Shown here: positions 1-64,000 of the stretch, one piece after another
Layout of the letters: the number at the start of each line of letters is the position of its first letter
Position numbering within the stretch: position 1 is the first letter of the stretch
NCBI GenBank assembly: GCA_003453595.1
Contig: DMOG01000026.1
Location: forward strand, 6,567 to 70,566
Direction: 5' to 3'
Source of the DNA: Candidatus Uhrbacteria bacterium
Lineage (GTDB): Bacteria; Patescibacteriota; Patescibacteriia; UBA9934
Length of the DNA stretch: 64,000 bases
Made by a program: the position numbers and the translations under genes
The notes under the pieces: generated by a model
Database searches by the model: none
Told to the model about the DNA's origin: nothing
Seen by the model: the letters and a program-made list of their open reading frames with translations, nothing else

Positions 1-58
1 GATTGAACTGCCGACCTCTTCCTTACCATGGAAGCGCTCTGCCACTGAGCTACAACGG
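1..58 (-). tRNA. tRNA-Thr (anticodon GGU); 3' part (T-stem and acceptor end) is cut off by the window start
   Basis: The reverse complement reads GCCGTTG-TA-GCTC-AGTGGCA-GAGC-G-CTTCC-ATGGTAA-GGAAG-AGGTC-GGCAG-TTCAATC. This shows a canonical D-arm, an anticodon stem CTTCC/GGAAG and loop AUGGUAA, which gives anticodon GGU. Confidence 0.8.
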
Positions 59-74
59 CACTTGAAAAACGACC

Positions 75-249
75 CAAGTTCGGCCATCTTCGGCGTCGCT
101 TGCTCCGTTCGGCTTCACCGTACACTCAGGTACGCCTCAGCCATACTCGCTCGCTCCTTGAACCTGACCAAACTTAGTCATTTTTCATGATACAACATCC
201 ACTCGTTCGCCGATAAGATGTTCAAGTTCGGCCATCTTCGGCTTCGCCT
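75..249. repeat. Direct repeat CAAGTTCGGCCATCTTCGGC(G/T)TCGC in two copies (75-99 and 224-249) in the spacer between the two tRNA-Thr genes
   Basis: A 20-nt identical string plus a similar tail was seen twice by reading the spacer. Confidence 0.6.
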
Positions 250-275
250 ACTTGATAATATATTAAAGAAAAAGA

Positions 276-350
276 TGGAGCCGAAAGTGGGATTCGAACC
301 CACGACCTACGGTTTACAAAACCGTTGCTCTGCCGCTGAGCTATTTCGGC
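276..350 (-). tRNA. tRNA-Thr (anticodon UGU), 75 nt, CCA encoded
   Basis: The reverse complement reads GCCGAAA-TA-GCTC-AGCGGCA-GAGC-A-ACGGT-TTTGTAA-ACCGT-AGGTC-GTGGG-TTCGAAT-CCCAC-TTTCGGC-T-CCA. All four stems pair, the T-loop is TTCGAAT, and the anticodon loop gives UGU. Confidence 0.85.
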
Positions 351-455
351 GTATTTATCAAATATAACGCGTCCATATAATATCCAATCTAGGAGATTTT
401 GTAAAGAGCGCTATAGTTTGTAATTGTTAACAAATAGCCTTATACTCACCTCAAT

Positions 456-1481
456 ATGACTTCAAAAACTAGACAAGATACAATCTTATCTTTATTCCCA
501 GATCTGCAGAAGTTTCGACTGGATCAAATTCAAACAGCGCTGTTTGATACATCAATCCATAACTGGGAAAAGGTTTCTACACTTTCAAAAACAGTGCGGC
601 AGACTCTGGATGAAAAAGTACCGTGGACATCTTTGCGTTGTGCTAAGACCATCAAATCAAAGGATTATTCAACTCGCAAAGCGCTTTTGCAAACTGATGA
701 CATGTTGGCCATTGAAAGCGTGTTAATGAAAAACACCCGTGACCAATGGACGATTTGCGTTTCCACTCAGGTTGGTTGTGCTATGGGATGTGCGTTTTGT
801 GCCACTGGCAAACTTGGACTTTCACGAAATCTAAATGTTGACGAGATTGTTGACCAAGTTCGATTTTGGCAAAGTCAAATCAAGGATGACGAGCGTATCA
901 GTAATATCGTAGTCATGGGTATGGGCGAGCCACTGATGAACTATGATAATGTCCGTGACGCCATCAACCTTGTCCTTAAATACACTGACATTGGAAAAAC
1001 GCGCATCACTGTCTCAACAGTGGGTATCGTTCCTCGCATGCAACAAATTCTGACCGATCCTCTTTGGCCACACATCAGACTAGCTGTTTCTTTACACAGT
1101 GTTGACCCAATAACCCGCAAACGCTTAATGCCTTCATCAACACCCACATTCTTGGAAGACTTGGCAACCTGGGCAAAAGAATATTTAGAAACTTTTGGTA
1201 ATCGTCGTCATCATCTAACATTTGAATATCTACTTTTGGAAGGTGTGAATGACTCAGAGGAGGAAGCAAAGAAACTAGCCCGCTATGTGCAAAAAATCGG
1301 AAATGTAAAAGTGAACTTACTAATCTATAACAATACCGGTGATTTTAATGGACCGCGAACAGAGAAAGTTGTTGCCTTTGCAGAAATCCTTCAAAACGCA
1401 AACATCGATGTTACCCGACGCCGTTCCATGGGCCAAGACATCCTCGCTGCCTGCGGACAATTAGCTCAGAAGATCTCATAA
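456..1481 (+). CDS. rlmN: 23S rRNA (adenine2503-C2)-methyltransferase RlmN (radical SAM)
   Basis: Carries the radical-SAM CxxxCxxC within 'VSTQVGCAMGCAFCATGKLGLSRNL', the typical RlmN/Cfr context (GCxFCATG), and is of RlmN-like length and overall similarity. Confidence 0.85.
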   Translation: MTSKTRQDTILSLFPDLQKFRLDQIQTALFDTSIHNWEKVSTLSKTVRQTLDEKVPWTSLRCAKTIKSKDYSTRKALLQTDDMLAIESVLMKNTRDQWTICVSTQVGCAMGCAFCATGKLGLSRNLNVDEIVDQVRFWQSQIKDDERISNIVVMGMGEPLMNYDNVRDAINLVLKYTDIGKTRITVSTVGIVPRMQQILTDPLWPHIRLAVSLHSVDPITRKRLMPSSTPTFLEDLATWAKEYLETFGNRRHHLTFEYLLLEGVNDSEEEAKKLARYVQKIGNVKVNLLIYNNTGDFNGPRTEKVVAFAEILQNANIDVTRRRSMGQDILAACGQLAQKIS

Positions 1482-1766
1482 CTAGGGTCTGGTTATATAT
1501 ATCGAGACATTTCAAACAATTCCAGTCCGGTATCAAACAGCTAAGCTGAATCAGTCCGGACCAAAACAGCTAAGCTGTTTTGGCTAAGCTATACTCCTGA
1601 ACCTTCAGGTAGTCGGACATAAAACCGCTCAATGCATTTGCACGAGCGGTTTTATGTTTGTCAATCTCAAGGACGCATGCTTTTGTTAATACTTTTTACT
1701 TCGCGATTAACAAAATCTTATTATAAGCAAATTCTTTTTCGTCCATTATAAGATTCAAACAAACCT

Positions 1767-2408
1767 CTACATTATATCTAATATCTTTGAGCCATAAATG
1801 TACTCAATGTTGGTTAATCCAAACTTCGTCACCAGCTGGCCCTCGATTGGGTAAGTATGGCCGTGGAAAAGATATTTTGGTGACTTTTTCTCCACATACT
1901 CACGCAAGCCAATCAATCCGGCGTGAGTTGGATCGTCAGGTTCGTCATTTACTCCATATGGCGGTGCATGGCAGAGCATAATGTCAACATATGGAAAATC
2001 CTTTAAAAGCTCTGACGCCTGTTCTTGTGTATACATCTTGGCTGATGATTCTTTATATTTAACCGATCCTTCAAACCCACCAAAAATAATGCCATTTATC
2101 TCTTTTGTAGCTAGATGCATATTTTCGATCCCCAACTCAGCCATATACATTCCGGAACAGTGATTGCCATATACTCCCAACTTCGGAATATCATTAATGT
2201 CCTCAAGTTCACGAATTTGATGCATTTCTAAATCACCTAAAGTCACAATAACATCAACCGATTGTTTTAATAAAATCTCCTTTATTGACTCAAACGAAGG
2301 CCGATCAGCAATAGCAAGTATTCGCATAGAACTTGATTTTATTTTAAAAACTCGAAGTAGTTGCCGGTCATTGATCGGGACAAGGACCTGGGCAAAATTA
2401 TTTTCCAT
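1767..2408 (-). CDS. Calcineurin-like metallophosphoesterase (YfcE/MJ0936-like)
   Basis: Shows the metallophosphoesterase motifs: GDLE...(D), GNHC, LCHAPPYG, and GHTY (the GH motif). Confidence 0.7.
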   Translation of the reverse strand: MENNFAQVLVPINDRQLLRVFKIKSSSMRILAIADRPSFESIKEILLKQSVDVIVTLGDLEMHQIRELEDINDIPKLGVYGNHCSGMYMAELGIENMHLATKEINGIIFGGFEGSVKYKESSAKMYTQEQASELLKDFPYVDIMLCHAPPYGVNDEPDDPTHAGLIGLREYVEKKSPKYLFHGHTYPIEGQLVTKFGLTNIEYIYGSKILDIM

Positions 2409-2670
2409 TATTGAGAAATTGTCTCCCGATAAGAAATTGCACTAAACCAATCATTGATAGAACAGCAAAAAGTAAAATAAAGAATATATAGTAGGTGCCA
2501 GTATACCAACAGATTAAGATAATAATCAGGTCTCCAATGCCACAAGCGAGGAATATCCCCAAGCCACTAATCCTAGCATATTTTTTATATTCATTTGGAA
2601 TAGATTTTCCCTGTGCCCGTAATTCTTTTTGCTTACGCGCCTCAATAATCACATTTTCTCGAAATGTCAT
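2398..2670 (-). CDS. Small membrane protein with two predicted TM helices, hypothetical
   Basis: Has hydrophobic stretches LGIFLACGIGDLIIILICWY and YIFFILLFAVLSMIGLVQFLIG, and overlaps the downstream phosphoesterase gene by 11 nt, suggesting an operon. Confidence 0.45.
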   Translation of the reverse strand: MTFRENVIIEARKQKELRAQGKSIPNEYKKYARISGLGIFLACGIGDLIIILICWYTGTYYIFFILLFAVLSMIGLVQFLIGRQFLNNGK

Positions 2671-2744
2671 ATATTAGTTTTATCTGTAAATTTTAGCACG
2701 AATTAAAGATAAAAGCACAGACCACTCTTATTCGTCCAATCAAA

Positions 2745-2775
2745 AACCCCACCGATTCTGCACGGTGGGGTTTAA
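2745..2775. terminator. Bidirectional intrinsic-terminator-like hairpin AAAAACCCCACCG-attctgca-CGGTGGGGTTT
   Basis: An 8-bp GC-rich stem is flanked by an A-run and a T-run. Confidence 0.5.
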
Positions 2776-2795
2776 ATTTATATGATGAATGTGAG

Positions 2796-2841
2796 AAATC
2801 GCGTCACATTAGTGACGATCGTCACTAATGTGACGCGATTT
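2796..2841. promoter_or_regulatory. 46-bp perfect palindrome AAATCGCGTCACATTAGTGAC-GATC-GTCACTAATGTGACGCGATTT (candidate operator or long hairpin)
   Basis: Read directly from sequence: the arms are perfectly complementary around a central GATC, with a nested sub-palindrome GTCACATTAGTGAC. Confidence 0.7.
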
Positions 2842-2957
2842 AATTTTGTTTAAGTTGATAAACATGGATAGTTATTAGTACGCAAACGAAATACCGCCCA
2901 CTAAATCGAAGACAACGGGGCGGTCTTCGACGGGGCGGCTAGTTTTTTAGACGGATG

Positions 2958-3188
2958 TTAGCTTCCGTCTCTGATGGTGTAAGTGTAGGAGATGCTTCCC
3001 ACCGTCACTACATATTCATCCATCATCCCACCAAACATGACTGACCCGTCATCGGTGAGAAGTGGCATGTTCATGCCTTGAAATTGGTTTATTGTCCTAC
3101 CATTCTTGCGCCAGGTTAACGAGATCGGTGCTTCCACAGCCGACTCCTGACCTAGACCATTGATATATTTTGACAGCACCATTGGCAT
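2958..3188 (-). CDS. Hypothetical small protein (76 aa); weak call
   Basis: An open frame only, with no recognisable motif and no clear RBS. Confidence 0.25.
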   Translation of the reverse strand: MPMVLSKYINGLGQESAVEAPISLTWRKNGRTINQFQGMNMPLLTDDGSVMFGGMMDEYVVTVGSISYTYTIRDGS

Positions 3189-3260
3189 TTATTTATATAT
3201 TTATAGGAAATTATTGCAAATATAAGGAATTTATAGTATTATTTGCCTGCACAAAAAAAT

Positions 3261-3334
3261 AGGGGTGTAGTGAAATGGTATCACGAAGGTCTCCAAAACC
3301 TTTATTCTGGGTTCGAGCCCCAGCGCCCCTGCCA
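3261..3334 (+). tRNA. tRNA-Trp (anticodon CCA), CCA encoded, followed by a perfect palindromic hairpin CCACGTCGTTCGCGAACGACGTGG (3332-3355)
   Basis: Reads AGGGGTG-TA-GTGA-AATGGTA-TCAC-G-AAGGT-CTCCAAA-ACCTT-TATT-CTGGG-TTCGAGC-CCCAG-CGCCCCT-G-CCA. The acceptor stem has one G-U pair and the anticodon loop gives CCA. Confidence 0.85.
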
Positions 3335-3477
3335 CGTCGTTCGCGAACGACGTGGCCTGCCACTCAGATTTTATGCGGGCATTTAGTCTGCAGTTGAGAA
3401 TAGTGTAGGTCACGGTTCGTAACAATGTGATAGCAAAAGAGCGCCGAAAGGTGTTCTTTTGCTATAATGGAATTATT

Positions 3478-3738
3478 ATGTGGTATTTCTATATCCTACA
3501 AAGTCAGAAGGATTTAAATTATTTCTACAAAGGATCTACCGGCGATTTGCGAGCAAGATTCACACAACACAATGATGGCGAAGTTGAATCCACGAAACCG
3601 AGATGTCCTTGGCGGCTGGTTTACTATGAAGCTTATATCTCAGAAAAATCTGCAAGGTTGCGAGAAAAATCTGTAAAACAAAGTGGGTCAATCTCAATTC
3701 CGTTATTGAAGAGAGTAAAAGAAAGTTTGAATAATTAG
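3478..3738 (+). CDS. GIY-YIG nuclease superfamily protein (UPF0213/YhbQ-like); the ORF extends upstream to 3427
   Basis: Has 'YFYILQS...YKGSTGDLRARFTQHNDG...RPWRLVYYEAY...REK', which matches the GIY-YIG motifs (GIY...YIG, R, H-N, E). Confidence 0.75.
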   Translation: MWYFYILQSQKDLNYFYKGSTGDLRARFTQHNDGEVESTKPRCPWRLVYYEAYISEKSARLREKSVKQSGSISIPLLKRVKESLNN

Positions 3739-3800
3739 TGTTTACTGGGTCTTTTTCGTTGGTGGCTCGTAGACTGTGAACTTTATAGTATACTGAATAT

Positions 3801-4067
3801 ATGAAAAACTACTTATTGACTTTGTTTATAATGATACTAATGGGAGCTGGGTGTGCCGTAGTTGACGAAGATTTCCCAATAGTTAATAAGGAGGCCGAAC
3901 CTTTTGAAGATATTTATTATATCTGCACGAGTACGGAAACAGAGAATAGAATTTATGAAACTGTATTTTGCGGTGATGATTCTTGCTGGCTTTCCTTTTA
4001 TGATCAAAACGGAAACCTTATAGAAAAGACGCCTGAACTTGGACCCGGTGCTAGCAATATGAATTAA
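3801..4067 (+). CDS. Small lipoprotein, hypothetical
   Basis: The N-terminus MKNYLLTLFIMILMGAGCAV has a lipobox (LMGAG-C). Confidence 0.5.
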   Translation: MKNYLLTLFIMILMGAGCAVVDEDFPIVNKEAEPFEDIYYICTSTETENRIYETVFCGDDSCWLSFYDQNGNLIEKTPELGPGASNMN

Positions 4068-4312
4068 CCAGAAACTAAAGTTGAAGACTGTCAAAGAACT
4101 ACCGAGAATTATTTTATGAGTAAGATTGAAGAATAATAGTTCGCACCTCGCTCATGAGCCCCTGCCATGTAGAACGCTTCCTAGACGGGGAGCGTTTTGC
4201 TATTGAAGAAAACAGTAATTTTTGCGTAATACTAATAAAAAGCAAGACGCACCCGAGGACGGCGACGAGTACGTCTGCCGTCACGCGGGTGCGTGAGCGA
4301 GTGTGCCAGACC

Positions 4313-4906
4313 CTATCGGATCATGGCGTGGTTGTTCCAGAACTCCACCGAGGCGAGGTAGGCCTCGCGGTTGAGGGCGACGCCGCTGCCGCCCTCCTCC
4401 TTACCCAGTGCGTTGCGCATCATGGTGATGGGGGGCATGGGGTCCTCGGCGGGGTTGAGGCCGGCGTTGATGGAGACGATGCCCCACTCGGCGTCGGGTA
4501 CATCGCGCTCCATGTTCGGCGTCTGGTCGGCTTCCTCCTCCAGTGCCTCGCGGTTGTAGAGGATGATGTCGAGCCACTCCGCCTGCGGCGCCTTCAACCC
4601 CTCGAACCAGCGGGTCAGCACCGGCAGCTCACCCTCGCGCCGCGCCTCGTAGCCGGAGCGCAGCAGGTGTGCGTTGTCGGGGGTGATGGCCGCGATGGGG
4701 GCCGTGGTGGTTGTGGTGTTGCGGACGAAGAGGTGCTTGCAAAACGGCGCGTAGCCGTCCACCAGCATCTCGCCCGCCTCGAGCGCCGCATTGGCGATCT
4801 CGACGAGCTCCTCGGCGGTCATCCCAACGATGCGGGTGCCAGCGAAGTTCTTGTTGGCAAAGTGGCGGCCGAGGGCGAACTTGGTCATTCCGATGGTGTT
4901 GCGCAT
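4313..4906 (-). CDS. Hypothetical protein encoded in a high-GC island (about 62% GC); start assigned at MRNTIG with a GGAGG RBS
   Basis: A long ORF in a high-GC segment. A GGAGGCACC sequence sits directly upstream of ATG 4904-4906 on the minus strand. The overlapping plus-strand ORF 4154-4969 is judged a GC-induced shadow ORF. Confidence 0.55.
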   Translation of the reverse strand: MRNTIGMTKFALGRHFANKNFAGTRIVGMTAEELVEIANAALEAGEMLVDGYAPFCKHLFVRNTTTTTAPIAAITPDNAHLLRSGYEARREGELPVLTRWFEGLKAPQAEWLDIILYNREALEEEADQTPNMERDVPDAEWGIVSINAGLNPAEDPMPPITMMRNALGKEEGGSGVALNREAYLASVEFWNNHAMIR

Positions 4907-5180
4907 GGTGCCTCCATGAAGTTGGCCCGGATGCCTCCGGACGTGTCGACTTCGACACGATTCGGTTAGACGTTTGATACAATCTCGCGTCGCCTGCTTT
5001 ATAGGTTGGCACCTACAAATCAGGAAAAACGAGAAAAGCCAGTAACTGGATTCGTTCAAATAAAGAGAATAAGCGCAAATACCGGCGTTCTGTGGTTACC
5101 GTTACCCTTTGTGTGCTTGGATACCATAAATCTCAAGCATTAGGACAGCCCTGCTTGCAGGGTGTTTTTTTAATTATTTT

Positions 5181-6335
5181 TTACCATCGACCAGGACCGT
5201 TTGGATCATAGCCGTAGGCAACTTCTAACCCGTCGTTGTATCCGTCGTTGTCAGAGTCAGTGTCGAAACGATTTGTCCAGTGAATAGTCATCTCATTGTA
5301 ATCACTTAGACCATCACCATCAGAATCAAGTTTACCTTTTCCGTTTGGATTGTAACCATTAATCACTTCTGTTCCATCTTTATAACCATCGCCGTCAGTG
5401 TCAGCACTGAAGATATCAGTCTTCCAAATATTTGTCTCATCTTGGTTTGTTAAACCATCGCCGTCAGTGTCTAGGCTTGACTCAATACTATCAATACTAG
5501 ACATAACAAAATCTTCTGTCTGACGACTATCATAATTTTCAAATGACAATGCACTTTCTGGTACACGAATATTTGTTACTTTGTTAATACTATTTAACAA
5601 AACTGAGAAGCCGAACTTTGTATAAGCCACGCCCACAGGGTCACTGACAACATCCAAAGTAAACATTACTGGCATCATCTCCACTGTATCAATCCAGAAG
5701 TTACCACTAATCTTTAAGTTTTGCTCCTGCAGTGATTTCAGCTTAATAGCGTCGGTGTTAGAAATCTGTCTTTGCTCAATCAGATAATCGGCCAGCTTTT
5801 CACAATTGATTTCGTAATAATAACGAACAGCAAGTTTACCGCTAATATAATCAACTGTTTCCGCATGATATTCAATCACCCCATTTTTTAGCATTTCAGT
5901 AATTAATGTTTTTATTTGGTCCAAATCATTTTCTTCGTTTTCTGAAAATAATGAGATCTGGCCATCATTCATTTTAATAAAAAACCAATCATCTCCTGCT
6001 TGTGAGAAATATATTTTGTCGTGAGTTACAATCATTGATCCGTAAAAATCTTTGAATTGACTATCATAATCAGTCACTTGAAGGGCAAAATCAAAGGAAC
6101 CGTTTCCTTGTTCATCAATCACACCATCAAAGTCAGTATGGAGACTAAATGGATTATCCATTTTCTCGCTGTTTGTCTCAAAGTAAAAATCAGTATTAAA
6201 ATCTACTGACTTAATTTCAGATATATTATCAACTACCTCAGATGTAGGATCAGCTAGGAGCGTTGAGGCAAGCACTGAATTAAAAGGCATAATAATCAGC
6301 GCTATTAATGGCAAAATGAGTATTTTTCTAATCAT
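5181..6335 (-). CDS. Secreted protein with C-terminal thrombospondin type-3-like calcium-binding repeats
   Basis: Has a signal peptide MIRKILILPLIALIIMPFNSVLAS and repeated DTDGDGxxDxxE / DSDGDG / DTDSDNDG motifs. Confidence 0.6.
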   Translation of the reverse strand: MIRKILILPLIALIIMPFNSVLASTLLADPTSEVVDNISEIKSVDFNTDFYFETNSEKMDNPFSLHTDFDGVIDEQGNGSFDFALQVTDYDSQFKDFYGSMIVTHDKIYFSQAGDDWFFIKMNDGQISLFSENEENDLDQIKTLITEMLKNGVIEYHAETVDYISGKLAVRYYYEINCEKLADYLIEQRQISNTDAIKLKSLQEQNLKISGNFWIDTVEMMPVMFTLDVVSDPVGVAYTKFGFSVLLNSINKVTNIRVPESALSFENYDSRQTEDFVMSSIDSIESSLDTDGDGLTNQDETNIWKTDIFSADTDGDGYKDGTEVINGYNPNGKGKLDSDGDGLSDYNEMTIHWTNRFDTDSDNDGYNDGLEVAYGYDPNGPGRW

Positions 6336-6555
6336 AGAGATTTATTAATTAACGCGAAATAATAGCACAAAAACGCGGTTTTGTCAATCACAAAACCTAA
6401 TCTTTACTATAAATAATGTACTATAAATAATTGACAAAAAGCCTTATTTAGACTACACTTCTCGAGTTGTACTAAGGGATAGCCATGCGTTCCCCGACTA
6501 TTTTAAAAACTTAAGCCTGTACATCGAGTTATCACAACAGTGGAAGCCTCATAGC

Positions 6556-6596
6556 AACCACCCCCCACCCCTCCTTAGAAAAGGAGGGGAGTCGAG
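6556..6596. repeat. Copy of the dispersed palindromic repeat (AACCACCCCCCACCCCTCCTTAGAAAAGGAGGGGAGTCGAG) in the 5' leader of the DEAD-box helicase gene
   Basis: Matches the family consensus CCCCTCCTT-loop-AAGGAGGGG. Confidence 0.6.
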
Positions 6597-6636
6597 ATGT
6601 GATGCCACAGGGGTTTGAGTAATATACGGCACATGC

Positions 6637-8073
6637 TTGCCGTTCAAACCCTATTTTATGAAACAGGACTCACAAAAGAGCTCTTCGCTCTTTGCAAATC
6701 TTGGATTGTCTTCTGACTTTGTCCAAGTGTTAGATCGTCTTAACTTTAAGACCCCAACCCCTATTCAAGAAAAATCAATTCCAGAAACTTTGCAAGGCAA
6801 AGATGTAATTGGTATTGCCCAAACTGGAACAGGAAAAACTCTGGCCTTTTGTTTGCCGATGCTAGAAAAAATTAGAAAAGAAGGCGGATCAGGACTAATC
6901 GTTGTGCCGACCCGCGAACTTGCTGCTCAGGTTAGTGAAGAGATTGAAAAAGTTGGCGGACGCCTTGGTTTTAAAACCACTTTACTTGTTGGTGGTGCTG
7001 ACATTGGTCAACAAATTCGTTCACTTAGACGCGGGCCTCATGTCATTGTGGCCACTCCGGGTCGACTTAACGACCATCTTGAAAGACGCACAGCCGATCT
7101 TTCTCATGTCCACACACTAGTGCTTGACGAAGCTGATAGAATGTTAGACATGGGATTTGCGCCACAGATCAATCAAATTCTTCAGTCTGTACCAAACGAT
7201 CGTCAAACTTTGCTTTTTTCCGCAACCATTCCAGAAGGAGTTGCAAAAATCGCCCAAGGATACATGAATAATCCAATCACCATTAAAGTTGTCCCGACTG
7301 GAACTGACGCGAAAAGCATAAAACAAGGAATGTATTATGTTGATGCTTCCAGCAAATTCCCTCTTTTACAAGAACTTTTGGAAAGATACGAAAACGGACC
7401 AGTACTTGTTTTCTGCCGCACAAAACATGCTACTAAAAAAATGGCTCGTATTCTAAACACTCAAGGACATGTTACCGAAGAGCTTCATTCCAATCGAACA
7501 CTTAGCCAACGCCGTCGCGCTTTACAAAACTTCAAATCTGGAAAAAGTCGAATCTTGGTTGCTACCGATGTGGCTGCCCGAGGAATTGATGTAAAGGAAA
7601 TTGAGCTAGTCGTTAACTATGACATTCCTGACCAAAACGAAGATTACATTCACAGAATCGGCCGAACAGGACGAGCAGGACACACAGGATGCGCTTTGTC
7701 TTTTGTTTCACCAGATCAATATCGCGACATGAAAGCAATTGAGCGCCTTGTCGGTATCTCAATCCCGGTTTTGGAAGCGTCATGCACTCTAACTGCCAAG
7801 GACATGGAACGATACGCCTATAGCGGATCAAAACCATCGAGCCATGGACAAGGCGGACGAGGAGGACGCAATCAATCTCGAGGTCGAAGATCAAGCTCTC
7901 AACAAAGATCAACCGATCGTACGCCTGCATACCAAACAGTTAGAGCAGGAGAAAGTCAAAATGAAAATCGAGCTGGAAGACCAAAACGCCGTTCTGGTAA
8001 ATCTGGCGCATATCAACCAGAATTTGCCCGCGGTCGCCGACCAGGCTCTGCCCGGCAATCAAAAAAAGGATAA
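6637..8073 (+). CDS. DEAD-box ATP-dependent RNA helicase with an Arg/Gly-rich C-terminal tail
   Basis: Shows motif I AQTGTGKT, Ia PTRELA, II DEAD (VLDEADRM), III SAT, and VI HRIGRTGRAG. Confidence 0.9.
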   Translation: MPFKPYFMKQDSQKSSSLFANLGLSSDFVQVLDRLNFKTPTPIQEKSIPETLQGKDVIGIAQTGTGKTLAFCLPMLEKIRKEGGSGLIVVPTRELAAQVSEEIEKVGGRLGFKTTLLVGGADIGQQIRSLRRGPHVIVATPGRLNDHLERRTADLSHVHTLVLDEADRMLDMGFAPQINQILQSVPNDRQTLLFSATIPEGVAKIAQGYMNNPITIKVVPTGTDAKSIKQGMYYVDASSKFPLLQELLERYENGPVLVFCRTKHATKKMARILNTQGHVTEELHSNRTLSQRRRALQNFKSGKSRILVATDVAARGIDVKEIELVVNYDIPDQNEDYIHRIGRTGRAGHTGCALSFVSPDQYRDMKAIERLVGISIPVLEASCTLTAKDMERYAYSGSKPSSHGQGGRGGRNQSRGRRSSSQQRSTDRTPAYQTVRAGESQNENRAGRPKRRSGKSGAYQPEFARGRRPGSARQSKKG

Positions 8074-8173
8074 ACAAAAAAACCACTGACTTTAATAAGT
8101 TGGTGGTTTTTAACTAAATCAGGCACTAATCCCAGCTTTCTGATATACTAAAACTAAGCGAAATAACAAATCT

Positions 8174-8623
8174 ATGAAAAAAAATATTCTTCTTGTCTTT
8201 GCCTTGATTATTATCATTATCGCCTGCGGTTTGATATATACTCAGGAATCTACTTCTGATCTAACTGATGAAAATAATTATGAGCAATCATATACCAACA
8301 CAACAGCAGACGAAATTATTGTGGATTTTGAGCCAGGATCCACAATCACTTCCCCGTTGACAATTACCGGACAAGCCCGTGGAACTTGGTTTTTTGAAGC
8401 AACCGCACCATTTGTTTTAGTTGATTGGGATGGTTTAATAATCGCCCAAGGCTACATTCAAACTCAGGGCGACTGGATGACAGAGGAATTTGTTCCGTTT
8501 ATTGGCACTCTGGAATTCGTCAAACCAAGCTATGGCAACACTGGCGCATTGATCTTGCAAGCATCAAATCCATCTGACTTGCCCGAATATGATCGTGCAG
8601 TGGAAATTCCAGTAAAATTCTAA
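8174..8623 (+). CDS. Secreted or membrane-anchored hypothetical protein
   Basis: Has an N-terminal hydrophobic segment MKKNILLVFALIIIIIACGL. Confidence 0.45.
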   Translation: MKKNILLVFALIIIIIACGLIYTQESTSDLTDENNYEQSYTNTTADEIIVDFEPGSTITSPLTITGQARGTWFFEATAPFVLVDWDGLIIAQGYIQTQGDWMTEEFVPFIGTLEFVKPSYGNTGALILQASNPSDLPEYDRAVEIPVKF

Positions 8624-8638
8624 TGTCAATTTACAAAA

Positions 8639-8665
8639 AGAGTCTGCAACAGACTCTTTTGTGTT
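8639..8665 (+). terminator. Intrinsic terminator (AGAGTCTG-caa-CAGACTCT followed by TTTGTGTT)
   Basis: A hairpin plus a T-run immediately after the 8174-8623 stop codon. Confidence 0.6.
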
Positions 8666-8679
8666 AAAATATAAAAACT

Positions 8680-10131
8680 ATGAAACTGTCTTCATTTAAA
8701 AAGAAATGGCCAAACTCAAAAAATACTTCCAAGAAAAAATGGCCAAAAAAAGTGCCAGTGGCCCCGTTGCCAGTAAAGATGATAAAACAAAAGGAAAAAA
8801 TCACAAAATCAGCAAAAGAAATCTCAAGTATTGCTTCGGAAGTTCTTGGCATGAACATTAAGATCACGGAGGAATTTAAAAAAGCTTTTGATGCCATGGA
8901 AAACACCAATGAGCTAATTTTTCTCACTGGACGAGCTGGAACTGGCAAATCAACTCTTTTAAAATACTTTCGCAGCCAAACAAAAAAGAAACATGTCGTG
9001 TTGGCACCAACCGGAGTGGCAGCGCTAAATGTTAAAGGTCAAACAATTCATTCATTTTTCGGCTTTCATCCCAGAATAGAAAAAAGTCTGGTTCGCCGAG
9101 CATATCCAGACAATTTGGAATTTTTTGAAAAAATAGAAACAATCGTGATTGATGAAATTTCCATGGTCCGCGCTGACCTACTTGATTGCGTTGATAAAGC
9201 ACTGCGACTCAATCGCGGTTGTCCTGATCAGATTTTTGGTGGCGTGCAAATGATTTTTATTGGTGATCTTTTTCAGCTACCACCGGTTGTGACTAAAGAA
9301 GATCAATATAAGTTTGAGGGAGAATATACATCACCATATTTTTTCTCATCTGACTGCATGATGAATGCGTCAATAAATATCATCGAACTCCATACAGTAC
9401 ACAGGCAAAAAGAAAAAAACTTTGTTGAGCTTTTAAATAATGTTCGTTGTGGGGCAATAAAATCAGCTGATCGCGAAAAATGGAATAAATATCATGACCC
9501 GCACTTTGATCCAGCTAATACTTCTGACTATGTTGTGCATCTGACCACCACAAATAAAATGGCTAAAGAACGAAATGATTTTGAGTTAAAAAAACTAAAA
9601 GGCAAAGAATTCACACTCAAGGCTCAATCAATCGGCGAGCTTGGTGAACGAAAAATGCCTTCAGACGAGACTATAAAAATAAAAGAAGGCGCACGAGTAA
9701 TGTTTACCACAAACGACCCTGGAAAAAATTGGGTCAATGGCAGTTTGGGAATTGTTCGAAAAATAAAAAGTAAGGGCTTAAAAAAATATCCAATTCTGGA
9801 AGTAGAATTGGAAAATGGCCAGCGGGTTGAAGTGAGCCAACACAAATGGGAAATTTTTGAATATAAATTGCGTGGTAGTAGTTTTGAAGAAGAAACAATT
9901 GGTTCCTACTCACAATATCCCATTGCCCTTGCCTGGGCTGTCACAATTCACAAAGCACAGGGAAAAACTTTCGACAAAGTTTTAGTCGATGTCGGCTGGG
10001 GAGCATTTGCCCACGGCCAAATGTATGTTGCCCTAAGCCGCTGCACAAAACTAGCAGGAATCACCCTCCTAAAACCCTTCAAACCAAGCGATGTGATTGT
10101 AGACAAGGTGGTGTTGGATTTTATGAGTTAA
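8680..10131 (+). CDS. Pif1/RecD-like ATP-dependent DNA helicase with a Lys-rich N-terminal extension
   Basis: Has Walker A GRAGTGKST, 'LAPTGVAALN', Walker B 'VIDEISMV', 'GDLFQLPPV', and a C-terminal 'VTIHKAQGKTFDKV...YVALSRC' typical of the Pif1 family. Confidence 0.8.
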   Translation: MKLSSFKKKWPNSKNTSKKKWPKKVPVAPLPVKMIKQKEKITKSAKEISSIASEVLGMNIKITEEFKKAFDAMENTNELIFLTGRAGTGKSTLLKYFRSQTKKKHVVLAPTGVAALNVKGQTIHSFFGFHPRIEKSLVRRAYPDNLEFFEKIETIVIDEISMVRADLLDCVDKALRLNRGCPDQIFGGVQMIFIGDLFQLPPVVTKEDQYKFEGEYTSPYFFSSDCMMNASINIIELHTVHRQKEKNFVELLNNVRCGAIKSADREKWNKYHDPHFDPANTSDYVVHLTTTNKMAKERNDFELKKLKGKEFTLKAQSIGELGERKMPSDETIKIKEGARVMFTTNDPGKNWVNGSLGIVRKIKSKGLKKYPILEVELENGQRVEVSQHKWEIFEYKLRGSSFEEETIGSYSQYPIALAWAVTIHKAQGKTFDKVLVDVGWGAFAHGQMYVALSRCTKLAGITLLKPFKPSDVIVDKVVLDFMS

Positions 10132-11405
10132 TCTCCCCTTCCCACAACAAACTTATAAAACTTATCATTCTTCCGAACCACCCCTGGGACTTTTATTGTT
10201 ATTAGGTCTCCTTGAACGGCATGATCAACTTGCTTTTCGTCGATCGTGATGCCTTTGGCAACAAATCGCATCAACCCAGTTGATTTTCCGCTGATGACAC
10301 AATTATCATTGTCTTTAATGTCTGACGCATGGACTTTTATTTCAGCAACTCCAGCTTTTGGATAATAATGCTCAACAGTGCCGACTAGTTCTTTATGTTG
10401 AGTTGCCTGCGAATGTGAACCACCGCTCCAATAGCTAAAAGCTTTACCGCGATAAAAACCTTCACTCATCTTTCGGTTGTAAACAGTGCCAAGCCGTTTA
10501 TTCCATTGATCAATCTTTTCTTTGGTATAGCTTCCGTCTTTTATCGAATCAATCGCCTCGTGATAACAACGCACAACTTGATCAACATATTCTGGTGCGC
10601 GACCACGGCCTTCGATTTTTAATGACACAACTCCAGAATCAATAATCTCATCTAGCATTCCAATAGTGCACAGATCCTGAGTACTCATCACATATTCATT
10701 ATCAATATCCATCTGTTTACCAGTTAACTTGTCTGTCACAGTATATGCGCGTCGACACGGCTGACTACACTTTCCACAATTTGCTGAAGTATCATACATA
10801 TACAAGCTCATGCCACATCTGCCACTGACTGCTACGCACATGGCGCCATGAACAAAAACCTCGATTTGAATTAATTCGCCTTTTGGCCCACGAATATCTT
10901 GATGCTTAATTTCATCAACTATCTGCTTAATCTGTTCAAGAGTTAATTCCCGAGCCAAAACAACTCTGTCTGCCCACTGTGAAAAAAACTTCACAGCTTC
11001 AATGTTTGAGATCGAATGTTGAGTTGAGATATGAACTTCAACCCCGACTGATCGTGCATATGCAATGGCTGACATGTCAAAACTAATAATTGCATCAATA
11101 TCTGACTTAGCAACAGCGTTGATTGTTTTCTTCATGTCATCGATGCCTTGATCATAAACCAGAGTATTTAAAGCCAAATAACATTTCACATTATTCTGGT
11201 GACAAATCTGCGCAATCTCACGCAAATCATCAAGCGTGAAAGCAGCGGCCGTATTCTCACGCATATTCATTCCCTTGACCCCAAAATAAACCGCATCACA
11301 ACCAGCGTTTATAGCAGCACCAAGTGCCTCATAGGATCCGGCCGGAGCTAAAAGCTCCACATTATTGGTTTTTTCCATATTGACGAAACTATACGGCATT
11401 TTCAT
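10128..11405 (-). CDS. Peptidase U32 family protein (PrtC/YhbU-like)
   Basis: The N-terminus 'ELLAPAGSYEALGAAINAGCDAVYFG' and a conserved Cys cluster 'CGKCSQPC...C' are characteristic of U32. Confidence 0.75.
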   Translation of the reverse strand: MKMPYSFVNMEKTNNVELLAPAGSYEALGAAINAGCDAVYFGVKGMNMRENTAAAFTLDDLREIAQICHQNNVKCYLALNTLVYDQGIDDMKKTINAVAKSDIDAIISFDMSAIAYARSVGVEVHISTQHSISNIEAVKFFSQWADRVVLARELTLEQIKQIVDEIKHQDIRGPKGELIQIEVFVHGAMCVAVSGRCGMSLYMYDTSANCGKCSQPCRRAYTVTDKLTGKQMDIDNEYVMSTQDLCTIGMLDEIIDSGVVSLKIEGRGRAPEYVDQVVRCYHEAIDSIKDGSYTKEKIDQWNKRLGTVYNRKMSEGFYRGKAFSYWSGGSHSQATQHKELVGTVEHYYPKAGVAEIKVHASDIKDNDNCVISGKSTGLMRFVAKGITIDEKQVDHAVQGDLITIKVPGVVRKNDKFYKFVVGRGD

Positions 11406-11423
11406 GATCTTGAAAAGAATGTG

Positions 11424-11475
11424 CGGTCAGGCCTTTACCCGTTACTTTTTAACGGATAAAGGCCTGACCGCATTG
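11424..11475. terminator. Long hairpin (stem about 22 bp) GCGGTCAGGCCTTTACCCGTTA / TAACGGATAAAGGCCTGACCGC between two minus-strand genes
   Basis: An inverted repeat with one mismatch, seen in the sequence. Confidence 0.5.
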
Positions 11476-11493
11476 TAAAAACACAAACGCCAC

Positions 11494-12012
11494 CTAAGGA
11501 GTGGTGGCGTTGACGGAATTACGGCATTCGAATCGCTTGGTGGCAATACCATTAGATTCGAGGACGGCCGCACAATTATTGCAAAAAATGAATTTAATCT
11601 TTTTGTCACCCGCCTGCGCCAGGCGATTGCCAAACTGCAGCATCCATGGTTTGGCCGGATCGCGCACGCAGATTCCGTATTGCGCGCCAACACAGGTACT
11701 CAAACCAAGTGGATGCTGTCGAGACACTGGCGTCTCGGGCCTTGGTGAGTGCGAGATGATGGCTCTAGCGTCAGAGACAAACCTCTCAATGGCGCGAGCT
11801 CTTTCATCTTGAGTTTTACAAACTCGGCGCTGATGTTCCAAAGCAATTTCTTCCTGCAGAGCCCTTTCTTCTAGCTCCCGATATTCATGATCTCTTCTTG
11901 CCTGTTCTCCTGCCCGGGCCCTGGCAATAGACATACAAGTTGAAAAACGACGCCCAGGATGATGCAGACACCATCCATAGCTTCCCTCGGCACACATATC
12001 AAACTCGATCAT
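11494..12012 (-). CDS. Cysteine-rich hypothetical protein; local GC is elevated (about 52%)
   Basis: The ORF has a strong RBS GGAGGTAGCT directly before ATG (12010-12012) and no recognised family. Confidence 0.45.
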   Translation of the reverse strand: MIEFDMCAEGSYGWCLHHPGRRFSTCMSIARARAGEQARRDHEYRELEERALQEEIALEHQRRVCKTQDERARAIERFVSDARAIISHSPRPETPVSRQHPLGLSTCVGAQYGICVRDPAKPWMLQFGNRLAQAGDKKIKFIFCNNCAAVLESNGIATKRFECRNSVNATTP

Positions 12013-12070
12013 AGCTACCTCCAGTGAATGGACCATATAAAGTGCCTGAAAACAGGGGTTTTGTCAAGGA

Positions 12071-12099
12071 TTGACAATTCTGTGCAGTTTAGCTACACT
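12071..12099 (+). promoter_or_regulatory. Sigma70-like promoter for rpmG (TTGACA, 17-nt spacer, TACACT)
   Basis: Spacing and hexamers were read directly, and the element lies about 25 nt upstream of the rpmG ATG. Confidence 0.5.
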
Positions 12100-12124
12100 A
12101 AGCGCAGTTTTTACAGCTATACCT

Positions 12125-12280
12125 ATGTCACAAGACAACATGATCAAACTCGAGTGTAAGGAATGCAAAACAGTGAATTACCAATCTCACAAGAACAAAA
12201 AGAAGATCCAAGGACGATTGGAAATCAGCAAACATTGCAAGCATTGTGTAAAACACACTGCACACAAAGAGACAAAGTAA
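12125..12280 (+). CDS. rpmG: 50S ribosomal protein L33
   Basis: 'IKLECKECKTVNYQSHKNKKKIQGRLEISKHCKHCVKHTAHKETK' matches the L33 zinc-ribbon pattern (C-x2-C...C-x2-C, HKETK). The start is at MSQDNM; the ORF track frame extends upstream. Confidence 0.85.
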   Translation: MSQDNMIKLECKECKTVNYQSHKNKKKIQGRLEISKHCKHCVKHTAHKETK

Positions 12281-12282
12281 AA

Positions 12283-12306
12283 ACGCGCCCACGGGCGCGT
12301 TTTTCT
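12283..12306. terminator. Bidirectional intrinsic terminator ACGCGCCC-acg-GGCGCGT followed by TTTTT
   Basis: A GC hairpin flanked by A- and T-runs sits between the convergent rpmG and the TPR gene. Confidence 0.7.
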
Positions 12307-12310
12307 TATT

Positions 12311-13114
12311 TTATTTTTTTTTGTGTTTTTTCCTAATATCTTCAATTCGGACTTCAAAATTGTGTATTTTATTATTATCAGGATTAACCTCAATTAACTT
12401 ATCAAGAACATTCATAGCTGTATGAACATCTCCAGTTTCAATAACTGACTCCAGATAAAAATCCAAATACTTTGGATTTTTCGGACTCAATTCCACAGCT
12501 TTTTCAAAATACGCAACACAACCTTCCGTGTCTCCCAACTTTTCTGCTACCTCTCCCAAACTGGCAATAACGCTTGGATCATCTACTGACAACTTATTTA
12601 AATATTCAAATGTTTCTTTGGCTGATTCATAATCTTTGTTTGCCAAATAAACACGACCCAAATGCTCATAGGCATCTTTATTATGGGCATCCAAACTTAT
12701 TACTTGAATTAATTTCTTCTCAGCTAAATCCCAAATCTGTTCATCAATAAATTTATATGCTTCCTCTAGTAAAGTATCAACAATTCTAAGGTCACCTTCC
12801 AAAGCAGCTTTTTGGTGTTTCTGCTGTTGATAGCGACGCTCAGCCGCTGTTAGCTTTCCAGCAATAATACGAAAAATAGTTTGCAAACCACCACCCAAGG
12901 GTTTGATTACATCTTTTTGCGCCTTGATAGCATATTTTCTTCCGGTCCGCTCAATGCGTTGACGAATTAACTCCTGTTTCTTTTTCTTGTCAGCTGAAAC
13001 AGGGACAGATGCAGGATCTAAAAGTCTAAGCTCTGTCCATTTTTGATAAACAAGCCAAGCAATGCACACAACGCCGGCAATAAACAAGATTATAAATAAT
13101 ATAGTCCAAAACAT
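12311..13114 (-). CDS. Membrane-anchored tetratricopeptide-repeat protein
   Basis: Has an N-terminal TM helix and TPR-like repeats (AYEHLGRVYLANKDYESAKETFEYL; AYFEKAVELSPKNPKY). Confidence 0.6.
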   Translation of the reverse strand: MFWTILFIILFIAGVVCIAWLVYQKWTELRLLDPASVPVSADKKKKQELIRQRIERTGRKYAIKAQKDVIKPLGGGLQTIFRIIAGKLTAAERRYQQQKHQKAALEGDLRIVDTLLEEAYKFIDEQIWDLAEKKLIQVISLDAHNKDAYEHLGRVYLANKDYESAKETFEYLNKLSVDDPSVIASLGEVAEKLGDTEGCVAYFEKAVELSPKNPKYLDFYLESVIETGDVHTAMNVLDKLIEVNPDNNKIHNFEVRIEDIRKKHKKK

Positions 13115-13118
13115 AGAT

Positions 13119-13892
13119 TTATAACTCCTGAGCTAGCATTACCTCAGAAGCAGATTGCACGATACCTTCGAACTCACGAATTTTCAAGCTAGCGCCACCG
13201 ACAAGCACCCCGTCTACCTGCGCCTCTCGCAAAAATCCATATGCATTTTTCGCATCAACTGAACCTCCGTAAATAACATGAATTTTAGAATCCTGATGAT
13301 CCGTGATTGTTTTTGCCAGCGAACGAATCAATCCATGCATAAAAACCATATCTGCCACCAGCGCTGCCTGGCCCGATCCAATTGCCCAAACCGGCTCATA
13401 AGCAATAAACAGATCTTTTTGTTTGGGAATCTTTAAATCCTTAAGCGCACTATACAATTGTTCAGAAACATAACCTTCGGCATTGCCTGACTCACGCTCA
13501 CTGGCTGGCTCGCCAACACATAGAATCGGTGTTAGACGAGATTCCATGGCTGACTTTAATCTTTTTGCTACCAGTTCATTATCTTCGGCAAATAAAGTTC
13601 TTCGCTCACTGTGTCCAACCAAAACATAATCACAACCAACATCTTCGAGCATACCAATAGACACTTCACCAGTGAACGATCCTTTTTTCTCAATCGCACA
13701 ATTTTGTGCACCAAGTTTTACTCGTGATCGAGCCATTATCTTGCGCACATCATTTAAAACAGTAAATGAAGGAAAAATAGAAACAATCGGAGTTTTTTCT
13801 TCACCACGCAAAATACGCATCACTGCTCGCGAAAGCGCAATGCTTTCGCGAATTCCTAAATTCATTTTCCAGTTGGCAAAAATATACTTCAT
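13119..13892 (-). CDS. tpiA: Triosephosphate isomerase
   Basis: Shows the motifs ANWKMN, VGHSERR, YEPVWAIGSG, and YGGSV. Confidence 0.9.
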   Translation of the reverse strand: MKYIFANWKMNLGIRESIALSRAVMRILRGEEKTPIVSIFPSFTVLNDVRKIMARSRVKLGAQNCAIEKKGSFTGEVSIGMLEDVGCDYVLVGHSERRTLFAEDNELVAKRLKSAMESRLTPILCVGEPASERESGNAEGYVSEQLYSALKDLKIPKQKDLFIAYEPVWAIGSGQAALVADMVFMHGLIRSLAKTITDHQDSKIHVIYGGSVDAKNAYGFLREAQVDGVLVGGASLKIREFEGIVQSASEVMLAQEL

Positions 13893-13896
13893 ATTT

Positions 13897-15174
13897 CTAA
13901 ATATTAGGTATGCACTTTCTTAAATCAGCATCTGTTTTATACGGGCCAATAGCTGCCATTGATGCTTTTTCAAAACGCAAAATTTCATTGGCTACTCGTT
14001 TTATATCCGAGACTTTTACATCTTGGAATTCCTTTAATATTTGCTCAGGAGTTTTCATGTAACCCAAATGCAATTGTTGACTACCAAAGAAATTTGCCTG
14101 AGCTGATGAATCTTCCCAAATTAGCTTCATTGCGCCTTCGATGTGATCCTTTGTTTTTTGTAATTCTTTTCTATCAACGCCATTTTGTTTTATCTTTTTA
14201 ATTTCCTTAAAGATAATCTTCATCGCGTCTGACAATCTAGCATCATCAAGTCCAGCAAAAATCGTAAAGGCACCAACATCCTCAAAATTACTTACGGAAG
14301 AATGGATGCTATAACAAAGCCCTTTTCTCTCACGGACCTCAACGAATAATCGAGAACTCATCATTCCACCTAACAATGTGGATAAAAGATGAATCGCTGG
14401 CATATCCTTATGTTCACGACCTGGGGTTGGGAACCCAAGCGCAATTTGAATTTGTTTTAGATCTTTATATTTTCGCGTTAATCGGATTTGGTTCTGATCA
14501 GGAATTTCCGATACATGTTCACGAACGGCCAACTGAATTTTTTGTGCCTTGATAGATCCAAAAGTTTTTTCCAAAAGTTGTTTAGTATTTTTTGGAATTG
14601 CTCCGGCCACAACCACAATCATCTGCGAAGGCTGATAATAAGAATCGCGATAAGCCAAAATATCTGATCGTTTCATTTTAATAATTGACTTTGCATCGCC
14701 AGCAATATCTTTTCCCAAATTTGTGCCAGTGAACATTACCTGCTCAATCAAATCGCGAATATGTAAAATTTGATTTTCCTCATACATCTTTATTTCTTCC
14801 AAAATCACTTTTTTCTCACGGGCCAATTCTTTTGCATCAAACTTAGAATTAACTAGCATGTCATGCAATAAATCAACAGCCACCGGTGTTTTATCAGAAG
14901 CAATCTTTACATAATATCCAGTAAAATCTTTACCAGTAAATGCATTGTATTCTGCGCCATAGCGATCAAGTTCTTTGGAAATATCCAAATTACTTGGCCT
15001 CTTTTTGGTTCCCTTAAACATCATGTGCTCAATAAAGTGTGAAGCTCCCCATACTTTATCAGCTTCATAGCGTGAACCAACATTAGCAAGCACAAGCACG
15101 GTCACAGCTTGCGTGCCAGAAAAAGGAACAAGATGATAGTGCAAGCCATTCTTCAGCTGCTTCGCCTTCAACAT
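13897..15174 (-). CDS. M16 family zinc peptidase (pitrilysin-like)
   Basis: Has an inverted zinc motif HFIEH in 'GASHFIEHMMFKGT', and its length and architecture fit M16. Confidence 0.8.
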   Translation of the reverse strand: MLKAKQLKNGLHYHLVPFSGTQAVTVLVLANVGSRYEADKVWGASHFIEHMMFKGTKKRPSNLDISKELDRYGAEYNAFTGKDFTGYYVKIASDKTPVAVDLLHDMLVNSKFDAKELAREKKVILEEIKMYEENQILHIRDLIEQVMFTGTNLGKDIAGDAKSIIKMKRSDILAYRDSYYQPSQMIVVVAGAIPKNTKQLLEKTFGSIKAQKIQLAVREHVSEIPDQNQIRLTRKYKDLKQIQIALGFPTPGREHKDMPAIHLLSTLLGGMMSSRLFVEVRERKGLCYSIHSSVSNFEDVGAFTIFAGLDDARLSDAMKIIFKEIKKIKQNGVDRKELQKTKDHIEGAMKLIWEDSSAQANFFGSQQLHLGYMKTPEQILKEFQDVKVSDIKRVANEILRFEKASMAAIGPYKTDADLRKCIPNI

Positions 15175-15191
15175 AATATGTGAGTAAAATA

Positions 15192-16574
15192 TTAACTTAA
15201 CTTTTCCGCAAAATAAGTTTCTAAATCAGAAATCGCGATTCTTTCTTGCTTCATCGTGTCCCGATCGCGCACAGTAACAGCCTTATCTTCAAGTGAGTCA
15301 AAATCAACGGTTATGCAATATGGAGTTCCAATTTCGTCTTGTCGACGATAACGCTTACCAATTGATTGAGTGATATCAAAATCAACATTATAAATCTTTT
15401 TCAATCCCAACAAGATTTCACGCGCAGGTTCAATCAACTCATCCTTCTTTGATAATGGCAGTACAGCGATTTTGTATGGTGCTAGCTTTGGATGAAGCTT
15501 AAGAACAACTCGCGTGTCACCTTCAACTTCTTCTTCATTATAGGCCTCACACAAGACTGCTAACAAAGTTCGAGCCACTCCAGCAGAAGTCTCGACAACA
15601 TGAGGTACATACTTCTCATTCTTTTCCTGATCCATGTACTCCAACTTTTGCTTGGAATGTTCAGCATGTTGAGTCAAATCATAGTCACCACGAGCATGAA
15701 CACCCTCTAATTCTTTCCAGCCAAACGGATAATTATATTCAATGTCATAGGCTTCCTTAGCATAGAAAACAAGATTCTCATGTTTGTGCCACTGCAGATT
15801 TTCCGGCTTGATTCCAAGATCAACATAGAATTGCATTCTGCGTTCTTTCCACTGGTCATAATACTTCATGGCATCATCTGGATGAACAAAGTATTGCATT
15901 TCCATTTGCTCAAACTCGCGCGTACGAAAAATAAACTGACGAGCAGTAATCTCATTACGGAATGCTTTTCCAATCTGGGCAATACCAAATGGGACTTTTA
16001 CATGCATGGAATCAAGTACATTCTTATAGTTCACATAAATTCCTTGGCAGGTTTCACCACGCAAATAAACAGGTTCTTTTGTCCAATCGCCAGTGAAGTT
16101 GCCTAAGTTTGACTGTACTAGCAAATTAAACTTGCGTACCGGTGTAAAATCTTTTGCCTTACATTTTGGACATTCAAGTTTATCTAAATTTTCATCAAAA
16201 ATCTTTTGTACCTCCTCTTGGTTCATTTTTTCATCAGCAAAAACTCCCACTGCCTCTAACATATGATCAACCCGATGTCGGCTGTGGCATTTTTTACATT
16301 CAGTTAGTGGATCAGAAAACCCGCTAACATGTCCGCTTGCTTCCCAAACCTTGGGCAACATAAAAATCGCACTATCAAGTCCTACCACATCTTCCCGATC
16401 ATGGACCATAGTCTTCCACCAAGCTTGTTTGATGTTGTTCTCTAATTCGACACCAAGTGGTCCAAAATCATAAACCGCGGCAAAACCTCCGTAAATCTCA
16501 GACGATGGAAAAACGAAACCGCGTCGCTTACAAAGCGACACGATCTTTTCCATTAGATTTGCATCTTCTGACAT
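15192..16574 (-). CDS. glyQS: Glycine--tRNA ligase (single-chain, class II)
   Basis: The N-terminus 'RRGFVFPSSEIYGGFAAVYDFGPLG' and class II motifs are present, at about 460 aa. Confidence 0.85.
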   Translation of the reverse strand: MSEDANLMEKIVSLCKRRGFVFPSSEIYGGFAAVYDFGPLGVELENNIKQAWWKTMVHDREDVVGLDSAIFMLPKVWEASGHVSGFSDPLTECKKCHSRHRVDHMLEAVGVFADEKMNQEEVQKIFDENLDKLECPKCKAKDFTPVRKFNLLVQSNLGNFTGDWTKEPVYLRGETCQGIYVNYKNVLDSMHVKVPFGIAQIGKAFRNEITARQFIFRTREFEQMEMQYFVHPDDAMKYYDQWKERRMQFYVDLGIKPENLQWHKHENLVFYAKEAYDIEYNYPFGWKELEGVHARGDYDLTQHAEHSKQKLEYMDQEKNEKYVPHVVETSAGVARTLLAVLCEAYNEEEVEGDTRVVLKLHPKLAPYKIAVLPLSKKDELIEPAREILLGLKKIYNVDFDITQSIGKRYRRQDEIGTPYCITVDFDSLEDKAVTVRDRDTMKQERIAISDLETYFAEKLS

Positions 16575-16575
16575 A

Positions 16576-17109
16576 TTATATAGTTGTTATTTCATCTTCT
16601 TTTTTCTTTCCCATGGCATCAGCTTTTTCTACAAAACTTTTTATTTCCTTTTCCATTGCTTCAAGCTGTCCATGTTTTTCATCTTCACCGATACCCTCTT
16701 GTTTTTCAATTCCCTTTTTTACTTCCTCGCGCACTCGACGAATTGAAACCCGTGTATCTTCTGTTTTTTCCTTAACTTTTTTTACCATGTGCTGACGATT
16801 TTCATCAGTCATCATTGGCATCACCAAACGAATAACCTTCCCTTGCACATTTGGCATCATCCCCAAATCAGCTTCTGTTAATGCTACTTCAATTAACTTA
16901 ACAACTGAACTATCCCAAGGCTCGATTTGAATAGTTTTTGAATCAGGAGTTGAAATTGAAGCAACAGCTTTTAATGGTTGCTTTGACCCCCAAACTTCTA
17001 CAAATATTCCATCAACCAATTCTGGTGTTGAACGACCGGTACGAATGGTTTTAAGCTCTGCATCCAAATGCTCAATAATTTTCTGACAAGATGTTGATAT
17101 TTCACTCAT
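16576..17109 (-). CDS. frr: Ribosome recycling factor
   Basis: A 177-aa protein with 'RTGRSTPELVDGIFVEVWG...', the typical RRF length and pattern. Confidence 0.8.
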   Translation of the reverse strand: MSEISTSCQKIIEHLDAELKTIRTGRSTPELVDGIFVEVWGSKQPLKAVASISTPDSKTIQIEPWDSSVVKLIEVALTEADLGMMPNVQGKVIRLVMPMMTDENRQHMVKKVKEKTEDTRVSIRRVREEVKKGIEKQEGIGEDEKHGQLEAMEKEIKSFVEKADAMGKKKEDEITTI

Positions 17110-17146
17110 AATTGATGTTATTGCTTGAATCTTAGCTTTATTAGAC

Positions 17147-18205
17147 TTACTTGTCTATGGAACGAAAACCGACCAATACTCGACTCATATCATCTGGATT
17201 TACCACTATCACAAATGGAGTTCGAGCCGATGGCAAAGCCTCTGTTACCCATGATTGTCCGCCAGTGCTTGAGCTATAAAGTGTTGTGGCAGTTGTGTAA
17301 TAAACCGCACTAGCATTGTGTGGCGCAAAAGCAACATCCCAAATTCGAGCTTCGCCTGCGGCAGTAATTAATGGCAGAGCATTCCATGTTTCACCTTTAT
17401 CAATGGAAATTAGCAATCCATAGGTGGTATTCATAATAATCGATGTGCCATCTTCGGTTTGCGTAAATCCGTAAACTTCATCTGAATCTTCAAACTCTTT
17501 TCTTAATACATCTTCAAACTCCATCCAGCTAGCTCCGCTATCTGCGCTTCGATAAAATCCTTTTCGATCAGTTCCTACATAAATAATTCTACTATCAGCT
17601 CTGCTGACCTCTAAATCTGTAATATCATCCCCAAATCGCTCTACCACTGACCATGTTGCTCCCGAATCTAATGATTTAATAACTGCTCCTTGTTTATTTC
17701 CTAGCCACAAAATATTTGGGCTATACCAGTCAATGTCAAACGCTGTAATTGTTTCATCGGTTTGATCGATTTTATAAACATCAGTAAAGCTACGCATACA
17801 ATCTGTTGTTTTCATCACTGTACTTGCGGTTGCCACATAGATCGTACATACGCTAGCTGGATTTACTTCAATATCCAAGATAGATCCAGTCTGCGCCTCT
17901 TTAGCGTCTGGTCTTTGCCAAGTAAGTCCAGCGTCATAGGAGAAGAACATACCAGTAGCATCAGTTGCTAAGTAATAAACAGTGGCATCAGAAGGATCAA
18001 TCTCAATATCAGTAACATTAACGCCGGCAATTGAGCCAACGCCACTAGCTTGTGGCAAAGAAGCAAGTTGTGTCCAAGATTTTCCGCTATCTTGTGTTTG
18101 CCATAGGCCACCAGTGGTTGATGAACTCGAGCCCGACGAAAGACATCCAGCTCCAAGTAAAACTAAGGAGCAAATTAGTAAAGAAGATGATAAATAAGAT
18201 TTCAT
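17147..18205 (-). CDS. Lipoprotein with BNR/Asp-box repeats (beta-propeller, sialidase/Ycf48-like fold)
   Basis: Has a lipobox LLGAGC and repeated S-x-D-x-G-x-T/S-W motifs (SGKSWTQ, DAGLTWQ, DSGATWS, DSGASWM, DKGETWN, TGGQSWV). Confidence 0.7.
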   Translation of the reverse strand: MKSYLSSSLLICSLVLLGAGCLSSGSSSSTTGGLWQTQDSGKSWTQLASLPQASGVGSIAGVNVTDIEIDPSDATVYYLATDATGMFFSYDAGLTWQRPDAKEAQTGSILDIEVNPASVCTIYVATASTVMKTTDCMRSFTDVYKIDQTDETITAFDIDWYSPNILWLGNKQGAVIKSLDSGATWSVVERFGDDITDLEVSRADSRIIYVGTDRKGFYRSADSGASWMEFEDVLRKEFEDSDEVYGFTQTEDGTSIIMNTTYGLLISIDKGETWNALPLITAAGEARIWDVAFAPHNASAVYYTTATTLYSSSTGGQSWVTEALPSARTPFVIVVNPDDMSRVLVGFRSIDK

Positions 18206-18214
18206 AGAAAATTT

Positions 18215-19153
18215 TTAAAATGATGAAGCAAAAAATTGCAGTGAAAGTGCTAAATTAACATTATGGTCGATGGCACGCTGTGACTGATTTAATGCACAAA
18301 GAGCCTTACGCAAAGACTCAGCACTATGGCTTTTAGCCAGTGGAAGCACATATTTTGAGTCTCGCGCATCAATCAAAACGAGCAAAGCTTCATGCAACCA
18401 CATCCTCCATAATTCTATCATGGATTGTACTTTCTGTTCACGCCCATCTTTTTGCTTAGTAATTTTTTCTACTAAGACCATGCGTTTATATAAAGGACTT
18501 TGTAAAAACTCTAAGGCTTCGTTGGCATCAGTCTCAAGTTCTGTACAAGTTTGTTCATCAATGCAAGCAAAAGCAACACCAGGTCGACCCATGCTTAATT
18601 GAGCCAAAAAGTCAGCACGGTCTTGTGAAAGGGTGAGTCGATCCTTGAGTTCGCCGGCGATCTCAACAATTGGCAAAGAGTGAAAAGAAATAGTTGCTAC
18701 TCGCGAACGAATGGTTTCCAAAAGATTTTGCGGGTTGTGAGCAATTAAAATGATGACCGTATCTTTTGATGGTTCTTCCAAAGTTTTCAAAAGTGCATTT
18801 TGTGCTGACTTGGTCATAGCGTCAGCATTATCAATAATCGCAATTTTTCTACCACCGCCCAAAGTGGAAAGCGACAGGGTTGACCGCAATTCTCGAATCT
18901 CATCAACAGAGATTGATGACTCATCTTGATTATTTATTCCCTCACCAACAATTGTGACATTGGTTGAAGTGTGAAGCTTGCTTGGCTCAAGTCCCAAAAG
19001 TAAAGCAGAAAATTCCTTAGCAAGCGTAGCTTTACCCAAACCTTTCGTGCCCGTGAAGCAATAAGCCTGCCCACAATGACCAGAATCAAGGATCGACCGC
19101 AAATAAGCGATTTGCTTCTCATGACCCAAAATAGTCGAAAATCTCTGATCCAT
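18215..19153 (-). CDS. holB: DNA polymerase III delta' subunit
   Basis: Has an AAA+ P-loop-like 'GQAYCFTGTKGLGKATLA' and 'IDNAD' resembling the delta' sensor. Confidence 0.7.
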   Translation of the reverse strand: MDQRFSTILGHEKQIAYLRSILDSGHCGQAYCFTGTKGLGKATLAKEFSALLLGLEPSKLHTSTNVTIVGEGINNQDESSISVDEIRELRSTLSLSTLGGGRKIAIIDNADAMTKSAQNALLKTLEEPSKDTVIILIAHNPQNLLETIRSRVATISFHSLPIVEIAGELKDRLTLSQDRADFLAQLSMGRPGVAFACIDEQTCTELETDANEALEFLQSPLYKRMVLVEKITKQKDGREQKVQSMIELWRMWLHEALLVLIDARDSKYVLPLAKSHSAESLRKALCALNQSQRAIDHNVNLALSLQFFASSF

Positions 19154-19194
19154 AGTGGAGTTATTTTATCACAAAACGCAGACGGCAGATAAAC

Positions 19195-19365
19195 TCGGTC
19201 TCTCCCCCTTTTACAAGGGGGGAGTGGGCTGTGCCCTTCGTAGCCCAGAGGGCGAAAAAGGGAGGGGGTTAATATAGCTTCCGCCTTCCGGAATAACCAC
19301 CCCTAGCCCCTCCTTAAAAAGGAGGGGGAACCAAGTATTCCTAATCCCAATCTCCTCAATCCCCT
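19195..19365. repeat. Cluster of palindromic repeat elements (CTCTCCCCCTTTTACAAGGGGGGAG; GGGCTGTGCCCTTCGTAGCCCAGAGGGC; AGGGAGGGGGTTAATATAGCTTCC; AACCACCCCTAGCCCCTCCTTAAAAAGGAGGGGG) at the left edge of high-GC island B
   Basis: Several hairpin-forming units are shared with the clusters at 30690-30925 and 33230-33375. Confidence 0.65.
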
Positions 19366-19729
19366 CCCAACCTACTCCCCCAAAATTCCCCATTATTCGC
19401 CCAATTTTGTCGCTTTACACTTGACAAAATCGCTTTTTTATGTTATATTTCTCCGTTCGCATAAAGGCAGAAAGAGCCTAAAATGCGAGTTCTTTTCCAC
19501 TTTGTCATCCCCTGGCTTGACCCTCCTATGCCTGCAAGGCTACGGAAGGGCTAGCCAGAGGATCCACCGACAGAAAATTTGCTGGATTCCTGCTTTCGCA
19601 GGAATGACAAAAAAATCTAGTTCTACAAAGCCCCGCCGGGCGAGGTCAAGTTCGACCTTGTCTGGCATCTGTTCGAAAACACCGGCCCAAAAGGCCACCA
19701 ACGCCCTCAAAAAGGGCAAGGAGGCCGAA

Positions 19730-20452
19730 ATGGCCGAAGAGAAGAAAAACGGGAAGCGTCAGGGCCCAGCCCTGTTCCTCTATCGCGGTCGAAAGGAGTG
19801 CGAAGAGCACCCCCTGACCGCGGACGAGCAGACCCTGGCCGACGCCCTGCGCGCCATGGCCACCATGGCCAACCAGGATCCGGCCGTCATGGCCAAGGTC
19901 CTGGAGATCGCCAAGGCCGCCCGTGCCCAGACCGAGCAGGCCCAGCTCAGCTGGTTGCTCGAGAACAAGCCGGACCAACTGGTCTACAAGGCCAAGTACG
20001 ATGTCCGACGCTTCCTCCAGCCCACGGACATGGCCTGCCAGGCCGTACTCGAGGCGGCGGGCAAGTCCGGGATATACCGCAAGTGGCGCGAAGGCGACAC
20101 CTGGAAGGACTCCGGGACCTTCCCCTACCGGTACGAGCTGGACAAAAAGACTGGCATGATCCGGCTCTCGTCCAACCTCGTCGCGGCAGCCCGCGTGATG
20201 TACTTCATCGCGGGTAGTCAGAAGAAGGGCGTCCGCATGTCCTTCGCCGAGACCGGTGACCGGCTGGTCGCTCTGGGTGCCCTGACCCAGAAGCAGCTGG
20301 CGGACATCCGCAAGCAAGCCGGTCCGCTGGCCGTCAAGGCCGGTGGCTCGGAGCAGGAACTCGAATTCCGACCGACAGCCGGGCGCCAGTTGGCGCAGGC
20401 CAAGGGAGGTGGCCTCACCGCCACCATGGCCGAGATGGCCGGCAAGGGCTAG
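19730..20452 (+). CDS. Ala-rich hypothetical protein in high-GC island B (about 63% GC); start assigned at MAEEKK with an AAGGAGG RBS
   Basis: A strong SD lies 6 nt upstream of ATG 19730. The opposite-strand ORFs here are GC shadows. Confidence 0.55.
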   Translation: MAEEKKNGKRQGPALFLYRGRKECEEHPLTADEQTLADALRAMATMANQDPAVMAKVLEIAKAARAQTEQAQLSWLLENKPDQLVYKAKYDVRRFLQPTDMACQAVLEAAGKSGIYRKWREGDTWKDSGTFPYRYELDKKTGMIRLSSNLVAAARVMYFIAGSQKKGVRMSFAETGDRLVALGALTQKQLADIRKQAGPLAVKAGGSEQELEFRPTAGRQLAQAKGGGLTATMAEMAGKG

Positions 20453-20594
20453 ACCACTTCCCGCGTGCAGGACACAATCGTTGAGACCAACTACCCCAGA
20501 GTCTCCGATTGCCTGTACGCGGGTCACGCAGAGTTTATGATGCGAATCATCATAAGTTCTGAGTGACCTGAAAATTTGAGAGAGATTATTAAAA

Positions 20595-20635
20595 AACACT
20601 TTAGATTTGTTTATGGCAAATCTAAGGTGTTTTTA
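20595..20635 (+). terminator. Intrinsic terminator (15-bp stem AACACTTTAGATTTG / CAAATCTAAGGTGTT followed by TTTT)
   Basis: Read directly from the sequence. Confidence 0.6.
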
Positions 20636-20883
20636 CACAGCAACCTGGAGGTTGATGGATTTCTTCTGACAATCATTTAATGTTATCAGGAGGATTTGGA
20701 ACCTCAAGTTCTAGGACCTGGCCTTGGCTAGCTCCCAGTACACACCCGAGGTTCCTCGGGGCATATTTCTTCGGAAGTCACTGCCCCACATGTTCCTAGC
20801 TAGTCTAGGAGCTCTACATCACCTCCAGATTGCTGTGCCTAAAAAACACGCATTCCAAAAACCCGCACACCCAGGAGAGAAGA

Positions 20884-21467
20884 TGACGCAGTTTGTATCC
20901 GACCGGAACGGTCGCGTCGTGGTCGGGGCCTCCTGCCCCGACATCGGCGAGCTCGGCCTGGCCAACCTGTACGACGACGGAGACGAGGTTGCCCAGTCGT
21001 ACGACCCCCTGCGGCGGTGCAAGCCGCTCGTCGACGAAGTCGATGAGGACTGCCTCGCGCTCGAAGAGATCAACCTCGACGAGGCGCAAGCCCCGTGGTG
21101 GTATGACTTCTGCGATGAGCGCGAGGCGATCGAGCCCGACGAAGACGATGCCCCGACCGAGGCCACCCTGCCGGCCGACGCGGACAACGACGACGACCTC
21201 GACGAGCTCGACGCCATGGCCGAGCATGTCGCCAAGGGTTTCGACATGGAGATCCTGGAGGAACGCGCGTTGCGTGCCCACCTCCAGGACAGAGATCCCG
21301 GCCGCCAGCCGGCCAACAAGGGGGGGAGCTGGATCCATCGGCGCCCCCGGCAGTGGGTCGTGGCTCGTGGCCACGACTCCATCCTGCAGGCCACGCCCCG
21401 TCGGACGCCCAAGGCGTTCTGCGAGGCCGAGCGGCTCGCCGACATCCTCGCCGAGGCCACGGCCTAG
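20884..21467 (+). CDS. Acidic (Asp/Glu-rich) hypothetical protein in high-GC island B; start assigned at MTQFVS with an AGGAGAGAAG RBS
   Basis: The ORF has an SD and is followed by a 24-bp perfect palindrome CCCCCGACACAGCTGTGTCGGGGG at 21490-21513. Confidence 0.5.
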
Positions 21468-21529
21468 TCGCGGACTCGACCTACTATGCCCCCGACACAG
21501 CTGTGTCGGGGGCGTTGCGCGTTCTAAAT

Positions 21530-21594
21530 GGGGTCAGGTCTTTACTCGGAACACCTCATATCGATTTGGGTGTTCCGAGTAAAGACCTGACCCC
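21530..21594. repeat. Long-stem hairpin element, copy 1 (26-bp arms GGGGTCAGGTCTTTACTCGGAACACC / GGTGTTCCGAGTAAAGACCTGACCCC around a 13-nt loop)
   Basis: A perfect inverted repeat. The same arms recur at 49939-50003 with a different loop. Confidence 0.8.
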
Positions 21595-21598
21595 ATCT

Positions 21599-22372
21599 TT
21601 ATTCCTCCTGTCCTATTTTCGCCAGCCTCACTGCTTCATTCCAGGCTAGCTCTAGTGTTGCTCGGGCAGTGTCGGCTATTGTTTTGGATTGGATTTCGAC
21701 AGCGATAATCCCTTGAGTGTATGAGAATAAGACAAGTCTATCGCCACAGACTGTCATCTCCCCTTTGATATCAATCAAATCTGGATCAATAACCACATAT
21801 TCAAAATTATTTAGCAGATCCAAATGCGATACATCTTGTTTTGTGGCTATAATGGTTTTTACTTTTCTATCTTTCCTTTTGAGTTCCCTAGCATGCTCCT
21901 GCTCTTTGGCTGGATCATACAATTTCTTGAGCGTATCAAGCCCAACAATCTGAATCATATCCTCATCAAGCATCTCATACTCAGTCTGCATGGCTCGCAA
22001 GCCAGTCACCCGCTCAAAATATCGAATCTTTGGCTTGGCGCTGTCTTGATTATAAAAAACCTGCAGTCTAGTAATTACTTCATTTGCCCGCATTTGACGC
22101 TTTTGTAGTTCCCTTTGTTGCAACTCTAAAAGCGTCAAAATTGACCCTGGTGCTTCTGCTCTGTACTGTCGTTGATCCTCGGATGATACCAAAGTAATCA
22201 TTCCCTTTTTGCGCAAACTTTCTAAAACAGAATAGGTTGTGGCTCGATTGATATTTGCTTTAACTCCAATCTCGTTTGCACCAGTTGGCCCAAACTCCAA
22301 AGCCGTGACATAAATCACAGCTTCATTGTGCGTGAATCCCAGTTGTACTAAATCAATTATCAAATCTTGCAT
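21599..22372 (-). CDS. TrmB-family transcriptional regulator
   Basis: Has an N-terminal wHTH 'AVIYVTALEFGPTGANEIGVKANINRATTYSVLESLRKKGMI' and a TrmB-like C-terminal domain. Confidence 0.65.
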   Translation of the reverse strand: MQDLIIDLVQLGFTHNEAVIYVTALEFGPTGANEIGVKANINRATTYSVLESLRKKGMITLVSSEDQRQYRAEAPGSILTLLELQQRELQKRQMRANEVITRLQVFYNQDSAKPKIRYFERVTGLRAMQTEYEMLDEDMIQIVGLDTLKKLYDPAKEQEHARELKRKDRKVKTIIATKQDVSHLDLLNNFEYVVIDPDLIDIKGEMTVCGDRLVLFSYTQGIIAVEIQSKTIADTARATLELAWNEAVRLAKIGQEE

Positions 22373-23442
22373 ACATCCCTAATTGCTTTCCAAGTTTTCT
22401 GAGCTGTCTTTTCCCATGAAAAAAACTTAATTCTTTCATAGCCTTTTCTTATCAACAAAGCGCGCTGATCATCAGTCATTGCTTCCAAAGCATCAATCCA
22501 AGCATCAGCATCTGTTGGTGACGCAAATATGGCACTGTCTGCGCATACTTCGCGTAGAGCTGGAATGTCAGAGGCAATCACTGGCACACCAGCATCCATA
22601 GCTTCCAAAGCTGGTAAACCAAATCCTTCGTAGCTTGATGGAAATGTGTAAGCCCAGGCGCCAGAAAGTAAATCATTCATATCCTCAACATAACCTAAAA
22701 CCTCAATTCTATCTTTAAATTCTGATCCTTTAATACGCTCCATAATACGGTCAGCGCCATCGCCTGGCTTACCAGCAATCTTTAGCATCAGATCAGACTT
22801 TGGGTGTAAAGCACAATATGCATCAAAAACATCAATTAAAAACTCAATATTTTTCTTTGTCTCCACTCTGCCAATTGTTAGCAAATAATGAGGTAACCTG
22901 ACATTGGACTCGATTCCTATTCTTCGCATCCCAAGTCGAGTAATCCTTATGCGATTTACCGGAACTTTATAAACACTTACTAGGTCATCACAGGTTGTTT
23001 CTGACACACATAAAATTTTGTCAGCCACCCGCACAGCCCACCAAATTGCTAGCCGCTGACGGAGGCGAACAAAAAATGTATACACCTCTGGTACATGGAC
23101 AAAGGCAATGTCATGGATGGTGTTCACAATTGTTGTTCGCAAAGCTCCCAGCGGAATTTCATGAGCTGGAGAGAAAAATATATCCGGCGGATTTACCAAA
23201 AGTTCAAAGCTCAAACGCAGATGAGTCCAGCCTTTTTTGATCAATGGCAATTTTAAAATCTTCCATTCCCAACCGGTTGGCAAATCACCAAGACCTGCAA
23301 TAACTTCACTTGAATATAAAAACACCCGCTCGCTATCTCGGAGCGGTAGTTTTTTCATTTCACTAATTAACTCAAAAACATAATTTTCAACACCAGTGTA
23401 TTGAGTTCGGGCCAAGGCGTTTACTTCGATTCCCAAAATCAT
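22360..23442 (-). CDS. Glycosyltransferase family 4
   Basis: The GT4 C-terminal motif 'EGFGLPALEAMDAGVPVIASD' is present. The start is set at MILGIEV directly after the mreB stop; the ORF frame extends to 23514. Confidence 0.8.
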   Translation of the reverse strand: MILGIEVNALARTQYTGVENYVFELISEMKKLPLRDSERVFLYSSEVIAGLGDLPTGWEWKILKLPLIKKGWTHLRLSFELLVNPPDIFFSPAHEIPLGALRTTIVNTIHDIAFVHVPEVYTFFVRLRQRLAIWWAVRVADKILCVSETTCDDLVSVYKVPVNRIRITRLGMRRIGIESNVRLPHYLLTIGRVETKKNIEFLIDVFDAYCALHPKSDLMLKIAGKPGDGADRIMERIKGSEFKDRIEVLGYVEDMNDLLSGAWAYTFPSSYEGFGLPALEAMDAGVPVIASDIPALREVCADSAIFASPTDADAWIDALEAMTDDQRALLIRKGYERIKFFSWEKTAQKTWKAIRDVCKI

Positions 23443-23443
23443 A

Positions 23444-24448
23444 CTAACCAGTAAACACACTGCGTTTGTAAGCATCCAAATTATCCAAAGCAATTCCTGT
23501 GCCCTTAGCCACACAAAGCTGGGCCTCTTCTGCTAAATATGTCGGCACTCCAGTTGCCTCAGCAATGAGTCGATCAAAGTTTCGTAACTGAGCACTGCCA
23601 CCAGAAATAACAATTCCCTTATCCATAACATCAGCCGAAAGCTCTGGTGGGGTTTTATAAAGCACTTCTTTAATTGATCCTAAAATCCCTTCCAAAAGTG
23701 GTTGGATCGCCTCGGTAACATCATCAGAGGTGACAATCATAATCTTTGGCAATCCGGTAATCATGTCCCGTCCTTTTACTTCCATTTCTAGCTTATCTTC
23801 AAGATATAGTGCAGAACCAACGCGAATCTTAATGTCTTCAGCGGTCCGCTCTCCCACGGCTAGGTTATATTTTTTTCTTATATGGTCCATTAGCGCATGA
23901 TCAAACTTTACGCCACCAATGCGCACAGAATCTGATGTCACAATTCCACCAAGTGAGATTACCGCCACCTCGGTTGTTCCTCCGCCGATTTCAACAACCA
24001 TGTGACCGGACGGACTACCAATAGGGATATTGGCTCCAATAGCAGCTACAATTGGCTGACGGATAATATAGGCAGATTTTGCACCAGCCGAAAGTGCAGC
24101 ATCAATAACTGCCCGGCGTTCTGTTGAAGTAATCCCGCCAGGAACAGCAATCATCACTTCTGGACGGAAAAGCCGCATTCCTCCCAAAGCTTTGTTAATA
24201 AAATAACGAAGCATTGCTTCTGTTGTTTTATAGTCAGCAATGACTCCGTCTTTAAGCGGGCGTTGAGCAACAATTGTATCTGGCGTTCGGCCAAGCATGT
24301 CCTTGGCCTCTTTTCCCACGGCCAAAACCTTTCTGTCACTTTTAGAAACTGCCACAACTGATGGTTCATTGATAATAATTCCACGCTTTGGAATGTATAC
24401 CAGAACCGTGGTTGTACCAAGATCAATTCCAATTTTTTTGTCGAACAT
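23444..24448 (-). CDS. mreB: Rod shape-determining protein MreB
   Basis: Actin-fold motifs 'IGIDLGTTTVLVY' and 'EIGGGTTEVAVISLGG' are present. Confidence 0.9.
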   Translation of the reverse strand: MFDKKIGIDLGTTTVLVYIPKRGIIINEPSVVAVSKSDRKVLAVGKEAKDMLGRTPDTIVAQRPLKDGVIADYKTTEAMLRYFINKALGGMRLFRPEVMIAVPGGITSTERRAVIDAALSAGAKSAYIIRQPIVAAIGANIPIGSPSGHMVVEIGGGTTEVAVISLGGIVTSDSVRIGGVKFDHALMDHIRKKYNLAVGERTAEDIKIRVGSALYLEDKLEMEVKGRDMITGLPKIMIVTSDDVTEAIQPLLEGILGSIKEVLYKTPPELSADVMDKGIVISGGSAQLRNFDRLIAEATGVPTYLAEEAQLCVAKGTGIALDNLDAYKRSVFTG

Positions 24449-24492
24449 AGAAATAAACCTCCTGCTATCCTAACTCATTCTAGCGCAATTAT

Positions 24493-26490
24493 TTAAAACT
24501 GTACTAAGAACTCCAAGTCCTGAACTAAATCTGTGTTCAAGTAATATGAATTATCTCCATACCCTTCTGAGCTCTCCGATGGCTGTGCAGCTCTTAATTT
24601 TTTACCAAAATCAAGGTCTAAAGTCAACGGGGCCTGTTGAGAACCTATTTGCTTAAAAACAGTCAAATCATATGAATTCTTAGCAATCGCCTGATCAACA
24701 CTATCTGGTAGTCGATAATGAAATGATAGAGTTTTGTTTTCTCCTGGTTCAATCACAATATAAGCCCCAAATCTTTGCATGTCAGACTCTTTAGCAGAAG
24801 ATGCATCAGCACCATTTGTAGAAATAAGTTGGCTTCCAAGTGGGGCTATAACGCTTGTATAACTTTGATATCTGGTCGTACGCCAATTAAAATCTCCGTT
24901 ATGATGATAAGTGATATCAACATAGGCCTCATAATGATCATCGACTTTTTCAATAGCATATTCGATTTCCTTTGACATGGCATGATCAGTTTTCAATGCA
25001 CCCATATTTGCGTCCACTACCATTAAATAATCATCAGAGTCAGAAATGTCCATAATCGACGCCCAGCCAGCGTCTTCAAAAACAACCTGAGTCTGAGCAT
25101 CAAAGCTATAAAGCGCCATCTGCTTTTGGGTAAACATTGATGAGAAAACATTTATAAGCGCCGGCAATTGGGCAATTTGTGTATTCATCAATCGCGCCAT
25201 TATCTCATCCATTAAATCATTAATGATTTCTTTTCGATCCTCCCAGGCAACTCCTGACTCAACAAATCCATATTCAACTTCATACTCCAAAGTCTCAGTG
25301 AAGTTTTCACTGGTAAATGTAGTACCATCAACCGTGATATCGCCAACTATATTCAAAAGATTTTCAATTACTGTTGGGGTCAAGCCAATCACGCCGTGTA
25401 TCTCTGGAACTGGCAGACCGGCAAAAGCATACTCCTGTCGAAGAAGTTGAACTGATGTTTTTGAAGATTCTGCAAAATCAGGCGCCCAATTTGCATCCCT
25501 AAAGTACCAGGTATCCAAGCCTAAATAATCTGAAATTGCTTGTGGTGGCACAACATTATATGCATCGCTTTCAACTAATTCATCGATTGAATATGTATTA
25601 TCAGTTGAAATATCCAATATTTCACCATCACGAATCTGAAGAAGTCCATAGACTCCCATAAAACCACCTCCCGGACGCATTTCGGTGTTGTTTAAAAACA
25701 ACAATAGCCACTGTCTGTCACTACCAACCCCTGCTAACTCATCGATTGACTGAGCAAACGGAGTAATAAGCTCAACCGCCGCATAAATACTTGGCAAAAT
25801 TTCTTGCAGTTGATCAACCACTGTTTGCATTGAACCAATTAATTGTTCATCCTTAAGCTGGTTTAATTCTTCCTGAGCAAGTGTTACCTGAATTTTCGCC
25901 TGTGCCAAATCTGGTGCAATGGATTGGAGTGTTTGCAACATCTCGACCCGTACCTGAGCTGGCAATGTGTTAAATGTATATGACTTTTCCAGGCCAGGAA
26001 TTTCATCAAGCGTTTCCTGTATTTTTTCAAGCGAACTATAAACATCAGATGCAATTAAAAGCGCATCATCAATAACATTAACCAAGGCAACGCCTGTATC
26101 TACTAACACAACCAAGGCATGAACTTGATCGCCAACCCACGGTAAAACAGTCAGTGGCTTAGCAATCCAAAGACATGTTTGAGCTGTATGAAGGTCCATC
26201 TGCGCTTGCCAAACATCAATTTGAGCCTCATCAAATTCAAATGCCAATGCATGTTCCTGGGCACTTTCCAGCGCAGACTTGGCGTCAAGAGCTGAGGCGA
26301 CAAATCGTCCAATAAATAAAAGCGCGATCAAAACTAAAACAATAATAATTCCCAACACAGTCGCCACTCCAACTTTTTTTCTGCGAGATGGTAGCCTGGG
26401 CGGTTCATAGGAAACCAAAGGTTCAATTTCGCTGACCTCAGGCCCAGACAAAGCATCTGGTGTTTCCAAAAAATTTAATCCTCGATTCAT
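24493..26490 (-). CDS. Membrane-anchored DUF4012-like cell-envelope protein
   Basis: Has a single N-terminal TM helix, a 'PGGGFMGVYGLLQIRDGEI' motif recalled from DUF4012 proteins, and lies in a glycosylation locus. The ORF frame continues to 26574 into a repeat. Confidence 0.45.
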   Translation of the reverse strand: MNRGLNFLETPDALSGPEVSEIEPLVSYEPPRLPSRRKKVGVATVLGIIIVLVLIALLFIGRFVASALDAKSALESAQEHALAFEFDEAQIDVWQAQMDLHTAQTCLWIAKPLTVLPWVGDQVHALVVLVDTGVALVNVIDDALLIASDVYSSLEKIQETLDEIPGLEKSYTFNTLPAQVRVEMLQTLQSIAPDLAQAKIQVTLAQEELNQLKDEQLIGSMQTVVDQLQEILPSIYAAVELITPFAQSIDELAGVGSDRQWLLLFLNNTEMRPGGGFMGVYGLLQIRDGEILDISTDNTYSIDELVESDAYNVVPPQAISDYLGLDTWYFRDANWAPDFAESSKTSVQLLRQEYAFAGLPVPEIHGVIGLTPTVIENLLNIVGDITVDGTTFTSENFTETLEYEVEYGFVESGVAWEDRKEIINDLMDEIMARLMNTQIAQLPALINVFSSMFTQKQMALYSFDAQTQVVFEDAGWASIMDISDSDDYLMVVDANMGALKTDHAMSKEIEYAIEKVDDHYEAYVDITYHHNGDFNWRTTRYQSYTSVIAPLGSQLISTNGADASSAKESDMQRFGAYIVIEPGENKTLSFHYRLPDSVDQAIAKNSYDLTVFKQIGSQQAPLTLDLDFGKKLRAAQPSESSEGYGDNSYYLNTDLVQDLEFLVQF

Positions 26491-26507
26491 GAAAACATTA
26501 TAGCAGT

Positions 26508-26592
26508 TTCGCGAAACTAAGTCAGTTAGACTTAGACACAGAGACTTAGACATTTTGTCTAAGTCTCGAAGCACTTTAGCTTGATTTTATTG
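26508..26592. repeat. Left flanking repeat of the IS200-like element (two hairpins: CTAAGTC-agtta-GACTTAG and GACTTAGACA-ttt-TGTCTAAGTC, plus CGAAGCACTTTAGCTTGATTTTATTG)
   Basis: A near-identical copy lies at 27370-27449 in direct orientation. Confidence 0.75.
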
Positions 26593-26638
26593 ATTTTTTT
26601 TTATTTTGTATAATCCTTTTCAGCTATATTTCAATAGA

Positions 26639-27250
26639 CTAGATCTTCAATCCAAAATCAATATTCATAGGACAACCATATTTTATCCAATCGATTAAAA
26701 ACTTGTCATACTCTTCACTACAGTCAAATTCATCATAGATTGATTGGCTATTACAGACATTATTACATTTACTAAATAATCTTGGATAACTAGACCATTG
26801 ATAATTCTGTAAATATTTAATGGCTTCTTGCACATTATCGACACCCTTCACCTTCCAATCTGGAAATAAGTATTTTAATGGATTCAAATGGATATATCGT
26901 GATATATGCAATAAATATCCATCATTATCAATTTCCTTAACCTTATAAGGTCCTTCGAATATACACCCAGTTCTTCGACTTATATCGTTATATCTGACAG
27001 TCGAGCTTATCCCAATTTTTTGCATAAACTTAGATATTCCTCCGTCAATTTTCTGCCTTAATAACAAATGAAAATGGTTATCCATCAAACAATAACAAAC
27101 AATATCGACTAATTGTTTACTTTTATTAAACCTCTTAAGGTTATACAAGAAAAATTTTCGATCATAATCACTTTTAAACAGTGGCTGCTTATCAACGCTT
27201 CTATTATATATATGGTAAAAACCATCATTAACTAAATTTTCGCGACGCAT
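26639..27250 (-). CDS. IS200/IS605-family or REP-associated tyrosine (Y1 HUH) transposase-like protein
   Basis: Has 'HIYNRSV...CYCLMDNHFHLLL', which is the HUH motif (HFHLL), a downstream catalytic Tyr region, and a size typical of about 200 aa. Confidence 0.7.
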   Translation of the reverse strand: MRRENLVNDGFYHIYNRSVDKQPLFKSDYDRKFFLYNLKRFNKSKQLVDIVCYCLMDNHFHLLLRQKIDGGISKFMQKIGISSTVRYNDISRRTGCIFEGPYKVKEIDNDGYLLHISRYIHLNPLKYLFPDWKVKGVDNVQEAIKYLQNYQWSSYPRLFSKCNNVCNSQSIYDEFDCSEEYDKFLIDWIKYGCPMNIDFGLKI

Positions 27251-27369
27251 AATTAATTTGTTAAGAATAAAATAACCCCAGCTGTTTTATCAGCTTGGGA
27301 GTGTGTTTGCTTATCTATTGCACCAAAAATACATTCTAAAGTCAATATAAGTTGTGCATATCCAATCAA

Positions 27370-27449
27370 GTGTCTTAGTCAATTTGACTTAGACATAGAG
27401 ACTTAGACAAAATGTCTAAGTCTCGAAGCACTTTAGCTTGATTTTATTG
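27370..27449. repeat. Right flanking repeat of the IS200-like element (GACTTAGACA-aaa-TGTCTAAGTC hairpin; the loop is inverted relative to the left copy)
   Basis: A direct sequence match to 26508-26592. Confidence 0.75.
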
Positions 27450-27454
27450 GGTTT

Positions 27455-28285
27455 CTATTTTCGCGGAGATTCTTTGCTGCGGTATTTATAAAAAAACTTT
27501 ATGGCACTATTTATCTGAATCCAAGTAAATTTATTGAACATTTGTTGCAAAAGCCCGCCGTCAGCGCTAGCTCGGCGGTGGTAGTGAATCATGTGTGCAT
27601 TTGGATAATACACAACTTTGTGTCCGTGTTCCCAAAATCGGCGACACAAATCATTATCTTCGTAATACATGAAAAATCGCTCATCAAAACTGCCGACTTC
27701 ATCCAAGGCAGTTTTGCGCGTAAACAAGGCCGCGCCAATTAGTGAATCAACCTCCATCTGTTGATCATGGCTTTGATCCATCATCAAATAATCCTCAATC
27801 GCTTGCTTACCAACTCCAAACTTTCCTAAAAATGTTCGACGATATGCTGGCACCATTAAAGTTGGAGACCGATAACATGAATACTGCAAACTTCCGTCTG
27901 GATTACGCAATTGCGGACCACACATTCCCACCTCTGGATTTGCGTCCATAAACTCCAGCATTGTTTCCAACGACTCTGGCTGGATCACAATATCTGGATT
28001 AAAAATCAGTACATAACGCCCACGCGCCACATCTATCCCCCTATTCATAGCTGAGCCAAATCCAACATTACGCTCCAGCGGAATATGACGAACCTGTGGA
28101 AACTCAGCGCGCGCCATTTCTCCAAATCCAGCCCCTGGATTGTTATCAACCACAATAATTTCAAAACCAAGCTTTGGTGCAGCTCGTCGAATACTATCAA
28201 GCGTTTGGCGAATAAGATACTTTTCAAATGTATGGACAATGATAATCGACAAGTCCAGTTGTTGGGCCTTATCTGACATAGGCAC
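27455..28285 (-). CDS. Glycosyltransferase family 2
   Basis: Has 'IIVVDNNPGAGF...' and 'FNPDIV', the GT2 DxD-like region. Confidence 0.75.
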   Translation of the reverse strand: MPMSDKAQQLDLSIIIVHTFEKYLIRQTLDSIRRAAPKLGFEIIVVDNNPGAGFGEMARAEFPQVRHIPLERNVGFGSAMNRGIDVARGRYVLIFNPDIVIQPESLETMLEFMDANPEVGMCGPQLRNPDGSLQYSCYRSPTLMVPAYRRTFLGKFGVGKQAIEDYLMMDQSHDQQMEVDSLIGAALFTRKTALDEVGSFDERFFMYYEDNDLCRRFWEHGHKVVYYPNAHMIHYHRRASADGGLLQQMFNKFTWIQINSAIKFFYKYRSKESPRK

Positions 28286-29300
28286 GAATTTCTTTTTCTG
28301 GTTTTATTTGATGCTTGAGAATGAATTTACGCTTCTTTAACATTTTTGGCAAAAGCCAAACTATCTCCAACAAGCGCTTGCGAGTTTGTTTTTCAAATAA
28401 AAATCCATAGATTGCGCGAACAAACTCATGAAAAAAAATCCATGGTAATGACAAAATTGCATCGCCAACAGTCAGATTCTTGAGTAAAACCAAAAGCTGA
28501 TTGCGGGTTGAGTAAGCAGCGAAAAATGGATTTTGCGCCTGACGATTTTTCAATCGTTTCCACCAAGACTGAGTTTGCGCCCCATACATTCCGCGGTAAT
28601 GATAAGCAATCGCGCCTGGCACAAACACTGTTTTCCAGCCTCGCTTTTGCAATCTCCAGGCCAAATCACAATCCTCACGATAAGCAAAAAAATCACTATC
28701 AAAAAAATCGTTGCCAATCATTACATCAGCCACGACTTCAAGTGGGATCAAAAACATTGCGCCCCCAGGACCAAATAAATCTGTGCGTATATCAAACTGG
28801 CCTGTATCCATATCTCCTGCTCCTCGATCCTCCATCCGCCAAGACTTGGAAACAACCAACCCGGTGGTATCAATCACATCTGACTTAACCGTCTCCTCCA
28901 AATACTCATCTCCCACATTCTCGCCAAACGCCCGGTAGATCTTTGGCTGGACAGCTCCGATATTTTTACCAAGAGCTTTGACCATATTCTCAATCGCCTT
29001 TGGCTCAACCAACATATCAGCGTTTGCCAACAAAATCGCCGCCTGCTCACCCTCTGGCGCACGATCCAGAGTAAATCGAATCAACTGATTGTGACCCTCG
29101 GCAAAGCCAAGATTGCGCTTATTGCGAACTATCAAATTCTTTGGACAATGATGGGAAATATAATCATAGGTCTCATCAGTACTACCATTATCCAACAGCC
29201 GAATAGTAAAGTTTTTGTAAGTTTGTTGAGCCAAAGAATCCAAAAGAGCAGGCAAATAATCTCGCTCATTCCAGGCAATAATGTGCACATATACATGCAT
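28269..29300 (-). CDS. Glycosyltransferase family 2 (rhamnosyltransferase-like)
   Basis: Has 'IIAWNERDYLPALLDSLAQQTY...RLLDNGSTDET', the GT2 N-terminal signature. Confidence 0.75.
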   Translation of the reverse strand: MHVYVHIIAWNERDYLPALLDSLAQQTYKNFTIRLLDNGSTDETYDYISHHCPKNLIVRNKRNLGFAEGHNQLIRFTLDRAPEGEQAAILLANADMLVEPKAIENMVKALGKNIGAVQPKIYRAFGENVGDEYLEETVKSDVIDTTGLVVSKSWRMEDRGAGDMDTGQFDIRTDLFGPGGAMFLIPLEVVADVMIGNDFFDSDFFAYREDCDLAWRLQKRGWKTVFVPGAIAYHYRGMYGAQTQSWWKRLKNRQAQNPFFAAYSTRNQLLVLLKNLTVGDAILSLPWIFFHEFVRAIYGFLFEKQTRKRLLEIVWLLPKMLKKRKFILKHQIKPEKEIRAYVR

Positions 29301-29329
29301 AGTAAGTTTAGTTTACTTGGAAAAAGGGT

Positions 29330-29700
29330 GATTGTCGAGGAGGCCAACCCCCCACTTCTCAGTTCGATCAAATTCGAAAAGATCTCTCCCCTTCTTCACT
29401 AAAGTTACGAAGGGCCCATCGAAGTTTGATACGAAGTTGGGCTAGGCGTCGAGATGGAGAGACTTATTCCCCACTTCGAACGAAGAGAGAAGTCTTCTCG
29501 ATGAAATCTATCGTCGCTCTGCTCCTCGGGATGGGAAATAGAAGTCGAGATAGGACAAGACTCATTCCCCACTTCGAACGAAGAGAGAAGTCTTCTCGAG
29601 AAGATCTCTCGTCGCTCTGCTCCTCGAGATGGGGAAAAAGAAGTCGAGAGATGGGAAATGCACTCCTCGACTCCTCGCGTAAACGCTCGGTCGCTCGGAA
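29330..29700. repeat. Tandem repeat array with a period of about 96-99 bp, with units beginning at 29448, 29544 and 29643 (partial) plus degenerate upstream copies; each unit contains small palindromes (TTCGAACGAA, GAGAAGTCTTCTC)
   Basis: Unit alignment was seen directly, e.g. GTCGAGAT(G/A)G...TTCCCCACTTCGAACGAAGAGAGAAGTCTTCTCGA...CGTCGCTCTGCTCCTCG(G/A)GATGGG. Confidence 0.75.
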
Positions 29701-29802
29701 TGACGGCATATGGAATACAAATATATAAAAAGCCGTCAAAAGCGAACACCCCCATGACCGAAGTCTTGGGGGTGACGGAAGGGGGTTGAGAGAGGCCGCC
29801 GT

Positions 29803-30504
29803 CTACATGAAGTAGTACCAGGCGTCGCAGCCCTCCTCGGGGGTGGTGGCGGAGGTGCCGGTGCTCCAGCCGAGCGACTGGACGCCGGACAGGCCGTCGG
29901 TGGTGGTGTCGATGGTCTCGTCCGAGAAGTAGAACTGACCGGCCAGCCCGCAACTGGTCCCGTCCAGGTTCGACGAGGCGTACGAGTACGCACCGTCGTC
30001 CACCCGCTCGACGTTGAGCTTCAGCGAGTAGAACTCGCTGTCGCAGTCGAACTCGCCCTCGACCCACGCCGCGTTGGTCGCGGTGCCGACGGCGTTGCCG
30101 TTGCCCCAGGAGGAGCAGACAGCGTTGTCACCGGCGTCGTAGGCGATGACCCAGAGGGACATCGCGTCATGCGACTGGACACCCCAGTACCCGAGGTACC
30201 AAGTGTCGGCGTCGGCATCGGCGTCGGCATCGGCGTCGGCATCGGCGTCGGCATCGGCGTCCGCGTCCGCATCCGCATCGGCGTCGGCGTCCGCGTCCGC
30301 ATCGGCGTCCGCGTCGGCATCCGCGTCGGTGTCGCTGTCGGCATCGGCGTCGGTGTCCGCGTCCTCTTCCCCGTCGCCGGGGTTGAGGTCACGATCGCCG
30401 TCGTCGGCGACGTAGCCGGTGTCGACGTCGTCGCGGTCGCGGGGCTGGGACAGGTCGGTGCAGCCGACGAGGGCTGCGATCATGGTGATCAGGAAATACC
30501 GCAT
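29803..30504 (-). CDS. Lipoprotein with a (Asp-Ala)n low-complexity repeat, in high-GC island C
   Basis: Has a lipobox ALVGC-TDLS, a long DADADA... run encoded by the GCATCGGCGTCG hexamer microsatellite (about 30200-30345), and a Trp/Gly-rich C-terminal domain. GC is about 65%. Confidence 0.6.
   Translation of the reverse strand: MRYFLITMIAALVGCTDLSQPRDRDDVDTGYVADDGDRDLNPGDGEEDADTDADADSDTDADADADADADADADADADADADADADADADADADADADADTWYLGYWGVQSHDAMSLWVIAYDAGDNAVCSSWGNGNAVGTATNAAWVEGEFDCDSEFYSLKLNVERVDDGAYSYASSNLDGTSCGLAGQFYFSDETIDTTTDGLSGVQSLGWSTGTSATTPEEGCDAWYYFM
30200..30345. repeat. Hexanucleotide microsatellite (GCGTCGGCATCG)n inside the lipoprotein gene, encoding (DA)n
   Basis: Read directly. 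The shadow ORFs on the plus strand (SASASA..., GIGVGIGV...) are artefacts of this repeat. Confidence 0.8.
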
Positions 30505-30689
30505 TTTCTTTCTCCGATTTTGGCCCTTTCGAGCCGGGGGGTGGAAGGCCTTTCGGCCGTTTTTTGAAGGTGTGACAGTCGGGATTGAACCAACATGTCA
30601 ACAGAGCAGGATATCACAAAATAGGGGTTTTGTCAAGGGGTTGGGTTGTAAAATGCACTAAAACCAGCCATTTTTGGCTGGTTTTTGAG

Positions 30690-30925
30690 GTTTTGATAGG
30701 CAACCACCCCACACCCCTCCTTGGGAAGGAGGGGAATCGAGACTCGGTCTCTCCCCCTTAGTAAGGGGGTCTTTTGCACATCATCTATTGACAAATCTGG
30801 CAAAATGGGCTAAGGTTCAGCGTTCATTATCAAAGAAGCGGAAGCCTCAACAACCACCCCTCCTCCTTCGCACAAGGCTACGGAGGACTATCGCAATTCC
30901 TCCTTGGGAAAGGAGGGGAGCCTGA
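30690..30925. repeat. Two clusters of the palindromic repeat family between the divergent island-C lipoprotein genes (GATAGGCAACCACCCCACACCCCTCCTTGGGAAGGAGGGGAATCGAGACTCGGTCTCTCCCCCTTAGTAAGGGGG; ...CAAGGCTACGGAGG...TTCCTCCTTGGGAAAGGAGGGGAGC)
   Basis: Matches the family consensus and sub-units also found at 19195-19365 and 33230-33375. Confidence 0.7.
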
Positions 30926-31092
30926 GCCAAAAAGGAAAAAACTCGGCTTTTACAATATCTGCACAAAATCGTGAAGATATTATACAAGCCGAGTTCCGAT
31001 TCCCGAAACCGGCCCGTGCCCGTCCCTCAATCCCCTTTGCGGGGCGGAGCGGGCATCACCCCCAAAGGCGGAGACCCCGCCAAGGAGGCGCC

Positions 31093-31620
31093 ATGCGCAA
31101 CCTGATGTGTCTGATCACCATCCTGCTGGCCTCGGCCTGCACGGATCTGTCCGGAAACCAGAACGGCGAGGAGACCTACGTCCCGTCCATGTCGTCCGAC
31201 GACATGGACAGCGATGGCCTGGTCGACGGCTACGACTCCGACGAGATCGTCGGCCCCATCGCCAGCTACCCGACGGAGCTCTGGGTGAACGCTGGCGCCC
31301 TGTCCTTCCCCTGGATGGGTGAGGAGATGTCCTTCCAGTGCCGCGACCACAACGGCCGGGTGCTGGACTTCGCCTGGCAGTACTGGTACAACGGCGAGGC
31401 CACCCCCGCCAACACCTGGTTCGTCGCCTACATCGACGACCGGGCCGGCGAAGGAGACTGGCTCTGCGCCTTCACCCGCAACGACCGGTCGGTGCTCGAC
31501 ATCACCGTGTCCAACGACCCCCTGGTCTGGACGCACGGCGGCGTCTGCATCTACCAGGCCAACAACGGCGTCTACCAGGCGCCGGGCAACAACTCCTGCG
31601 ACGACATCCGAGGCCTCTAG
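31093..31620 (+). CDS. Lipoprotein, hypothetical, in high-GC island C; start assigned at MRNLMC with a CAAGGAGG RBS
   Basis: Has a lipobox LLASAC-TDLS, which is the same C-TDLS start as the divergent (DA)n lipoprotein. It contains Trp and Cys pairs, and GC is about 64%. Confidence 0.6.
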   Translation: MRNLMCLITILLASACTDLSGNQNGEETYVPSMSSDDMDSDGLVDGYDSDEIVGPIASYPTELWVNAGALSFPWMGEEMSFQCRDHNGRVLDFAWQYWYNGEATPANTWFVAYIDDRAGEGDWLCAFTRNDRSVLDITVSNDPLVWTHGGVCIYQANNGVYQAPGNNSCDDIRGL

Positions 31621-31699
31621 CCTCGACCGTCGCCCAATCCTTGAACCCCCGACAGCTCAGCTGAGTATCGGGGGTTCTGTGCGTTTAGGTTATAGAACT

Positions 31700-31812
31700 T
31701 GATAGGCAACCACCCCCCCCACCCCTCCTTGGGAAGGAGGGGAGACCGAGGTGCGGGGATCGCGTGATAGGCAACCACCCCTAACCCCTCCTTGGGAAGG
31801 AGGGGTGGTTAG
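31700..31812. repeat. Two tandem copies of GATAGGCAACCACCCC-N-CCCCTCCTTGGGAAGGAGGGG; the second copy overlaps and encodes the last about 10 codons of rfbD
   Basis: Sequence identity to the family was seen. The reverse complement of the repeat translates to ...NHPSFPRRG*, matching the rfbD ORF C-terminus. Confidence 0.75.
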
Positions 31813-32656
31813 ATAAGAACTCTGCTAGTGCTTCGGTGCGGGGGCGGAGTTTTGGGAACTTTGTGTTTGCTAGTGGCGAGTAGTGTGGACATTTTGCCAG
31901 TCGGGGAAAATCACTTCTTGGGCATGGTCGATAGTTTTCTGTGATTCCCATGGCTTCAAAAACTTCTTTGGCAAATCCGTAAACACTGACAGGCTCACCT
32001 TCGTTAACTAGGTGATAGATGCCAGGACAATAGTCTTTTTCCATTAACTCCAGTACGGCGCGAGCTGCGTCCAAAGCGTAGGTTGGTAAACCATATTCAT
32101 CGTCAGCGATCTTTAAGTCTGGCAAATCACGGTTTAAACGAAGCATGATGTCGATAAAGCCTTCTTTGCCACTCTCCCCTGTAGCCTGATTACCAAACAG
32201 TTTAACAACTCGACAAATAAAGGTTTTATCACAAGCTTGCAAAGCCAATCTTTCCCCTTCAAGCTTTGTTTCACCGTATTTTGAAATTGGATTTGGAGTG
32301 TCATCCTCTTGATAATAATCCCCTTTTTCCCCATCAAAAACATAGTCAGTACTAAAATGCACAAACCTAGCGTGGACAATCTGAGCGGCCTTGGCAAGAT
32401 TCTCTGGTCCTTTGGCATTGATCTTCATGGCCAACTCAAAGATCTCTGGCTCTTCAACTTTATCGACAAGATTGTAAGCAGCGGCATTGATAATCACCTC
32501 TGGTTTCTTGTCTTGAACAAAGCTCAAAACTGATTCTATGTCTGTGATATCAAGATCTTTTCGAGTAGCTGAAATAACCTTATGACCAGCAGATTCAAAA
32601 ACCTCAACCAAGTATTGGCCAAGCATTCCTTGTGAACCTGTGATCATTGTTTTCAT
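31781..32656 (-). CDS. rfbD: dTDP-4-dehydrorhamnose reductase
   Basis: Has a Rossmann motif 'MITGSQGMLG', and its position in a dTDP-rhamnose operon and a size of about 290 aa fit RmlD. Confidence 0.75.
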   Translation of the reverse strand: MKTMITGSQGMLGQYLVEVFESAGHKVISATRKDLDITDIESVLSFVQDKKPEVIINAAAYNLVDKVEEPEIFELAMKINAKGPENLAKAAQIVHARFVHFSTDYVFDGEKGDYYQEDDTPNPISKYGETKLEGERLALQACDKTFICRVVKLFGNQATGESGKEGFIDIMLRLNRDLPDLKIADDEYGLPTYALDAARAVLELMEKDYCPGIYHLVNEGEPVSVYGFAKEVFEAMGITENYRPCPRSDFPRLAKCPHYSPLANTKFPKLRPRTEALAEFLSNHPSFPRRG

Positions 32657-32681
32657 AAAAGTGGTAAAGGTTAGTGACCAT

Positions 32682-33227
32682 TTAGAACCTTTTTTTCAAA
32701 AACTCCGCCAAGGTCATGGCCTGTGAGTCGCGGGTTGATAAAATTGGATCGCCATCGAGGGGCCACTTAATATTTATTTCCGGATCATTCCAAGCAATGC
32801 CGGCATCGAGATCTGAGTTAAAAGTATTGGAAACTTTGTATTGAAGTTCGCAATCAGTAAATGCATAAAAGCCATGAGCAAAACCTTCTGGCACAAAAAT
32901 CATTTTTTTGTTTTCTTCAGAAAGCTCAAGTCCAAACCATTGTTTGTAAGTAGGTGAACCAGCTCGCAAATCTACAGCCACATCCCAAAGTCGTCCGCAA
33001 GTACAGCGAACAAGTTTGGCCATTGGCTTTGGATCTTGTTGAAAGTGAAGACCACGAAGAACACCTTTAGCTGATTTGGAATGATTGTCTTGAACAAAGA
33101 TTGTATTCAATCCCAACGCATCAAACTTATCCTTGTTATAAGACTCAAAGAAAAAACCCCGATCATCACCATGAACTTCTGGCTCAATGATTATTAAATC
33201 TGGAATTGTGGTTTTTATTGTTTTCAT
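32682..33227 (-). CDS. rfbC: dTDP-4-dehydrorhamnose 3,5-epimerase
   Basis: Has 'DDRGFFFESYNK', 'LRGLHFQ', and 'FVPEGFAHGF', the RmlC cupin motifs. Confidence 0.85.
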   Translation of the reverse strand: MKTIKTTIPDLIIIEPEVHGDDRGFFFESYNKDKFDALGLNTIFVQDNHSKSAKGVLRGLHFQQDPKPMAKLVRCTCGRLWDVAVDLRAGSPTYKQWFGLELSEENKKMIFVPEGFAHGFYAFTDCELQYKVSNTFNSDLDAGIAWNDPEINIKWPLDGDPILSTRDSQAMTLAEFLKKRF

Positions 33228-33229
33228 GG

Positions 33230-33375
33230 GGGGAAATAGATTAAGAAAGGAGGGAAAATCGAGACTCGGTCTCTCCCCCTTAGTAAGGGGGAGTAGGAGG
33301 GGGTTAATATAGCTTCCACTTTATAAAATAACCTCCCCTAACCCCTCCTTAAAAAGGAGGGGAACCGGGTTTGAG
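33230..33375. repeat. Cluster of palindromic repeat units between rfbC and rfbB (…ATCGAGACTCGGTCTCTCCCCCTTAGTAAGGGGGAG…GGGGTTAATATAGCTTCC…CCCCTAACCCCTCCTTAAAAAGGAGGGG)
   Basis: Shares sub-units with the clusters at 19195-19365 and 30690-30790. Confidence 0.7.
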
Positions 33376-33386
33376 ACAGTTTATTA

Positions 33387-34397
33387 TCAAGTCAATCTAC
33401 CAACATTTTCTTCGTACCATTTTCGGTAGCCTGAGCTTTGTTTGATTGGCTTCCACCATGACTCATTTTCCTGATACCAACGGATCATTTGCTCAAGACC
33501 TTGTTCAAAAGTAACTTGCGGCTTCCAGTTAAGCTCTGTGCTTATTTTAGAATAATTGATTGCATAACGACGGTCCTGCCCTGGTCGATCTTGGGTAAAC
33601 TTTAGCATTTCTTCGTGCGCGCCCATAGCTTTGATAACTGCCCTGGCAGTTTGGGCAATGCTAAGTTCAGCGTCTCCGCCCATCATGTATGTGTGACCAA
33701 TTTGACCTCGTTCAATAATAGCCAATATACCAAGCGCATGATCACGGGCAGTAATCCAGTCACGGATTTGTCGACCATCACCCTGCACACTGATTGGACG
33801 GTTTTCCATGAGGTTAGTAATAGCAATGGCCAAAAACTTCTCAGGATATAAATAGGGACCATAGTTATTGGTGCAGTTTGAGATTGTTCCGCGCAAAGCA
33901 TGAGAATGAACTGCGGCGCGCACAAGATGATCTGAAGCGGCTTTGGTGGCACTATATGGATTACGAGGATCGTAGGGAGTAGCTTCATGGAACTTTGGAT
34001 CATCTGGACCAAGCGAACCAAAAACTTCGTCAGTACTAACATGATGAAAACGCTTGCCGTGTCTTACACAAGCATCAATTAGTCTTTGTACTCCTAAAAT
34101 GTTGGTTAAAATAAAAGGCTCATTATCCATGAGCGATCGATCAACATGAGTTTCTGCCGCAAAGTTTATAACAGCATCAACCTCTGAAACTAAAGTATTT
34201 ACCAAATCTTTGTCTGTGATTGAACCGTAGACAAACCGGTATCGAGGATGAGTCTGGATATCCAAGGTATTTGCTAGATTACCAGCATAGGTAAGGGCAT
34301 CCAAATTGATAACTTGCCAATCAGGCCGTTCAGCAAAGATCACACGAATAAAGTGCGATCCAATAAATCCACACCCTCCTGTGACTAATACTTTCAT
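33387..34397 (-). CDS. rfbB: dTDP-glucose 4,6-dehydratase
   Basis: Has 'MKVLVTGGCGFIGSHF', a YxxxK-type SDR, and a size of about 336 aa. Confidence 0.85.
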   Translation of the reverse strand: MKVLVTGGCGFIGSHFIRVIFAERPDWQVINLDALTYAGNLANTLDIQTHPRYRFVYGSITDKDLVNTLVSEVDAVINFAAETHVDRSLMDNEPFILTNILGVQRLIDACVRHGKRFHHVSTDEVFGSLGPDDPKFHEATPYDPRNPYSATKAASDHLVRAAVHSHALRGTISNCTNNYGPYLYPEKFLAIAITNLMENRPISVQGDGRQIRDWITARDHALGILAIIERGQIGHTYMMGGDAELSIAQTARAVIKAMGAHEEMLKFTQDRPGQDRRYAINYSKISTELNWKPQVTFEQGLEQMIRWYQENESWWKPIKQSSGYRKWYEENVGRLT

Positions 34398-34421
34398 AGT
34401 ACCTTTTACTTTACATTCTTT

Positions 34422-34988
34422 TTACTTGAGATGCAATCCTTGCTCAATAATCTCCAAAACTCGAGGTTTTGCCAATTGCCAGCCGGCTAACATTGATCCA
34501 TCGGTTATTTCTCCTCCAGCCACCATATCTTCAAACATCTCAGCTGTACAAGAAAGTTGTTCAAACTCTTCGGTTGGATCTTTACGAGCAAATGTTGTGG
34601 CTAATCCATAGGCCACAAACACCCAAACAGTTTCCTGCACCCTACCATTGCTAGGATGGAAAAATCCAATCTTCTCCATGGTGCTTGCTTTCATTTGTGC
34701 TTCCTGAGCAAATTCTTCTGCAGCTGCCTGCTCTAAAGTTTGCCCTTCACCAACTCCACCGTTGGGAAACTCAAGGGTAAACTCATCACTCAAACATCGA
34801 TATTGCTTAACCATGGGCATACTGCCCTCTTCATCAATACCAATAATCACCACTGAGTCTGGAACTTTCAAAAAATAATAATCTGCTTGATTGCCATTTT
34901 GTAGATCAAACACAGCGTGTTCGTAACTTGACCATTTACTTTGCGCCACAGTCTCTTGCGAAACTTTCTTCCATCTTTCTAATGACAT
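34422..34988 (-). CDS. NUDIX hydrolase
   Basis: Has a Nudix-box-like 'GGVGEGQTLEQAAAEEFAQEAQ'. Confidence 0.6.
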   Translation of the reverse strand: MSLERWKKVSQETVAQSKWSSYEHAVFDLQNGNQADYYFLKVPDSVVIIGIDEEGSMPMVKQYRCLSDEFTLEFPNGGVGEGQTLEQAAAEEFAQEAQMKASTMEKIGFFHPSNGRVQETVWVFVAYGLATTFARKDPTEEFEQLSCTAEMFEDMVAGGEITDGSMLAGWQLAKPRVLEIIEQGLHLK

Positions 34989-34991
34989 ATT

Positions 34992-35396
34992 TTAAAGTTC
35001 TTGGCGAATTAATTGAGCCACTTGCGCCAACTCTTCTTGAGATGGTTTTTGTTTAATAAAAGTCCGGGCGTCACCTTCATAACGAGGCATGAAATGAAGA
35101 TGAGTATGAAACACATCCTGCCCGGCATCTTCTCCGTGGTTCATTCCTAAATTATAGCCTGTAGCTCCCAGCGCCTTTAGAATTGCTGGAGCGATCTGAT
35201 AAGTCGTGGTCATGATTGCTAGCGCGTCATCAAGCGATCCTGCTTGCATTATATCTGCATGTTGCTTTGGCACTATCAAAGTATGTCCTTTGCTAACTGG
35301 TCCAATGTCCAAAAAAGCAAAAGTCAAATTATCCTCATAAACCTTATGACAAGGAATCTCACCTTTGATAATTTTACAAAATAGACAATCATTCAT
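34992..35396 (-). CDS. HIT-family (histidine triad) protein
   Basis: Has 'HTLIVPKQH' and the triad 'HTHLHFMPR' (HxHxHxx). Confidence 0.85.
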   Translation of the reverse strand: MNDCLFCKIIKGEIPCHKVYEDNLTFAFLDIGPVSKGHTLIVPKQHADIMQAGSLDDALAIMTTTYQIAPAILKALGATGYNLGMNHGEDAGQDVFHTHLHFMPRYEGDARTFIKQKPSQEELAQVAQLIRQEL

Positions 35397-35414
35397 ATGA
35401 TTATATTAAGGTTA

Positions 35415-35470
35415 ATGGATCCGAGTTCACACTCCCCCTTCCCAAGGGGGAGGTAGAGGGGGTTGCCCAC
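35415..35470. repeat. Palindromic repeat copy (CACTCCCCCTTCCCAAGGGGGAGGTAGAGGGGGTTGCC)
   Basis: A variant of the family core. Confidence 0.55.
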
Positions 35471-35524
35471 TTATTGTAGCGCTTTTTTGACTTTATTCAA
35501 AACTGATTCCAAATCTTCATATAT

Positions 35525-35821
35525 CTAATTATTAATGAAGCGAAGTATTATTAAGCCTTGTTCCACAAAAAAATTATCTCTTATTCGGTCATGCAATTTT
35601 CCACTCTCTTGATAGTGCGAATCACCATCCACTTCGATAACCAATTTCTTCTCAGGGCAATAAAAATCGGCTATATATACTCCTATACCATGTTGCCGAC
35701 GGAACTTTACTCCTAATTGTGATCTGCTCAAATATCTCCAGAGAATCTGCTCTGCTTTTGAACAATCAGACCTTAATTGGCTTCGTTTACTTTTTTGAAT
35801 TCTCTGATTAAAAACTTTCAT
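35525..35821 (-). CDS. DUF559 / Vsr-like endonuclease-domain protein
   Basis: 'AEQILWRYLSRSQLGVKFRRQHGIGVYIADFYCPEKKLVIEVDGDSH' is the DUF559 pattern. The ATG start is at 35819-35821. The upstream GTG-start extension would be encoded by the repeat at 35822-35866. Confidence 0.7.
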   Translation of the reverse strand: MKVFNQRIQKSKRSQLRSDCSKAEQILWRYLSRSQLGVKFRRQHGIGVYIADFYCPEKKLVIEVDGDSHYQESGKLHDRIRDNFFVEQGLIILRFINN

Positions 35822-35866
35822 ATAATAGGCAACCACCCCTACCCCCTCCTTGGGAAGGAGGGGTGC
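35822..35866. repeat. Palindromic repeat copy (TAGGCAACCACCCCTACCCCCTCCTTGGGAAGGAGGGGTGCGC) abutting the DUF559 start
   Basis: Matches the family consensus. Confidence 0.7.
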
Positions 35867-35867
35867 G

Positions 35868-36200
35868 CTAATTATCGGCTTTTAATAAGACAAACGGCAG
35901 CGCAAGTCCGATCAAGGAAATAAAAATTCTGAAATCTCCAAATGTTGTTCCTTCGCGCCAGAGAATGATCATGAGCAATAGTCCGACAAAAATCTTAAAA
36001 ACAATCCACATCAAAGATCTACCCTTTCGCTCTATGGCAACCTGCGCCCACCAAATCCCAAAAACAATGGCTGGAATTAAAATCAAATGAACTGAAAATA
36101 CATAACTAACAAACCCAGGCCTAAGATACTCGCACAACAAAAAGAACCCATAACTAATTACGCTCACTAAAAATCCTGTTTTAGCAATTACATCTTTCAT
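35868..36200 (-). CDS. Small polytopic membrane protein, hypothetical
   Basis: Has three hydrophobic helices and overlaps the upstream gene by 4 nt, suggesting an operon. Confidence 0.45.
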   Translation of the reverse strand: MKDVIAKTGFLVSVISYGFFLLCEYLRPGFVSYVFSVHLILIPAIVFGIWWAQVAIERKGRSLMWIVFKIFVGLLLMIILWREGTTFGDFRIFISLIGLALPFVLLKADN

Positions 36201-37660
36201 AATCCAAACGGTAATAAATCTCTTAACCCAGACAAAATCTCGCGCCAGGTCATTGAATCTTTGAGGAACCTAACTGTGATTGAATGAACATCAACTTCCC
36301 CACCAAATTCGGACAACCCGGGAGTCGAAAGAGTGAACTTAACAGTATCATCGATCACAGCCAATGAACCAAGATCGAAACTTCCTAATGAAGCTAGCCA
36401 ATCTCCTGCTTGATTATTGAGGTTATAACTAGTGAGAATATAATCAACTCCCAATGAATTAATGTCAGAATATACATTTAACTCAACTGGATCTGGATTA
36501 AAAAACATACTTTGTGCAAAAGCAAACTTTCCGTCTCCACTAATTTTCAAGTCACCAACTGAGGAGTAACCATAAACAACTCCGGCGTTTTCAACTGTAT
36601 AAGTATATTTTTCATGACTTTGGGCAATGCCAATCATATCACCGTCAACTCGAACTGTTTGCACAGAATCAGCATGGGTTGTTTCAAACGCTAAATGTTT
36701 GGCATCAGTATAAAACTCTGTGGCTCGTGGATTTGATAAATATCCAATATCATCAGCGATGTAAATCTTGCCAACAAATGTCATGTATTGTTGAGTTGTT
36801 TCCAGTGAACGCCAGAAAATATCACTAGTTCCGGAAAGCTCGACTGAATAAACCCCCTCTGGCCAATTTGATTGACCGATTATGGCAGTGCCATCTGAAC
36901 TTATTTGATCTTCAATCGTGTCGCCATCGTCTTTGATAAAATATTCAAACATTACCTCATCTTCTTCATTTCTAACCCGAATAACAGCATCATCTGCCCC
37001 AGTTGTCCGATTCATGTCCATATAATCAACTGCGAGGTAAAAAGGCTCGTTTTTTAGATAGGTCAGATACTTATGATAACCACGCAAAGAAACACCGATT
37101 GTTTTAACTGTTTTTGATAACTGATAATTACTTATTCGATACGGCTCTTCAAAATCATAATGATAAGTTGCAATCTGGCTTTGATCTGGAAGATTCTCAA
37201 GAAATTCTTGGACTGAATCAAAATTGTGTTCATGTTGCAGGAGTCGAGTTTGACCGTCTGAAACCTCTGACCAACTTTGTTGTTCAAGCTCAGAATTGAA
37301 TAATGGCTCAAGCTGATAGCTTTCAGAATATATATCTGCCAGTCCTCCAAGTTCAACCACTGGCTGATCCTTTGGATCAAACACAAGCTCAACTTCAACC
37401 CTGTCAAAACTTGTATGAGGAAGCGCCACGCTAAAGTAAGTTGGTTCATCAATAATCGTGACATATGGATCTCCCGAGTCAGACGATTGGATTTCTGAAA
37501 CTCTTTGAGATGGTAGGAGATTGAAAACATAGGGTGAACTATCACCCATTTCAAAAGTAATTTCTTTGATTCCTGACGGACACAAATCAATCCAAAGCAA
37601 GACAATCAAAATTATAACTGGGGATAAAATGATGAATAATTGTATGATACGATTTCGCAT
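36197..37660 (-). CDS. Membrane-anchored extracytoplasmic hypothetical protein (487 aa)
   Basis: Has an N-terminal TM helix and no recognised domain. It sits in an operon with the GT-C and CDP-alcohol phosphatidyltransferase genes. Confidence 0.45.
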   Translation of the reverse strand: MRNRIIQLFIILSPVIILIVLLWIDLCPSGIKEITFEMGDSSPYVFNLLPSQRVSEIQSSDSGDPYVTIIDEPTYFSVALPHTSFDRVEVELVFDPKDQPVVELGGLADIYSESYQLEPLFNSELEQQSWSEVSDGQTRLLQHEHNFDSVQEFLENLPDQSQIATYHYDFEEPYRISNYQLSKTVKTIGVSLRGYHKYLTYLKNEPFYLAVDYMDMNRTTGADDAVIRVRNEEDEVMFEYFIKDDGDTIEDQISSDGTAIIGQSNWPEGVYSVELSGTSDIFWRSLETTQQYMTFVGKIYIADDIGYLSNPRATEFYTDAKHLAFETTHADSVQTVRVDGDMIGIAQSHEKYTYTVENAGVVYGYSSVGDLKISGDGKFAFAQSMFFNPDPVELNVYSDINSLGVDYILTSYNLNNQAGDWLASLGSFDLGSLAVIDDTVKFTLSTPGLSEFGGEVDVHSITVRFLKDSMTWREILSGLRDLLPFGL

Positions 37661-37669
37661 TTATATAAA

Positions 37670-39394
37670 TTAGTTTTTAATGATTGCGTACAAAGACTCA
37701 TCCCCAACGGTTGCAATCTTACGGAATTGAATATCGTTTTCCGCAAAAACCACTGATTGCAAATGTTCAATATCTGTCTTGGGAAGCGTAATTCCGAAGT
37801 AAAACATTGATGTTTGATCAAGTATCTCAGGAATGGCCTGATAGACATTTTCATCACGCAATGGAGTGATCACAGATCTATCTGGGAATATATACTTGTC
37901 AGCCATGTCAACAATAATTATGCAGTCTGGCGGTGTCTGTTCTAAAACGATCTGCTTTTTTTCAGTGAAAGATTCAAGATTATCATGAGTTTGAATAAAT
38001 CCATCATTTCCCCAGATCACTAACCGAACTGAAAAAAGAAAAACTAAAAAGATAATCAACCAAGGGCCAAAGTCAGCAAAAGGAAAATCCCTTCTTTTTA
38101 ACCATGCTCCGATCTTATCAACGGCAATGCCGGCAAATAATGAACCAAGAACAAATAATGGCAGCCAATAACGCACATAGGAGTTCCCTAAAGTCAAAAT
38201 TGAAGCATCAGGGTTGTCAGTGAATTTCCAGCTTCCATAAACAAATGCCAGCCAAATGCTAAGACCAAAAGTGATAATAAGCAAAGGTCGCCATCCTTTA
38301 TCCTTGAACACAAAAATTATTCCAAGAATTGAAAGTATGCTCATCCATGGATATAGCAGAAATCCATACTGCCAAACATTGCGCAAAATATTCATCTCAT
38401 GAATACCAAACGGGAATAGTACATTTAAAGGCGCAGGCCAAGATTTATCAATATTTGAGTCTTGATAGGCAACCACCCCCGACTCCTCCTTGGGAAGGAG
38501 GGGGGCTTCAGTCTGACTCTGATCTGCGACTGTATATCCAGTCTCTAGCATTGAACCGTATAAAACCTTATTCAATGCCAAAAATGGCAATAGAATCAAG
38601 ACTGCTGAAATTAGAAAAACAAAAACATTCTTTAAAACAAGCTCTTTTCGTTGCCAAAATAAAAATCCCACAACTAAAACTCCGACCCAAACAGCTTCTG
38701 ATGCTCGAAAAGAAATCGCCAACCCAAGCATCAGCCCTGCCAAAAACTCATCTAATATAACAGTTTTCTGCCAATTTGCTTTTATTGGCTGACAAACAAT
38801 GAAATACAAAGCTAGTAACAAAAGTGCAACAAAACCAACATTGTGCATCATTGTTCTGCCTGTGTAATACCAAAAAGCTGGATGAATCATGAGCAACAAT
38901 GCGCCAAAATCCGACAATCTTTCATTCTCAGTTAATCGATATAAAATTTGTTTCCAAGCAAATATTGCCAGAACAGCCAACAATGGAGTGACTAGCGAAA
39001 TACTCCAAGATCCAAAGATAAACGCAAATAAACCAGATAATACAGATAGTCCAAGGAAACTGACTGGAACTATGTATTGGATGCTATCTGTAACCACCCC
39101 CGCCCTTCGCTCTGCAGAGCTTCGGAGCGGCACAGCTAACCACTCCTTAAAAAAGGAGGGGAAACGAGACACAACAATCATGCTCCTTGGATGGACTAAA
39201 TTGGTCCATGAAATACCTTGATATTGTGATTGAATTGCTAAAGTTTGATCTTGAGCAAACTGTAAAGCAAAAACAGCGTTTGCATTCTCATCAGGAGAAT
39301 TAAAAATCATTTCAGATTGAGAATATGCAAAAAATGTAACAGAGAAAAAAAAGAGCAATAATGCCAAACTTCTTAAAACTGTTATTCTGCGCAT
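37670..39394 (-). CDS. GT-C fold glycosyltransferase (ArnT/PMT-like polytopic membrane protein) carrying two in-frame copies of the dispersed repeat
   Basis: Has about 12 TM helices and an N-terminal 'SPDENANAVFA' (DE-type first-loop motif). Repeat copies at 38463-38510 and 39091-39173 are read through in frame (…QTEAPLLPKEESGVVAYQD… and …SSAERRAGVVTD…). Confidence 0.6.
   Translation of the reverse strand: MRRITVLRSLALLLFFFSVTFFAYSQSEMIFNSPDENANAVFALQFAQDQTLAIQSQYQGISWTNLVHPRSMIVVSRFPSFFKEWLAVPLRSSAERRAGVVTDSIQYIVPVSFLGLSVLSGLFAFIFGSWSISLVTPLLAVLAIFAWKQILYRLTENERLSDFGALLLMIHPAFWYYTGRTMMHNVGFVALLLLALYFIVCQPIKANWQKTVILDEFLAGLMLGLAISFRASEAVWVGVLVVGFLFWQRKELVLKNVFVFLISAVLILLPFLALNKVLYGSMLETGYTVADQSQTEAPLLPKEESGVVAYQDSNIDKSWPAPLNVLFPFGIHEMNILRNVWQYGFLLYPWMSILSILGIIFVFKDKGWRPLLIITFGLSIWLAFVYGSWKFTDNPDASILTLGNSYVRYWLPLFVLGSLFAGIAVDKIGAWLKRRDFPFADFGPWLIIFLVFLFSVRLVIWGNDGFIQTHDNLESFTEKKQIVLEQTPPDCIIIVDMADKYIFPDRSVITPLRDENVYQAIPEILDQTSMFYFGITLPKTDIEHLQSVVFAENDIQFRKIATVGDESLYAIIKN
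38463..38510. repeat. Palindromic repeat copy inside the GT-C coding sequence (TGATAGGCAACCACCCCCGACTCCTCCTTGGGAAGGAGGGGGGC)
   Basis: A consensus match. The reading frame is preserved across the insertion. Confidence 0.75.
39091..39173. repeat. Palindromic repeat copy inside the GT-C coding sequence (GTAACCACCCCCGCCCTTCGCTCTGCAGAGCTTCGGAGCGGCACAGCTAACCACTCCTTAAAAAAGGAGGGG)
   Basis: A consensus match. The reading frame is preserved across the insertion. Confidence 0.7.
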
Positions 39395-39395
39395 A

Positions 39396-39965
39396 TCACA
39401 AACTATAAGTTAGCAAAGCAACTATGGCAAAAATCAGCCCAAGAATTAGGGTGCCGTATGAAATAGGGATAAACAAATCAAGTCCAAACCACAGCGCCAT
39501 TAATAGCATCATGATTCCAGCAAACTGTAATATCATCTTTATTTTTCCCCAAATATTTGCCTGCACTTTGTGTCCTTGTCGTCTCTTATACCAGCCTCCG
39601 ATAATCATCAAGCACTCAATCAAAACTATCATGTAACCCAGAATCGGATTAACATGTTGTAATAGGATTAATAAAATAACAGAACCAATAAGCAGTTTGT
39701 CAGCAACTGGATCATAAAAAGTGCCCCAATCTGTAATTTGCTGACGCCAACGCGCCAAGGAACCATCAATAGCATCTGTAAAAGCGACAAAGATAAAAAA
39801 TGGCACACCAATATCGTATTGTTCAAAAAATAGAAGTAAAAGAACCACCGGTGTCATTACCATGCGAGCAATGGTAAAATGGTTTGGTCTAAAAGCATCC
39901 GGAATCAGTTTAATGATTGGTTTCATTAAATAATCATGTGGATATAGCTTTTCAGGGTCACGCAT
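39396..39965 (-). CDS. CDP-alcohol phosphatidyltransferase family protein
   Basis: Has 'DAIDGSLARW...G...DPVADK' (D-G-x2-A-R...G-x3-D-x3-D) and a multi-TM architecture. Confidence 0.8.
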   Translation of the reverse strand: MRDPEKLYPHDYLMKPIIKLIPDAFRPNHFTIARMVMTPVVLLLLFFEQYDIGVPFFIFVAFTDAIDGSLARWRQQITDWGTFYDPVADKLLIGSVILLILLQHVNPILGYMIVLIECLMIIGGWYKRRQGHKVQANIWGKIKMILQFAGIMMLLMALWFGLDLFIPISYGTLILGLIFAIVALLTYSL

Positions 39966-40013
39966 AGATTTGATGCTATAATAATAGCGTAATAAGCGAA
40001 AATTCGCCAGAAT

Positions 40014-42071
40014 ATGACACCAATACGACCAACCATGCTAGGAATGACTTTTCTTATCCTTGCCTGGGCTAACTTAATTGCAACATCAAATCCGGTATTG
40101 GGAATAATTTGTGGAATTGGATTTCTCTGGGCAATTTCTCGACTTTTCGGATCAAGATTTTTTCCAACTGGTGACTCTGCGCAACAGCTAATAATTGGTT
40201 TATTAACCAGCTCGGCAATCCTGATGCTTGGCGGCAGTGCAATTTATTATTTTGGATCAGTAACCCAGTTAAACTTGGGTATATTACTTGTTATTATTTT
40301 GGCAATCGCTACCTTGGTCGCACGAAAACCAAGTTCGAAGTCTAAAGAATCTATCACAAAGTACGCAGTTATATTAATAGCTACTGTTCTTATTTGTTTG
40401 TTTGCTTGGTGGTCAACACTTTGGCCAATTGAAATTACTCAATCAATTCGCTCACCATGGCTGGTGGTTGACCCAAAAATCCTTCTACCTTTATTAATTG
40501 CAATTATTTCTGCAATTACACTGATTACAAAAACTGTTTCAAAAATCTCAACTTTTCTTCTGGTTTTAATTTTTGCCAGCTCTTTGACAATGGCTGTGAC
40601 CATTTATTCACTTGGATATGGATTTGATCCATTTATCCATCGAGCAACTGTTGAACACATTACCCAATTTGGGACAATCACACCAAAGCCGTTCTATTAC
40701 ATTGGACAATATGCTCTAGAACTAATTGGCATGCTAATTTTTGCACTACCACTAAAGCTCATGGATAGTTTGCTTGTTCCGATTGGGGCAGCCTTACTAA
40801 TTCCTTGGAGCGCCTATACCAGCATCAAAATACTAGGACAAAACTGGCGTCTACTACTTGTTTCATTACTATTGCTTCCCTTGGGGATTTTTATTAGCAC
40901 CACGCCCCAATCTATTGCTTATATTCTAGCCACTTGCTTAGTAATATTATCAATACCATTATTACTTAATAAAATAGAAGACAAAATTTATCTTGGATTC
41001 TTGGGTCTGCTAACCCTAGCAATTCTTATCACCCATCCTTTAGCAGGCATTCCATCTGGATTCTTTTTTGTACTTGTCTTTATTAGTCAAATAAGTATTA
41101 GTAAAACCACGGAAATAATTCTTTTATTAATCGCTTCAATTCTAGCTACTGTTTCCTTGCCAATAATTTTTGTTTGGCAATCACTTGGATCAAACTTAAA
41201 TATTGAATTCTCACTAACAAATCTTGCCTGGAACCAACTCCAACTTACCGGCTTCTTTAGCAATCAATACAATTCTTGGCTCGATGGCTTATATTTAGTA
41301 ATTGATAATTATCTTTGGATAATCATCGCACTTTCGATTGTTGGTATCATCTTTGCTGTAAAAGAAAAGCTACCGCGTGGAGTCTATGTTGGACTTTATG
41401 CTGCCATAGCATCGCTTATCAGCTATTTAATTTTGACTCTGACTTTGCAATTTGAATTTCTTATTGAATACGAACGAACAAACTATGCTGACCGATTGCT
41501 AACAATGGCTGTAATCTTTTTAATCCCTTATGTTGGCATTGCCCTTTGTGAGCTTTGGGCGCGACTGACAACAAAACCGCAAGCACTGCAATTAAGTTTT
41601 ATCTTGCTACTTTCTTTAATGGCCACTGCCCTGGTCTATGGAGCATATCCTAGACATGACAATTATGCTCGCTCCGCTGGATTTAATGTCAGTCAAGCTG
41701 ATGTTGACGCAATCTATGCAATTGAAAATTACGCTAAAGATACGCCTTACATCGTGCTTGCCAATCAAGCAACATCATCAGCTGCATTGGAGGCATTTGG
41801 TTTTGCTCATTACTATCATGATGATATTTTCTATTATCCAATCCCAACCGGTGGCGAACTATATAATCTATATCTGGAAATGACGGACAACGAACCAACA
41901 GCCGAAGTTATGAATGAAGCCATGGACTTAGCCGGAGTAAAACTTGGATTTTTTGCAATCAATAATTATTGGTGGGACTCAGAGCGAATTATCGAACACG
42001 CAAAAAACCAATCTATAGATTGGTTTGCGCTAGGAGATGGGGCTGTGACAGTGTTTGTTTTTGAAAGATAG
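40014..42071 (+). CDS. Large polytopic membrane protein (more than 15 TM helices), possibly a glycan polymerase or GT-C-like; hypothetical
   Basis: The assignment rests on hydrophobicity pattern and context only. Confidence 0.4.
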   Translation: MTPIRPTMLGMTFLILAWANLIATSNPVLGIICGIGFLWAISRLFGSRFFPTGDSAQQLIIGLLTSSAILMLGGSAIYYFGSVTQLNLGILLVIILAIATLVARKPSSKSKESITKYAVILIATVLICLFAWWSTLWPIEITQSIRSPWLVVDPKILLPLLIAIISAITLITKTVSKISTFLLVLIFASSLTMAVTIYSLGYGFDPFIHRATVEHITQFGTITPKPFYYIGQYALELIGMLIFALPLKLMDSLLVPIGAALLIPWSAYTSIKILGQNWRLLLVSLLLLPLGIFISTTPQSIAYILATCLVILSIPLLLNKIEDKIYLGFLGLLTLAILITHPLAGIPSGFFFVLVFISQISISKTTEIILLLIASILATVSLPIIFVWQSLGSNLNIEFSLTNLAWNQLQLTGFFSNQYNSWLDGLYLVIDNYLWIIIALSIVGIIFAVKEKLPRGVYVGLYAAIASLISYLILTLTLQFEFLIEYERTNYADRLLTMAVIFLIPYVGIALCELWARLTTKPQALQLSFILLLSLMATALVYGAYPRHDNYARSAGFNVSQADVDAIYAIENYAKDTPYIVLANQATSSAALEAFGFAHYYHDDIFYYPIPTGGELYNLYLEMTDNEPTAEVMNEAMDLAGVKLGFFAINNYWWDSERIIEHAKNQSIDWFALGDGAVTVFVFER

Positions 42072-42083
42072 CAGAACCCTGCC

Positions 42084-43286
42084 CTAACCCTCTTTGATCT
42101 CCCCAATCAACTCTAAAAGCTTGGCTGTATATGACTCTAAACTGTAAGGATCGATGGTTGCTTTAATTTCTTGCGCTCGCTTGCCAAATTCTTCTTTTTG
42201 CTCATTCATAAGCACTATTTTCTTAACTAAATCATCAGCATTGCCTGGCTCAAATAAGAATCCATTTTTCCCGTCATCCATCAACTCGCCAACTCCACCA
42301 ATATCTGAGGCTATCACTGGCACCCCTGCGCTTAATGCTTCGTAAATAACAGTTGGTGAATTTTCATAGCATAAAGAAGGAACAATAAGGGCGTCAGCTG
42401 ATTTTAAGCAATCAATTAATTGTTCCATGGAAACAAATCCTAAATCAGTGATTGGTTTATTCGCTTTTGCTTCTCGCTCAACATAGGCCCGCTCAGTTCC
42501 CTCTCCGGCAATGTTTAAGAACGCATCAAATTTAAGTTTTTTAAATGCTTTAATTAACAACCTTATTCCTTTATGTCTTTCCAATTGACCAACAAATAAT
42601 AATCTCAATGAACCGGGCATTCTTTCAGTACGAATTTCAACATTAAAAGTCGGAGCAGGATTTGGTATCACAATTGATTTTACTCCTTTTAAAAATTTAA
42701 ACTCCTGATATTTTTCCAGTAAAAATTTTGATGGAAAAATTACGCAATCTGGTTTTCCAAATGCTCGCCGAGTAAAAAACCGATAAACAGCATAAGCAGG
42801 TTTAAAAATGGCTGATTCATGTTCCTTGCCATGAATCAAAAGTCCTGAAGGATAAATAAGCTGAAGATCATGCATAACATGGATATGAGGAATACCCATA
42901 TATTGAATAAGTCGCGATGTCCGTAATCCTATACCCTTTAAATTATGGGTGATGACAGCGTTAGGCTTTTCACGAAAAAGAACCTTTTCAATCTCAGTTG
43001 TTTCAAAAGAAATAATTGTATCAATAATATGCCACAGTAAACGAACAAGCCAAATATTCTTGTAATCATATAATGTGAAATACAAATTACGAGGAGAAAA
43101 TCGATAGATTCTTTCTGTCGCGTCTGTGTCTTTTTCCAAGGTACCCCGCTGGCTAATGGGCTTTCCAGTAATAACAAAAATATCTTGCCCTTTATCCATG
43201 AGCGATTCAACTGTCCGCACAACTACATGCTCAGCGCCGCCACGCTGGTAGGGCGGATATAAATTTGAAATGATTCCAATCTTCAT
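42084..43286 (-). CDS. Glycosyltransferase family 4
   Basis: Has 'ENSPTVIYEALSAGVPVIASDIGGVGELM', the GT4 E-x7-E region. Confidence 0.8.
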   Translation of the reverse strand: MKIGIISNLYPPYQRGGAEHVVVRTVESLMDKGQDIFVITGKPISQRGTLEKDTDATERIYRFSPRNLYFTLYDYKNIWLVRLLWHIIDTIISFETTEIEKVLFREKPNAVITHNLKGIGLRTSRLIQYMGIPHIHVMHDLQLIYPSGLLIHGKEHESAIFKPAYAVYRFFTRRAFGKPDCVIFPSKFLLEKYQEFKFLKGVKSIVIPNPAPTFNVEIRTERMPGSLRLLFVGQLERHKGIRLLIKAFKKLKFDAFLNIAGEGTERAYVEREAKANKPITDLGFVSMEQLIDCLKSADALIVPSLCYENSPTVIYEALSAGVPVIASDIGGVGELMDDGKNGFLFEPGNADDLVKKIVLMNEQKEEFGKRAQEIKATIDPYSLESYTAKLLELIGEIKEG

Positions 43287-43287
43287 A

Positions 43288-44415
43288 TTATCTAATTATC
43301 CTAACGCTTTGGTAGATTTCTTTCAATTTTTTGTAAATCGCTGTTTTGGCAAATTGATTTTCTACTCTGAGACGAGCTGACCGTCCAAATTTAAATCTCA
43401 GGTTATCGTCTACTAATAATTTTGTAATTGCCCCAGATAAATCCTTTGCATTGGCTGGTTTAATAATAAATCCAGTCTCACCCAAAGAAACAAGAGTGCG
43501 AACGCCAGGCAAGTTGGAAACGATTGACGGCAGTCCTGACGAAGCTGCTTCCAATGTTACCAGTCCAAACGCTTCACAGCAATTAATTGCTGGCAAAATG
43601 TGAAAATCTGACGCCTGATAATATTTTGGAAGATCGTCATGACCAACCCGACCCACAAAGTGTGTTCTATCTTTGATGTTTTTTTTCGCAGCTAATTCTT
43701 GATATGCTTTCTTTTTATTTCCATCACCAATTATTATTAAATGCCAATCAACATCAGTTATCAGCCCGGAACATGATTCTATTAGCACATCAACGCCTTT
43801 AAAATAATGTGCGTCATCAAGTCCACCCACAAAAATAATAACCTTTGCCTGATGATCAATTCCAAGCTCCTGTCGAATATCTTGCCCATCACCTGGAACA
43901 AATCTATCTACATCAACTGAGAATGGCAGTTCAATTAATTTTTTTGATGTTAAATTAACAGAATCTGCATAATCTAAAGAACTCACACAGATCATTTTGG
44001 CCAAGGCAAAAATAATTGGTTCGGCCAATAATCGATAAATTCGAAATATCCATTCTTGCCAACCTGTGGCAACCGTTTTCATGTGATAAGTAATAATCAG
44101 TGGCTTTCTCCAAATCAAAGCAGCCAGCGCCACGCTTTCTGCTCCACCGTAAAAAGGATAATGTAAATGAATAAGATCAAATTTTCGCAATTTCCAAATC
44201 AATTGCGGAATAAACGCAGCATTTCCCCATTGATATAAAGGTGTGATGCGATTAAGTATCTGATTGTCTGAGCCGGCTTCATCTGCTTTATACTGTGGGG
44301 TAAAAACAGTCACATCGAAATGATCATGCACCAAAGCCTGCGCATATTCCTGCGCCACATTTCCGATTCCACCAATGCGCGGTGGATAGACTGGAGTAAC
44401 CTGTGCGATTTTCAT
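43288..44415 (-). CDS. Glycosyltransferase family 4
   Basis: Has 'EAFGLVTLEAASSGLPSIVSNLPG'. Confidence 0.8.
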   Translation of the reverse strand: MKIAQVTPVYPPRIGGIGNVAQEYAQALVHDHFDVTVFTPQYKADEAGSDNQILNRITPLYQWGNAAFIPQLIWKLRKFDLIHLHYPFYGGAESVALAALIWRKPLIITYHMKTVATGWQEWIFRIYRLLAEPIIFALAKMICVSSLDYADSVNLTSKKLIELPFSVDVDRFVPGDGQDIRQELGIDHQAKVIIFVGGLDDAHYFKGVDVLIESCSGLITDVDWHLIIIGDGNKKKAYQELAAKKNIKDRTHFVGRVGHDDLPKYYQASDFHILPAINCCEAFGLVTLEAASSGLPSIVSNLPGVRTLVSLGETGFIIKPANAKDLSGAITKLLVDDNLRFKFGRSARLRVENQFAKTAIYKKLKEIYQSVRIIR

Positions 44416-44416
44416 A

Positions 44417-45496
44417 TCACCACTTTATTATTGGTAATAATCTTTTCCAAATCCATGTTATAACTTGATTACCGATTCGGGTTGCCAATGAATCAACTTC
44501 TTGATCCGCAATTGAACTTGATAATAATTTCATCCAATCTTTATCTAAAATCACACGCAAATGATTTGATCGTCGACGAATCTTCCACATTAATTTCCAT
44601 GTTCTTGGTTTAAAAAATTCTAAATCAGCTTTAAACTTACTTTTTATCCATCCGCCTTTGAAAGCTAAAATCCAAACTCCACACTCAATTAAATTTAAAA
44701 TCGGTAACAGGATAAGAAAACTTTGCCATTTTAAATAAGAAAACAATACCACTGCCCGATATGTTTCCATCCATTGAAACTTTTTTGGATTTCGCGAAAA
44801 CGAATAATCATGAAAAACATTTGCTTTGGTGGCAATAACATTTTTATATCCGGCAAAACGCAATCGCAAGCCAAATTCTAGGTCTTCGTGATACATGAAA
44901 AAACCTTCTTCTAATAATCCAACTTTCTTAAATACGGAAACTCGATAAATCACAGCCGCACCAGAAGCATAAAATATCTCTGCTTTGTTTTGATAATTTA
45001 CTTGAGAAAATAATTTCCCATTATCTCGCGCGTAACCAAATCCAGCCACATGCATCATCCCACCAGTCACATTAACCTTCTCCGGCTCTTGCCAAAATCT
45101 TACAAAAGCTTGAGCCGAGCCGATATTTATATCTGACTCCATAACATTGACCAGCTCTTTAATAGCACAAGCATCAAGTTTTAAATCACCATTATTTAAA
45201 AACACATAATCACAGCCGTGATTAATTGCCCATTTAATTCCCAAATTATTACCCCCAGAAAAACCAAGATTAACACCATTATCAATTAACACGACTTCTG
45301 GAAGATCTTGCCCGGATCGCGGTAAAACCTTTGTTTTTATTAAATCCTGCACTCCGTCCTTTGCCCCATTTGGGATCATTATAATCGAAATCCTATCCTG
45401 TGGATAAGTCTGATTACTCCAAGATTCAACAACCTCAGGTACATACCTAAGATCATTGTGACATAAATATATTATGGCAACTTTTGGTTTATTCAT
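44417..45496 (-). CDS. Glycosyltransferase family 2
   Basis: Has an N-terminal 'VAIIYLCHNDLRYVPEVVESWSNQTY' and a GT2-A fold pattern. Confidence 0.7.
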   Translation of the reverse strand: MNKPKVAIIYLCHNDLRYVPEVVESWSNQTYPQDRISIIMIPNGAKDGVQDLIKTKVLPRSGQDLPEVVLIDNGVNLGFSGGNNLGIKWAINHGCDYVFLNNGDLKLDACAIKELVNVMESDINIGSAQAFVRFWQEPEKVNVTGGMMHVAGFGYARDNGKLFSQVNYQNKAEIFYASGAAVIYRVSVFKKVGLLEEGFFMYHEDLEFGLRLRFAGYKNVIATKANVFHDYSFSRNPKKFQWMETYRAVVLFSYLKWQSFLILLPILNLIECGVWILAFKGGWIKSKFKADLEFFKPRTWKLMWKIRRRSNHLRVILDKDWMKLLSSSIADQEVDSLATRIGNQVITWIWKRLLPIIKW

Positions 45497-45830
45497 GGTC
45501 TTTTGGTTTTTCTACTCGATTAATTCCCACCTGACGAACAACATCAGAAATTTCTTTTTGCACTTTTTCTAAACGAACTAACACCTTATACAATCCATAA
45601 GCCAAAACAACAATGGCTATGTAAACAAGGAGATCGGCCCCGCGCTGGACACCAACCAATTGCGCGACTGGATCAGTTGCTTGAGGCAAAAGCGCAACAG
45701 CGATCACTACTAACCACAAAATCGCCCAAACAATAAACCAATACAAACTAACTTTGCGTGCTCGATATTGGCGGAAAGTAATAGCCAACGCAAAGGCGGC
45801 AAAAGCAATAAGCAGAATTTGAAATATCAT
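45489..45830 (-). CDS. DUF2304-like small membrane protein (partner of polyprenyl-phosphate GT2)
   Basis: Has two TM helices plus a C-terminal amphipathic tail, and overlaps both neighbouring genes. Confidence 0.55.
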   Translation of the reverse strand: MIFQILLIAFAAFALAITFRQYRARKVSLYWFIVWAILWLVVIAVALLPQATDPVAQLVGVQRGADLLVYIAIVVLAYGLYKVLVRLEKVQKEISDVVRQVGINRVEKPKDHE

Positions 45831-46504
45831 ATGTCAAGAAATTTACTCTTTAACAAATCTTTTACAATTATAAACGCTCCCCAAGAAGACTGACCTTTGG
45901 CCAGCGACTCTTTTGAATATTTAATTTCAACTGCGCACTCAACAAAACGCATTTTTTTTACTTTGATCAAATCAAGAATTTCCGATGCGTGTGCCATGCG
46001 GTCGCGAGTAATTTTAATTTCACGCGCAGCTTTTCGGGAAAGCGCACGGAATCCACAGTGAGTGTCTGATAATTTGATTCCTGAAATTATCAAAGTAAAT
46101 ACAATTCCAAGTTTTAAAATTATTTTACGCGACAATGGCATCTGTAATTTTCCAGATAGAAATCTTGACCCTAAAACAACATCAGCTTGATTATCAAGAA
46201 TCGGTTTTATCATTTTAGGAATATCTTTTCCTTGCATTTGTCCGTCAGCGTCAAAATGAACAACTATGTCTGCATTTAGATTCTCCAGCGCATAATCCGT
46301 TCCTGTTTGCAGCGCTGCCCCTTGCCCTCGATTTATAATATGACGCAAAACAAAAGCGCCAGCTTTAAATGCTTGCTCGCTAGTTTTATCTGACGAGCAA
46401 TCGTCAATAACAACGGCATCATCCACAAAAAGCAAAGCATCGCGCACAGCTTCTGCTACGCGCGATCCTTCATTATATGCAGGAATAATGGCCACAATCT
46501 TCAT
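45827..46504 (-). CDS. GT2 polyprenyl-phosphate glycosyltransferase (DPM1/ArnC/GtrB-like)
   Basis: Has 'VAIIPAYNEGSRVAEAV...VIDDCSSDKT...DADGQ', the DPM1-like pattern. Confidence 0.8.
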   Translation of the reverse strand: MKIVAIIPAYNEGSRVAEAVRDALLFVDDAVVIDDCSSDKTSEQAFKAGAFVLRHIINRGQGAALQTGTDYALENLNADIVVHFDADGQMQGKDIPKMIKPILDNQADVVLGSRFLSGKLQMPLSRKIILKLGIVFTLIISGIKLSDTHCGFRALSRKAAREIKITRDRMAHASEILDLIKVKKMRFVECAVEIKYSKESLAKGQSSWGAFIIVKDLLKSKFLDI

Positions 46505-46513
46505 ATCTGCACT

Positions 46514-47536
46514 TTACATCTGCTCACCTTCCCCAGTCAATAAAATTTTATTTGCCCGAATGTACTCAATAGTTTTCTGCAACCCGTCCTCAAGTCTAAC
46601 GACCGGGAGCCAGCCAAGTTTTTCTTTTGCCAAACTTATATCCGGCAAACCAAGTTCAGACAAAAATGCGAGTTGCTCAGCAAAACTAATATGCGAAGTC
46701 GAGGATGTTAAATCAATTATTTTTTGGGCAACATTAACTAGTTTAAAATCTTGATCACTGCCAAAGTTCATTACTCGTTCTTCGCCGGCATAATCCATCA
46801 AGCGTCTTATGCCGTCAACAATGTCAGTGACATACACCAGTGATGTTTTAAATTCCTCTGTGCCATTGATAACAACATTTTCATTATTAAGCGCTTGCAA
46901 AACAAAATCAGGGATCTGTTGTCCATCAAACAACGGCATGCGTGGTCCATAAGTTCGAAAAATGCGCGCAATCTTGTAATCGATTTTGTGAACTTCGCCA
47001 TATGTGTAAAACATTGTTTCCGCAAAACGACGACCTTCATCATAACAAGCCCGTGGAGTGAGGTGATCAACGCATCCAATCTCGTTCTCTTTTAAAAATT
47101 TCATGTCATCTTTGCGTGGCCCGTAAACAACAGAACTTGAGGATAGTAAAATTTTTGCTTTGTACTTCACTGCCAGATCTAAAATGTTACGCGTACCAAC
47201 CGAACTTGTTAACAATGTTTTCTCTTTGAGTGTGTTGAAGTTTTTTATTGAAGTTGGCACTGCCAAATGATAAATCTCTTGAATGCCCTTAAAAGGTATC
47301 TTGAATGGTTCAAGCTCTGTAAATCTTTCCAGATCAAATGGTTCGTTGATATTCAAACGTAAAAACTGAAAATTTACATCTCTTAAAAATGGATCGATAT
47401 TATTAACACTTCCAGTAGCAAAATCATCAATACAAATAACTTTGTAATCTGACTTTAGAAGTTCGGCGCACAAAAATGATCCGATAAATCCAGCACCGCC
47501 AGTAACAATTGCAATCTTTTTTTCTTGATTAGGCAT
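46514..47536 (-). CDS. NAD-dependent epimerase/dehydratase (UDP-glucuronate decarboxylase / UXS-like SDR)
   Basis: Has 'IAIVTGGAGFIGSFLC' and 'IYHLAVPTS'. Confidence 0.7.
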   Translation of the reverse strand: MPNQEKKIAIVTGGAGFIGSFLCAELLKSDYKVICIDDFATGSVNNIDPFLRDVNFQFLRLNINEPFDLERFTELEPFKIPFKGIQEIYHLAVPTSIKNFNTLKEKTLLTSSVGTRNILDLAVKYKAKILLSSSSVVYGPRKDDMKFLKENEIGCVDHLTPRACYDEGRRFAETMFYTYGEVHKIDYKIARIFRTYGPRMPLFDGQQIPDFVLQALNNENVVINGTEEFKTSLVYVTDIVDGIRRLMDYAGEERVMNFGSDQDFKLVNVAQKIIDLTSSTSHISFAEQLAFLSELGLPDISLAKEKLGWLPVVRLEDGLQKTIEYIRANKILLTGEGEQM

Positions 47537-47596
47537 AGGGAATGTGATTAGAAGTTGTAGAGGTGATTAAGGGGAGTTGGAGGGGAACCGCATGTG

Positions 47597-49207
47597 TCAC
47601 TCTGCGAGTTCTGCCAACATCTGCCGTGTCTTCATCTGACTTGTATCTACTTCAAATACTTGATCGATTCGATCTCCTAGTTCAAACTTTGTAAAAAATG
47701 TTGGTTCTATGTCAATCACATAATCTGCCCAATCACTGCCAAACATTTCAGTAGCGATTTCTTCACTGTTTATTTTTCGCAAAACCGGAACAAGGTCATC
47801 ATCTCCGCTGGCTAACATATAAACACTGTTGTCAGATTGAATTTTTACCAGTGCAACTCCTGCTTTTGGTAACATAACTCCTCCCAAATCAAACTGGGCA
47901 AGCTCATCATCGTTCATGACTTTAATATCAGAGAACGAATTTGACCAAGTAAAATATGCATTTGAGTCTAAAAATACTCTTCGCTTTCCAGCTGAGTCAA
48001 TATAATAAACCGAGGAAAATGAATTGCTTTTTATCAAATCTCCTGACGCATACCCTTCCACTGGAATTGATACTGGCTGCAAATCTTGTTGTGCTTGTGC
48101 TGATGCATAACTAGCTGCCAGCACAATCGCTTGATTAACATTTAATCGACCAGCACCAAATTGGTTACGATATTTACCACTTAAACTCATGGGGTCAACT
48201 GAAAGCTTTAATATATTCCGAATATCAGTTGGACTTAATGTTGGATATTTGGCCAGAATCAAGGCAGCTGAGCCAGCCACAACCGGCGAGGCCACTGAGG
48301 TTCCAGACCAGTGATCACCATATAAAGTGCTATACCCTGCTGATGGTTCATAATAAAACAATCCATACATATCTTCCCCTGGCGCTGATAAATCTGCACA
48401 AGAACTGCCGTAATTTGAAAACAAAGAATGTTGATCTGACGCGTCTGAGGCTGCAACACCAATCACCCAATCCTCATCACCATCATTGTAGCAGGCAGGA
48501 TAAACTGGATTATTATTGATATTCACTCCTTCATTACCAAGCGCAGCAACTACAACTACTCCGTGATTAAAGGCATTCATCACAGCTTTGCGCAAAGCTG
48601 GATCATCAGTGCTTCCTGAAAAACTCAGATTAATAACATCAGCACCATTTTCCACTGCATAATTAATCGCCTCTCGAGCGTCCATTGAATTGCCTGATCC
48701 GGTTTTATCCAACATCCGCACTGCCATAATGCGCGCATCCCAAACAACACCAGTTAGACCTTCGTGATTATTTCCAACAGCAGCAATCAATCCTGAAATA
48801 ACTGTGCCATGTGATACAGCGTCAGGGTCTGACCCACGCGATGTGTCTGGAGTGGGATCATTGTCACTATCAATAAAATCCCAACCATAAACATCGTCCA
48901 CAAATCCATTATCATCGTCATCGATGTTATTATCAGCAATCTCACCTGTATTTACCCAAATATTGTCCATAAGATCTGGATGATCAAGATCAACGCCAGT
49001 GTCCAATACAGCAATCACAACCGAACCATCACCTGTTTTGATGTCCCATGCCTCTGGAGCATCAATCATATCCAAATACCATTGCTCGTCATACTCAGTA
49101 TCATTTGGCGTCCGAGCAAAAACAACCGCAGGAAGCATACATAAAAGCAATCCTGCGGAAATTATTGTTTTAATTGTTTGTTTCCTCCTATTCACACTAT
49201 TCTTCAA
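47597..49207 (-). CDS. Secreted S8 subtilisin-like serine protease with a C-terminal domain of about 110 aa shared with the giant surface protein
   Basis: Has the catalytic triad contexts 'VLDTGVD', 'HGTVISG', and 'GTSVASPVVAG', plus a signal peptide. Confidence 0.85.
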   Translation of the reverse strand: MKNSVNRRKQTIKTIISAGLLLCMLPAVVFARTPNDTEYDEQWYLDMIDAPEAWDIKTGDGSVVIAVLDTGVDLDHPDLMDNIWVNTGEIADNNIDDDDNGFVDDVYGWDFIDSDNDPTPDTSRGSDPDAVSHGTVISGLIAAVGNNHEGLTGVVWDARIMAVRMLDKTGSGNSMDAREAINYAVENGADVINLSFSGSTDDPALRKAVMNAFNHGVVVVAALGNEGVNINNNPVYPACYNDGDEDWVIGVAASDASDQHSLFSNYGSSCADLSAPGEDMYGLFYYEPSAGYSTLYGDHWSGTSVASPVVAGSAALILAKYPTLSPTDIRNILKLSVDPMSLSGKYRNQFGAGRLNVNQAIVLAASYASAQAQQDLQPVSIPVEGYASGDLIKSNSFSSVYYIDSAGKRRVFLDSNAYFTWSNSFSDIKVMNDDELAQFDLGGVMLPKAGVALVKIQSDNSVYMLASGDDDLVPVLRKINSEEIATEMFGSDWADYVIDIEPTFFTKFELGDRIDQVFEVDTSQMKTRQMLAELAE

Positions 49208-49877
49208 TACAAGTGTCTTCTACCACTTGCATATCTTGTTCAATTGACTCCACTGGTCCGCTTTCATTCTTAGCAAGAGTAAGAGCAACATTATAATGAT
49301 CCAATGACTTCTGACACTGACCATGATCTGCATAATATTCTCCCAATTGCACCATCACCCACTGAGTTTGTCCGATTGTATCAATATAATCAAGTAAAAG
49401 ATCTTCAACTTCTAAGCCGCGTGTTTCATCTCGCTCTATCACCTTTATTACATCCCGGTAAAACTCCTCCATTGGGGAAAGTTCAAGCGCAGTGCGAAAT
49501 GCTTCTTCTGCTTTATCCCAATCTTCCATCATGTAAACAATGTTTCCATAGGTATTCCAAGCAGCTGGATTGATTGAATTGTAAGTAAAGTATTCCTCAT
49601 AAATTTCCCGAGCCTGTACCAAATCGCCAAGATAATACGCGTCAGTTCCAGCAATCTCATAAAGATTAAGGTCAGGACGCTCATCAGCTTTTTTTGATGC
49701 AGTAATTGATGAAAGAGATTGTGCAAGCTGTTGTTGTAAAGTGGTAACAGTCTCCGGGTCTGATTGCACCTCCATGTGCGTTACAAGACCATAGTACGGA
49801 TTTGTAGATTGAAAGAGCCAATATCCTCCAGCAACAATTATCACAATTGCTGCCAAAATAAGTGGGAGTTTTTTCAT
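49197..49877 (-). CDS. Secreted or membrane-anchored TPR-like protein
   Basis: Has an N-terminal TM/signal segment and helical repeats with Y/W-rich TPR-like spacing. It overlaps the S8 gene start. Confidence 0.45.
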   Translation of the reverse strand: MKKLPLILAAIVIIVAGGYWLFQSTNPYYGLVTHMEVQSDPETVTTLQQQLAQSLSSITASKKADERPDLNLYEIAGTDAYYLGDLVQAREIYEEYFTYNSINPAAWNTYGNIVYMMEDWDKAEEAFRTALELSPMEEFYRDVIKVIERDETRGLEVEDLLLDYIDTIGQTQWVMVQLGEYYADHGQCQKSLDHYNVALTLAKNESGPVESIEQDMQVVEDTCIEE

Positions 49878-49938
49878 AAGTAGATATGTGATTTATGCCT
49901 ATATTTTATCGGATTATAGAAGATATGGCAACCAAGTT

Positions 49939-50003
49939 GGGGTCAGGTCTTTACTCGGAACACCCAAATTGATAAAAGGTGTTCCGAGTAAAGACCTGAC
50001 CCC
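49939..50003. repeat. Long-stem hairpin element, copy 2 (same 26-bp arms as 21530-21594, loop CAAATTGATAAAA)
   Basis: The arms are identical to copy 1. Confidence 0.8.
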
Positions 50004-50018
50004 ATTTGCGCAAAACCA

Positions 50019-50045
50019 AAACCCCGCCGAAGCGGGGTTTTGGTA
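50019..50045 (-). terminator. Intrinsic terminator for the giant surface protein gene (CCCCGC-cgaa-GCGGGG, T-run on the minus strand)
   Basis: A hairpin plus a run of Ts in the minus orientation lies about 40 nt after the stop. Confidence 0.7.
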
Positions 50046-50081
50046 CTTGATTGCTCAAGATTTGAGGATTTCTAATCGAGA

Positions 50082-53000
50082 TTAGAATTGGATTGCACCA
50101 CCAGAGATAGGCAAGCTATCAACTAGGTATGCGCCCCATCCTTGCTGAGCAGCTGTAAGTCCAGCTACTCCATCGTCTTCCCAATAGAATGAATCAGGTC
50201 GGCGAAGAATGTTTTGTGTAGTTACTGGCAATGTCATATTTCGTCCAAGGTAACCACGAACCAAGGTAACGGTTAGTGTGTCTACGCTTGTAACAAGTAC
50301 GATTTCCTCAGTTGCGTCACATGTTGTGTTAGCACCTGCAAGACATAGCTGATCACCTTCTGTAATTCCAGTTACAGCACTTAAGATAAGTGTGGTATCT
50401 GCAATTGTTATAGCTGGGTCATCGATTGTAACTGTTGGATTTACCCATGTTGAGAACTCGGTTGCTCCAACAAGGGAGAACTGAATAGTGTCATGGTTTG
50501 TTGAAGAAGCTCCCACTGAGTCAAAGTACAAAGCAAATGTGTATGTGGTTCCGGCTGGAACTACAAGTGCCTCTGCGTCTGTATCAAACTCCAACTGAAC
50601 ATAGTCAACCTTTGCATCTTGTGCAAGATCGATTGTTGTTGCGCCTTCTACGAATGTCCACTCGGCATCATCGTCAAGAGCAGTTCCTGTTCCGGTTGTT
50701 GTCAAGTTGTACAAGTCAAAGTCTGAAGTCTGGATATCATCTCCTGTTACTCCATCATCTGGATCCCATGTATTCCACAATGTTGTTTCGTTATCTGTTG
50801 AAGAGAGTTTCCATACAAAGTCATGGATAATCACATCTTCATTTGCAGATGCGGCAACATTAAAGCGGTAAACTTCTTGGTCACCAGGAACCTTTGTTCC
50901 AGATGGGCTTGATGAACTCAAGCTGATTGTTGGTGTTGTTTCCTTAACAATGAATGTTGCAATTCCGTCTGTTGAATGCAAGTCGTCTCCAACAGCACTT
51001 ACATCATCGTCATCTAATGTTGATCCTGAACCAACTCCGACAGCTCGGAAGTTATCATCATTGGTTGCATCAATAAAGAATCCCATACGAACCTTTTCGC
51101 CAGAAGTTGAAGAACCGCCAGCGTTTCGGTCAATAACAGGAACATTAACAAATACTTCAACTGTAGCTGGATCATCTGTAGTTACATAGATTGGAGCTGT
51201 TGACAAGCTAAACTTGGCTTCATTTCCGTTCATTGTAGCAGTCTTTGATCCAGTTGTGCCATTTTCAAGTGGGTACTCAATTGTAACCAATGAAATGTTG
51301 TTTGCGTAACCAGAGTCATTACATGTTGTTGTTAAACATGAACCTGGAGTGACATCGTCAACATTAACATCGTCGTCCTCACCCTGCTCTTCTGAAACAG
51401 TGAAGGTGCTGACCTGGAATGCTTCGTTTGTTGCTGTGATTCTGTATGTAGCTACATGACTATCTGTTGTGTTTGACAACAAGAAATCTGCGCTTGGTGT
51501 TCCAGAATCGGCAGTAACTGCGATTGATCCAGCTGGAGATACTGTTACGATAACAGCACTTGTTAATGTTGTTCCACCGTTTAGAGCGTCAGCAGCTGCG
51601 CCTCCGCTGGTAAGTGGGTCAACATCTGAACCTCCATCATCTTGGGCAACAATATCCTCTGAAGCATCAGCGATATCAAATGAGAAGTAATCGCTATCAG
51701 CATCAGATGGATTTGCAAAGTTACAGTAGAGCTGTACTTTTTGTGTTGCGCCAGCTGCGAGTGTCCAATTTACAGAACTAAATGTAATAGTCTGTCCATT
51801 GCTTGCTGGTGATTTTGGTCCGGCAAGAAGAGCATTGTTAATGTCGTAGATTGAACATGAACTTACGAAATCATTAACATCATATCCTGAAGCTCCACCG
51901 ATTGTGGATGTTTCAGAACCATCATCGTCTCCATAGGCAGAGAACGCGATGCTGGTAATTTCAACATCTCCAGAGTCTCCAGCAACAAGGTTGAAATCAA
52001 CAACATTCACATCTGTCATTCCATGAATAGTTGTGAAATCTGTTGGTGTTGAAGCCAAAGACATTGTTAATGAAGCACTTCGAGCTGTTTGTGCATAACC
52101 TGTAATATCAGCTGATGGCACAACATCAGTTGCGTTTGTAAGAGTGTCACCATTGGTGTCCTCAGCTACAAATCCTGAGATATCTAGAGTTGCTCCAAGA
52201 GCTGTTCCGGTTGTGATTGTGTCATCAACATCAACAACAACTTGGATATTCAATGTTTCACCAGCGCTCATTTCAAAGTCATCAGTGAAATCAATTGTTT
52301 GTGCACCATCGTTTGTTCCGTCAGCTCCACAGACAACAGTAATACAATCAAGTTCCAATGGACCCATGATTGTTGCTCCTGTATCTGCGTTAACAAGCTT
52401 GATGTCAGAAATGTTTCCTTCTGCACCAGTGTTAATAAGACCATCGCTATCATTTCCTGAATCATCGCCTGGAGTGAATGGATTATTATTTCCATCATCT
52501 TCAGCACCAACGATAATATCAAGATCTTTGATAGTGATATCCTGAACAGTTGTAAATGTAAACTCAAGAAGAACTTGGTCATTACTGTTTGTTCGGATAT
52601 CACCAGCACTTGGTCCAGATAGAGCAAATGTTACATCTCCACCTTGGATTGTTGAGTAGTTACACTCATCAGATCCTCCGCCAGCACATGTACCACCGTC
52701 ATATCCAGTGATAGTTGCTGCCATTGGGTAGAAATATTCTGCACCTTCTACTTGAACATCAATAGCATTGTCCATGTAAACCTTAGCAGTGTCAGCTGCT
52801 TCTCCTCCGATATCTGCTGTAACTGTAAAAGTCTTACTCTGACCCTTAGCGATATTGTAGTCCTCATCAAAATCAAAGACTACAAGCTTGCTTCCGATAT
52901 ATTCTCCTGTAGCAACCAAAGTTGTACCTGTGTACATCTTATAGTCACTATGATCAGCGCCGTTATCAACCTTCAATGTTAATGATTGAACATTTCCAGC

Positions 53001-54341
53001 TTCAGTTGCAGTTGTGATCTTGAAAGATCCAATTGTTGCATCGTTCTGGCCCAAAGATGGGTTGTCAATTGTTCCTGTATCAAGAATTGTTACAGTTCCA
53101 ACTGTTGTTCCAGAAACTGAGAATGTATTTCCGTCTAGTGGGAAGTTGCCTGCTACATCACCGGCTGATACAACATCTCCATCCTCGTACAAGCCAAATT
53201 GGATTTCATCACCTACGCTTGCAGAAATTGTTACGCGAACAGAAATTGTTCGTGTTTCATTTGCTGCCAATGCAAGGCCAAGACTTCCAAAAGTTGCCTT
53301 TCGAGTTGAAGAGTTTACTGAACGAGCTTCTGTCAAACGAGTGTTATCTTCGTAAAGATAAACATTGGAAACATCGGTTGATGAAGAAAGTCCAATCATC
53401 TTAACAGCGATCTGGCTAACTGTTGTTGCCTCAGATCCTGCTTTGATATCAAACTTCAAAACTTCAACTGTGTTTGCGTTTGTTGGAACTGAAGTTCCAG
53501 CTGGGTTTGAAGATGAAAGTTTTACTGTTACATCTCCTGTTGCGACTACATCGTCAACACCACCCTGTTGTGAACAGTCTGTAAGCTCTGAAACTTCAGA
53601 AGTGATATCACTTCCTGCTGTCAAAGCTGAGTCATCAATGCCAGTTCCGTTAAGGAACATAGCTGTTTGCATTTTGTTTGCAGTACGTCCAGCTGATGAA
53701 ACCATAAGCTTTTCGCCACCCCATGCAAGGTAATAGTCAGAGCCATCTTTGTACATCATTCCGTCGTATGCGGTTGCTGATGTTAGAGATACTCCTTCTG
53801 AATAATCTGACCAGAAAACATCGGCAACATCATGAATTTGTGTTGCCCAATCGCTTCCTGCTAGTGCTTCTGCAGTAGCAGCGTCTTCAATCCATAGGAT
53901 TGATCCGTCTGTTGAAACTGCGTAAACTTTAGGGTTAGATGTAATCTTAACCCAGTATGAACCTGGTCGGTAAACAATGTTTCCGCCAAGAGCGATATCA
54001 GCTAGAGCGCTGTCTGAGATTGTCTCGACACCACTGAAATCTGAATACCATGTGAAGTAAGTCTTCTCGTTAGGGAATGTGTAACGCATACCGTCTGGTG
54101 CGTAGTAGTAAACGGTTGAGAGAGACTCACTCTTTATAAGGTCACCTGCTGTTGCAGCACTAACTGTGCTTGGAGCAAGGACCGCACTCAAAGAACCAAG
54201 AACCATTGCAGCAATAGTTACCACTGCAAAGATTCGGTTTCGGAGTTGAAATGCATCGTGCATAATCAATTCTATCCTTTCTATTATTATGAGTAATGGC
54301 GTATTTTCGGCCATGCGGCCTCGACCTTTCGGAAAATACAC
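50082..54341 (-). CDS. Giant secreted cell-surface protein (about 1400 aa; probable start at MHDAFQ, 54263) rich in Thr/Ser/Asp/Gly beta-strand-like repeats; adhesin/S-layer-like
   Basis: Has a signal peptide 'IFAVVTIAAMVLGSLSAVLA', low-complexity Ig-like composition, and an N-terminal domain homologous to the S8 protease C-terminus. Confidence 0.6.
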   Translation of the reverse strand: MYFPKGRGRMAENTPLLIIIERIELIMHDAFQLRNRIFAVVTIAAMVLGSLSAVLAPSTVSAATAGDLIKSESLSTVYYYAPDGMRYTFPNEKTYFTWYSDFSGVETISDSALADIALGGNIVYRPGSYWVKITSNPKVYAVSTDGSILWIEDAATAEALAGSDWATQIHDVADVFWSDYSEGVSLTSATAYDGMMYKDGSDYYLAWGGEKLMVSSAGRTANKMQTAMFLNGTGIDDSALTAGSDITSEVSELTDCSQQGGVDDVVATGDVTVKLSSSNPAGTSVPTNANTVEVLKFDIKAGSEATTVSQIAVKMIGLSSSTDVSNVYLYEDNTRLTEARSVNSSTRKATFGSLGLALAANETRTISVRVTISASVGDEIQFGLYEDGDVVSAGDVAGNFPLDGNTFSVSGTTVGTVTILDTGTIDNPSLGQNDATIGSFKITTATEAGNVQSLTLKVDNGADHSDYKMYTGTTLVATGEYIGSKLVVFDFDEDYNIAKGQSKTFTVTADIGGEAADTAKVYMDNAIDVQVEGAEYFYPMAATITGYDGGTCAGGGSDECNYSTIQGGDVTFALSGPSAGDIRTNSNDQVLLEFTFTTVQDITIKDLDIIVGAEDDGNNNPFTPGDDSGNDSDGLINTGAEGNISDIKLVNADTGATIMGPLELDCITVVCGADGTNDGAQTIDFTDDFEMSAGETLNIQVVVDVDDTITTGTALGATLDISGFVAEDTNGDTLTNATDVVPSADITGYAQTARSASLTMSLASTPTDFTTIHGMTDVNVVDFNLVAGDSGDVEITSIAFSAYGDDDGSETSTIGGASGYDVNDFVSSCSIYDINNALLAGPKSPASNGQTITFSSVNWTLAAGATQKVQLYCNFANPSDADSDYFSFDIADASEDIVAQDDGGSDVDPLTSGGAAADALNGGTTLTSAVIVTVSPAGSIAVTADSGTPSADFLLSNTTDSHVATYRITATNEAFQVSTFTVSEEQGEDDDVNVDDVTPGSCLTTTCNDSGYANNISLVTIEYPLENGTTGSKTATMNGNEAKFSLSTAPIYVTTDDPATVEVFVNVPVIDRNAGGSSTSGEKVRMGFFIDATNDDNFRAVGVGSGSTLDDDDVSAVGDDLHSTDGIATFIVKETTPTISLSSSSPSGTKVPGDQEVYRFNVAASANEDVIIHDFVWKLSSTDNETTLWNTWDPDDGVTGDDIQTSDFDLYNLTTTGTGTALDDDAEWTFVEGATTIDLAQDAKVDYVQLEFDTDAEALVVPAGTTYTFALYFDSVGASSTNHDTIQFSLVGATEFSTWVNPTVTIDDPAITIADTTLILSAVTGITEGDQLCLAGANTTCDATEEIVLVTSVDTLTVTLVRGYLGRNMTLPVTTQNILRRPDSFYWEDDGVAGLTAAQQGWGAYLVDSLPISGGAIQF

Positions 54342-54431
54342 CGGGTTGAACCTTAGATGAAGAAACGCTTAAATGCGTTCCTATCAAGAGCCACCATCTT
54401 TGATTGATGACTCCTAGATAGAAAAACAAGT

Positions 54432-55544
54432 TTATTGTGTAATTTGTGGATCTGAACTTTCGTTTTCCTGATTCTCTTCTACAATTTCTACCTCCTCTAC
54501 CACTTCTTCCACTTTTTCTTCTACATCCTCTTGTAAATTAAGCACTGTCATCACCTGCTCTTCGATTGATGCCAGTCTTGCTTCGATACCAAGAAGAGTT
54601 GTGTCTGCATCGCGCAACATGTCAAAGGCACCACGATAGGCACCGGCCGCAAATGAATTCATAGCTTCGGCAACATCATCGGTAGCTTGATCTATTTCAA
54701 ACTGGAGTCTAAGGATATCGTCGCCTGACAAAATACCTTCTATTGCATTTTCATTTATAATTGCACTAATTGTTTGCACACGACCTGTGTCAAATGTTTG
54801 GCGTTCGCGTAGATCTGTGTATTCATTTTTAAATGATCGATTAAGCGCAACTCCTGATTCTTGAGTTTCGGTTTGCTCATGCACATCCATGATTGCGTCC
54901 ACTGCTGAGTTTGAAACTGCTGTGGTTGTTTCTGTGGCATCCTTGGCAGATTGATCGCCAATGGCATTAAGCTCGGCTTGCAATGTGCTGATTTTTTCAT
55001 CAAGAACACTGGCAACTGTGAGAGTATTTGCATCCTGATTATTCTTTAGCTGTGTTAGAGCGTCTCCGGCTTTTACCACCTCTGTTTCCAATGCATGCAC
55101 TGTTTCAGCAAGATAACGCTCTGAACGACCATCATCTATTTGTTGCAATGACTGAATTTCTACCATGCGACGCTGGGCAAATTGAGTATGCAATACAGCG
55201 CGTTGATCTTGTGGGGAGATAATTAATTGAGCTTGCTCAGTAATTAACTTCACATTATAAAGAGTGTCGCCAGGGATACTACCAACCGCAGCCTTTACTG
55301 TTGTGAACCAGCCACCAAATAAAAGCGCGAAAATAACAAGACCCACGCCGATTGGGCGTGTGGCAAAAGAAAAAGCATTCCATTTTATGTAAGCAACTTG
55401 TGCGTCACCAATGACTCGATCATCATGATGACCAATAGCAGTAAGTAATTGAGTCTTGGCCTGATTTTGCCCAACACCATCAACCCATCCAGCATCTGGA
55501 TGATTTTTGAGGGATTTGAGTTGTGCGATCACTTCGCGACTCAT
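54432..55544 (-). CDS. DUF5667-like membrane protein (putative anti-sigma factor partner)
   Basis: Has a single TM helix 'IGVGLVIFALLFGGWFTTV', a long coiled-coil C-terminal region, and lies immediately downstream of an ECF sigma gene. Confidence 0.5.
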   Translation of the reverse strand: MSREVIAQLKSLKNHPDAGWVDGVGQNQAKTQLLTAIGHHDDRVIGDAQVAYIKWNAFSFATRPIGVGLVIFALLFGGWFTTVKAAVGSIPGDTLYNVKLITEQAQLIISPQDQRAVLHTQFAQRRMVEIQSLQQIDDGRSERYLAETVHALETEVVKAGDALTQLKNNQDANTLTVASVLDEKISTLQAELNAIGDQSAKDATETTTAVSNSAVDAIMDVHEQTETQESGVALNRSFKNEYTDLRERQTFDTGRVQTISAIINENAIEGILSGDDILRLQFEIDQATDDVAEAMNSFAAGAYRGAFDMLRDADTTLLGIEARLASIEEQVMTVLNLQEDVEEKVEEVVEEVEIVEENQENESSDPQITQ

Positions 55545-55546
55545 AT

Positions 55547-56074
55547 TTATTTTTTAGCGCGCTCTTGAAGCGCTTTTTTTGCTCTATGCAATAGTACCCG
55601 GACACTGCCTGTTGTTTTTTCCAACGATTCAGCAATCTCACCAATACTCATCTCGTCTAAGAACCTCATGACAAGCACATCCCGATATTCCTCTCTTATT
55701 TCTCGTAAAAGCTTGATAAGAGCTTGCTGATCCTGCTGATCTGACAATTCTTCTGCCAAATCATGTTCATCTGTCTTATATTCTGCTTCTTCCACGCCAA
55801 CCTCGATTTTGCGCTTGCGATAGTAGTCAGCAATGACATTTCTTGCGATTCTGTAGAAAAGAGCGGCTGGATTATTGACTAGGGAGGATGTCGCATATTC
55901 CCAACCTCTAAGAAAGACTTCAGCTGCTAATTCATCTGCATCTTCCTTGCTAGGCACGCGGAATATAATGAAGCGACGAATGCGGGAAATATAAAAGTCA
56001 TACAGTTCTCCGTATGCTCCTGTATCTCGAAACCTAAAAACTCGAAATAGTAGAAATTTGTTTCGATGTCGCAT
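55547..56074 (-). CDS. ECF-type RNA polymerase sigma-70 factor
   Basis: Has region 2 'RNVIADYYRKRK' and region 4 'VLVMRFLDEMSIGEIAESLEKTTGSVRVLLHRAKKAL'. Confidence 0.8.
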   Translation of the reverse strand: MRHRNKFLLFRVFRFRDTGAYGELYDFYISRIRRFIIFRVPSKEDADELAAEVFLRGWEYATSSLVNNPAALFYRIARNVIADYYRKRKIEVGVEEAEYKTDEHDLAEELSDQQDQQALIKLLREIREEYRDVLVMRFLDEMSIGEIAESLEKTTGSVRVLLHRAKKALQERAKK

Positions 56075-56225
56075 TTCAATTAATAAGTCGTTAAAATTCC
56101 TTTTGCGTTACACATTGTCAAAAGGTCAGTAATCATAGCAAAAAAACCGCTTTTAATCAAGGGGAATTTGACAAAATGCCTATTTTTGTCTACTCTAGCG
56201 TAGACAAATCATCATTTATTCCCCT

Positions 56226-56522
56226 ATGACTGGCCAAAATACCCCTGTTCGCCTTTCTGTGTCTGAAGCTGCCAAAATCTTTGGCGTTAGCGCCAGAACC
56301 ATCAGACGAGCTATCACAGACAATGAAATCACCTATATCGTTGTTCAGGGTCGATATAAGATCAATTTTGAGTCTTTGCTAAAATGGTCACAATCAAGCA
56401 CTACTGTCCGCAATAAACGCGACAAAGCCGGAATTGGCCAATTTGTGGAAAAATGGAAAATCAAAAACACACTTTATTCTCCAAATCCTGATATAATTAA
56501 AAAAGATTCTGATGACTCTTGA
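56226..56522 (+). CDS. Small helix-turn-helix DNA-binding protein (excisionase/MerR-like HTH_17)
   Basis: 'VSEAAKIFGVSARTIRRAITDNEITYI' is a typical HTH. Confidence 0.55.
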   Translation: MTGQNTPVRLSVSEAAKIFGVSARTIRRAITDNEITYIVVQGRYKINFESLLKWSQSSTTVRNKRDKAGIGQFVEKWKIKNTLYSPNPDIIKKDSDDS

Positions 56523-56534
56523 GCTTTATAAAGT

Positions 56535-58511
56535 GTGAAAAAATCAATCCTTACAATCTTTGTCCTAGCACTAGTCCTGATCCCACTAGTTACTGTTTTG
56601 TCGCAAGAACCAAATGCCATCAAAACAGCGAACTATTTTCTATTGTCAGGTTCAACTCTTAATGACAGTCTAACCTTGGAAACACTATCTGCGTACGACC
56701 TACTGGTACTGCCGGCTGAAGCTCAAGTATACAATCCAAATTTTTCCAATGACATCCGGGCATTAAACCCGGATATTGTGTTACTTGCCTACATCCCGAC
56801 TGTTAGCTACAACTCAATTTGGCAAGACAGACTGCATAAGGAACTTTCCTCTGGAATACAAAGTGATTGGTGGTTAAAAAATAAAACCGGATCAACAGTC
56901 TCGATCTGGTCTGGAACCTATGCGTTGGATTTAACATCTGGCTGGAATAATTACCTAGCCGAATTTGTTGCTTATGAAGTTTTACACAATGATTATTGGG
57001 ACGGGGTTTTTTACGATGAAGTAAGCGACAGTATTAGTTGGGTCGGATCTGTCTCGCTTTCCAATGGATCGATAAGTATTGATAGCGCTTGGCAAAGTGC
57101 ATACACACAACTATTTGCAAAAACGCGATCGCTGGTTGGTTTGGGAAAAATCATAATCACCAACGGAAGCTCAAACCTGGCCTATACCCCGTATGTTAAT
57201 GGTCGAATGTTTGAGTCGTTCCCTACTCCTTGGGAAGGCAATGGATCATGGAACACAAACATTAGTAGTTATCTGACTCTGGAAAATTCAGTCGCTTATC
57301 AACCAATCATCTTAATAAACGGTGATACGAGCAACACGGGCAACTCAACTGATTACCAAAATGTTCGATTTGCACTTTCAAGTACGCTTTTGGGTGATGG
57401 ATTTTTCGGCTTTGATTATGGAACCCAGTCTCATGCTCAACTTTGGCGATATGATGAATATGATGCCTACATTGGATCTGCTAAGGGTGACGCAACCCAA
57501 GAGTCAACTGGAATTTGGACCCGTGAGTTTACCAATGGAAAAATTGTTGTAAATCCAACAACCTCTTCGCAAACAATCAAGCTCGATGGCGAGTTTGAAA
57601 AACTTCATGGTGAACAAGATCCAGATTTTAATGACGGATCAATTATTTCGCGTTTAACTCTCGACTCTAAAGACGGCGCAATCCTTGTGCGTCCGATTGC
57701 TGAAATTCTTGGTGGAGTATTTTTAAACGGTGCATTTGCCAGAGTTTTTGACGCACAAGGTGAAACCTATCGCACTGGATTTTTCTCATACAACGATGCC
57801 TATGAAGGCGGTACTCAAGTGATAACTGCTGATATTGATTTTGACATTAATGATGAAACAGTGGTCGCCAATGCTAATCAAGTTTTTATTTACAATGAGG
57901 ATGGTAGTTTGCATGCCAGCTTTTATCCATACACTGAAAATTATAAAGGTGGTGTTAATATTTCAATCGGTGATTTGGAAAGTGATGGTTCTGTAGAAAT
58001 TATAACCGGAACTGAAAATGGCGGTGGAGCCCAAGTTCGAATCTTTAATTCTGACGGAGTTCTTATTAATCCAGGTTTTTTCGCCTATGACAATGTGTAT
58101 CGCGGTGGAGTAAATGTGGCGGTTGGAGACTTAAATGGCGACGGAACCAGAGAAATTATTTGTGGAGCCGGAACCGAGGGCGGACCACATGTTCGCATTT
58201 TTAACAAAGACGGAAGATTAATAAACCCAGGATTTTTTGCTTATGACATCAACTTCCGTGGCGGAGTTAATGTAGCCACTGGTGACCTAAACGGCGACGG
58301 CATTGATGAAATTATTACTGGTCCAGGACTTGGCGGTGCTCCAGAGATCAAAGTCTGGAATAATAATCGAGAGCAACTTGGTTCTTCATTCTGGGGTTCT
58401 GACACCAATAGTTGGCGCGGAGTTGAAGTTTCAACCGCTGATCTTGATCATGACGGCACTGACGAAATTATCGCCTTTACCCAAGATGTATTCACATTTT
58501 CGAACTATTAG
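56535..58511 (+). CDS. Secreted protein with an N-terminal glycoside-hydrolase-like (GH114/GHL-type) domain and C-terminal FG-GAP repeats
   Basis: Has a signal peptide and repeated 'GDLNGDGxxEII' FG-GAP motifs. The N-terminal domain assignment is tentative. Confidence 0.55.
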   Translation: MKKSILTIFVLALVLIPLVTVLSQEPNAIKTANYFLLSGSTLNDSLTLETLSAYDLLVLPAEAQVYNPNFSNDIRALNPDIVLLAYIPTVSYNSIWQDRLHKELSSGIQSDWWLKNKTGSTVSIWSGTYALDLTSGWNNYLAEFVAYEVLHNDYWDGVFYDEVSDSISWVGSVSLSNGSISIDSAWQSAYTQLFAKTRSLVGLGKIIITNGSSNLAYTPYVNGRMFESFPTPWEGNGSWNTNISSYLTLENSVAYQPIILINGDTSNTGNSTDYQNVRFALSSTLLGDGFFGFDYGTQSHAQLWRYDEYDAYIGSAKGDATQESTGIWTREFTNGKIVVNPTTSSQTIKLDGEFEKLHGEQDPDFNDGSIISRLTLDSKDGAILVRPIAEILGGVFLNGAFARVFDAQGETYRTGFFSYNDAYEGGTQVITADIDFDINDETVVANANQVFIYNEDGSLHASFYPYTENYKGGVNISIGDLESDGSVEIITGTENGGGAQVRIFNSDGVLINPGFFAYDNVYRGGVNVAVGDLNGDGTREIICGAGTEGGPHVRIFNKDGRLINPGFFAYDINFRGGVNVATGDLNGDGIDEIITGPGLGGAPEIKVWNNNREQLGSSFWGSDTNSWRGVEVSTADLDHDGTDEIIAFTQDVFTFSNY

Positions 58512-58514
58512 CAT

Positions 58515-60365
58515 ATGAGCACACAGCCACCACAATTTTCATGCGACGATACAGTTGATCGAAAATCAAAAAAACATTTACTTGTTTGCTCAATGAATGT
58601 TAGGCGTCAAGCCGGTAAACATGTTTCCGAGCCGATTAAAATGATTTTAAAAGGCAATTATGTTCAAGAAAGGCCAAGACTTCATAAAATTCTTGATGTT
58701 CTAGCTCTAGTTGTCATTACAACAACACTTATTGCGCTTGGCTATTTGCTTTGGCCAAAAAACACACCAGACCTAATTATTATTGACGCGTCCATTGCCC
58801 CTGAACAAGTAATCACTGGCGATCTTTCAACTCTAACTTTTCGCTACGAAAATAATAGTGAAGAAACAATTTCTAATACGCGTTTAACAATTGACCTCCC
58901 AGAACATTTCGAACTTTCCAGCATTGATTCAACTGCCAAACATCTTGGATCACTTGTTTTTAACATTGGTGATATTGCACCAACAGATTATGGCTTTATT
59001 CATATTCAAGGAGCGATGTTCGGCGATGTTGATGGCGAACAAATTTTTACAACCACACTTTCATACACATACTCAACTGAAAAAATAACTGACACAAAAG
59101 TAAGGCAACATATTTTTAAACCTATCCAATCTGCCCTTGAACTTGAACTTTCTTTGCCTGAACATCTAATCGCCTATCAAAAAGTTACCGGTGAGATTCG
59201 CTATACAAACACTGGCTCGATTGCTTTTCCACACCTTATAATCAATCCAAAATGGCCAAATACTTTTGCACTAACAACAAGCTTGCCAGCAAAACAGTCT
59301 GATGGCTTTTTCCATATTGATGAAATAGAGCCAGGAGAAACAGGAATTATTACTTTTGCCGGCTATCTTGGTTCTGAACAAGACTCAACCTTTGTATTTG
59401 AACCATCATTCTCTTTTGATGAAACTAGTTATAAACAGAAAACTCTAACTGATGTGGTAGAAATTTTACCAACACCTTTACAAATCAGCCATTCAATTTT
59501 GGAATCAACCATTAATCCTGGATCAACAATTACGATTGATGCTACTTACAAAAATATCAGTGACTTTAAACTAACTGATATCAGTTTGAAAATTGCCAGC
59601 GACAATAATATTTTTGCCACCTCAGGAATTACTGGCGGGTCATACACCAACGGATATTATATTTTTTCTTCTGTAATTGATGAACTTGCGCCCCAAGAAA
59701 GTGGATCAATCCAAATGAAGCTACCGGTTAAGCAATCCCTTTCACGATCAGCTACAGATGTTTACGAAAATATCTCTATCTCAACTTCTAGCTCAGCAGA
59801 ATTCACATTTTCTCCAGATCAAGAACCAATCACAGTCCAAACAGTTGGATCGCGTTTTGATCTACCATTGACCTCACCAGTAACAATGAGTTCGTTTGGA
59901 AGATACTGGGCGCCAAGTGGTGATCAACTTGGACGAGGGCCTGTTCCGCCAATTGTGGGAGAAACAACCAAGTATTGGATATTCTGGAACATTGAAGAAA
60001 CAACAAATACTTTATCAAATTTAACGCTTGAAGCTGAGTTAGGAACAAATGTGACTATGACCGGACGACAAAGCGTATCAACCGGATCTTCAATTACGCA
60101 ATCACATGGCACTGTTTATTGGTCTATCCCCGAGCTTGACCCAACCCTTCCTCCGGGAAGCGCAGTTGTTGGCATTGCCTTTGAAGTGGCGATTACACCA
60201 AGCCAAGACCAAGTCGGTACTAAACCAACCTTACTTGGTCCAACATTTTTGCGAGCATCTGACAGATTTACTGGTGCTTCGCTCACGCGGACAACAGCAG
60301 GTGTGACAACGGCCATTCCTTATGATACAAAAGCAGCTTCATATGGCGGAATTGTCACAGAATAA
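58515..60365 (+). CDS. Membrane-anchored surface protein with beta-rich repeats, hypothetical
   Basis: Has one TM helix 'VLALVVITTTLIALGYLLW' followed by a long extracytoplasmic region. Confidence 0.45.
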   Translation: MSTQPPQFSCDDTVDRKSKKHLLVCSMNVRRQAGKHVSEPIKMILKGNYVQERPRLHKILDVLALVVITTTLIALGYLLWPKNTPDLIIIDASIAPEQVITGDLSTLTFRYENNSEETISNTRLTIDLPEHFELSSIDSTAKHLGSLVFNIGDIAPTDYGFIHIQGAMFGDVDGEQIFTTTLSYTYSTEKITDTKVRQHIFKPIQSALELELSLPEHLIAYQKVTGEIRYTNTGSIAFPHLIINPKWPNTFALTTSLPAKQSDGFFHIDEIEPGETGIITFAGYLGSEQDSTFVFEPSFSFDETSYKQKTLTDVVEILPTPLQISHSILESTINPGSTITIDATYKNISDFKLTDISLKIASDNNIFATSGITGGSYTNGYYIFSSVIDELAPQESGSIQMKLPVKQSLSRSATDVYENISISTSSSAEFTFSPDQEPITVQTVGSRFDLPLTSPVTMSSFGRYWAPSGDQLGRGPVPPIVGETTKYWIFWNIEETTNTLSNLTLEAELGTNVTMTGRQSVSTGSSITQSHGTVYWSIPELDPTLPPGSAVVGIAFEVAITPSQDQVGTKPTLLGPTFLRASDRFTGASLTRTTAGVTTAIPYDTKAASYGGIVTE

Positions 60366-61542
60366 ACTTGATAGCAAACTCTTTGATCGGTTTTGCCAAC
60401 TACCTGTTTTTTCATTTTCTAAACTAATCACCCCTGATCCTAACAATCTTGAAGAACAAAAACAGGAATTCTTGCGCACTCATAAGAATCCTGTTTTTTT
60501 ATATTCAAAGGCACAAGAGTTTGACGCGGTTGGATACTTGAAAGAAATCAAAGAGTGTCGAGCAGACCTTGAACTGATCAATTCTGATGATTGGATACGA
60601 GATATCTACTTAGCTAAACTAGACGAACTTAAAGCTCGTGCACTTTTTATCAAAGCCATGCAAGATAATAATGATGAAAAAGTTTCCGAGCTGGCAAAAA
60701 ATATCTTTGGAGCTCAGTCTGATGATCAATCAAAGCTTGAGCAAGAACTTAATGATATGCTAGCAACTAACTCAAAACTCCACGCTCATGCTAAAAAAAT
60801 AAATGCAGAAATATTTTCAAAAATGGTTCGCGCTGTGCTCGATGCTTATGGAATGCAAAAATGGAAAATAAAACTTTCCGAAGGATCAGCAATGAAACTT
60901 ACTCGAGGGCGCAAAAGCAAAAGTCTTGCAGTCCATATTCCCAAAAACTTTTCCGCGTCTCGCGCTCGGGCGCAAAGAATTTTAGTTCATGAAATTGAAG
61001 TTCATGCCCTGCGCACCCACAACGCCAAACAAAGCCCGCTAGAGATTTTGCAGGTTGGACTTGATCATTATTCCCAAACCGAGGAAGGACTGGCGCTTTA
61101 TTATCAACAAAAAATCGGCACTGCAAAAACTCCAGCCTTTTGGGAAAGTTATGCCTGTGCTCTTTCCATGGACATGAGTTTTTCAGAAATGTTCAACACA
61201 TTGATTTATGCGCGGACAAAAGTTGATAAGTATGTTGGTCATGACAAATTAGACAAAGAACGGGAAGAAAAAATCTGGAATCTCTGCGTCCGCGCCTATC
61301 GCGGCATTTCAAATCCAAACAAACCAGGACTAGGGACATGTAAGGATCACATTTATCGAACCGGGCTTGATCTGATCAATCAACTCGACATGAACAACAA
61401 ACAAACCCAGAAACTTTTATTTGCCGGTAATATCGGCGTGCAACATCTGTCAAAATTAAATGAGCTTAATGTAAACAATGTCCAAACCCCAATGCTCATC
61501 AGCAAACAAATAGCCAAACAAATCTACCGCGAAAATCGATAA
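60322..61542 (+). CDS. DUF1704-like protein (QEGLA-motif family, MATCAP-related HEXXXH metallopeptidase fold)
   Basis: Has 'LVHEIEVHALRTH' (H-E-x3-H) and a '…TEEGLALYY' QEGLA-like motif. Confidence 0.5.
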   Translation: MIQKQLHMAELSQNKLDSKLFDRFCQLPVFSFSKLITPDPNNLEEQKQEFLRTHKNPVFLYSKAQEFDAVGYLKEIKECRADLELINSDDWIRDIYLAKLDELKARALFIKAMQDNNDEKVSELAKNIFGAQSDDQSKLEQELNDMLATNSKLHAHAKKINAEIFSKMVRAVLDAYGMQKWKIKLSEGSAMKLTRGRKSKSLAVHIPKNFSASRARAQRILVHEIEVHALRTHNAKQSPLEILQVGLDHYSQTEEGLALYYQQKIGTAKTPAFWESYACALSMDMSFSEMFNTLIYARTKVDKYVGHDKLDKEREEKIWNLCVRAYRGISNPNKPGLGTCKDHIYRTGLDLINQLDMNNKQTQKLLFAGNIGVQHLSKLNELNVNNVQTPMLISKQIAKQIYRENR

Positions 61543-61676
61543 AACTCAGATCAGTCTTCCTCCTCCACCATCCCCTGCCAGACTTCAACAACCAGAGTTT
61601 AATATTTCAGTATATGCAATGTTTTGTGGAGTGAGAGTGTAAGGTGAATTCCATTCTTTAAAACTCCTTAGTCTTT

Positions 61677-62792
61677 CTAGGACATATTTTTAAACTGCTC
61701 ATAACTTCCAATTCTGGCAAAGTTTATTTCAAAGTTAACATTATCTATTTTATCAATTCTTACTGAGTCAATTCCCAAAATTTGCAATCTATCATAAGTC
61801 AAAAGTTCTTCTTCTTTGAGTTTTAAAACGTCTCTTAAAATCCATTGCCCTAACTCACGATTTGAATATGACATAAGAGCTTTTCCGCCATCTTGGCAAA
61901 CTTTTGATTGCATTGTATTTCCATTTGGTAGTTTTAAATCAAAAGGCGTTTCTCGATCAGGGAAAAAACTTGGAAAATTTTTGTGAATTTCCGCTGGAAT
62001 TGGGATATAAACTTCGTTAGCGTGTCTGTCTCTACCGCCTGCATTCCATTGATTTAAACCGCTTTTTTCAAAAACAATTTGATTCCTGCCATATAAAGGT
62101 AAATAAATTGTTTGTTTTATTTTTGATTCTTTTTCAAAATGTAAATCTGTTTTTTCAAGCAGTTCTCTCAATTCCAAAAGCGGATCTTCCAAAATATCAA
62201 CATTGAACTCATAAACAATCGGTTCGGTTATAAATCTTTTTGTGAGTGTACTTTTAGAAACTAAAAAAGAATAATCATGCTTGCCGTCATTAAAAACGAT
62301 TGAGCCTTTTCTTTCTGTTATGTTTTTGATGTTAAAAATATCAACTTTATCCATCACCTCCTCAAAAATCAAAAATTTTCCTTTATTTCTTACAACACAA
62401 TGATAAATTGAGTTTTTAAGAGCGTGGGCATTTTCTGTAAATTCAATTCTGGCGTTTCTTAGTTCTGAAACTTTTTTTATTAAGTCTTCAGGAGATAGGT
62501 TTTCATAAAGTCTTCTGTCATTATTAAATTCAGCAACTTTTTGAAAAGTTTTGTTGTTGTTTGCAAGGAAAGTTTTTAGCCCGATACCTAAAGCGTCTTT
62601 TTTAGCATCAGCCGAAACATCACTTCTTGATAAGTCCTCTGCACTAAAGGCACGACAGAAGACTTTTTCTGCAACTCGATAATATAAATATGGAATATCA
62701 GATTCAGAAAAAAGATTGGAAAGACAACCAGCAATTTTTAGAAAATGCTCGTATTCCTTTTTTAATTCGGGTTTTTGAGTTTGAAAAAACAT
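61677..62792 (-). CDS. Putative Type II restriction endonuclease, cognate to the adjacent m5C methyltransferase
   Basis: Co-oriented and separated by 3 nt from a C5-MTase, with no other recognisable family. The region is AT-rich (about 30% GC). Confidence 0.45.
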   Translation of the reverse strand: MFFQTQKPELKKEYEHFLKIAGCLSNLFSESDIPYLYYRVAEKVFCRAFSAEDLSRSDVSADAKKDALGIGLKTFLANNNKTFQKVAEFNNDRRLYENLSPEDLIKKVSELRNARIEFTENAHALKNSIYHCVVRNKGKFLIFEEVMDKVDIFNIKNITERKGSIVFNDGKHDYSFLVSKSTLTKRFITEPIVYEFNVDILEDPLLELRELLEKTDLHFEKESKIKQTIYLPLYGRNQIVFEKSGLNQWNAGGRDRHANEVYIPIPAEIHKNFPSFFPDRETPFDLKLPNGNTMQSKVCQDGGKALMSYSNRELGQWILRDVLKLKEEELLTYDRLQILGIDSVRIDKIDNVNFEINFARIGSYEQFKNMS

Positions 62793-62795
62793 AAT

Positions 62796-63755
62796 TTAAT
62801 TAGTTAAAGCCTTTCTCATATTTTCAGCTATTCTTTGAATAACTGGTATCGAAACGGAATTTCCAAATTGTTTGTACAAATGAGAATCGGCAATATTAGG
62901 AAGTTTATAATTCTTTGGGAATCCTTGAAAATTAGCACATTCTCTTGGTGTTAATTTTCTAATACCTTTTCCATTTAAAACTAATGGTACATTATGACCA
63001 CCCATTCCCATATTTGCCGTTAAAGTAGGACAGACATTGTTTTTATTTTCTCTGACATATTTTCTTCGCCATTGATAAACAGTGTCTCGTTTTTTGATAT
63101 CTTTTTTCAATACTTCATAAAGTGATTTATCGTTGTAATAATACTTATTATCAACATCTTTTTCTTCAAGACAATCGTGAATTGTTTTGGTAAGTTTTAC
63201 TTTTTCGGGAAATGAAAACTTATCATGTGCTTTTTTATCCAAAAAACCGACAATGTAAATTCTTTCTCTATTTTGCGGAAGATTGCCATATTCCATGGTA
63301 TTCAAAACTTTTACTTTAACAAAATAGCCAAGTTCTTTTTCAAGTTTTTCAAGGATAACTTTTAATGTATTTTCTTTATCATGTGTTTTTAGGTTCTTAA
63401 CATTTTCAAGTAAAAAAGCCTTTGGCTTTTTAGCTTTTAATATTCGTACAATATCAAAAAATAAATTTCCTCTATCTTTTTCATCATTAAACCCTTGCTT
63501 ATATCCTGCGATAGAAAAAGGCTGGCACGGAAAACCGCCACATAAAATATCAAAATCAGGAATTTTTGAAGCAGATATTTTTTGAATATCGCCAAGCACC
63601 ATTTGTTTTTCTGTTTCAAAAAGTTCAGAGAAATTAAGATCAAAAGTTATCTTTGCATTTTCATCAAAGTCATTGGAAAAAACACACTGAAATCCAGCGT
63701 TTTCAAAGCCTATTTTTATTCCGCCTATACCAGCAAATAAATCTATAAATTTCAT
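62796..63755 (-). CDS. DNA (cytosine-5)-methyltransferase
   Basis: Has motif I 'IDLFAGIGG', motif IV 'GFPCQPFS', and motif VI 'LLENVKNL'. Confidence 0.9.
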   Translation of the reverse strand: MKFIDLFAGIGGIKIGFENAGFQCVFSNDFDENAKITFDLNFSELFETEKQMVLGDIQKISASKIPDFDILCGGFPCQPFSIAGYKQGFNDEKDRGNLFFDIVRILKAKKPKAFLLENVKNLKTHDKENTLKVILEKLEKELGYFVKVKVLNTMEYGNLPQNRERIYIVGFLDKKAHDKFSFPEKVKLTKTIHDCLEEKDVDNKYYYNDKSLYEVLKKDIKKRDTVYQWRRKYVRENKNNVCPTLTANMGMGGHNVPLVLNGKGIRKLTPRECANFQGFPKNYKLPNIADSHLYKQFGNSVSIPVIQRIAENMRKALTN

Positions 63756-63937
63756 AGTTTAATTATACCTTTGTTTTAAATATAAATAAATCGTTTTTGA
63801 AGCGATAGCGGAGAAAACACCTTTTACCCCCTCTTTAAAAATTAAAAAAATCAAATTCCTAATTTTTTAAAGCACACCAAAAGCATTTTAAAAACAAATT
63901 TTTTAAAAATATATCGCCTAACTCTAATTTATCCGAA

Positions 63938-63978
63938 TAAAAAACCGCCTTTGCTATTCTCAAAAAGCGGTTTTTTAT
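63938..63978. terminator. Intrinsic terminator hairpin AAAAACCGCCTTTGC-tattctcaaaa-AGCGGTTTTTT
   Basis: A stem-loop with flanking A/T runs lies downstream of the R-M genes. Confidence 0.55.
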
Positions 63979-64000
63979 TAAACTTATTTGATTGTCATCG

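Follow-up and report, generated by a model that had tools for sequence, protein, structure and literature searches.

A likely REPtron/TIRtron-like locus in Candidatus Uhrbacteria: a single-copy Y1 HUH enzyme gene between dispersed perfect hairpin repeats

The 64-kb window analysed here, by which we mean the whole stretch of DNA under study, contains a locus that is likely to be REPtron/TIRtron-like, with a single-copy, vertically inherited class-2 Y1 HUH enzyme gene placed between cognate repeats that are dispersed in the same Uhrbacteria genome. Among domesticated bacterial transposases that coexist with short repeats of their own, REP/RAYT systems are the best known, and the arrangement found here is, in our judgement, essentially an ordinary REP/RAYT, with REPs of a non-canonical kind, belonging to a CPR clade that has not been described. 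A full-text literature search returned no description of REP/RAYT-type systems in the CPR or in this phylum. A preliminary description had noticed the locus as a gene of the Y1 HUH transposase family with a nearly identical direct repeat, containing hairpins, on either side, and this part of it holds, on the evidence of Pfam, the protein motifs and the repeats themselves. The coordinates of the features are collected in Table 1.

Table 1. Features at and around the Y1 gene, in window positions.
Feature	Position	Strand	Remarks
DUF4012 gene, corrected start (665 aa)	24493..26490	-	neighbour, outside the element; CDS clear of the repeat
Candidate promoter-like site CTGACT-17-TATAAT	26497..26525	-	TG before the second hexamer
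Downstream REP-like module	26504..26603	.	same architecture as the upstream module; arms at 26529, 26543 and 26557, degenerate arm near 26515
Main perfect hairpin, downstream module	26541..26567	.	GAGACTTAGACA-TTT-TGTCTAAGTCTC on the + strand; gene-sense loop AAA
Y1 HUH tyrosine endonuclease/transposase gene, RAYT/TnpA-REP-like (class 2)	26639..27250	-	203 aa; Pfam, alignment, AF2, Foldseek
Putative terminator-like hairpin with T-rich run	27280..27295	-	between the upstream module and the Y1 start codon
Upstream REP-like module (relative to the Y1 gene)	27365..27481	.	four 9-nt arms, two hairpins, tail TCGAAGCACTTTAGCTTGATTTTATTGGGTTTCTATTTTCGCGGAG
Main perfect hairpin, upstream module	27398..27424	.	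GAGACTTAGACA-AAA-TGTCTAAGTCTC on the + strand; gene-sense loop TTT

The protein encoded by the Y1 gene matches Pfam PF01797 (Y1_Tnp) over residues 11-121 (E 6.6e-10, 39.6 bits against a cut-off of 23). Its HUH motif is N58-H59-F60-H61, and the catalytic Tyr119 lies within RYIHLNP. In a 30-sequence family alignment, H13, R17, K21, N58, H59, H61, Y119 and N123 are invariant and P124 is conserved in at least 90% of members. The family consensus reads PNHFHLL, LFQG, RYIHLNP and WSSY, with FE in the window protein where the consensus has FQ, and most members are 203-247 aa long. The ORF is intact, and its catalytic residues have been kept across the family. Beyond the Y1 domain the protein carries a C-terminal extension of ~80 aa, in which neither an HTH nor Bac_DnaA_C was detected; no Pfam domain besides Y1_Tnp was found in the protein at E ≤ 0.01, and a PHROGs search gave no match.

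Classification by protein models points towards the RAYT side of the superfamily. The sole NCBIfam model matched by the window protein is REP_Tyr_transpos (NF047646), at 44.4 bits and thus below the equivalog cut-off of 80; all 30 aligned family members match this model and no other in NCBIfam (best E 3e-13), and no IS200-family NCBIfam model was matched by the window protein or by its 30 aligned relatives. A phmmer search of the PDB with the single Y1 sequence gave no match and a family profile was required, which placed TnpA-REP (4ER8) first (E 0.005), with ISDra2 TnpA at E 0.16. The AF2 model (pLDDT 92) led Foldseek to 4er8_A as best hit, with a target-normalised TM of 0.71 and an rmsd of 3.1 over 164 columns at ~14% sequence identity. 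The top 15 Foldseek matches in the PDB are all TnpA-REP, IS608 TnpA or ISDra2 TnpA, the last two ranking after 4er8_A, and the model accordingly predicts a TnpA-type alpha/beta fold.

Both sides of the gene carry one direct-repeat family, recovered by repeat search as 86-nt copies (26517-26602 versus 27374-27459) of 87% identity, whose core is the same in both (26541-26592 and 27398-27449) apart from a 3-nt loop. With a profile made from related copies, the modules run over 26504-26603 and 27365-27467, and the rest of the window gives no further hit. The right copy is the longer one because a third copy in the same genome (L013/L015/L027), which is 88% identical to the upstream module over 113 nt, matches it out to 27481. 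The final 27 nt of the upstream module overlap the GT2 gene (27455-28285, minus strand), covering its stop codon and last 8 codons. The four arms of this module, at 27372, 27386, 27400 and 27414, keep a 14-nt register, and the tail of the downstream module is common only as far as 26592, beyond which the sequence turns into a T-run.

Each main hairpin is 27 nt long, with a perfect 12-bp stem and a 3-nt loop. When folded as single-stranded DNA, either strand forms two hairpins per module, with energies between -17.5 and -20.6 kcal/mol and z-scores between -6.3 and -7.2; none of 200 shuffles folded as well. The stems are AT-rich and are preceded on their 5' side by ...CAGA or ...TCGA, with no canonical 5' GT[AG]G guide; the GGGGWSAS motif was not found in the flanks, and an Rfam search of 26300-27700 returned no family match. 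The main hairpin was also considered as an intrinsic terminator and rejected, as a T-run follows it on neither strand.

Repeats at both ends of a gene in a metagenome-assembled genome carry a general risk of being assembly products, for example of a mis-joined repeat, and this had been raised as a concern for the duplication. Here the chance of such an artefact is negligible: four independent assemblies (one NCBI, two ENA and one JGI), made with different pipelines from different samples, are base-identical over 26401-27560, that is, over the whole unit with both loop states included. The Y1 gene and the upstream module are also present on a fifth contig, a shorter one from JGI (L029), and the syntenic homolog in another genome has the same layout.

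The two main hairpins differ as direct copies only by their loops, TTT against AAA, so that the loop inversion noted earlier is confirmed. Because the loop is flipped, the two 27-mers are 100% reverse-complementary: the hairpin cores are inverted to each other, and the ~60 nt around them (tail and extra arms) are direct. Since the stem is a perfect palindrome, TTT versus AAA means that the 27-nt hairpin has been turned round with respect to its flanks. The direct arrangement had been called atypical for a RAYT, but it is confined to the tail and the extra arms, and the inverted orientation of the hairpin cores is the usual relationship of RAYT flanks. Dispersed copies with the same flank orientation show both loop states, and the loop is flipped in four of six upstream/downstream flank pairs and unflipped in the other two. 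Because flips are found again among paralogous repeats and in further genomes, they resemble small inversions that occur often and have happened repeatedly, and the idea of a different excision or insertion geometry is not borne out. Candidate origins of the flips are template switching, cruciform processing of the perfect palindrome, and reinsertion of the opposite strand orientation by the enzyme.

The window itself holds the two flanking copies and no more, and at least 12 further intergenic sites outside it carry the GACTTAGACA-NNN-TGTCTAAGTC hairpin. In metagenomes the exact 23-nt hairpin was found in 37 stretches, which represent ~12 separate intergenic sites, with two more on an unassigned contig; several of the dispersed sites share a single contig. 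At least seven were assigned to the same Uhrbacteria population through neighbouring proteins, four because these are tagged UU40_ or named GW2011_GWD2_41_121, the MAG of the window's gene, and three because they are exact NCBI Uhrbacteria MAG proteins. Most dispersed copies are singlets or direct arrays, and they lie in tandem, convergent and divergent intergenic contexts. A profile search of ~250 kb of same-population contigs added almost no degenerate copies to the exact ones. Scanning a much larger genome collection, from which the source species is evidently absent, gave only four unrelated matches (Alteromonadaceae, Deinococcus and Bacteroidaceae), all terminator-like or conserved local palindromes, against our own chance expectation of ~0.5 matches for a 23-mer. 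The flanking hairpin is multi-copy in this species population, and the copy count suggested in the preliminary description, by which many copies would indicate REPs, came out positive.

The Y1 gene, on the other hand, was found at one locus only: 24/24 contigs read collapse to the same neighbourhood, and tblastn in ~250 kb of same-population contigs found no second Y1 copy. Among 5.8 billion proteins the next relative is 52% identical. This homolog, from another Uhrbacteria genome, stands in the same GT2-GT2-Y1-DUF4012-MreB-GT4 order, with neighbours 60-94% identical. Only weak matches were obtained on plasmids (13/72,556) and phages (one). No empty site was found; L013/L015/L027 was tried as an orthologous empty site and rejected, for it shares only the 113-nt repeat and not the flanking genes, which makes it a third paralogous copy. 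In these contigs and genomes, the gene is chromosomal, fixed at one syntenic locus and vertically inherited.

These observations bear on an autonomous IS200/IS605-type insertion sequence, in which the direct subterminal hairpins would be the left and right ends of a ~0.95-kb unit that excises and inserts as single-stranded DNA, and the solo hairpins would be MITE/PATE-like. The ends of such elements are subterminal hairpins that point the same way on one strand (Table 1 in Quentin et al., 2018, PMC6006769), and the present gene is flanked by direct repeats. The fold is that of the IS608 and ISDra2 TnpA proteins, and the lower GC content of the Y1 gene (0.30 versus ~0.41 in the surrounding genome) makes it AT-richer than its neighbours, which is compatible with a foreign origin. 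Yet every assembly read has the gene at one and the same locus, the 52%-identical homolog stands with different hairpins at the orthologous position of another genome, and the main hairpins at this locus are mutually inverted rather than direct. Subclass 1.1 (IS200/IS605) proteins have a Y---Q motif and consist of a core of only ~150 aa (PMC6006769), whereas the window protein has Y---NP and, with its C-terminal extension, 203 aa; it also lacks an IS200-family NCBIfam match, and tnpB is absent. The locus thus shares with IS608, ISDra2 and IS200 the HUH/Y1 fold, hairpins near both gene ends and, presumably, the chemistry on single-stranded DNA hairpins, but differs from them in being a single, syntenic and ancient copy whose hairpins also exist as many solo copies. 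We regard an active insertion sequence as very unlikely. Of the label IS200/RAYT given earlier, the RAYT-like half is retained and the autonomous IS200 half is dropped, in view of the single locus, the synteny, Y---NP, REP_Tyr_transpos and 4ER8.

Homolog loci in other genomes provide the evidence that ties the enzyme to its repeats. All six examined (6/6) have flanking repeats of their own, of different sequence, and five of the six show perfect hairpins with stems of at least 8 bp; at the remaining one (L051) a 27-nt direct repeat is common to the flanks and a shorter hairpin was read by eye. The orthologous locus L046 keeps the four-arm layout in 14-nt register with arms GGCTTAGCC, and the flank hairpins of L053 show a compensatory stem change. 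At L053 and L052 the Y1 gene also contains the cognate repeat, which is in frame and falls in a variable part of the protein surface; the window's own Y1 gene contains no such insertion. Each enzyme is associated with its own repeat family, a pattern of co-evolution.

A competing account treats the GACTTAG elements as sites with a regulatory or structural function for the host (operators, promoter modules or RNA-stability hairpins) that happen to lie beside a domesticated Y1 gene with another role in single-stranded DNA processing, without any partnership. All copies are intergenic, the 9-nt arms in strict 14-nt register resemble arrayed binding sites, and subclass 2.1-like proteins have been reported without REPs. 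In addition, a good -35/-10 match lies just before the DUF4012 start and partly within the downstream module, with the -35 hexamer inside the module and the -10 hexamer 6 nt before the ATG at 26490, and TATAAT-6-ATG is found at L046 too. Against this account, the repeat sequence changes with the protein at 6/6 homolog loci, two genomes carry the cognate repeat as an in-frame insertion within Y1, the tandem, convergent and divergent contexts do not fit one regulatory role, and no Rfam family is matched. Promoter-like sites in the region are also no more frequent than in shuffled sequence, and the promoter reading of the downstream module, which amounts to one good match without enrichment, is kept only as a side remark. 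We therefore consider purely regulatory sites unlikely.

The left repeat had been described as overlapping the 5' end of the DUF4012 gene, which is a start-codon artefact: the overlap arises only with a mechanical GTG ORF (26574) or with the extended 686-aa start call present in some assemblies. The conserved start is the ATG at 26490 (MNRGLNFL versus MSKGLNFL in the syntenic homolog, with the same call in L004), and the repeat therefore lies upstream of the DUF4012 CDS.

With the REPtron/TIRtron-like reading preferred, the question is which known system the locus resembles most. The TnpA-REP (4ER8) of the E. coli REPtron, classified as subclass 2.2 by Quentin et al. (2018, PMC6006769) and as Group 2 by Bertels et al. 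(2017, PMC5581495), is the best PDB match of the window enzyme by both sequence profile and fold. Like the E. coli REPtron, the locus has one copy of a Y1 HUH gene whose tyrosine motif is Y---NP, a cognate palindromic repeat that is found on both sides of the gene and dispersed in intergenic DNA, and flanking hairpin cores inverted to each other. Unlike it, the enzyme shows only ~14% identity to 4er8_A and scores below the NCBIfam equivalog cut-off, has FE (FQ in the family) in place of the conserved WE/WQ of E. coli-type RAYTs, and carries a different C-terminal extension. In canonical RAYT systems of the E. coli/Pseudomonas type (subclasses 2.2 and 2.5), the REPs have a GC-rich stem with a 5' GT[AG]G guide at its foot (PMC6006769). 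The repeats here lack this tetranucleotide and have perfect AT-rich 12-bp stems with 3-nt loops, whereas E. coli REPs are GC-rich and imperfect; they also have extra arms in 14-nt register and a 25-60-nt tail, direct on both sides. Their copy number is modest compared with classical REPs, with at least 12 sites outside the window against hundreds in E. coli. The modest copy number, with only the two flanking copies in the window, the missing guide, the AT-rich stems, the direct composite flanks, the score of 44 versus 80 bits and the motifs like those of subclass 2.1, for which no associated REPs were reported, all count against a REPtron-like reading.

The TIRYT/TIRtron system (Di Nocera et al., 2013, PMC3733652) corresponds to TnpA-Y1 subclass 2.1 (PMC6006769) and to RAYT Group 1 (PMC5581495). 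The signature of subclass 2.1 comprises NH[YF]H, FQ, Y[IV]HLNP, a proximal SS and a length of ~238 aa (Table 1 in PMC6006769), and the window family, with typical lengths of ~225-235 aa, matches it, an assignment made by motifs only. The flanking repeats of some TIRtrons can be self-complementary and belong to families of only moderate abundance (PMC3733652), and the flanking 16-mers of Group 1 are moderately repeated, at ~12 per replicon (PMC5581495); the self-complementary, moderately repeated flanks found here are alike in both respects. Differences are that the window protein has no Pfam-detectable C-terminal HTH (Bac_DnaA_C, HTH_23 or HTH_28) and that GGGGWSAS is missing from the flanks. 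Subclass 2.1 is the largest RAYT-like group, with no known function, and Quentin et al. (2018) did not find REP-like structures beside its genes (PMC6006769). In contrast, flanking repeats are present at 7/7 loci here, with hairpins in at least 6/7. Surveys of RAYT-like genes used complete genomes, without mention of CPR (PMC6006769, PMC5581495). In-frame REPs within the tnpA-REP gene have been described for subclass 2.4 of Cyanobacteria and Bacteroidetes (PMC6006769), which is similar to the in-frame cognate repeats of L053 and L052; the window gene differs in having no insertion, and its protein motifs are different.

By analogy with E. coli TnpA-REP and IS608 TnpA, the Y1 protein would bind the hairpin when the DNA is single-stranded, as at the replication fork for instance. 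It might then cleave beside the hairpin through a 5'-phosphotyrosine intermediate, with Tyr119 acting together with a metal bound by His59/His61, after which the strands would be rejoined. Hairpin elements would be spread or maintained in this way, and the enzyme's own gene would not be moved.

A wider proposal, which we advance tentatively and at somewhat less than even confidence, is that a class-2 Y1 clade nearest to subclass 2.1 extends across the CPR/Patescibacteria. Each member would have its own co-evolving, perfectly palindromic, multi-arm repeat in 14-nt register, which spreads intergenically, often flips and even enters the enzyme gene in frame. This would constitute an undescribed REP-RAYT-type partnership, kept by vertical descent in streamlined genomes of ~1 Mb, which would speak for a benefit to the host.

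For annotation, the Y1 gene should not be taken as an active IS, nor the repeat as an IS end, and the extended DUF4012 start is an artefact. For biology, the same kind of enzyme-repeat partnership is seen here in groundwater Candidatus Uhrbacteria (CPR), a group known for very small genomes, and the motif signature of its clade is that of a subclass earlier reported without associated repeats. If the pattern is clade-wide, it would offer many natural enzyme-hairpin pairs with simple perfect hairpins, usable for working out recognition rules, and would add one more case in which such systems persist by vertical descent despite strong genome streamlining.

The ORF encodes 203 aa, and the region 26200-27800 was read directly. 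The preliminary description took it for an IS200/RAYT-like HUH transposase gene, and its place in the Y1 family is borne out by a Pfam Y1_Tnp match above threshold and by an alignment of 30 homologs in which the HUH residues and Tyr119 are among the invariant positions (H13, R17, K21, N58, H59, H61, G71, F75, N88, R93, G95, Y119 and N123). In NCBIfam the window protein matches REP_Tyr_transpos alone, scoring 44 bits where the equivalog cut-off is 80; this is likewise the only NCBIfam match of all 30 aligned homologs, none of which matches an IS200-family model. By family profile, the best solved relative is E. coli TnpA-REP (4ER8, E 0.005), with ISDra2 TnpA at 0.16, and the AF2 model (pLDDT 92) is structurally closest to 4er8_A (TM 0.71, target-normalised; rmsd 3.1, 164 columns), followed by the IS608 and ISDra2 transposases. 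Class 2 (TnpA-REP) is marked by Y---NP and IS200 by Y---Q (Quentin et al., 2018; PMC6006769, Table 1). Subclass 2.1 shows NH[YF]H, FQ, Y[IV]HLNP and SS at a length of ~238 aa (PMC6006769); Bertels Group 1 is its equivalent, and the TIRYTs of Di Nocera et al. (2013) largely coincide with it. The family aligned here has NHFH, (L)FQG, RYIHLNP and WSSY, with FE for FQ in the window protein; judged by motifs alone, it carries the subclass 2.1 signature.

The gene lacks the behaviour of an insertion sequence: it sits at one locus in every contig read and is syntenic. Its 90% cluster lies on 28 contigs, with the same neighbours in each contig read, and tblastn over ~250 kb of same-population contigs found no second Y1 copy. 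The closest other relative among 5.8 billion proteins is 52% identical and stands, in another Uhrbacteria genome (L046), in the identical order GT2-GT2-Y1-DUF4012-MreB-GT4; since the neighbours are 79, 71, 65, 94 and 60% identical to those of the window, Y1 is the fastest-evolving gene in a vertically inherited block. Among plasmids and phages, weak homologs turned up rarely (13/72,556 and 1, respectively). Bertels et al. (2017; PMC5581495) use such properties to tell domesticated RAYTs from insertion sequences. The Y1 genes are AT-richer than their neighbours throughout (window and four homolog loci), which coexists with a syntenic, old position. L052, another homolog locus, has a second, longer Y1_Tnp-domain gene directly upstream of the family member and in divergent orientation to it; two different Y1 genes are thus neighbours in some CPR genomes.

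The near-identical direct hairpin repeats described on either side of the gene were recovered by repeat search as a single long repeat of 86 nt with 87% identity, and their cores differ solely in the 3-nt loop of the main hairpin, which has a 12-bp perfect stem. Because the loop is flipped (TTT versus AAA, as first noticed), the two 27-mers are 100% reverse-complementary. The 9-nt arm and its complement are confined to the modules within the 64-kb window and keep a strict 14-nt register, and a profile search of the window returned only the two flanking copies. As ssDNA, either strand of each copy folds into two hairpins (z-scores -6.3 to -7.2), a stability that none of the shuffled sequences reaches. 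An assembly artefact, raised at the outset as a possible source of the duplication, is ruled out, for 26401-27560 is base-identical, both loop states included, in four independent assemblies (NCBI GCA_003489995.1, two from ENA and one from JGI), and the observation is therefore real.

The hairpin is also dispersed. The exact 23-mer GACTTAGACANNNTGTCTAAGTC occurs in 37 stretches of JGI metagenome contigs, which reduce, outside the window, to ~12 distinct intergenic sites, a lower bound for the source genome, plus two, counted apart, in L044, a contig of unassigned origin. The suggestion that many copies would indicate REPs is thus upheld at a modest copy number. Some single contigs carry three or four sites; the bordering genes are ordinary (nusA, uvrB, transketolase, ssb/rpsF, dprA and others) and may be tandem, convergent or divergent. 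At four sites the exact neighbour proteins bear the annotation of Candidatus Uhrbacteria GW2011_GWD2_41_121 or UU40_ locus tags, both pointing to the MAG in which the window's gene is named UU40_C0003G0035, and at three more they are exact in NCBI Uhrbacteria MAGs. In most copies, direct GACTTAGAC(A) arms, two to five in number and spaced at 14 nt, are combined with the perfect hairpin and a ~40-nt tail, TTGGAGAGAAATAATCAATGTTTACAGGGTTTTTAAAA; a variant tail is found in both copies of the window and at one other site (L013/L015/L027), and L009 and L014 share the bare hairpin alone. A profile search for degenerate copies found almost none. The 23-nt palindrome also appears, in locally conserved context, in Alteromonadaceae MAGs (L005, L006, L022), unrelated organisms in which it is taken as chance convergence. 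On L012, another contig of the window's genome, three GACTTAG elements in direct orientation surround two ORFs without Pfam match, one of them GC-rich, next to a recR-like remnant (read by eye) and a copy of a second hairpin family; the repeats there may mark a variable region.

In other CPR genomes, all six homolog loci analysed have flanking repeats, each with its own sequence (table). At two of them the cognate repeat lies in frame within the Y1 gene, in a variable region absent from the shorter window protein; an 'EVGLP' insertion is seen in several more aligned family members. Quentin et al. (PMC6006769) described self-insertion of this kind solely for subclass 2.4. That enzyme and repeat vary in concert, and that the repeat has inserted at new sites, is strong indirect evidence of a functional partnership between the two and of present or past mobility of the repeat; on these sequence comparisons, the partnership would be a property of the whole protein family.

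Positions and repeat sequences of the features (loops given as upstream vs downstream of the Y1 gene)
Feature	Locus	Position	Strand	Detail
Y1 gene	window	26639-27250	-	GC 0.30, neighbours 0.40-0.43
Y1 gene	L046	4001-4612		GC 0.32, neighbours 0.43-0.48
Y1 gene	L048	4001-4573
Y1 gene	L051	3896-4567
Y1 gene	L053	10001-10705
Second Y1_Tnp gene	L052	3423-4412	-	329 aa
Direct repeat	window	26517-26602, 27374-27459
Repeat cores	window	26541-26592, 27398-27449
Main hairpins	window	26541-26567 (TTT), 27398-27424 (AAA)	+	GAGACTTAGACA-TTT/AAA-TGTCTAAGTCTC
9-nt arms	window	26529, 26543, 26557; 27372, 27386, 27400, 27414		GACTTAGAC
Flanking repeats	L046			four GGCTTAGCC/GGCTAAGCC arms on each side in a 14-nt register; loops ATTTG vs CAAAT
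Flanking repeats	L048			AGTTGAACT hairpins, 14-nt register; loops TTT vs TTT
Flanking repeats	L049			CTGAAGGATATC-G/C-GATATCCTTCAG; third copy 740 nt away; loops G vs C
Flanking repeats	L051			27-nt direct repeat; third copy 3 kb away; loops CTC vs CTC (short hairpin read by eye, under 8-bp scan threshold)
Flanking repeats	L052			GAAGTCCGACTTC; five copies within 15 kb at <=1 mismatch; scan of flanks gave no perfect hairpin
Flanking repeats	L053			ATATTYGGAAGTC-C/G-GACTTCCRAATAT; loops C vs G; compensatory stem change between flank copies
Repeat within Y1 gene	L053	10176-10205		NSEVGLPNI
Repeat within Y1 gene	L052	4806-4826		IEVRLHSF
TATAAT-6-ATG	window	26488-26502
TATAAT-6-ATG	L046	4694-4708
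GT2 end in upstream module	window	27455-27481
GT2 end in upstream module	L046	3827-3852
GACTTAG elements	L012	4845, 6000, 6779
Second hairpin family	window	6569-6588, 19308-19326, 30715-30733, 31723-31741, 31786-31804, 33343-33361, 35844-35862	+	exact pattern
Second hairpin family	window	35432-35467, 38465-38503		looser copies
GC-rich island	window	29500-32000		GC 0.57-0.69
Island ORF	window	29803-30504	-	long (Asp-Ala)n repeat
Island ORF	window	30904-31620	+

As the stem is a perfect palindrome, a flipped loop amounts to a hairpin inverted relative to its own flanks; in this sense the flanking hairpin cores are inverted repeats, the usual RAYT relationship, within a direct-repeat context. Oriented by their flanks, ~9 dispersed copies have TTT and three AAA, and the adjacent copies of L044 have GAA and TTC. 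Of the six upstream/downstream pairs, four show the flip and two do not. The differences are always exact reverse complements, which speaks for inversion events and against point mutations, and the window flip is accompanied by zero substitutions across the surrounding 49 nt; no within-site loop polymorphism was seen among assemblies. Template switching or cruciform processing can act at perfect palindromes. Either would yield the same product as enzyme-mediated excision and opposite-strand reinsertion, and the two routes are inseparable here. For the novel excision or insertion geometry of a gene-containing unit, suggested as a possibility from the direct repeats and flipped loops, we found no evidence; no empty site was found, and flips recur among dispersed and homolog copies.

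The reported overlap of the left repeat with the 5' end of the DUF4012 gene does not hold, since the ATG at 26490 is the start that is conserved with the syntenic homolog (MNRGLNFL versus MSKGLNFL) and the one chosen by the gene caller of one assembly; longer ORFs are over-extensions reaching into the repeat. A CTGACT-17-TATAAT match overlaps the downstream module 6 nt before this ATG, and the exact 6-nt spacing of TATAAT and ATG in the window and L046 would suggest a leaderless transcript. A terminator-like hairpin lies 5' of the Y1 start. The upstream module overlaps the final codons and stop of the GT2 glycosyltransferase gene in the window and L046, and repeat-derived sequence therefore forms the GT2 C-terminus.

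A second dispersed hairpin family, GC-rich and not next to the Y1 gene, has the form (GATAGGCA)ACCACCCC...CCCCTCCTT-N3-5-AAGGAGGGG, its stem being a Shine-Dalgarno-like AAGGAGG and complement. Seven exact-pattern copies occur in the window against 0 expected, with others on L012 and L013, further contigs of the same genome. Its copies bracket a GC-rich island (genome GC 0.41) with two lipoprotein-like ORFs; the island's gene calls are not the same in all assemblies, suggesting an insertion that varies among strains.

In its behaviour the system is like a REPtron/TIRtron. It has the broad class-2 features, namely Y---NP, a single gene copy (in the contigs read and ~250 kb of same-population contigs), vertical inheritance, and dispersed, enzyme-specific flanking repeats. 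It differs from a canonical RAYT in scoring below the equivalog cut-off, in having no GT[AG]G guide, in stems that are not GC-rich and in flanks that are not cleanly inverted. No REPs were reported for subclass 2.1 by Quentin et al. (PMC6006769), whose automatic search demanded GT[AG]G and GC-rich stems, and some TIRYTs have self-complementary, moderately repeated TIRs (Di Nocera et al., 2013; PMC3733652). The RAYT-type surveys compared here covered complete genomes and leave CPR unmentioned, and a full-text literature search found no description of a RAYT-type system in Patescibacteria/CPR.

The Y1 HUH active site is intact and conserved, the gene is fixed, and the cognate hairpin is dispersed and co-evolving. 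By analogy with TnpA-REP and IS608 TnpA, the enzyme would recognise the hairpin in ssDNA and cut at its foot by forming a phosphotyrosine link at Tyr119, the metal being bound by H59 and H61; strand rejoining would then spread or maintain the repeats while the enzyme's own gene stays put. The core biology is as expected; the new details are the phylum, the type of repeat and the tie to a subclass reported to lack REPs.

Follow-up and report, generated by a model that had tools for sequence, protein, structure and literature searches.

A GC-rich island of about 2.5 kb (island C), lying inside a cluster of cell-envelope sugar genes in a Candidatus Uhrbacteria genome (Patescibacteria), carries two orphan genes which we consider, with moderate confidence, to be horizontally acquired and wired to host promoters, encoding surface lipoproteins that would be lipid-anchored, tethered and jointly engaged in surface binding. 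The host is an ultra-small groundwater bacterium with a genome of about 40% GC, and in the 64-kb window (the whole stretch of DNA that was analysed) the island is flanked by glycosyltransferase genes on one side and by rmlD, rmlC and rmlB on the other. For most Patescibacteria we know of neither the host nor the surface-interaction proteins, and the lipoprotein pair is a concrete candidate for the cell-surface biology of an uncultivated lineage, a status it owes to its recurrence in two genomes, signs of purifying selection, native-type promoters and its place in an envelope-biosynthesis cluster.

Open reading frames and their translations confirmed the two divergent genes of the original prediction, with gene A at 29803-30504 on the minus strand (233 aa) and gene B at 31093-31620 on the plus strand (175 aa, the product being named UU36_C0014G0003, Candidatus Uhrbacteria, at NCBI). 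Their high GC content was also borne out, although the 64-65% quoted for them was slightly too low, as we found 0.68 for gene A and 0.65 for gene B, and their GC3 is 0.91 and 0.95 respectively compared to 0.28-0.41 for the neighbouring native genes. This abrupt jump in composition, and the several small gaps that a 2015 draft contig (L006) shows relative to the window, are what one might expect of a binning or assembly chimera or of contamination from a GC-rich organism, but such an artefact is extremely improbable given that the island junctions are identical in five Rifle assemblies from different samples and pipelines, the exact 233-aa protein A accompanying the same junctions in the four assemblies further to that of the window (L006-L009). 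Host-specific REP elements and host-type promoters are moreover found between and beside the GC-rich coding sequences, and diverged relatives (L001 and L011) carry the same mosaic. A further scaffold, L002, covers both genes and ends inside the (DA)n array of gene A; it was considered as a variant strain of 96% identity, but this was rejected as its only differences are an N-gap and a REP indel. The borders of the island are formed by REP clusters and a tandem repeat: on the left, between gene A and the glycosyltransferase gene, there is a 98-nt tandem duplication (2.1 copies, 29448-29649) with no unusual fold (z 0.4), and at the right edge two REP-like copies (31698-31805, plus strand) stand just before rmlD (31781-32656, minus strand). 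A Y1 transposase gene is located 2.5 kb from the island.

Both genes are lipoprotein-like, as had been predicted, since in a pattern scan the signal peptides MRYFLITMIAALVG and MRNLMCLITILLASA each showed a positively charged n-region, a hydrophobic h-region and a lipobox. That of protein A, LVG-C, fits the strict form [LVI][ASTVI][GAS]-C, with Cys15 encoded at 30460-30462, while that of protein B, ASA-C with Cys16 at 31138-31140, fits the permissive form only (A at -3). In both three-member alignments (all six family members) this Cys is conserved without exception, and it is the residue at which each product would be lipidated. A lipobox is likewise found in three native ORFs of the window, so the host appears to use lipoproteins. 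The translations confirmed that both mature proteins begin C-TDLS, from which either paralogy or a shared sorting signal had been proposed, but neither proposal found support: the best BLASTP comparison of the two proteins gave E=6.9, hhalign aligned the signal peptide region only, and C-TDLS is not a family-wide signal, as homologues instead have CMDLS, CGDIT, CADPT and CGLEN. That the two genes are paralogues which arose by duplication and inversion might be argued from their common MR..LIT...C-TDLS N-termini, from the hhalign E of 3.7e-4 over 29 columns and from the rarity of agreement at all four post-Cys residues (seen in only 0.2% of pairs when 85 other acidic-linker lipoproteins are compared); this is nevertheless very unlikely, because the similarity goes no further than the first ~20-30 residues, BLASTP and profile comparison find nothing between the mature domains, and the shared motif is not kept in the homologues. 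Judged by these comparisons the mature domains of A and B are not detectably paralogous, their likeness being limited to the first ~20 residues, which fits the sharing or conversion of an N-terminal module only.

Protein A is laid out as a signal peptide (residues 1-14), the lipobox, an 85-aa acidic tether (39 acidic and 3 basic residues) and a C-terminal domain of an orphan family with 4 Cys (residues 101-233; 29806-30204, minus strand), which is all-beta in an AF2 model of low confidence (pLDDT 47; 2-sequence alignment). A search with the full-length protein returned 288 matches with E <= 0.01, and of the 120 listed, nearly all were of low complexity and had no BLASTP alignment. Of these 120, 85 have a lipobox pattern, most have at least a dozen D-X dipeptides in a row close to the N-terminus, and one is a Patescibacteria lipoprotein of native GC. 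As this search was swamped by (D-X)n low-complexity matches, the C-terminal domain was searched alone, and among 1.84 billion representatives it yielded only two matches, its own fragment and a protein designated P0124 (52% identity over the matched stretch), with a third homologue found on contig L011. No match to the domain was found in Pfam, NCBIfam, PHROGs, PADLOC or PDB sequences.

Most of the tether is a D-X dipeptide repeat of 27 dipeptides (30202-30363, minus strand, within gene A), which had been predicted to contain about 24 perfect Asp-Ala pairs encoded by a hexamer array, a classic substrate for slipped-strand mispairing. We found 20 uninterrupted pairs (residues 60-99, 30208-30327), and the DNA array is imperfect, with 79% matches as a 6-mer; the longest, and only, perfect tandem tract is one of 56 nt with a 12-nt unit (30206-30261). 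This tract, the variation in tether sequence and length among homologues (85 aa in protein A, 90 aa in the other Patescibacteria copy and 24 aa in the copy on a GC-rich contig), which indicates that the region changes over evolutionary time, and the termination of the L002 scaffold within the array could all suggest a contingency locus, in which slipped-strand mispairing often alters the number of repeats and so tunes or switches a surface protein. We think this improbable. Units of 6 and 12 nt within a coding sequence mean that any slippage stays in frame, so the gene cannot be switched off, and synonymous variants interrupt most of the array. The predicted variation in copy number was also not seen, as L006-L009 all encode the exact same protein and L007 shows no DNA difference across the array, the sole polymorphism seen in the island being a 21-nt indel in a REP cluster. 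Gene A thus resembles simple-sequence contingency loci in having a tandem short repeat within a surface-protein gene, but differs from them in its in-frame unit, its imperfect array and a length that is constant among the five assemblies. Being both imperfect and in frame, the repeat reads as an acidic tether and not as a phase switch, and the (DA)n tract has the appearance of a spacer arm, not of a genetic switch.

In protein B, the acidic segment contains an invariant D-x-D-x-D-G-x-x-D-x-x-D-x-D motif (31198-31245), and after it comes a domain with 4 Cys that AF2 models as all-beta at low confidence (pLDDT 50; 2-sequence alignment). In the Ca-binding-like pattern DMDSDGLVDGYDSDE, considered as a possible thrombospondin type-3-like repeat, the Asp and Gly positions are invariant in three orthologues, and no Pfam match was obtained for protein B at E<=1. 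When its model was compared with the PDB by Foldseek, nothing significant emerged, only generic Ig-like matches (E>=0.04) which were discarded. Only three homologues of protein B were found among 5.8 billion proteins, all of them in Patescibacteria-like contexts. Between the window and its L001 relative, the gene B coding sequence is 78% identical, compared to 90-94% for the leader and 90% for the 3' flank, and a dN/dS of 0.33 for this pair indicates, at the level of sequence comparison, that gene B is under purifying selection.

Both proteins are orphans, yet the pair recurs in another Patescibacteria MAG. Searches of both proteins against genome and metagenome collections gave no confirmed loci, profile searches of PDB sequences gave no match, and Pfam, NCBIfam, PHROGs and PADLOC held nothing for either protein beyond low-complexity matches to the repeat. 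On contig L011 of the other MAG, a B-type gene (48% identity) is followed in tandem by an A-type gene, with GC3 of 0.91-0.93, beside rpsB, which is a different locus from that in the window; on L003, a contig of the same MAG, there is no island next to rmlD and synteny breaks there. The only relative of the protein A domain found outside Patescibacteria is P0124, which is encoded among other lipoproteins on an 8-kb contig (L005) that is GC-rich throughout, with GC3 of 0.87-0.93 in every gene, and the domain is 55.6% identical to P0124 compared to 41.2% to the other Patescibacteria MAG copy. On L005, a likeness limited to the N-terminal module is also seen between neighbouring lipoproteins. Small, orphan and horizontally mobile lipoprotein genes, with the Y1 transposase gene close by, might bring to mind phage- or defence-related lipoproteins carried on a mobile element (acting for example in superinfection exclusion). 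There is very little to recommend this, however, as neither PHROGs nor PADLOC gave a match, no relatives of either protein were found in 2.9 million viral contigs, and the island has no integrase ORF inside it, no tRNA nearby and no phage genes at its borders. As genes A and B travel as a pair, they probably act together, and would do so at the cell surface as binding modules.

Each gene is preceded by a TTGACA-N17 promoter match, which agrees with the predicted wiring of both to host-type promoters. The GGGGTTTTGTCAAGG motif that had been reported upstream of gene B is present, but it is not a plus-strand element of that gene, being the reverse complement of the minus-strand -35 box in the sigma-70-like, host-type promoter of gene A (30608-30636, minus strand; TTGACA-17-TATCCT with a TG extension, from a promoter scan). 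The box of this promoter recurs at 12055-12069 and near 6369-6389, again upstream of minus-strand genes, and there are exactly two copies of the motif CCTTGACAAAACCCC in the window compared to 0.16 expected. The 5' leader of gene A (30505-30607, minus strand) would contain the GNRA-type hairpins GGCCGAAAGGCC and GGCTCGAAAGGGCC and a GGAG ribosome-binding site, and a putative intrinsic terminator (29720-29779, minus strand) can be read as a nested hairpin, CCGTCA/CACCCCCA...TGGGGGTG/TGACGG, followed by CTTTTT; a simple scan did not report it because its loop exceeds 8 nt. Between the two promoters lies an AT-rich hairpin, AAAACCAGCC-N-GGCTGGTTTT (30660-30685), which is terminator-like on both strands. 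The two predicted intergenic clusters of dispersed REP-like repeats were both found on the plus strand, at 30690-30769 (where a 21-nt piece, 30738-30759, is absent from L007 and L002) and, within the gene B leader, at 30848-30926; the hairpin core of these repeats has 7 copies in the window compared to 0 expected. For gene B, the candidate promoter (30788-30816, plus strand; TTGACA-17-TAAGGT) falls below the threshold of the promoter scan, with 3/6 matches in its -10 box, and its hexamers and spacing are found again in L001 as well as in front of the L011 orthologue. Gene B has a long leader (30817-31092, plus strand) which is structured, with a fold z-score of -5.1, a long low-GC hairpin (30936-30985), GC-rich hairpins and a ribosome-binding site, AAGGAGG. 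After the stop codon, a hairpin conserved in L001, GAACCCCCGA...TCGGGGGTTC (31643-31677, plus strand), is the likely terminator of the gene. No Rfam family was found on the island at gathering threshold or at E<=1, bar a chance miRNA match.

A high-GC donor had been proposed for the island, and for gene A this is supported by its closest relative being on the all-GC-rich contig L005; for gene B it is not, as no homologue outside Patescibacteria, or close one outside Patescibacteria-like contexts, was found. Myxococcota were considered as donors but not adopted, the support being limited to the names of the sources of several (D-X)n lipoproteins and to neighbours with a MopE motif on L005. In gene B, 30 of 61 four-fold sites differ between the window and L001, compared to 0.56 expected at saturation, and 63% of these differences are G<->C, compared to 5% in native rmlB. 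Low-GC, host-like spacers with native repeats lie between the GC-rich coding sequences. A simple recent transfer is ill-suited both to near-saturated synonymous divergence between copies which all have GC3 > 0.9 and to host-like low-GC spacers carrying native repeats. An alternative is that these are long-resident Patescibacteria genes or cassettes and not recent imports, their GC-rich codons being actively maintained by codon or mRNA selection or by an unknown biased process. GC3 of 0.91-0.95 held in three lineages despite near-saturated four-fold sites, the G<->C excess, the host-like spacers with native promoters and REPs round each coding sequence, and the Patescibacteria context of every known gene B homologue all argue for this. 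We nevertheless judge it unlikely, as no known mechanism holds a few genes at GC3 > 0.9 when the genome around them has 40% GC, the nearest copy to the protein A domain is the one on the uniformly GC-rich contig and not that of the other Patescibacteria, the genes occupy different loci in different genomes, and there are only three sequences per family. It is equally a long shot that the Patescibacteria of this clade may hold single-gene GC-rich cassettes behind host promoters, with donor-like codons kept, the lipoprotein pair being one such cassette; the codons might then be kept by repeated re-import from, or exchange with, a GC-rich partner, possibly the host cell of these episymbionts, or else an unknown constraint might preserve them. 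Were repeated import true, the donor lineage could point to a physical partner of these bacteria, and were the genes indeed such cassettes, the island genes would be tracers of partner identity and the lipoprotein pair a partner-interaction module. How foreign genes hold GC3 > 0.9 within a genome of 40% GC, even as their synonymous sites undergo turnover, is a question of genome evolution in its own right; leaving it aside, there is nothing out of the ordinary in a horizontally acquired island that carries two orphan genes.

On the reading that we prefer, of orphan surface lipoproteins acquired horizontally and placed on host promoters, two unrelated genes would have arrived from a GC-rich gene pool and each would now be transcribed from its own TTGACA-N17 promoter. 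Each product would be exported and presumably lipidated at its invariant Cys, and an acidic, probably disordered tether would hold a small disulfide-containing beta domain off the membrane, this tether being 85 aa of mostly (Asp-Ala)n in protein A and, in protein B, a shorter segment in which a Ca-binding-like D-x-D-x-D-G motif is conserved. As a negatively charged spacer, the (DA)n tract would project the domain through the wall, with no on/off switching. A role for the two proteins in host attachment, as suggested in the original prediction, is pure speculation.

Disordered N-terminal linkers are common in lipoproteins and have been described for the outer-membrane lipoproteins of E. coli (bioRxiv 10.1101/2021.01.05.425367). 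Protein A shares with these a signal peptide, a lipobox Cys, a low-complexity linker and a folded domain, but its linker is unusually long and is a regular Asp-Ala repeat. To our knowledge, Patescibacteria cells have no outer membrane and no Lol pathway, and so the linker of protein A cannot serve Lol sorting. The Ser-Asp stalk of the staphylococcal Clf/Sdr adhesins has been described as a structure that makes the binding domain stand out from the surface (PMC5717387), and protein A is like these MSCRAMMs in having an acidic dipeptide repeat between its anchor and its C-terminal domain, which is the place of the binding domain in Clf/Sdr. The likeness does not extend to membership, as the (DA)n tract matches the SD regions of ClfB, SdrC and SdrD weakly and through the repeat only (29-37 bits compared to cut-offs of 999-2500), the protein A translation has no LPXTG, the anchor is a predicted N-terminal lipid instead of a C-terminal LPXTG, and the domains are unrelated; with Asp-Ala as the repeat, Ser glycosylation is not possible, unlike in the Clf/Sdr stalk. 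Groundwater Patescibacteria have been reported to carry hundreds of islands, making up as much as 13% of genome length (PMC12455944), and island C is like these in being a segment of foreign composition in a streamlined aquifer genome. It differs from them in that each GC-rich coding sequence sits singly behind a host-type promoter, and in that the same pair is found at more than one locus, its codons still donor-like although synonymous divergence is near saturation.

Island C occupies about 29300-31850 and is one of three GC-rich blocks in a window of about 40% GC. The original prediction was largely right in what it observed: the block holds two divergent lipoprotein genes, gene A (29803-30504, minus strand, 233 amino acids) and gene B (31093-31620, plus strand, 175 amino acids counted from the ATG downstream of an AAGGAGG site). 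It lies in an envelope-sugar gene cluster. The two genes have GC contents of 0.68 and 0.65 and GC3 values of 0.91 and 0.95, compared to 0.28-0.41 in the neighbouring genes (glycosyltransferase, rmlD and rmlB) and in the large native ORF at 50082-54341. The stretch from gene A to the glycosyltransferase gene contains a 98-nt tandem duplication (29448-29649, 2.1 copies, 90% identical), which showed nothing unusual in its predicted structure and which the 2015 draft contig (L006) has in collapsed form. Another GC-rich island (4313-5059, minus strand) encodes a DUF3228 protein (Pfam E 2e-69, GC3 0.84), and the third (19400-21600) is laid out much like island C, with two orphan coding sequences on the plus strand (about 19730-20452 and 20883-21467) separated by a low-GC spacer (~20500-20750), the first preceded by a host-type promoter TTGACA-17-TATATT (~19421-19449) and a repeat-containing leader. 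In all three islands the GC-rich coding sequences come singly, each with a host-type promoter before it.

The gene B product is NCBI KKR89928.1 (UU36_C0014G0003), from a Candidatus Uhrbacteria MAG of the Rifle aquifer, and the neighbouring RmlB is on record from several Uhrbacteria MAGs. Protein A was found, exact over its 233 amino acids, on four further contigs from other samples and assemblers (an NCBI draft, L006; an ENA re-assembly, L007; a JGI metagenome, L008; and another ENA assembly, L009), which match the window at 99.8-100% over the island junctions, and L002, a fifth scaffold, takes in both genes. The only differences seen inside the island among these Rifle assemblies are a 21-nt piece of an intergenic repeat cluster (30738-30759), missing from L007 and L002, and one substitution at 30881 in L007. 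Because the same junctions recur, and because the GC-rich coding regions have host-specific repeats and host-type promoters between them, a contaminating or chimeric origin is for practical purposes excluded.

Both genes are preceded by host-type TTGACA-17 boxes, bearing out the suggestion that native promoters drive them. The motif GGGGTTTTGTCAAGG, previously taken as an element upstream of gene B, is present but was assigned to the wrong strand: its minus-strand reading is CCTTGACAAAACCCC, the -35 box of a candidate promoter found by promoter scan (TTGACA-17-TATCCT with a TG extension, 30636->30608, minus strand) that faces gene A, and two further minus-strand genes have this box a short way upstream (12055-12069 and near 6369-6389). 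The candidate gene B promoter (TTGACA-17-TAAGGT, 30788-30816, plus strand) is under the scan threshold; its hexamers and spacing are kept in L001, a 1-kb contig carrying a gene B homologue, and upstream of the orthologue on L011, a contig of a Patescibacteria MAG. The gene B leader (30817-31092) matched no Rfam family and is 90-94% identical to L001, versus 78% for the coding region; a 279-nt stretch (30822-31100) comprising most of this leader and the first eight coding bases folds far better than shuffled sequences (z = -5.1).

The dispersed repeats reported earlier form two intergenic clusters (30690-30769 and 30848-30926) and a third at the right edge of the island (31698-31805). Their hairpin core, CCCCTCCTT-NNN-AAGGAGGGG, occurs seven times in the window, always on the plus strand, where no copies were expected, and its arms resemble Shine-Dalgarno and anti-Shine-Dalgarno sequences. 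Sites of this REP-like family are 6544-6597, 19283-19336, 30690-30769, 30896-30926, 31698-31805, 33257-33370, 35819-35863 and 38459-38503, and the family is present in L001 and L011 too. A Y1 transposase ORF (IS200/IS605-type, PF01797; 26639-27250) lies between two direct repeats of 86 nt (26517-26602 and 27374-27459, 87% identical); it might represent either an insertion sequence or a REP-associated transposase tied to the repeat family.

Both proteins start with Met-Arg, followed by a hydrophobic stretch and a lipobox (LVG/C in A, ASA/C in B), which supports the lipoprotein assignment, and TDLS directly follows the Cys in both. Paralogy, which had been proposed from this likeness, was not upheld: the best BLASTP E value between A and B was 6.9, and profile-profile comparison aligned the signal peptide alone, with two-member profiles (probability 1%) and with three-member profiles (36%, E 3.7e-4, 29 columns), so that at the level of sequence the mature domains have no detectable kinship. 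Nor is C-TDLS a family sorting signal, judging by the homologues, which read CMDLS (L001), CGDIT and CADPT (L011) and CGLEN (L005). The likeness probably exceeds chance, all four post-Cys residues being identical in only 0.2% of pairs of 85 other acidic-linker lipoproteins. On L005 (1957-4148) the protein A homologue P0124 and the product of the next lipoprotein gene have near-identical N-termini, TLVACGLENI[DE]S, and different mature parts, a sharing which parallels that of C-TDLS in the window. As these neighbouring lipoproteins likewise share their N-termini, the likeliest reading would be that an N-terminal export module was exchanged or duplicated between adjacent lipoprotein genes. Three ORFs of native composition (3801-4067, 8174-8623 and 17147-18205) have lipoprotein-type signal peptides (GAG/C, IIA/C and GAG/C, respectively) with post-Cys residues unlike those of A and B, and thus the host appears to make lipoproteins of its own.

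By sequence search both proteins are orphans. Among 5.8 billion proteins gene B has three relatives: P0001 on L001 (69% identical; the contig shares promoter, leader and repeat family with the window), a fragment of the gene B product itself, and P0127 on L011 (48% identical). For the protein A domain, a search of 1.84 billion representatives yielded, apart from itself, P0124 alone (52% identity). The 8-kb contig of P0124, L005, is 65-70% GC throughout with GC3 of 0.87-0.93 in every gene, and so comes from a genuinely GC-rich organism; neighbouring genes there encode lipoproteins with a MopE metal-binding motif. This contig, together with the GC3 contrast to native genes, supports the foreign origin originally proposed for the island. 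L011 has two such genes in tandem, first the B-type and then an A-type lipoprotein gene (238 amino acids, with a 32-dipeptide (D-A/S/T) run), both at GC3 0.91-0.93, separated by low-GC spacers with repeats and TTGACA promoters, and adjoining native rpsB-tsf-gap genes (GC3 0.30-0.41). Two Patescibacteria genomes thus carry the pair, as identified by homology, but differ in where it lies and how its genes are oriented; L003, from the same MAG as L011 (KR13_N2.mb.36) and with an RmlD 71% identical to that of the window, has no island beside rmlD. The island of that MAG is larger than the lipoprotein pair, as the end of the contig, upstream of its gene B orthologue, holds part of another very GC-rich ORF (L011 2-427, GC 0.73, GC3 0.91). 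The C-terminal domain of protein A is closer to the L005 copy (55.6% identity) than to the other Patescibacteria copy on L011 (41.2%), which argues against a single acquisition followed by vertical descent.

Gene B of the window and its L001 counterpart differ at 30 of 61 four-fold sites, close to the fraction expected at saturation for this composition (0.56), yet GC at these sites is at or above 85%. Of these 30 differences, 19 are G<->C, compared to 3 of 64 four-fold differences in native rmlB between the window and the KR13 MAG. The mature coding sequence of gene B is 78% identical (codon positions 1 and 2 only 82-84%) and the non-coding flanks 87-94%, except for a repeat-plus-spacer stretch (30896-30935) at 77.5%. 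A plain recent transfer, not yet ameliorated, predicts neither this GC-keeping near-saturation nor solitary promoter-linked coding sequences. The candidate explanations, between which three sequences per family cannot decide, are that selection keeps the GC-rich codons, or that genes of a GC-rich pool are imported, or replace the resident alleles, time and again.

The Asp-Ala array of gene A comprises 20 uninterrupted pairs (30208-30327) within a D-X run of 27 dipeptides (30202-30363). It had been put forward as a substrate for slipped-strand variation, but it makes a poor candidate for a switch: slippage would stay in frame, the DNA is imperfect (79% matches at a 6-nt period by TRF; longest perfect tract 56 nt, with a 12-nt unit), the repeat is identical across all five assemblies, and the one polymorphism of note in the island is the 21-nt indel in a repeat cluster. 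It does not pass as a contingency locus. Full-length protein A gave 288 matches at E <= 0.01; among the 120 listed, nearly all are low-complexity matches with no BLASTP alignment reported, 85 have a lipobox pattern on reading their N-termini, and most carry a D-X run of a dozen or more dipeptides near the N-terminus. Several are labelled Myxococcota by their sources and one is a Patescibacteria protein from a gene of native composition, so that this layout is widespread and natively used in the phylum too. The tether is 85 amino acids in protein A (39 acidic and 3 basic residues), 90 in the L011 copy (the (D-A/S/T) run) and 24, Gly-rich, in the L005 copy. In NCBIfam (DA)n matched solely the Ser-Asp regions of ClfB, SdrC and SdrD, far under cut-off; such a stalk is said to project a binding domain off the cell surface (PMC5717387), and about half of E. 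coli outer-membrane lipoproteins have a disordered N-terminal linker (bioRxiv 10.1101/2021.01.05.425367). From the widespread (D-X)n lipoproteins, the variable tether length and these parallels, (DA)n may be read as an acidic spacer arm.

Neither protein matched any family, defence, phage or structure entry, both AF2 models are all-beta but of low confidence, and the fold search was uninformative; the two domains represent new, uncharacterised families. There are four Cys in each mature protein, gene B encodes an invariant D-x-D-x-D-G-x-x-D-x-x-D-x-D motif, and a dN/dS of 0.33 between the window and L001 indicates purifying selection on protein B. The envelope-sugar setting, export signals and co-occurrence favour, with modest confidence, A and B being surface-exposed binding modules that would act jointly. 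The Asp motif of gene B is similar to thrombospondin type-3 Ca-binding loops, yet is recognised by no model, and protein A falls outside the MSCRAMM (Clf/Sdr) adhesins by their membership tests. At face value the island is an ordinary one that carries orphan genes, a case of the horizontally acquired genes common in aquifer Patescibacteria (PMC12455944) that encodes lipoproteins of the known kind with disordered acidic linkers, and the recurrence of the pair and its codon-composition anomaly raise it somewhat above the ordinary.

Follow-up and report, generated by a model that had tools for sequence, protein, structure and literature searches.

What kind of repeat is the GC-rich palindrome that recurs along this stretch of DNA, and what could have spread it? 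The window analyzed here is the whole 64-kb stretch, which belongs to Candidatus Uhrbacteria (CPR), has a GC content of about 40%, and lies on an 85-kb contig. A module of 42-45 nt is present in it ∼15 times, as copies or fragments, mostly intergenic, with two intragenic copies and one over a stop codon; shuffled sequence holds none. The exact core, CCCCTCCTT-N3/4-AAGGAGGGG, was found at seven sites (6568, 19307, 30714, 31722, 31785, 33342, and 35843), a core with one mismatch at 38483, and degenerate cores at 30900 and 39143. In 100 dinucleotide-preserving shuffles, 0.00-0.01 core matches were obtained per shuffle, as compared to 7-8 exact or near-exact matches in the window, so the dispersed family of GC-rich palindromes proposed in the preliminary description is real. 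An assembly artefact, which that description had allowed for, is unlikely because the 574-aa protein that contains two of the copies recurs unchanged on 25 contigs, which come from NCBI, JGI, and ENA assemblies. As a whole, the evidence is best explained by a subfamily of triplex-type repeats that clusters around DUF559 genes, a reading to which we assign a probability of roughly 0.7.

Read along the G-rich strand, the module consists of a pyrimidine arm (CCCCTCCTT), a loop of 3-4 nt, a purine arm (AAGGAGGGG), a 3-nt turn (TTA, CTA, or GTA), and a third segment (GGGGTGGTT). The two arms form a Watson-Crick hairpin of 9 bp with a 3-4 nt loop, present in seven exact copies in the window, and its free energy as a DNA fold is −10 to −12.6 kcal/mol (z about −2 to −2.6). 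The third segment mirrors the purine arm, with G opposite G and T or A opposite A, and in the window AAGGAGGGG-TTA-GGGGTGGTT provides the triplets G*G:C, T*A:T, and A*A:T that a mirror third strand calls for. This segment accounts for the 5′ extension GATAGGCAACCACCCC, which lies on the plus strand every time (30695, 31701, 31766, 35824 with one mismatch, and 38464) and which is not an arbitrary flank, a point absent from the preliminary description. Within GATAGGCAACCACCCC, the stretch AACCACCCC is complementary to a G/T strand mirroring the purine arm. The module is therefore a potential intrastrand triplex, which can be written as the single oligonucleotide 5′-CCCCTCCTTCCCAAGGAGGGGTTAGGGGTGGTT-3′. 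When the module is single-stranded, its last segment would fold back antiparallel onto the hairpin through the three triplets named above. It should be noted that such triplets lie outside the model used by ViennaRNA and that covariance models cannot encode a mirror (Hoogsteen) constraint. G-rich mirror repeats are also able to form G-quadruplexes.

The copies vary around this plan. A solo unit on the minus strand, the G-rich strand, lies between divergent genes at 6550..6589 (CCCCTCCTT-TTCT-AAGGAGGGG-TGG-GGGGTGGTT). An inward-facing doublet at 19202-19328, on the left border of high-GC island 2, has as its left half a variant unit on the plus strand (19202..19271; CTCCCCCTT-TTAC-AAGGGGGGAG, a mini-hairpin of the form GGGCTGTGCCC...GGGC, and the third strand GAGGGGGTTA) and as its right half a subfamily B unit with the loop TTT on the minus strand (19290..19328). 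A solo unit of subfamily A lies within high-GC island 3 (30695..30734, minus); it is followed by a hairpin-only variant copy, TCTCCCCCTT-AGT-AAGGGGGTC, that lacks the third strand (30753..30775, plus) and a degenerate minus-strand unit at 30850..30919 made up of AACCACCCC, an inserted hairpin, and CTCCTT-GGGA-AAGGAGGGG. Subfamily A is recognized by the loop CCC and the 3′ extension GCCTATCA, which are common to five copies, including one upstream of the DUF559 gene and one inside an ORF. Two of its units form a tandem direct pair on the minus strand, the first at the right border of island 3 (31701..31742) and the second overlapping the 3′ end of RmlD (31766..31805). A second inward-facing doublet (33272-33363) occupies the rmlB-rmlC gap and joins the plus-strand variant CTCCCCCTT-AGT-AAGGGGGAG-TAG-GAGGGGGTT (33272..33305) to a minus-strand subfamily B unit (33326..33363). 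The fragment noticed earlier near 47565 is resolved as a purine arm (AAGGGGAG), TTG, and a mirror strand (GAGGGGAA) on the plus strand (47569..47587), with the pyrimidine arm missing.

The companion hairpin units of the preliminary description are likewise real, and each corresponds to a part or a form of the module. The TCTCCCCCTT-AGT-AAGGGGGAG hairpin (19202, 30753, 33272, and 35431) is the same module in variant form and reversed orientation; the companion GGGGTTAATATAGCTTCC starts with the third strand of that variant; and the companion beginning with GGGCTGTGCCC is a mini-hairpin placed between the purine arm and the third strand. The statement that copies sit at the borders of high-GC islands holds for two of the three islands, which abut copies, and fails for the island at 4154-4969; the genome value of 37% GC matches the low end of a background that is not flat (∼0.37-0.43). 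None of the island ORFs gave a Pfam match, and for one of them only two relatives were found among 5.8 billion proteins. The repeats might have mediated island insertion, as the preliminary description put forward. That the repeats adjoin variable or foreign-looking DNA fits the published link between the motif and genomic instability (PMC4666352).

This architecture resembles that of the triplex motif TM_ECO of E. coli, defined as CCCTCNCCC-N3-6-GGGNGAGGG-N3-GGGNGAGGG (Holder et al. 2015, NAR 43:10126, PMC4666352). In both the BoxC, PIT, and TM_ECO elements and our module, pyrimidine arm, purine arm, and G-rich mirror follow one another, each 9 nt long, with a loop of 3-6 nt between the first two and one of 3 nt before the mirror. 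They are also G/C-rich, multi-copy, dispersed, highly conserved, and found as palindromic doublets, and they lie beside variable DNA with no transposase nearby. The arms differ, being CCCTCNCCC/GGGNGAGGG/GGGNGAGGG in TM_ECO and CCCCTCCTT/AAGGAGGGG/GGGGTGGTT in the Uhrbacteria module, which does not match the TM_ECO consensus; with the same architecture and another sequence, the Uhrbacteria module is a variant and not TM_ECO itself. Further differences are its CPR host and its presence in many non-proteobacterial phyla, the mini-hairpins that can be inserted in its second loop, and its position, since TM_ECO copies were described as always intergenic (PMC4666352) whereas here two copies lie in frame in a gene and one supplies a stop codon. 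Judged by sequence, then, the repeats belong, as a subfamily found in Candidatus Uhrbacteria, to the G/C-rich class II purine-motif repeats with intrastrand triplex potential, the kind represented by BoxC/PIT/TM_ECO. The E. coli BoxC/PIT elements were reportedly treated by Hoyne et al. in 2000.

As a single strand, TM_ECO forms a stable triplex by CD and NMR, whereas its duplex form gave no triplex signals and in vivo DMS footprinting in E. coli revealed no sign of a stable triplex (PMC4666352). In all ∼9 solo units of the Uhrbacteria sequence (within 64-85 kb of the source genome) the G-rich strand is the minus strand, which by GC skew carries the leading-strand sequence and hence serves as lagging-strand template. 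The modules would fold while the G-rich strand is transiently single-stranded.

The same hairpin is distributed over many phyla, in at least 120 genomes, and the mirror third strand accompanies 90% of these copies. A set of 145 hairpins from 120 genomes was retrieved by the hairpin pattern alone. A third strand with at least 8/9 triplet-compatible positions follows within 2-6 nt (mode 3 nt) in 99 of them and within 7-44 nt, behind an inserted mini-hairpin, in a further 32, as compared to 1.6% at random positions of the same loci. Covariation was assessed on 131 hairpins that neighbor DUF559 genes and differ in their arms. Their mirror strand is perfect in 62 cases and at least 85% compatible in 86, and 64 of those 86 have a second loop of 3 nt. 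The mean mirror compatibility is 0.841, against 0.737 ± 0.008 with the arms permuted and 0.711 in the parallel (direct) register. Opposite a G of the purine arm, G is found at 509 of 517 positions, and opposite an A the counts are T 165, A 67, C 10, and G 6. Mirror covariation therefore holds over arm variants and phyla, and the architecture, with near-identical sequence, spans CPR, Acidobacteriota, Nitrospirota, Bacteroidota, and Gammaproteobacteria. Rfam contains no family that matches the repeats, searched with the whole window at the gathering threshold and with 30600-36000 permissively. As to phage vectors, the 33-nt module was found in only four viral contigs.

The modules show insertion polymorphism, and some of the insertions preserve the reading frame of coding sequence, a point that the preliminary description had missed. 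The ORF at 37670..39394, a membrane glycosyltransferase-like gene, carries two copies as in-frame inserts of 29 and about 15 codons. The shorter is a minus-strand subfamily A unit (38464..38503) that encodes the peptide APLLPKEESGVVAYQ in a hypervariable loop. The longer is an 87-nt insertion (39075..39161, minus) with two mini-hairpins before the third strand GGGGTGGTT; its 29 aa are missing from homologues that are 81-82% identical (alignment A1), and a homologue that is 61% identical has a 17-aa insert at the same site. RmlD (31781..32656, minus strand) takes its final codons (...PSFPRRG) and its stop codon from the unit at 31766..31805, and a unit occupies the corresponding position in one relative (L130). 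On a larger scale, a ∼440-nt block comprising a unit, the DUF559 gene, and a second unit (35431-35863) is absent from three syntenic loci (alignment A2), and the doublet at 33272-33363 is its DUF559-less counterpart. No target-site duplication is visible at the filled or empty sites. In-frame palindromic insertion into genes of a reduced-genome bacterium, with an added peptide segment that the host protein tolerates, is also the behavior of the Rickettsia palindromic elements (RPEs). RPEs are about 100-150 bp long, AT-rich, and have no triplex-type mirror strand. Membership in that group was rejected, as only the in-frame behavior is shared, sequence and size are dissimilar, and most copies here are intergenic.

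The gene within the ∼440-nt block (35525..35836, minus strand, 98-103 aa) encodes a DUF559 protein, a Vsr-like PD-(D/E)XK endonuclease, which was matched by Pfam PF04480 (E=1.7e-24) and by PDB 3HRL, Neisseria NGO0050 (E=1.7e-25). One composite element brackets the gene, with a subfamily A unit directly upstream of its start codon (35824..35863, minus) and the variant CTCCCCCTT-CCC-AAGGGGGAG-GTA-GAGGGGGTT(GCC) downstream (35431..35464, plus). The E-x-D-G-x2-H core is kept, and E63, D65, G66, and H69 are invariant in alignment A3. The C-terminus is ∼20 aa shorter than in relatives and is without the C-terminal helix; the gene may be decaying. The DUF559 profile also matches the catalytic domain of the Vsr-like homing endonuclease I-Bth0305I (PDB 3R3P, E=0.002), likewise a small selfish-looking nuclease gene with presence/absence polymorphism. 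That enzyme is intron-encoded and has an extra DNA-binding domain, whereas the DUF559 genes are free-standing, about 120 aa long, and located within repeat clusters, and homing or cleavage by them is putative.

The modules cluster tightly around DUF559 genes in many phyla, and this was observed in both directions. In 80 metagenomic DUF559 loci picked by protein similarity alone, hairpins occur at 4.11/kb within 200 nt of the gene as compared to 0.52/kb in the remaining intergenic sequence of those contigs, an enrichment of about 8-fold in this intergenic-only control. The first 100 nt upstream of the gene contain 7.65 hairpins/kb, against 0.06/kb in all sequence beyond 500 nt, and 62 of the 80 loci have at least one hairpin within 200 nt. 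Conversely, the 120 motif loci contain four DUF559 genes or remnants, and each of them is no more than 150 nt from a motif, a distance that takes in only about 5% of the motif-locus sequence; DUF559 is nearby in only about 3% of motif loci. All-against-all clustering of the ORFs within 1.5 kb of the motif in the 120 loci gave no recurrent neighbor gene, transposase or other, at a cut-off of three loci; the rare DUF559 neighbors fall below this cut-off and were detected by targeted tblastn and HMM searches. In two motif loci (L011 and L062), DUF559 remnants lie between inverted units. In E. coli, the stop codon of the DUF559 gene ycjD is overlapped by a degenerate hairpin, a TM_ECO copy lies ∼170 nt downstream, and a second, 3′-end DUF559 remnant adjoins the gene. 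The ycjD segment is missing in about 2080 of 5426 E. coli genomes, and O157:H7 was considered as an empty site; it was rejected as uninformative since it has a different TetR/RND block in place of the segment. Among the 28 DUF559 loci with hairpins on both sides, the flanking hairpins have identical arms and complementary loops in only three (0.35 expected), and both third strands face inward in only 14. The element is therefore not a clean terminal-inverted-repeat transposon, which was rejected as a general rule.

Four other explanations were weighed against a triplex-type subfamily clustered around DUF559 genes. Systems of REP/REPIN and RAYT also combine short palindromic units, solo copies and inverted doublets, subfamily homogeneity within a genome, and many repeats per one small nuclease gene that is itself flanked by repeats. 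Ours could accordingly be an ordinary REP/REPIN family mobilized in trans by a RAYT encoded elsewhere, the mirror flank being its recognition sequence and DUF559 a bystander. Palindromic units of 20-45 nt, the tandem array of bare units at locus L069, and the uniform orientation in the window would fit this, as would the breadth of REP families, which are called widespread in the available text of PMC3733652. The same text gives a conserved GTAG or CGTC tetranucleotide at one palindrome end as the mark of a REP, and no such tag was found at the foot of our palindromes, where the hairpin gives way to NTA/NTG and the G/T mirror strand. REP systems differ, moreover, in their HUH Y1 transposase, the lack of a mirror third strand, and lineage-specific RAYT-REP pairs, whereas our module is associated with a PD-(D/E)XK Vsr-like nuclease and is nearly identical over many phyla. 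We saw no Y1 (HUH) transposase among the called genes of the 85-kb contig and no recurrent one beside the motif in the 120 loci, and the DUF559 enrichment is strong in both directions, which makes this explanation very unlikely. The REP/MITE-like character first proposed thus survives for the solo copies, tandem pairs, inverted doublets, and presence/absence in relatives, and is lost for the REP tag, the target-site duplication, and, within the 85-kb contig, the cognate RAYT, in whose stead the associated gene is a DUF559 endonuclease. A MITE was rejected on the lack of target-site duplications at filled and empty sites, the lack of an IS parent among our findings, and the matched flanks in only 3 of 28 DUF559 loci. 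A further explanation places the function at the RNA level, with the modules as SD/anti-SD hairpins, mRNA-stabilizing 3′ structures, or attenuators in the glycosylation operon and the mirror incidental or a G-quadruplex. Most units indeed lie in short gaps between co-oriented genes with the G-rich strand in mRNA sense, AAGGAGG is contained in the purine arm, the hairpin has the folding energy given above, and variants such as GGGGAGGGTTAGGGTGGGG match the canonical G4 pattern. The hairpin is followed, however, by TTAGGGGTGGTT on the minus strand and AATCGAGAC or AGACCGAG on the plus strand, with no T(U) run on either; an intrinsic terminator, or the attenuator suggested earlier, is therefore not supported. 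Nor is the SD-like AGGAGG, noted earlier on both strands, supported as a functional signal; it is sequestered within the 9-bp stem and results from homopurine arms. The next start codon lies at no fixed distance, copies are found within an ORF as well as between divergent genes, PIT elements of E. coli have no promoter or terminator activity (summarized in PMC4666352), and a G4 needs four G-tracts and not the mirror symmetry measured here; we consider an RNA-level role quite improbable.

The two remaining explanations concern the DUF559 association. The modules could be cis-acting UTR or expression-control parts of DUF559 cassettes, with solo copies as debris of a selfish homing-endonuclease gene. 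This is suggested by the peak of hairpin density within 100 nt upstream of the start codon, by the remnants between inverted units and beside ycjD, and by subfamily A solo copies that match the upstream unit of the cassette up to 2 nt before the ATG. We nevertheless find it rather unlikely. Solo copies measure 45-87 nt, are cleanly inserted, and contain nothing of the DUF559 coding sequence, the two copies in frame in a conserved gene would need very precise deletions, units outnumber the gene by about 14:1 in the window and 23:1 in E. coli K-12, and bare units form tandem arrays. Repeats and gene might otherwise be unrelated passengers of the same permissive, recombination-prone intergenic hot spots. 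Triplex-motif loci in E. coli are more rearranged than control loci (PMC4666352), the window holds other small selfish genes and repeats (e.g., a GIY-YIG ORF at 3427-3738 and a 68-nt hairpin repeat), and the architecture around DUF559 is variable. Against such coincidence, which has a low probability in our estimate, the enrichment persists in the intergenic-only control, every DUF559 match in the motif loci is close to a motif, and the GIY-YIG gene of the window has no units nearby.

Within the reading of a triplex-type subfamily clustered around DUF559 genes, the nuclease may be the cognate enzyme of the repeat family, a step that we take tentatively and rate at somewhat below even odds. On this view, DUF559 would recognize the module in its folded or duplex form. 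It would then either spread the module, in the manner of RAYT and REP, or act as a free-standing homing endonuclease that targets module clusters; solo modules and doublets that lack the gene would represent the non-autonomous products. We infer, rather than assert, this pairing, because the main survey of BoxC/PIT/TM repeats (Holder et al. 2015, PMC4666352) states that a mobility-related gene was never encountered near the motifs, which differs from the DUF559 association seen here. Our literature searches returned no report linking DUF559 to these repeats. The association itself has no direction, and permissive gaps could collect nuclease genes and repeats alike. More speculative is the proposal that DUF559 proteins are the missing cognate enzymes of BoxC/PIT/TM triplex repeats in general, forming a pan-bacterial selfish system in nearly all bacterial phyla; we hold this to be possible but doubtful. 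The small Vsr-like nucleases would in that case recognize a triple-helical or mirror-repeat DNA module and spread it or home into it. If true, the proposal would constitute an analogue of RAYT-REP in which a PD-(D/E)XK nuclease is paired with a non-B DNA structure, and the combined system would be able to enter genes of minimal CPR genomes in frame.

To our knowledge, BoxC/PIT/TM repeats have been catalogued since the 1990s with no function, mobility mechanism, or partner protein assigned to them. New in this work are the near-identical architecture from CPR to Gammaproteobacteria, the in-frame insertion into a gene, and the presence of a DUF559 gene inside module clusters. Two old questions, what spreads the repeats and what DUF559 does, are now directly testable. 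For annotation, it follows that peptides such as PLLPKEG.GVV in CPR proteins derive from repeats and are not conserved protein sequence.

The dispersed palindromic repeat family claimed in the preliminary description is real. The exact core CCCCTCCTT-N3/4-AAGGAGGGG was found at seven sites in the window (6568, 19307, 30714, 31722, 31785, 33342, and 35843), as compared to 0.00-0.01 per dinucleotide-preserving shuffle, along with a copy carrying one mismatch (38483) and two degenerate cores (30900 and 39143). The proposed 5′ extension, GATAGGCAACCACCCC, was confirmed at five core sites, on the + strand every time, and the companion hairpins were borne out as being themselves repeated in the window (repeat family D8). 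The window was placed on contig DNJE01000013.1 of Candidatus Uhrbacteria bacterium GW2011_GWD2_41_121 (CPR/Patescibacteria). Identical records of the protein with two embedded units exist for 25 contigs of several origins, and therefore the repeats are unlikely to be an assembly artefact.

The unit is a 42-45 nt module that consists of a pyrimidine arm, a loop, a purine arm, a turn of ∼3 nt, and a third (mirror) strand. Units with the G-rich strand on minus are located at 6550-6589, 19290-19328, 30695-30734, 31701-31742, 31766-31805, 33326-33363, 35824-35863, 38464-38503, and 39075-39161, with a degenerate unit at 30850-30919. Units of the variant arm CTCCCCCTT have the G-rich strand on plus (19202-19271, 33272-33305, and 35431-35464), as do a hairpin-only copy of this arm (30753-30775) and a repeat fragment (47569-47587). 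The composite clusters are real: both 19202-19328 and 33272-33363 resolve as pairs of units in opposite orientation with third strands facing inward. In an alignment of the window units (A6), similarity sets in sharply at the pyrimidine arm and, for the five copies of subfamily A (loop CCC, reading ...GGGGTGGTTGCCTATCA), stops past the common extension.

Evidence for the third strand came from a scan of one genome per species using the hairpin only, with the flanks outside the search pattern. The hairpin was present at at least 120 loci, in Chlamydiota, several CPR groups, Nitrospirota, Acidobacteriota, Bacteroidota, Planctomycetota, Chloroflexota, Gammaproteobacteria (including Thiomargarita), and others. 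Though unsearched, the flank was conserved as (A)ACC[A/T]CCCC 2-5 nt upstream of the hairpin or as the complement GGGG[T/A]GGTT downstream, and in hairpins with other arms beside genes of DUF559, a family of small Vsr-like endonucleases, it varied in step with the arm. The arm sets, written as pyrimidine arm/purine arm/turn/third strand, are CCCCTCCTT/AAGGAGGGG/TTA/GGGGTGGTT, CCCTCCCCT/AGGGGAGGG/TTA/GGGTGGGGT, CCTCCCCTT/AAGGGGAGG/TTA/GGTGGGGTA, CCCTCTCC/GGAGAGGG/CTA/GGGTGAGG, and CTCCCCCTT/AAGGGGGAG/ATTAA/GAGGGGGTT. When the flank is read 5′-3′ against the purine arm 3′-5′, G faces G and T (or A) faces A, which is a mirror repeat; to our knowledge, neither Watson-Crick pairing nor duplication with inversion can produce mirror repeats. 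The pattern is exactly the pairing rule of a putative antiparallel purine-motif triplex (G*G:C, T*A:T, A*A:T).

Among 131 hairpins near DUF559 genes, the mirror strand was perfect in 62 and at least 85% compatible in 86, with a second loop of 3 nt in 64 of the latter. Mean third-strand compatibility was 0.841, as compared to 0.737 ± 0.008 (maximum 0.761) with arms permuted among units and 0.711 in the parallel (direct) register. Opposite G, G was found at 509 of 517 positions; opposite A, the counts were T 165, A 67, C 10, and G 6. Among the cross-phylum hairpins, a third strand at least 8/9 compatible lay within 2-6 nt (mode 3 nt) in 99 of 145, and a further 32 had a compatible strand behind an inserted mini-hairpin; random positions of the same loci gave 1.6%. 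A Thiomargarita sp. MAG locus (L069) carries the hairpin seven times in 8 kb and five 41-nt triplex units head-to-tail at 7128-7324, and therefore modules can expand as tandem arrays.

Some variants may form a G-quadruplex, a reading that leaves the preference for the mirror over the direct register unexplained. A role as a terminator, or as the suggested transcription attenuator, did not hold up, as a T-run follows none of the window copies. The SD-like AGGAGG pointed out earlier is a by-product of the homopurine arm, in which AAGGAGG is locked in a 9-bp stem, and SD/anti-SD regulation is not supported, given also the variable distance to start codons. Nor is a REP-like element with a cognate RAYT: the units lack the GTAG tag, the called genes of the 85-kb contig include no Y1 transposase, and no neighbour gene recurs in the 120 loci compared. 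Phage spread was discarded, with the 33-nt module present in only four viral contigs.

In the 1990s TM_ECO is said to have been called BoxC, and Hoyne and Maher used the term PIT element for it. In class II intrastrand triplex motifs, the pyrimidine arm comes first, followed by the purine arm and the reverse-Hoogsteen strand; TM_ECO (CCCTCNCCC-N3-6-GGGNGAGGG-N3-GGGNGAGGG) is an abundant G/C-rich example, found 23 times in E. coli K-12 and 3610 times in 262 proteobacterial genomes (Holder et al. 2015, PMC4666352). CD and NMR showed its single strand to adopt a stable triplex, no sign of one was seen by DMS footprinting in vivo, and PIT elements had neither promoter nor terminator activity in earlier work (PMC4666352). 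Rearrangement was commoner at motif-carrying loci than at control loci, and the motif was stated to be always intergenic (PMC4666352). Because the window module has the same architecture and different arm sequences, it is a variant of the TM_ECO kind and not TM_ECO proper; the window repeats belong to no Rfam family. The kind is known; in-frame genic insertions and an apparently unreported, statistically strong association with DUF559 genes are added here.

Three observations argue that the units move. In the minus-strand ORF 37670..39394, a GT39/PMT_2-like membrane protein, positions 39075-39161 encode SRFPSFFKEWLAVPLRSSAERRAGVVTDS, a segment that the two closest homologues (81-82% identity) and most others lack (alignment A1). 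A 61%-identity homologue has a shorter unit-encoded insert, SSSPSSFKEGIGVVIDS, at the exact same site (A1; DNA alignment A4), and the insert lengths, 87 nt and 51 nt, are both multiples of three. Judged from these alignments, the shared-site pattern would require repeated insertion there or several precise losses. A second copy in this ORF (APLLPKEESGVVAYQ) lies in a hypervariable loop, with altered or decayed versions in relatives. The unit at 31766-31805 provides the stop codon and last seven codons of RmlD, and in a related species a unit nearly identical to it directly follows rmlD. At three syntenic loci of relatives a 110-aa gene is followed directly by a HIT gene, with nothing between; the window has ∼440 nt extra there, consisting of a unit, a DUF559 gene, and a unit (alignment A2). 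No target-site duplication is evident at the in-frame, RmlD stop-codon, or ∼440-nt block sites.

The gene in this block (35525..35836, minus) encodes a DUF559 protein (PF04480, E = 1.7e-24) that is related to E. coli YcjD and lacks its last ∼20 residues. Profile comparison gives a match to PDB 3HRL (E = 1.7e-25) and a weak one to the Vsr-like homing endonuclease I-Bth0305I (3R3P, E = 0.002). The two bracketing units have third strands inward, as is also the case at DUF559 genes or pseudogene remnants in Pyrinomonadaceae (L039), Nitrospirales (L040), Rikenellaceae (L062), and Bacteroidetes (L011). These four are the sole DUF559 matches in 849 kb of motif-selected DNA, and all four lie within 150 nt of a motif, a distance that takes in only ∼5% of that DNA. 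In the reverse direction, 80 metagenomic DUF559 loci were selected solely by protein similarity and perfect hairpins with C/T-only arms were counted. Hairpin density was 7.65 per kb in the first 100 nt upstream of the gene, 4.3 and 3.6 in the first and second 100 nt downstream, and 0.06 in all sequence >500 nt away; at ≤200 nt on either side it was 4.11, versus 0.52 in other intergenic DNA of the same contigs. A hairpin was found within 200 nt at 62 of the 80 loci and a full triplex unit at 46. In E. coli K-12, the ycjD stop codon is overlapped by a degenerate hairpin, the gene is adjoined by the remnant of a second DUF559 3′ end, and a TM_ECO copy lies ∼170 nt downstream. A full-text literature search returned no paper connecting DUF559 or ycjD with these repeats.

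The segment with ycjD and TM_ECO occupies the fabI-sapF gap (L212, E. coli K-12 1351040-1351830). Of 5426 complete E. coli genomes, ∼2080 either lack this segment or have it replaced; O157:H7 has a TetR/RND block in its place, with a breakpoint ∼40 nt from the TM_ECO copy. The Nitrospirales MAG locus L040 holds three DUF559-like fragments (30 aa, 57% identity) with a period of ∼275 nt at 5256-5891, a few kb from its intact DUF559 cassette.

DUF559 genes and units are associated, but the association carries no direction. The arrangement is untidy, and the window gene is incomplete. Both third strands face inward in only 14 of 28 loci with hairpins on both sides, and upstream units direct the third strand toward the gene 42 times versus 18, with downstream units mixed. 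A tidy transposon arrangement was rejected, as arm-identical, loop-complementary pairs occur in only 3 of 28 two-sided loci (0.35 expected). We give a probability of roughly 35% to DUF559 being, across bacteria, the nuclease cognate to these repeats. The nuclease may propagate the units by analogy with RAYT and REP, it may be a homing endonuclease residing in clusters of units, or solo units may be debris of DUF559 cassettes; the clean 45-87 nt inserts in a conserved gene and the match of solo subfamily A copies to the upstream unit of the cassette argue against debris as the only source.

Units with the AACCACCCC flank on the + strand have a single orientation throughout. The GC skew of the + strand is negative across the window, and thus the G-rich, potentially triplex-forming strand is leading-strand sequence and lagging-strand template, which is transiently single-stranded at replication. 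This bias, seen in ∼10 copies from one region where the minus strand also carries most of the genes, would fit folding-dependent behaviour.

The background GC is ∼0.37-0.43 and not a flat 37%, and there are three high-GC islands of 0.53-0.62, at 4154-4969 (island 1), ∼19400-21500 (island 2), and ∼29400-31650 (island 3). Copies were said to sit at island borders, and islands 2 and 3 do abut units whereas island 1 does not; this adjacency fits the published association with instability (PMC4666352). The island ORFs are orphans with no Pfam match, just two relatives of the protein at 19604-20452 turned up among 5.8 billion proteins, and no relative with an empty island site was found that would bear out the suggested repeat-mediated island insertion. 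Within island 3 are a 79-nt direct repeat (91%; 29460-29538 and 29558-29636) and a period-12 GAC/GCC tandem repeat (30169-30415) that encodes an Asp/Ala-rich stretch of the minus-strand ORF 29803-30504. Directly after tRNA-Trp (3261-3334) and before island 1 is a small GIY-YIG nuclease ORF (3427-3738, +; Pfam E = 3.7e-12) without flanking triplex units.

A 68-nt near-perfect hairpin (TGGGGTCAGGTCTTTACTCGGAACACC...GGTGTTCCGAGTAAAGACCTGACCCCA) makes up a second repeat family, with arm-identical copies at 21529-21596, the right border of island 2, and 49938-50005, and a diverged copy at 11422-11473. An 86-nt repeat (87% identity) with a GACTTAGAC palindrome (26517-26602 and 27374-27459) adjoins two minus-strand genes of 203 aa and 276 aa that neighbour each other in the glycosyltransferase region. 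The window also has a low-GC (0.29-0.31) restriction-modification pair at 61677-63755, consisting of an NgoFVII-like endonuclease and a C5 cytosine methyltransferase. Lastly, the 21-nt motif AAAA(T/C)AGGGGTTTTGTCAAGG, a possible promoter or operator, recurs at three intergenic positions (6369-6389, 12049-12069, and 30618-30638).
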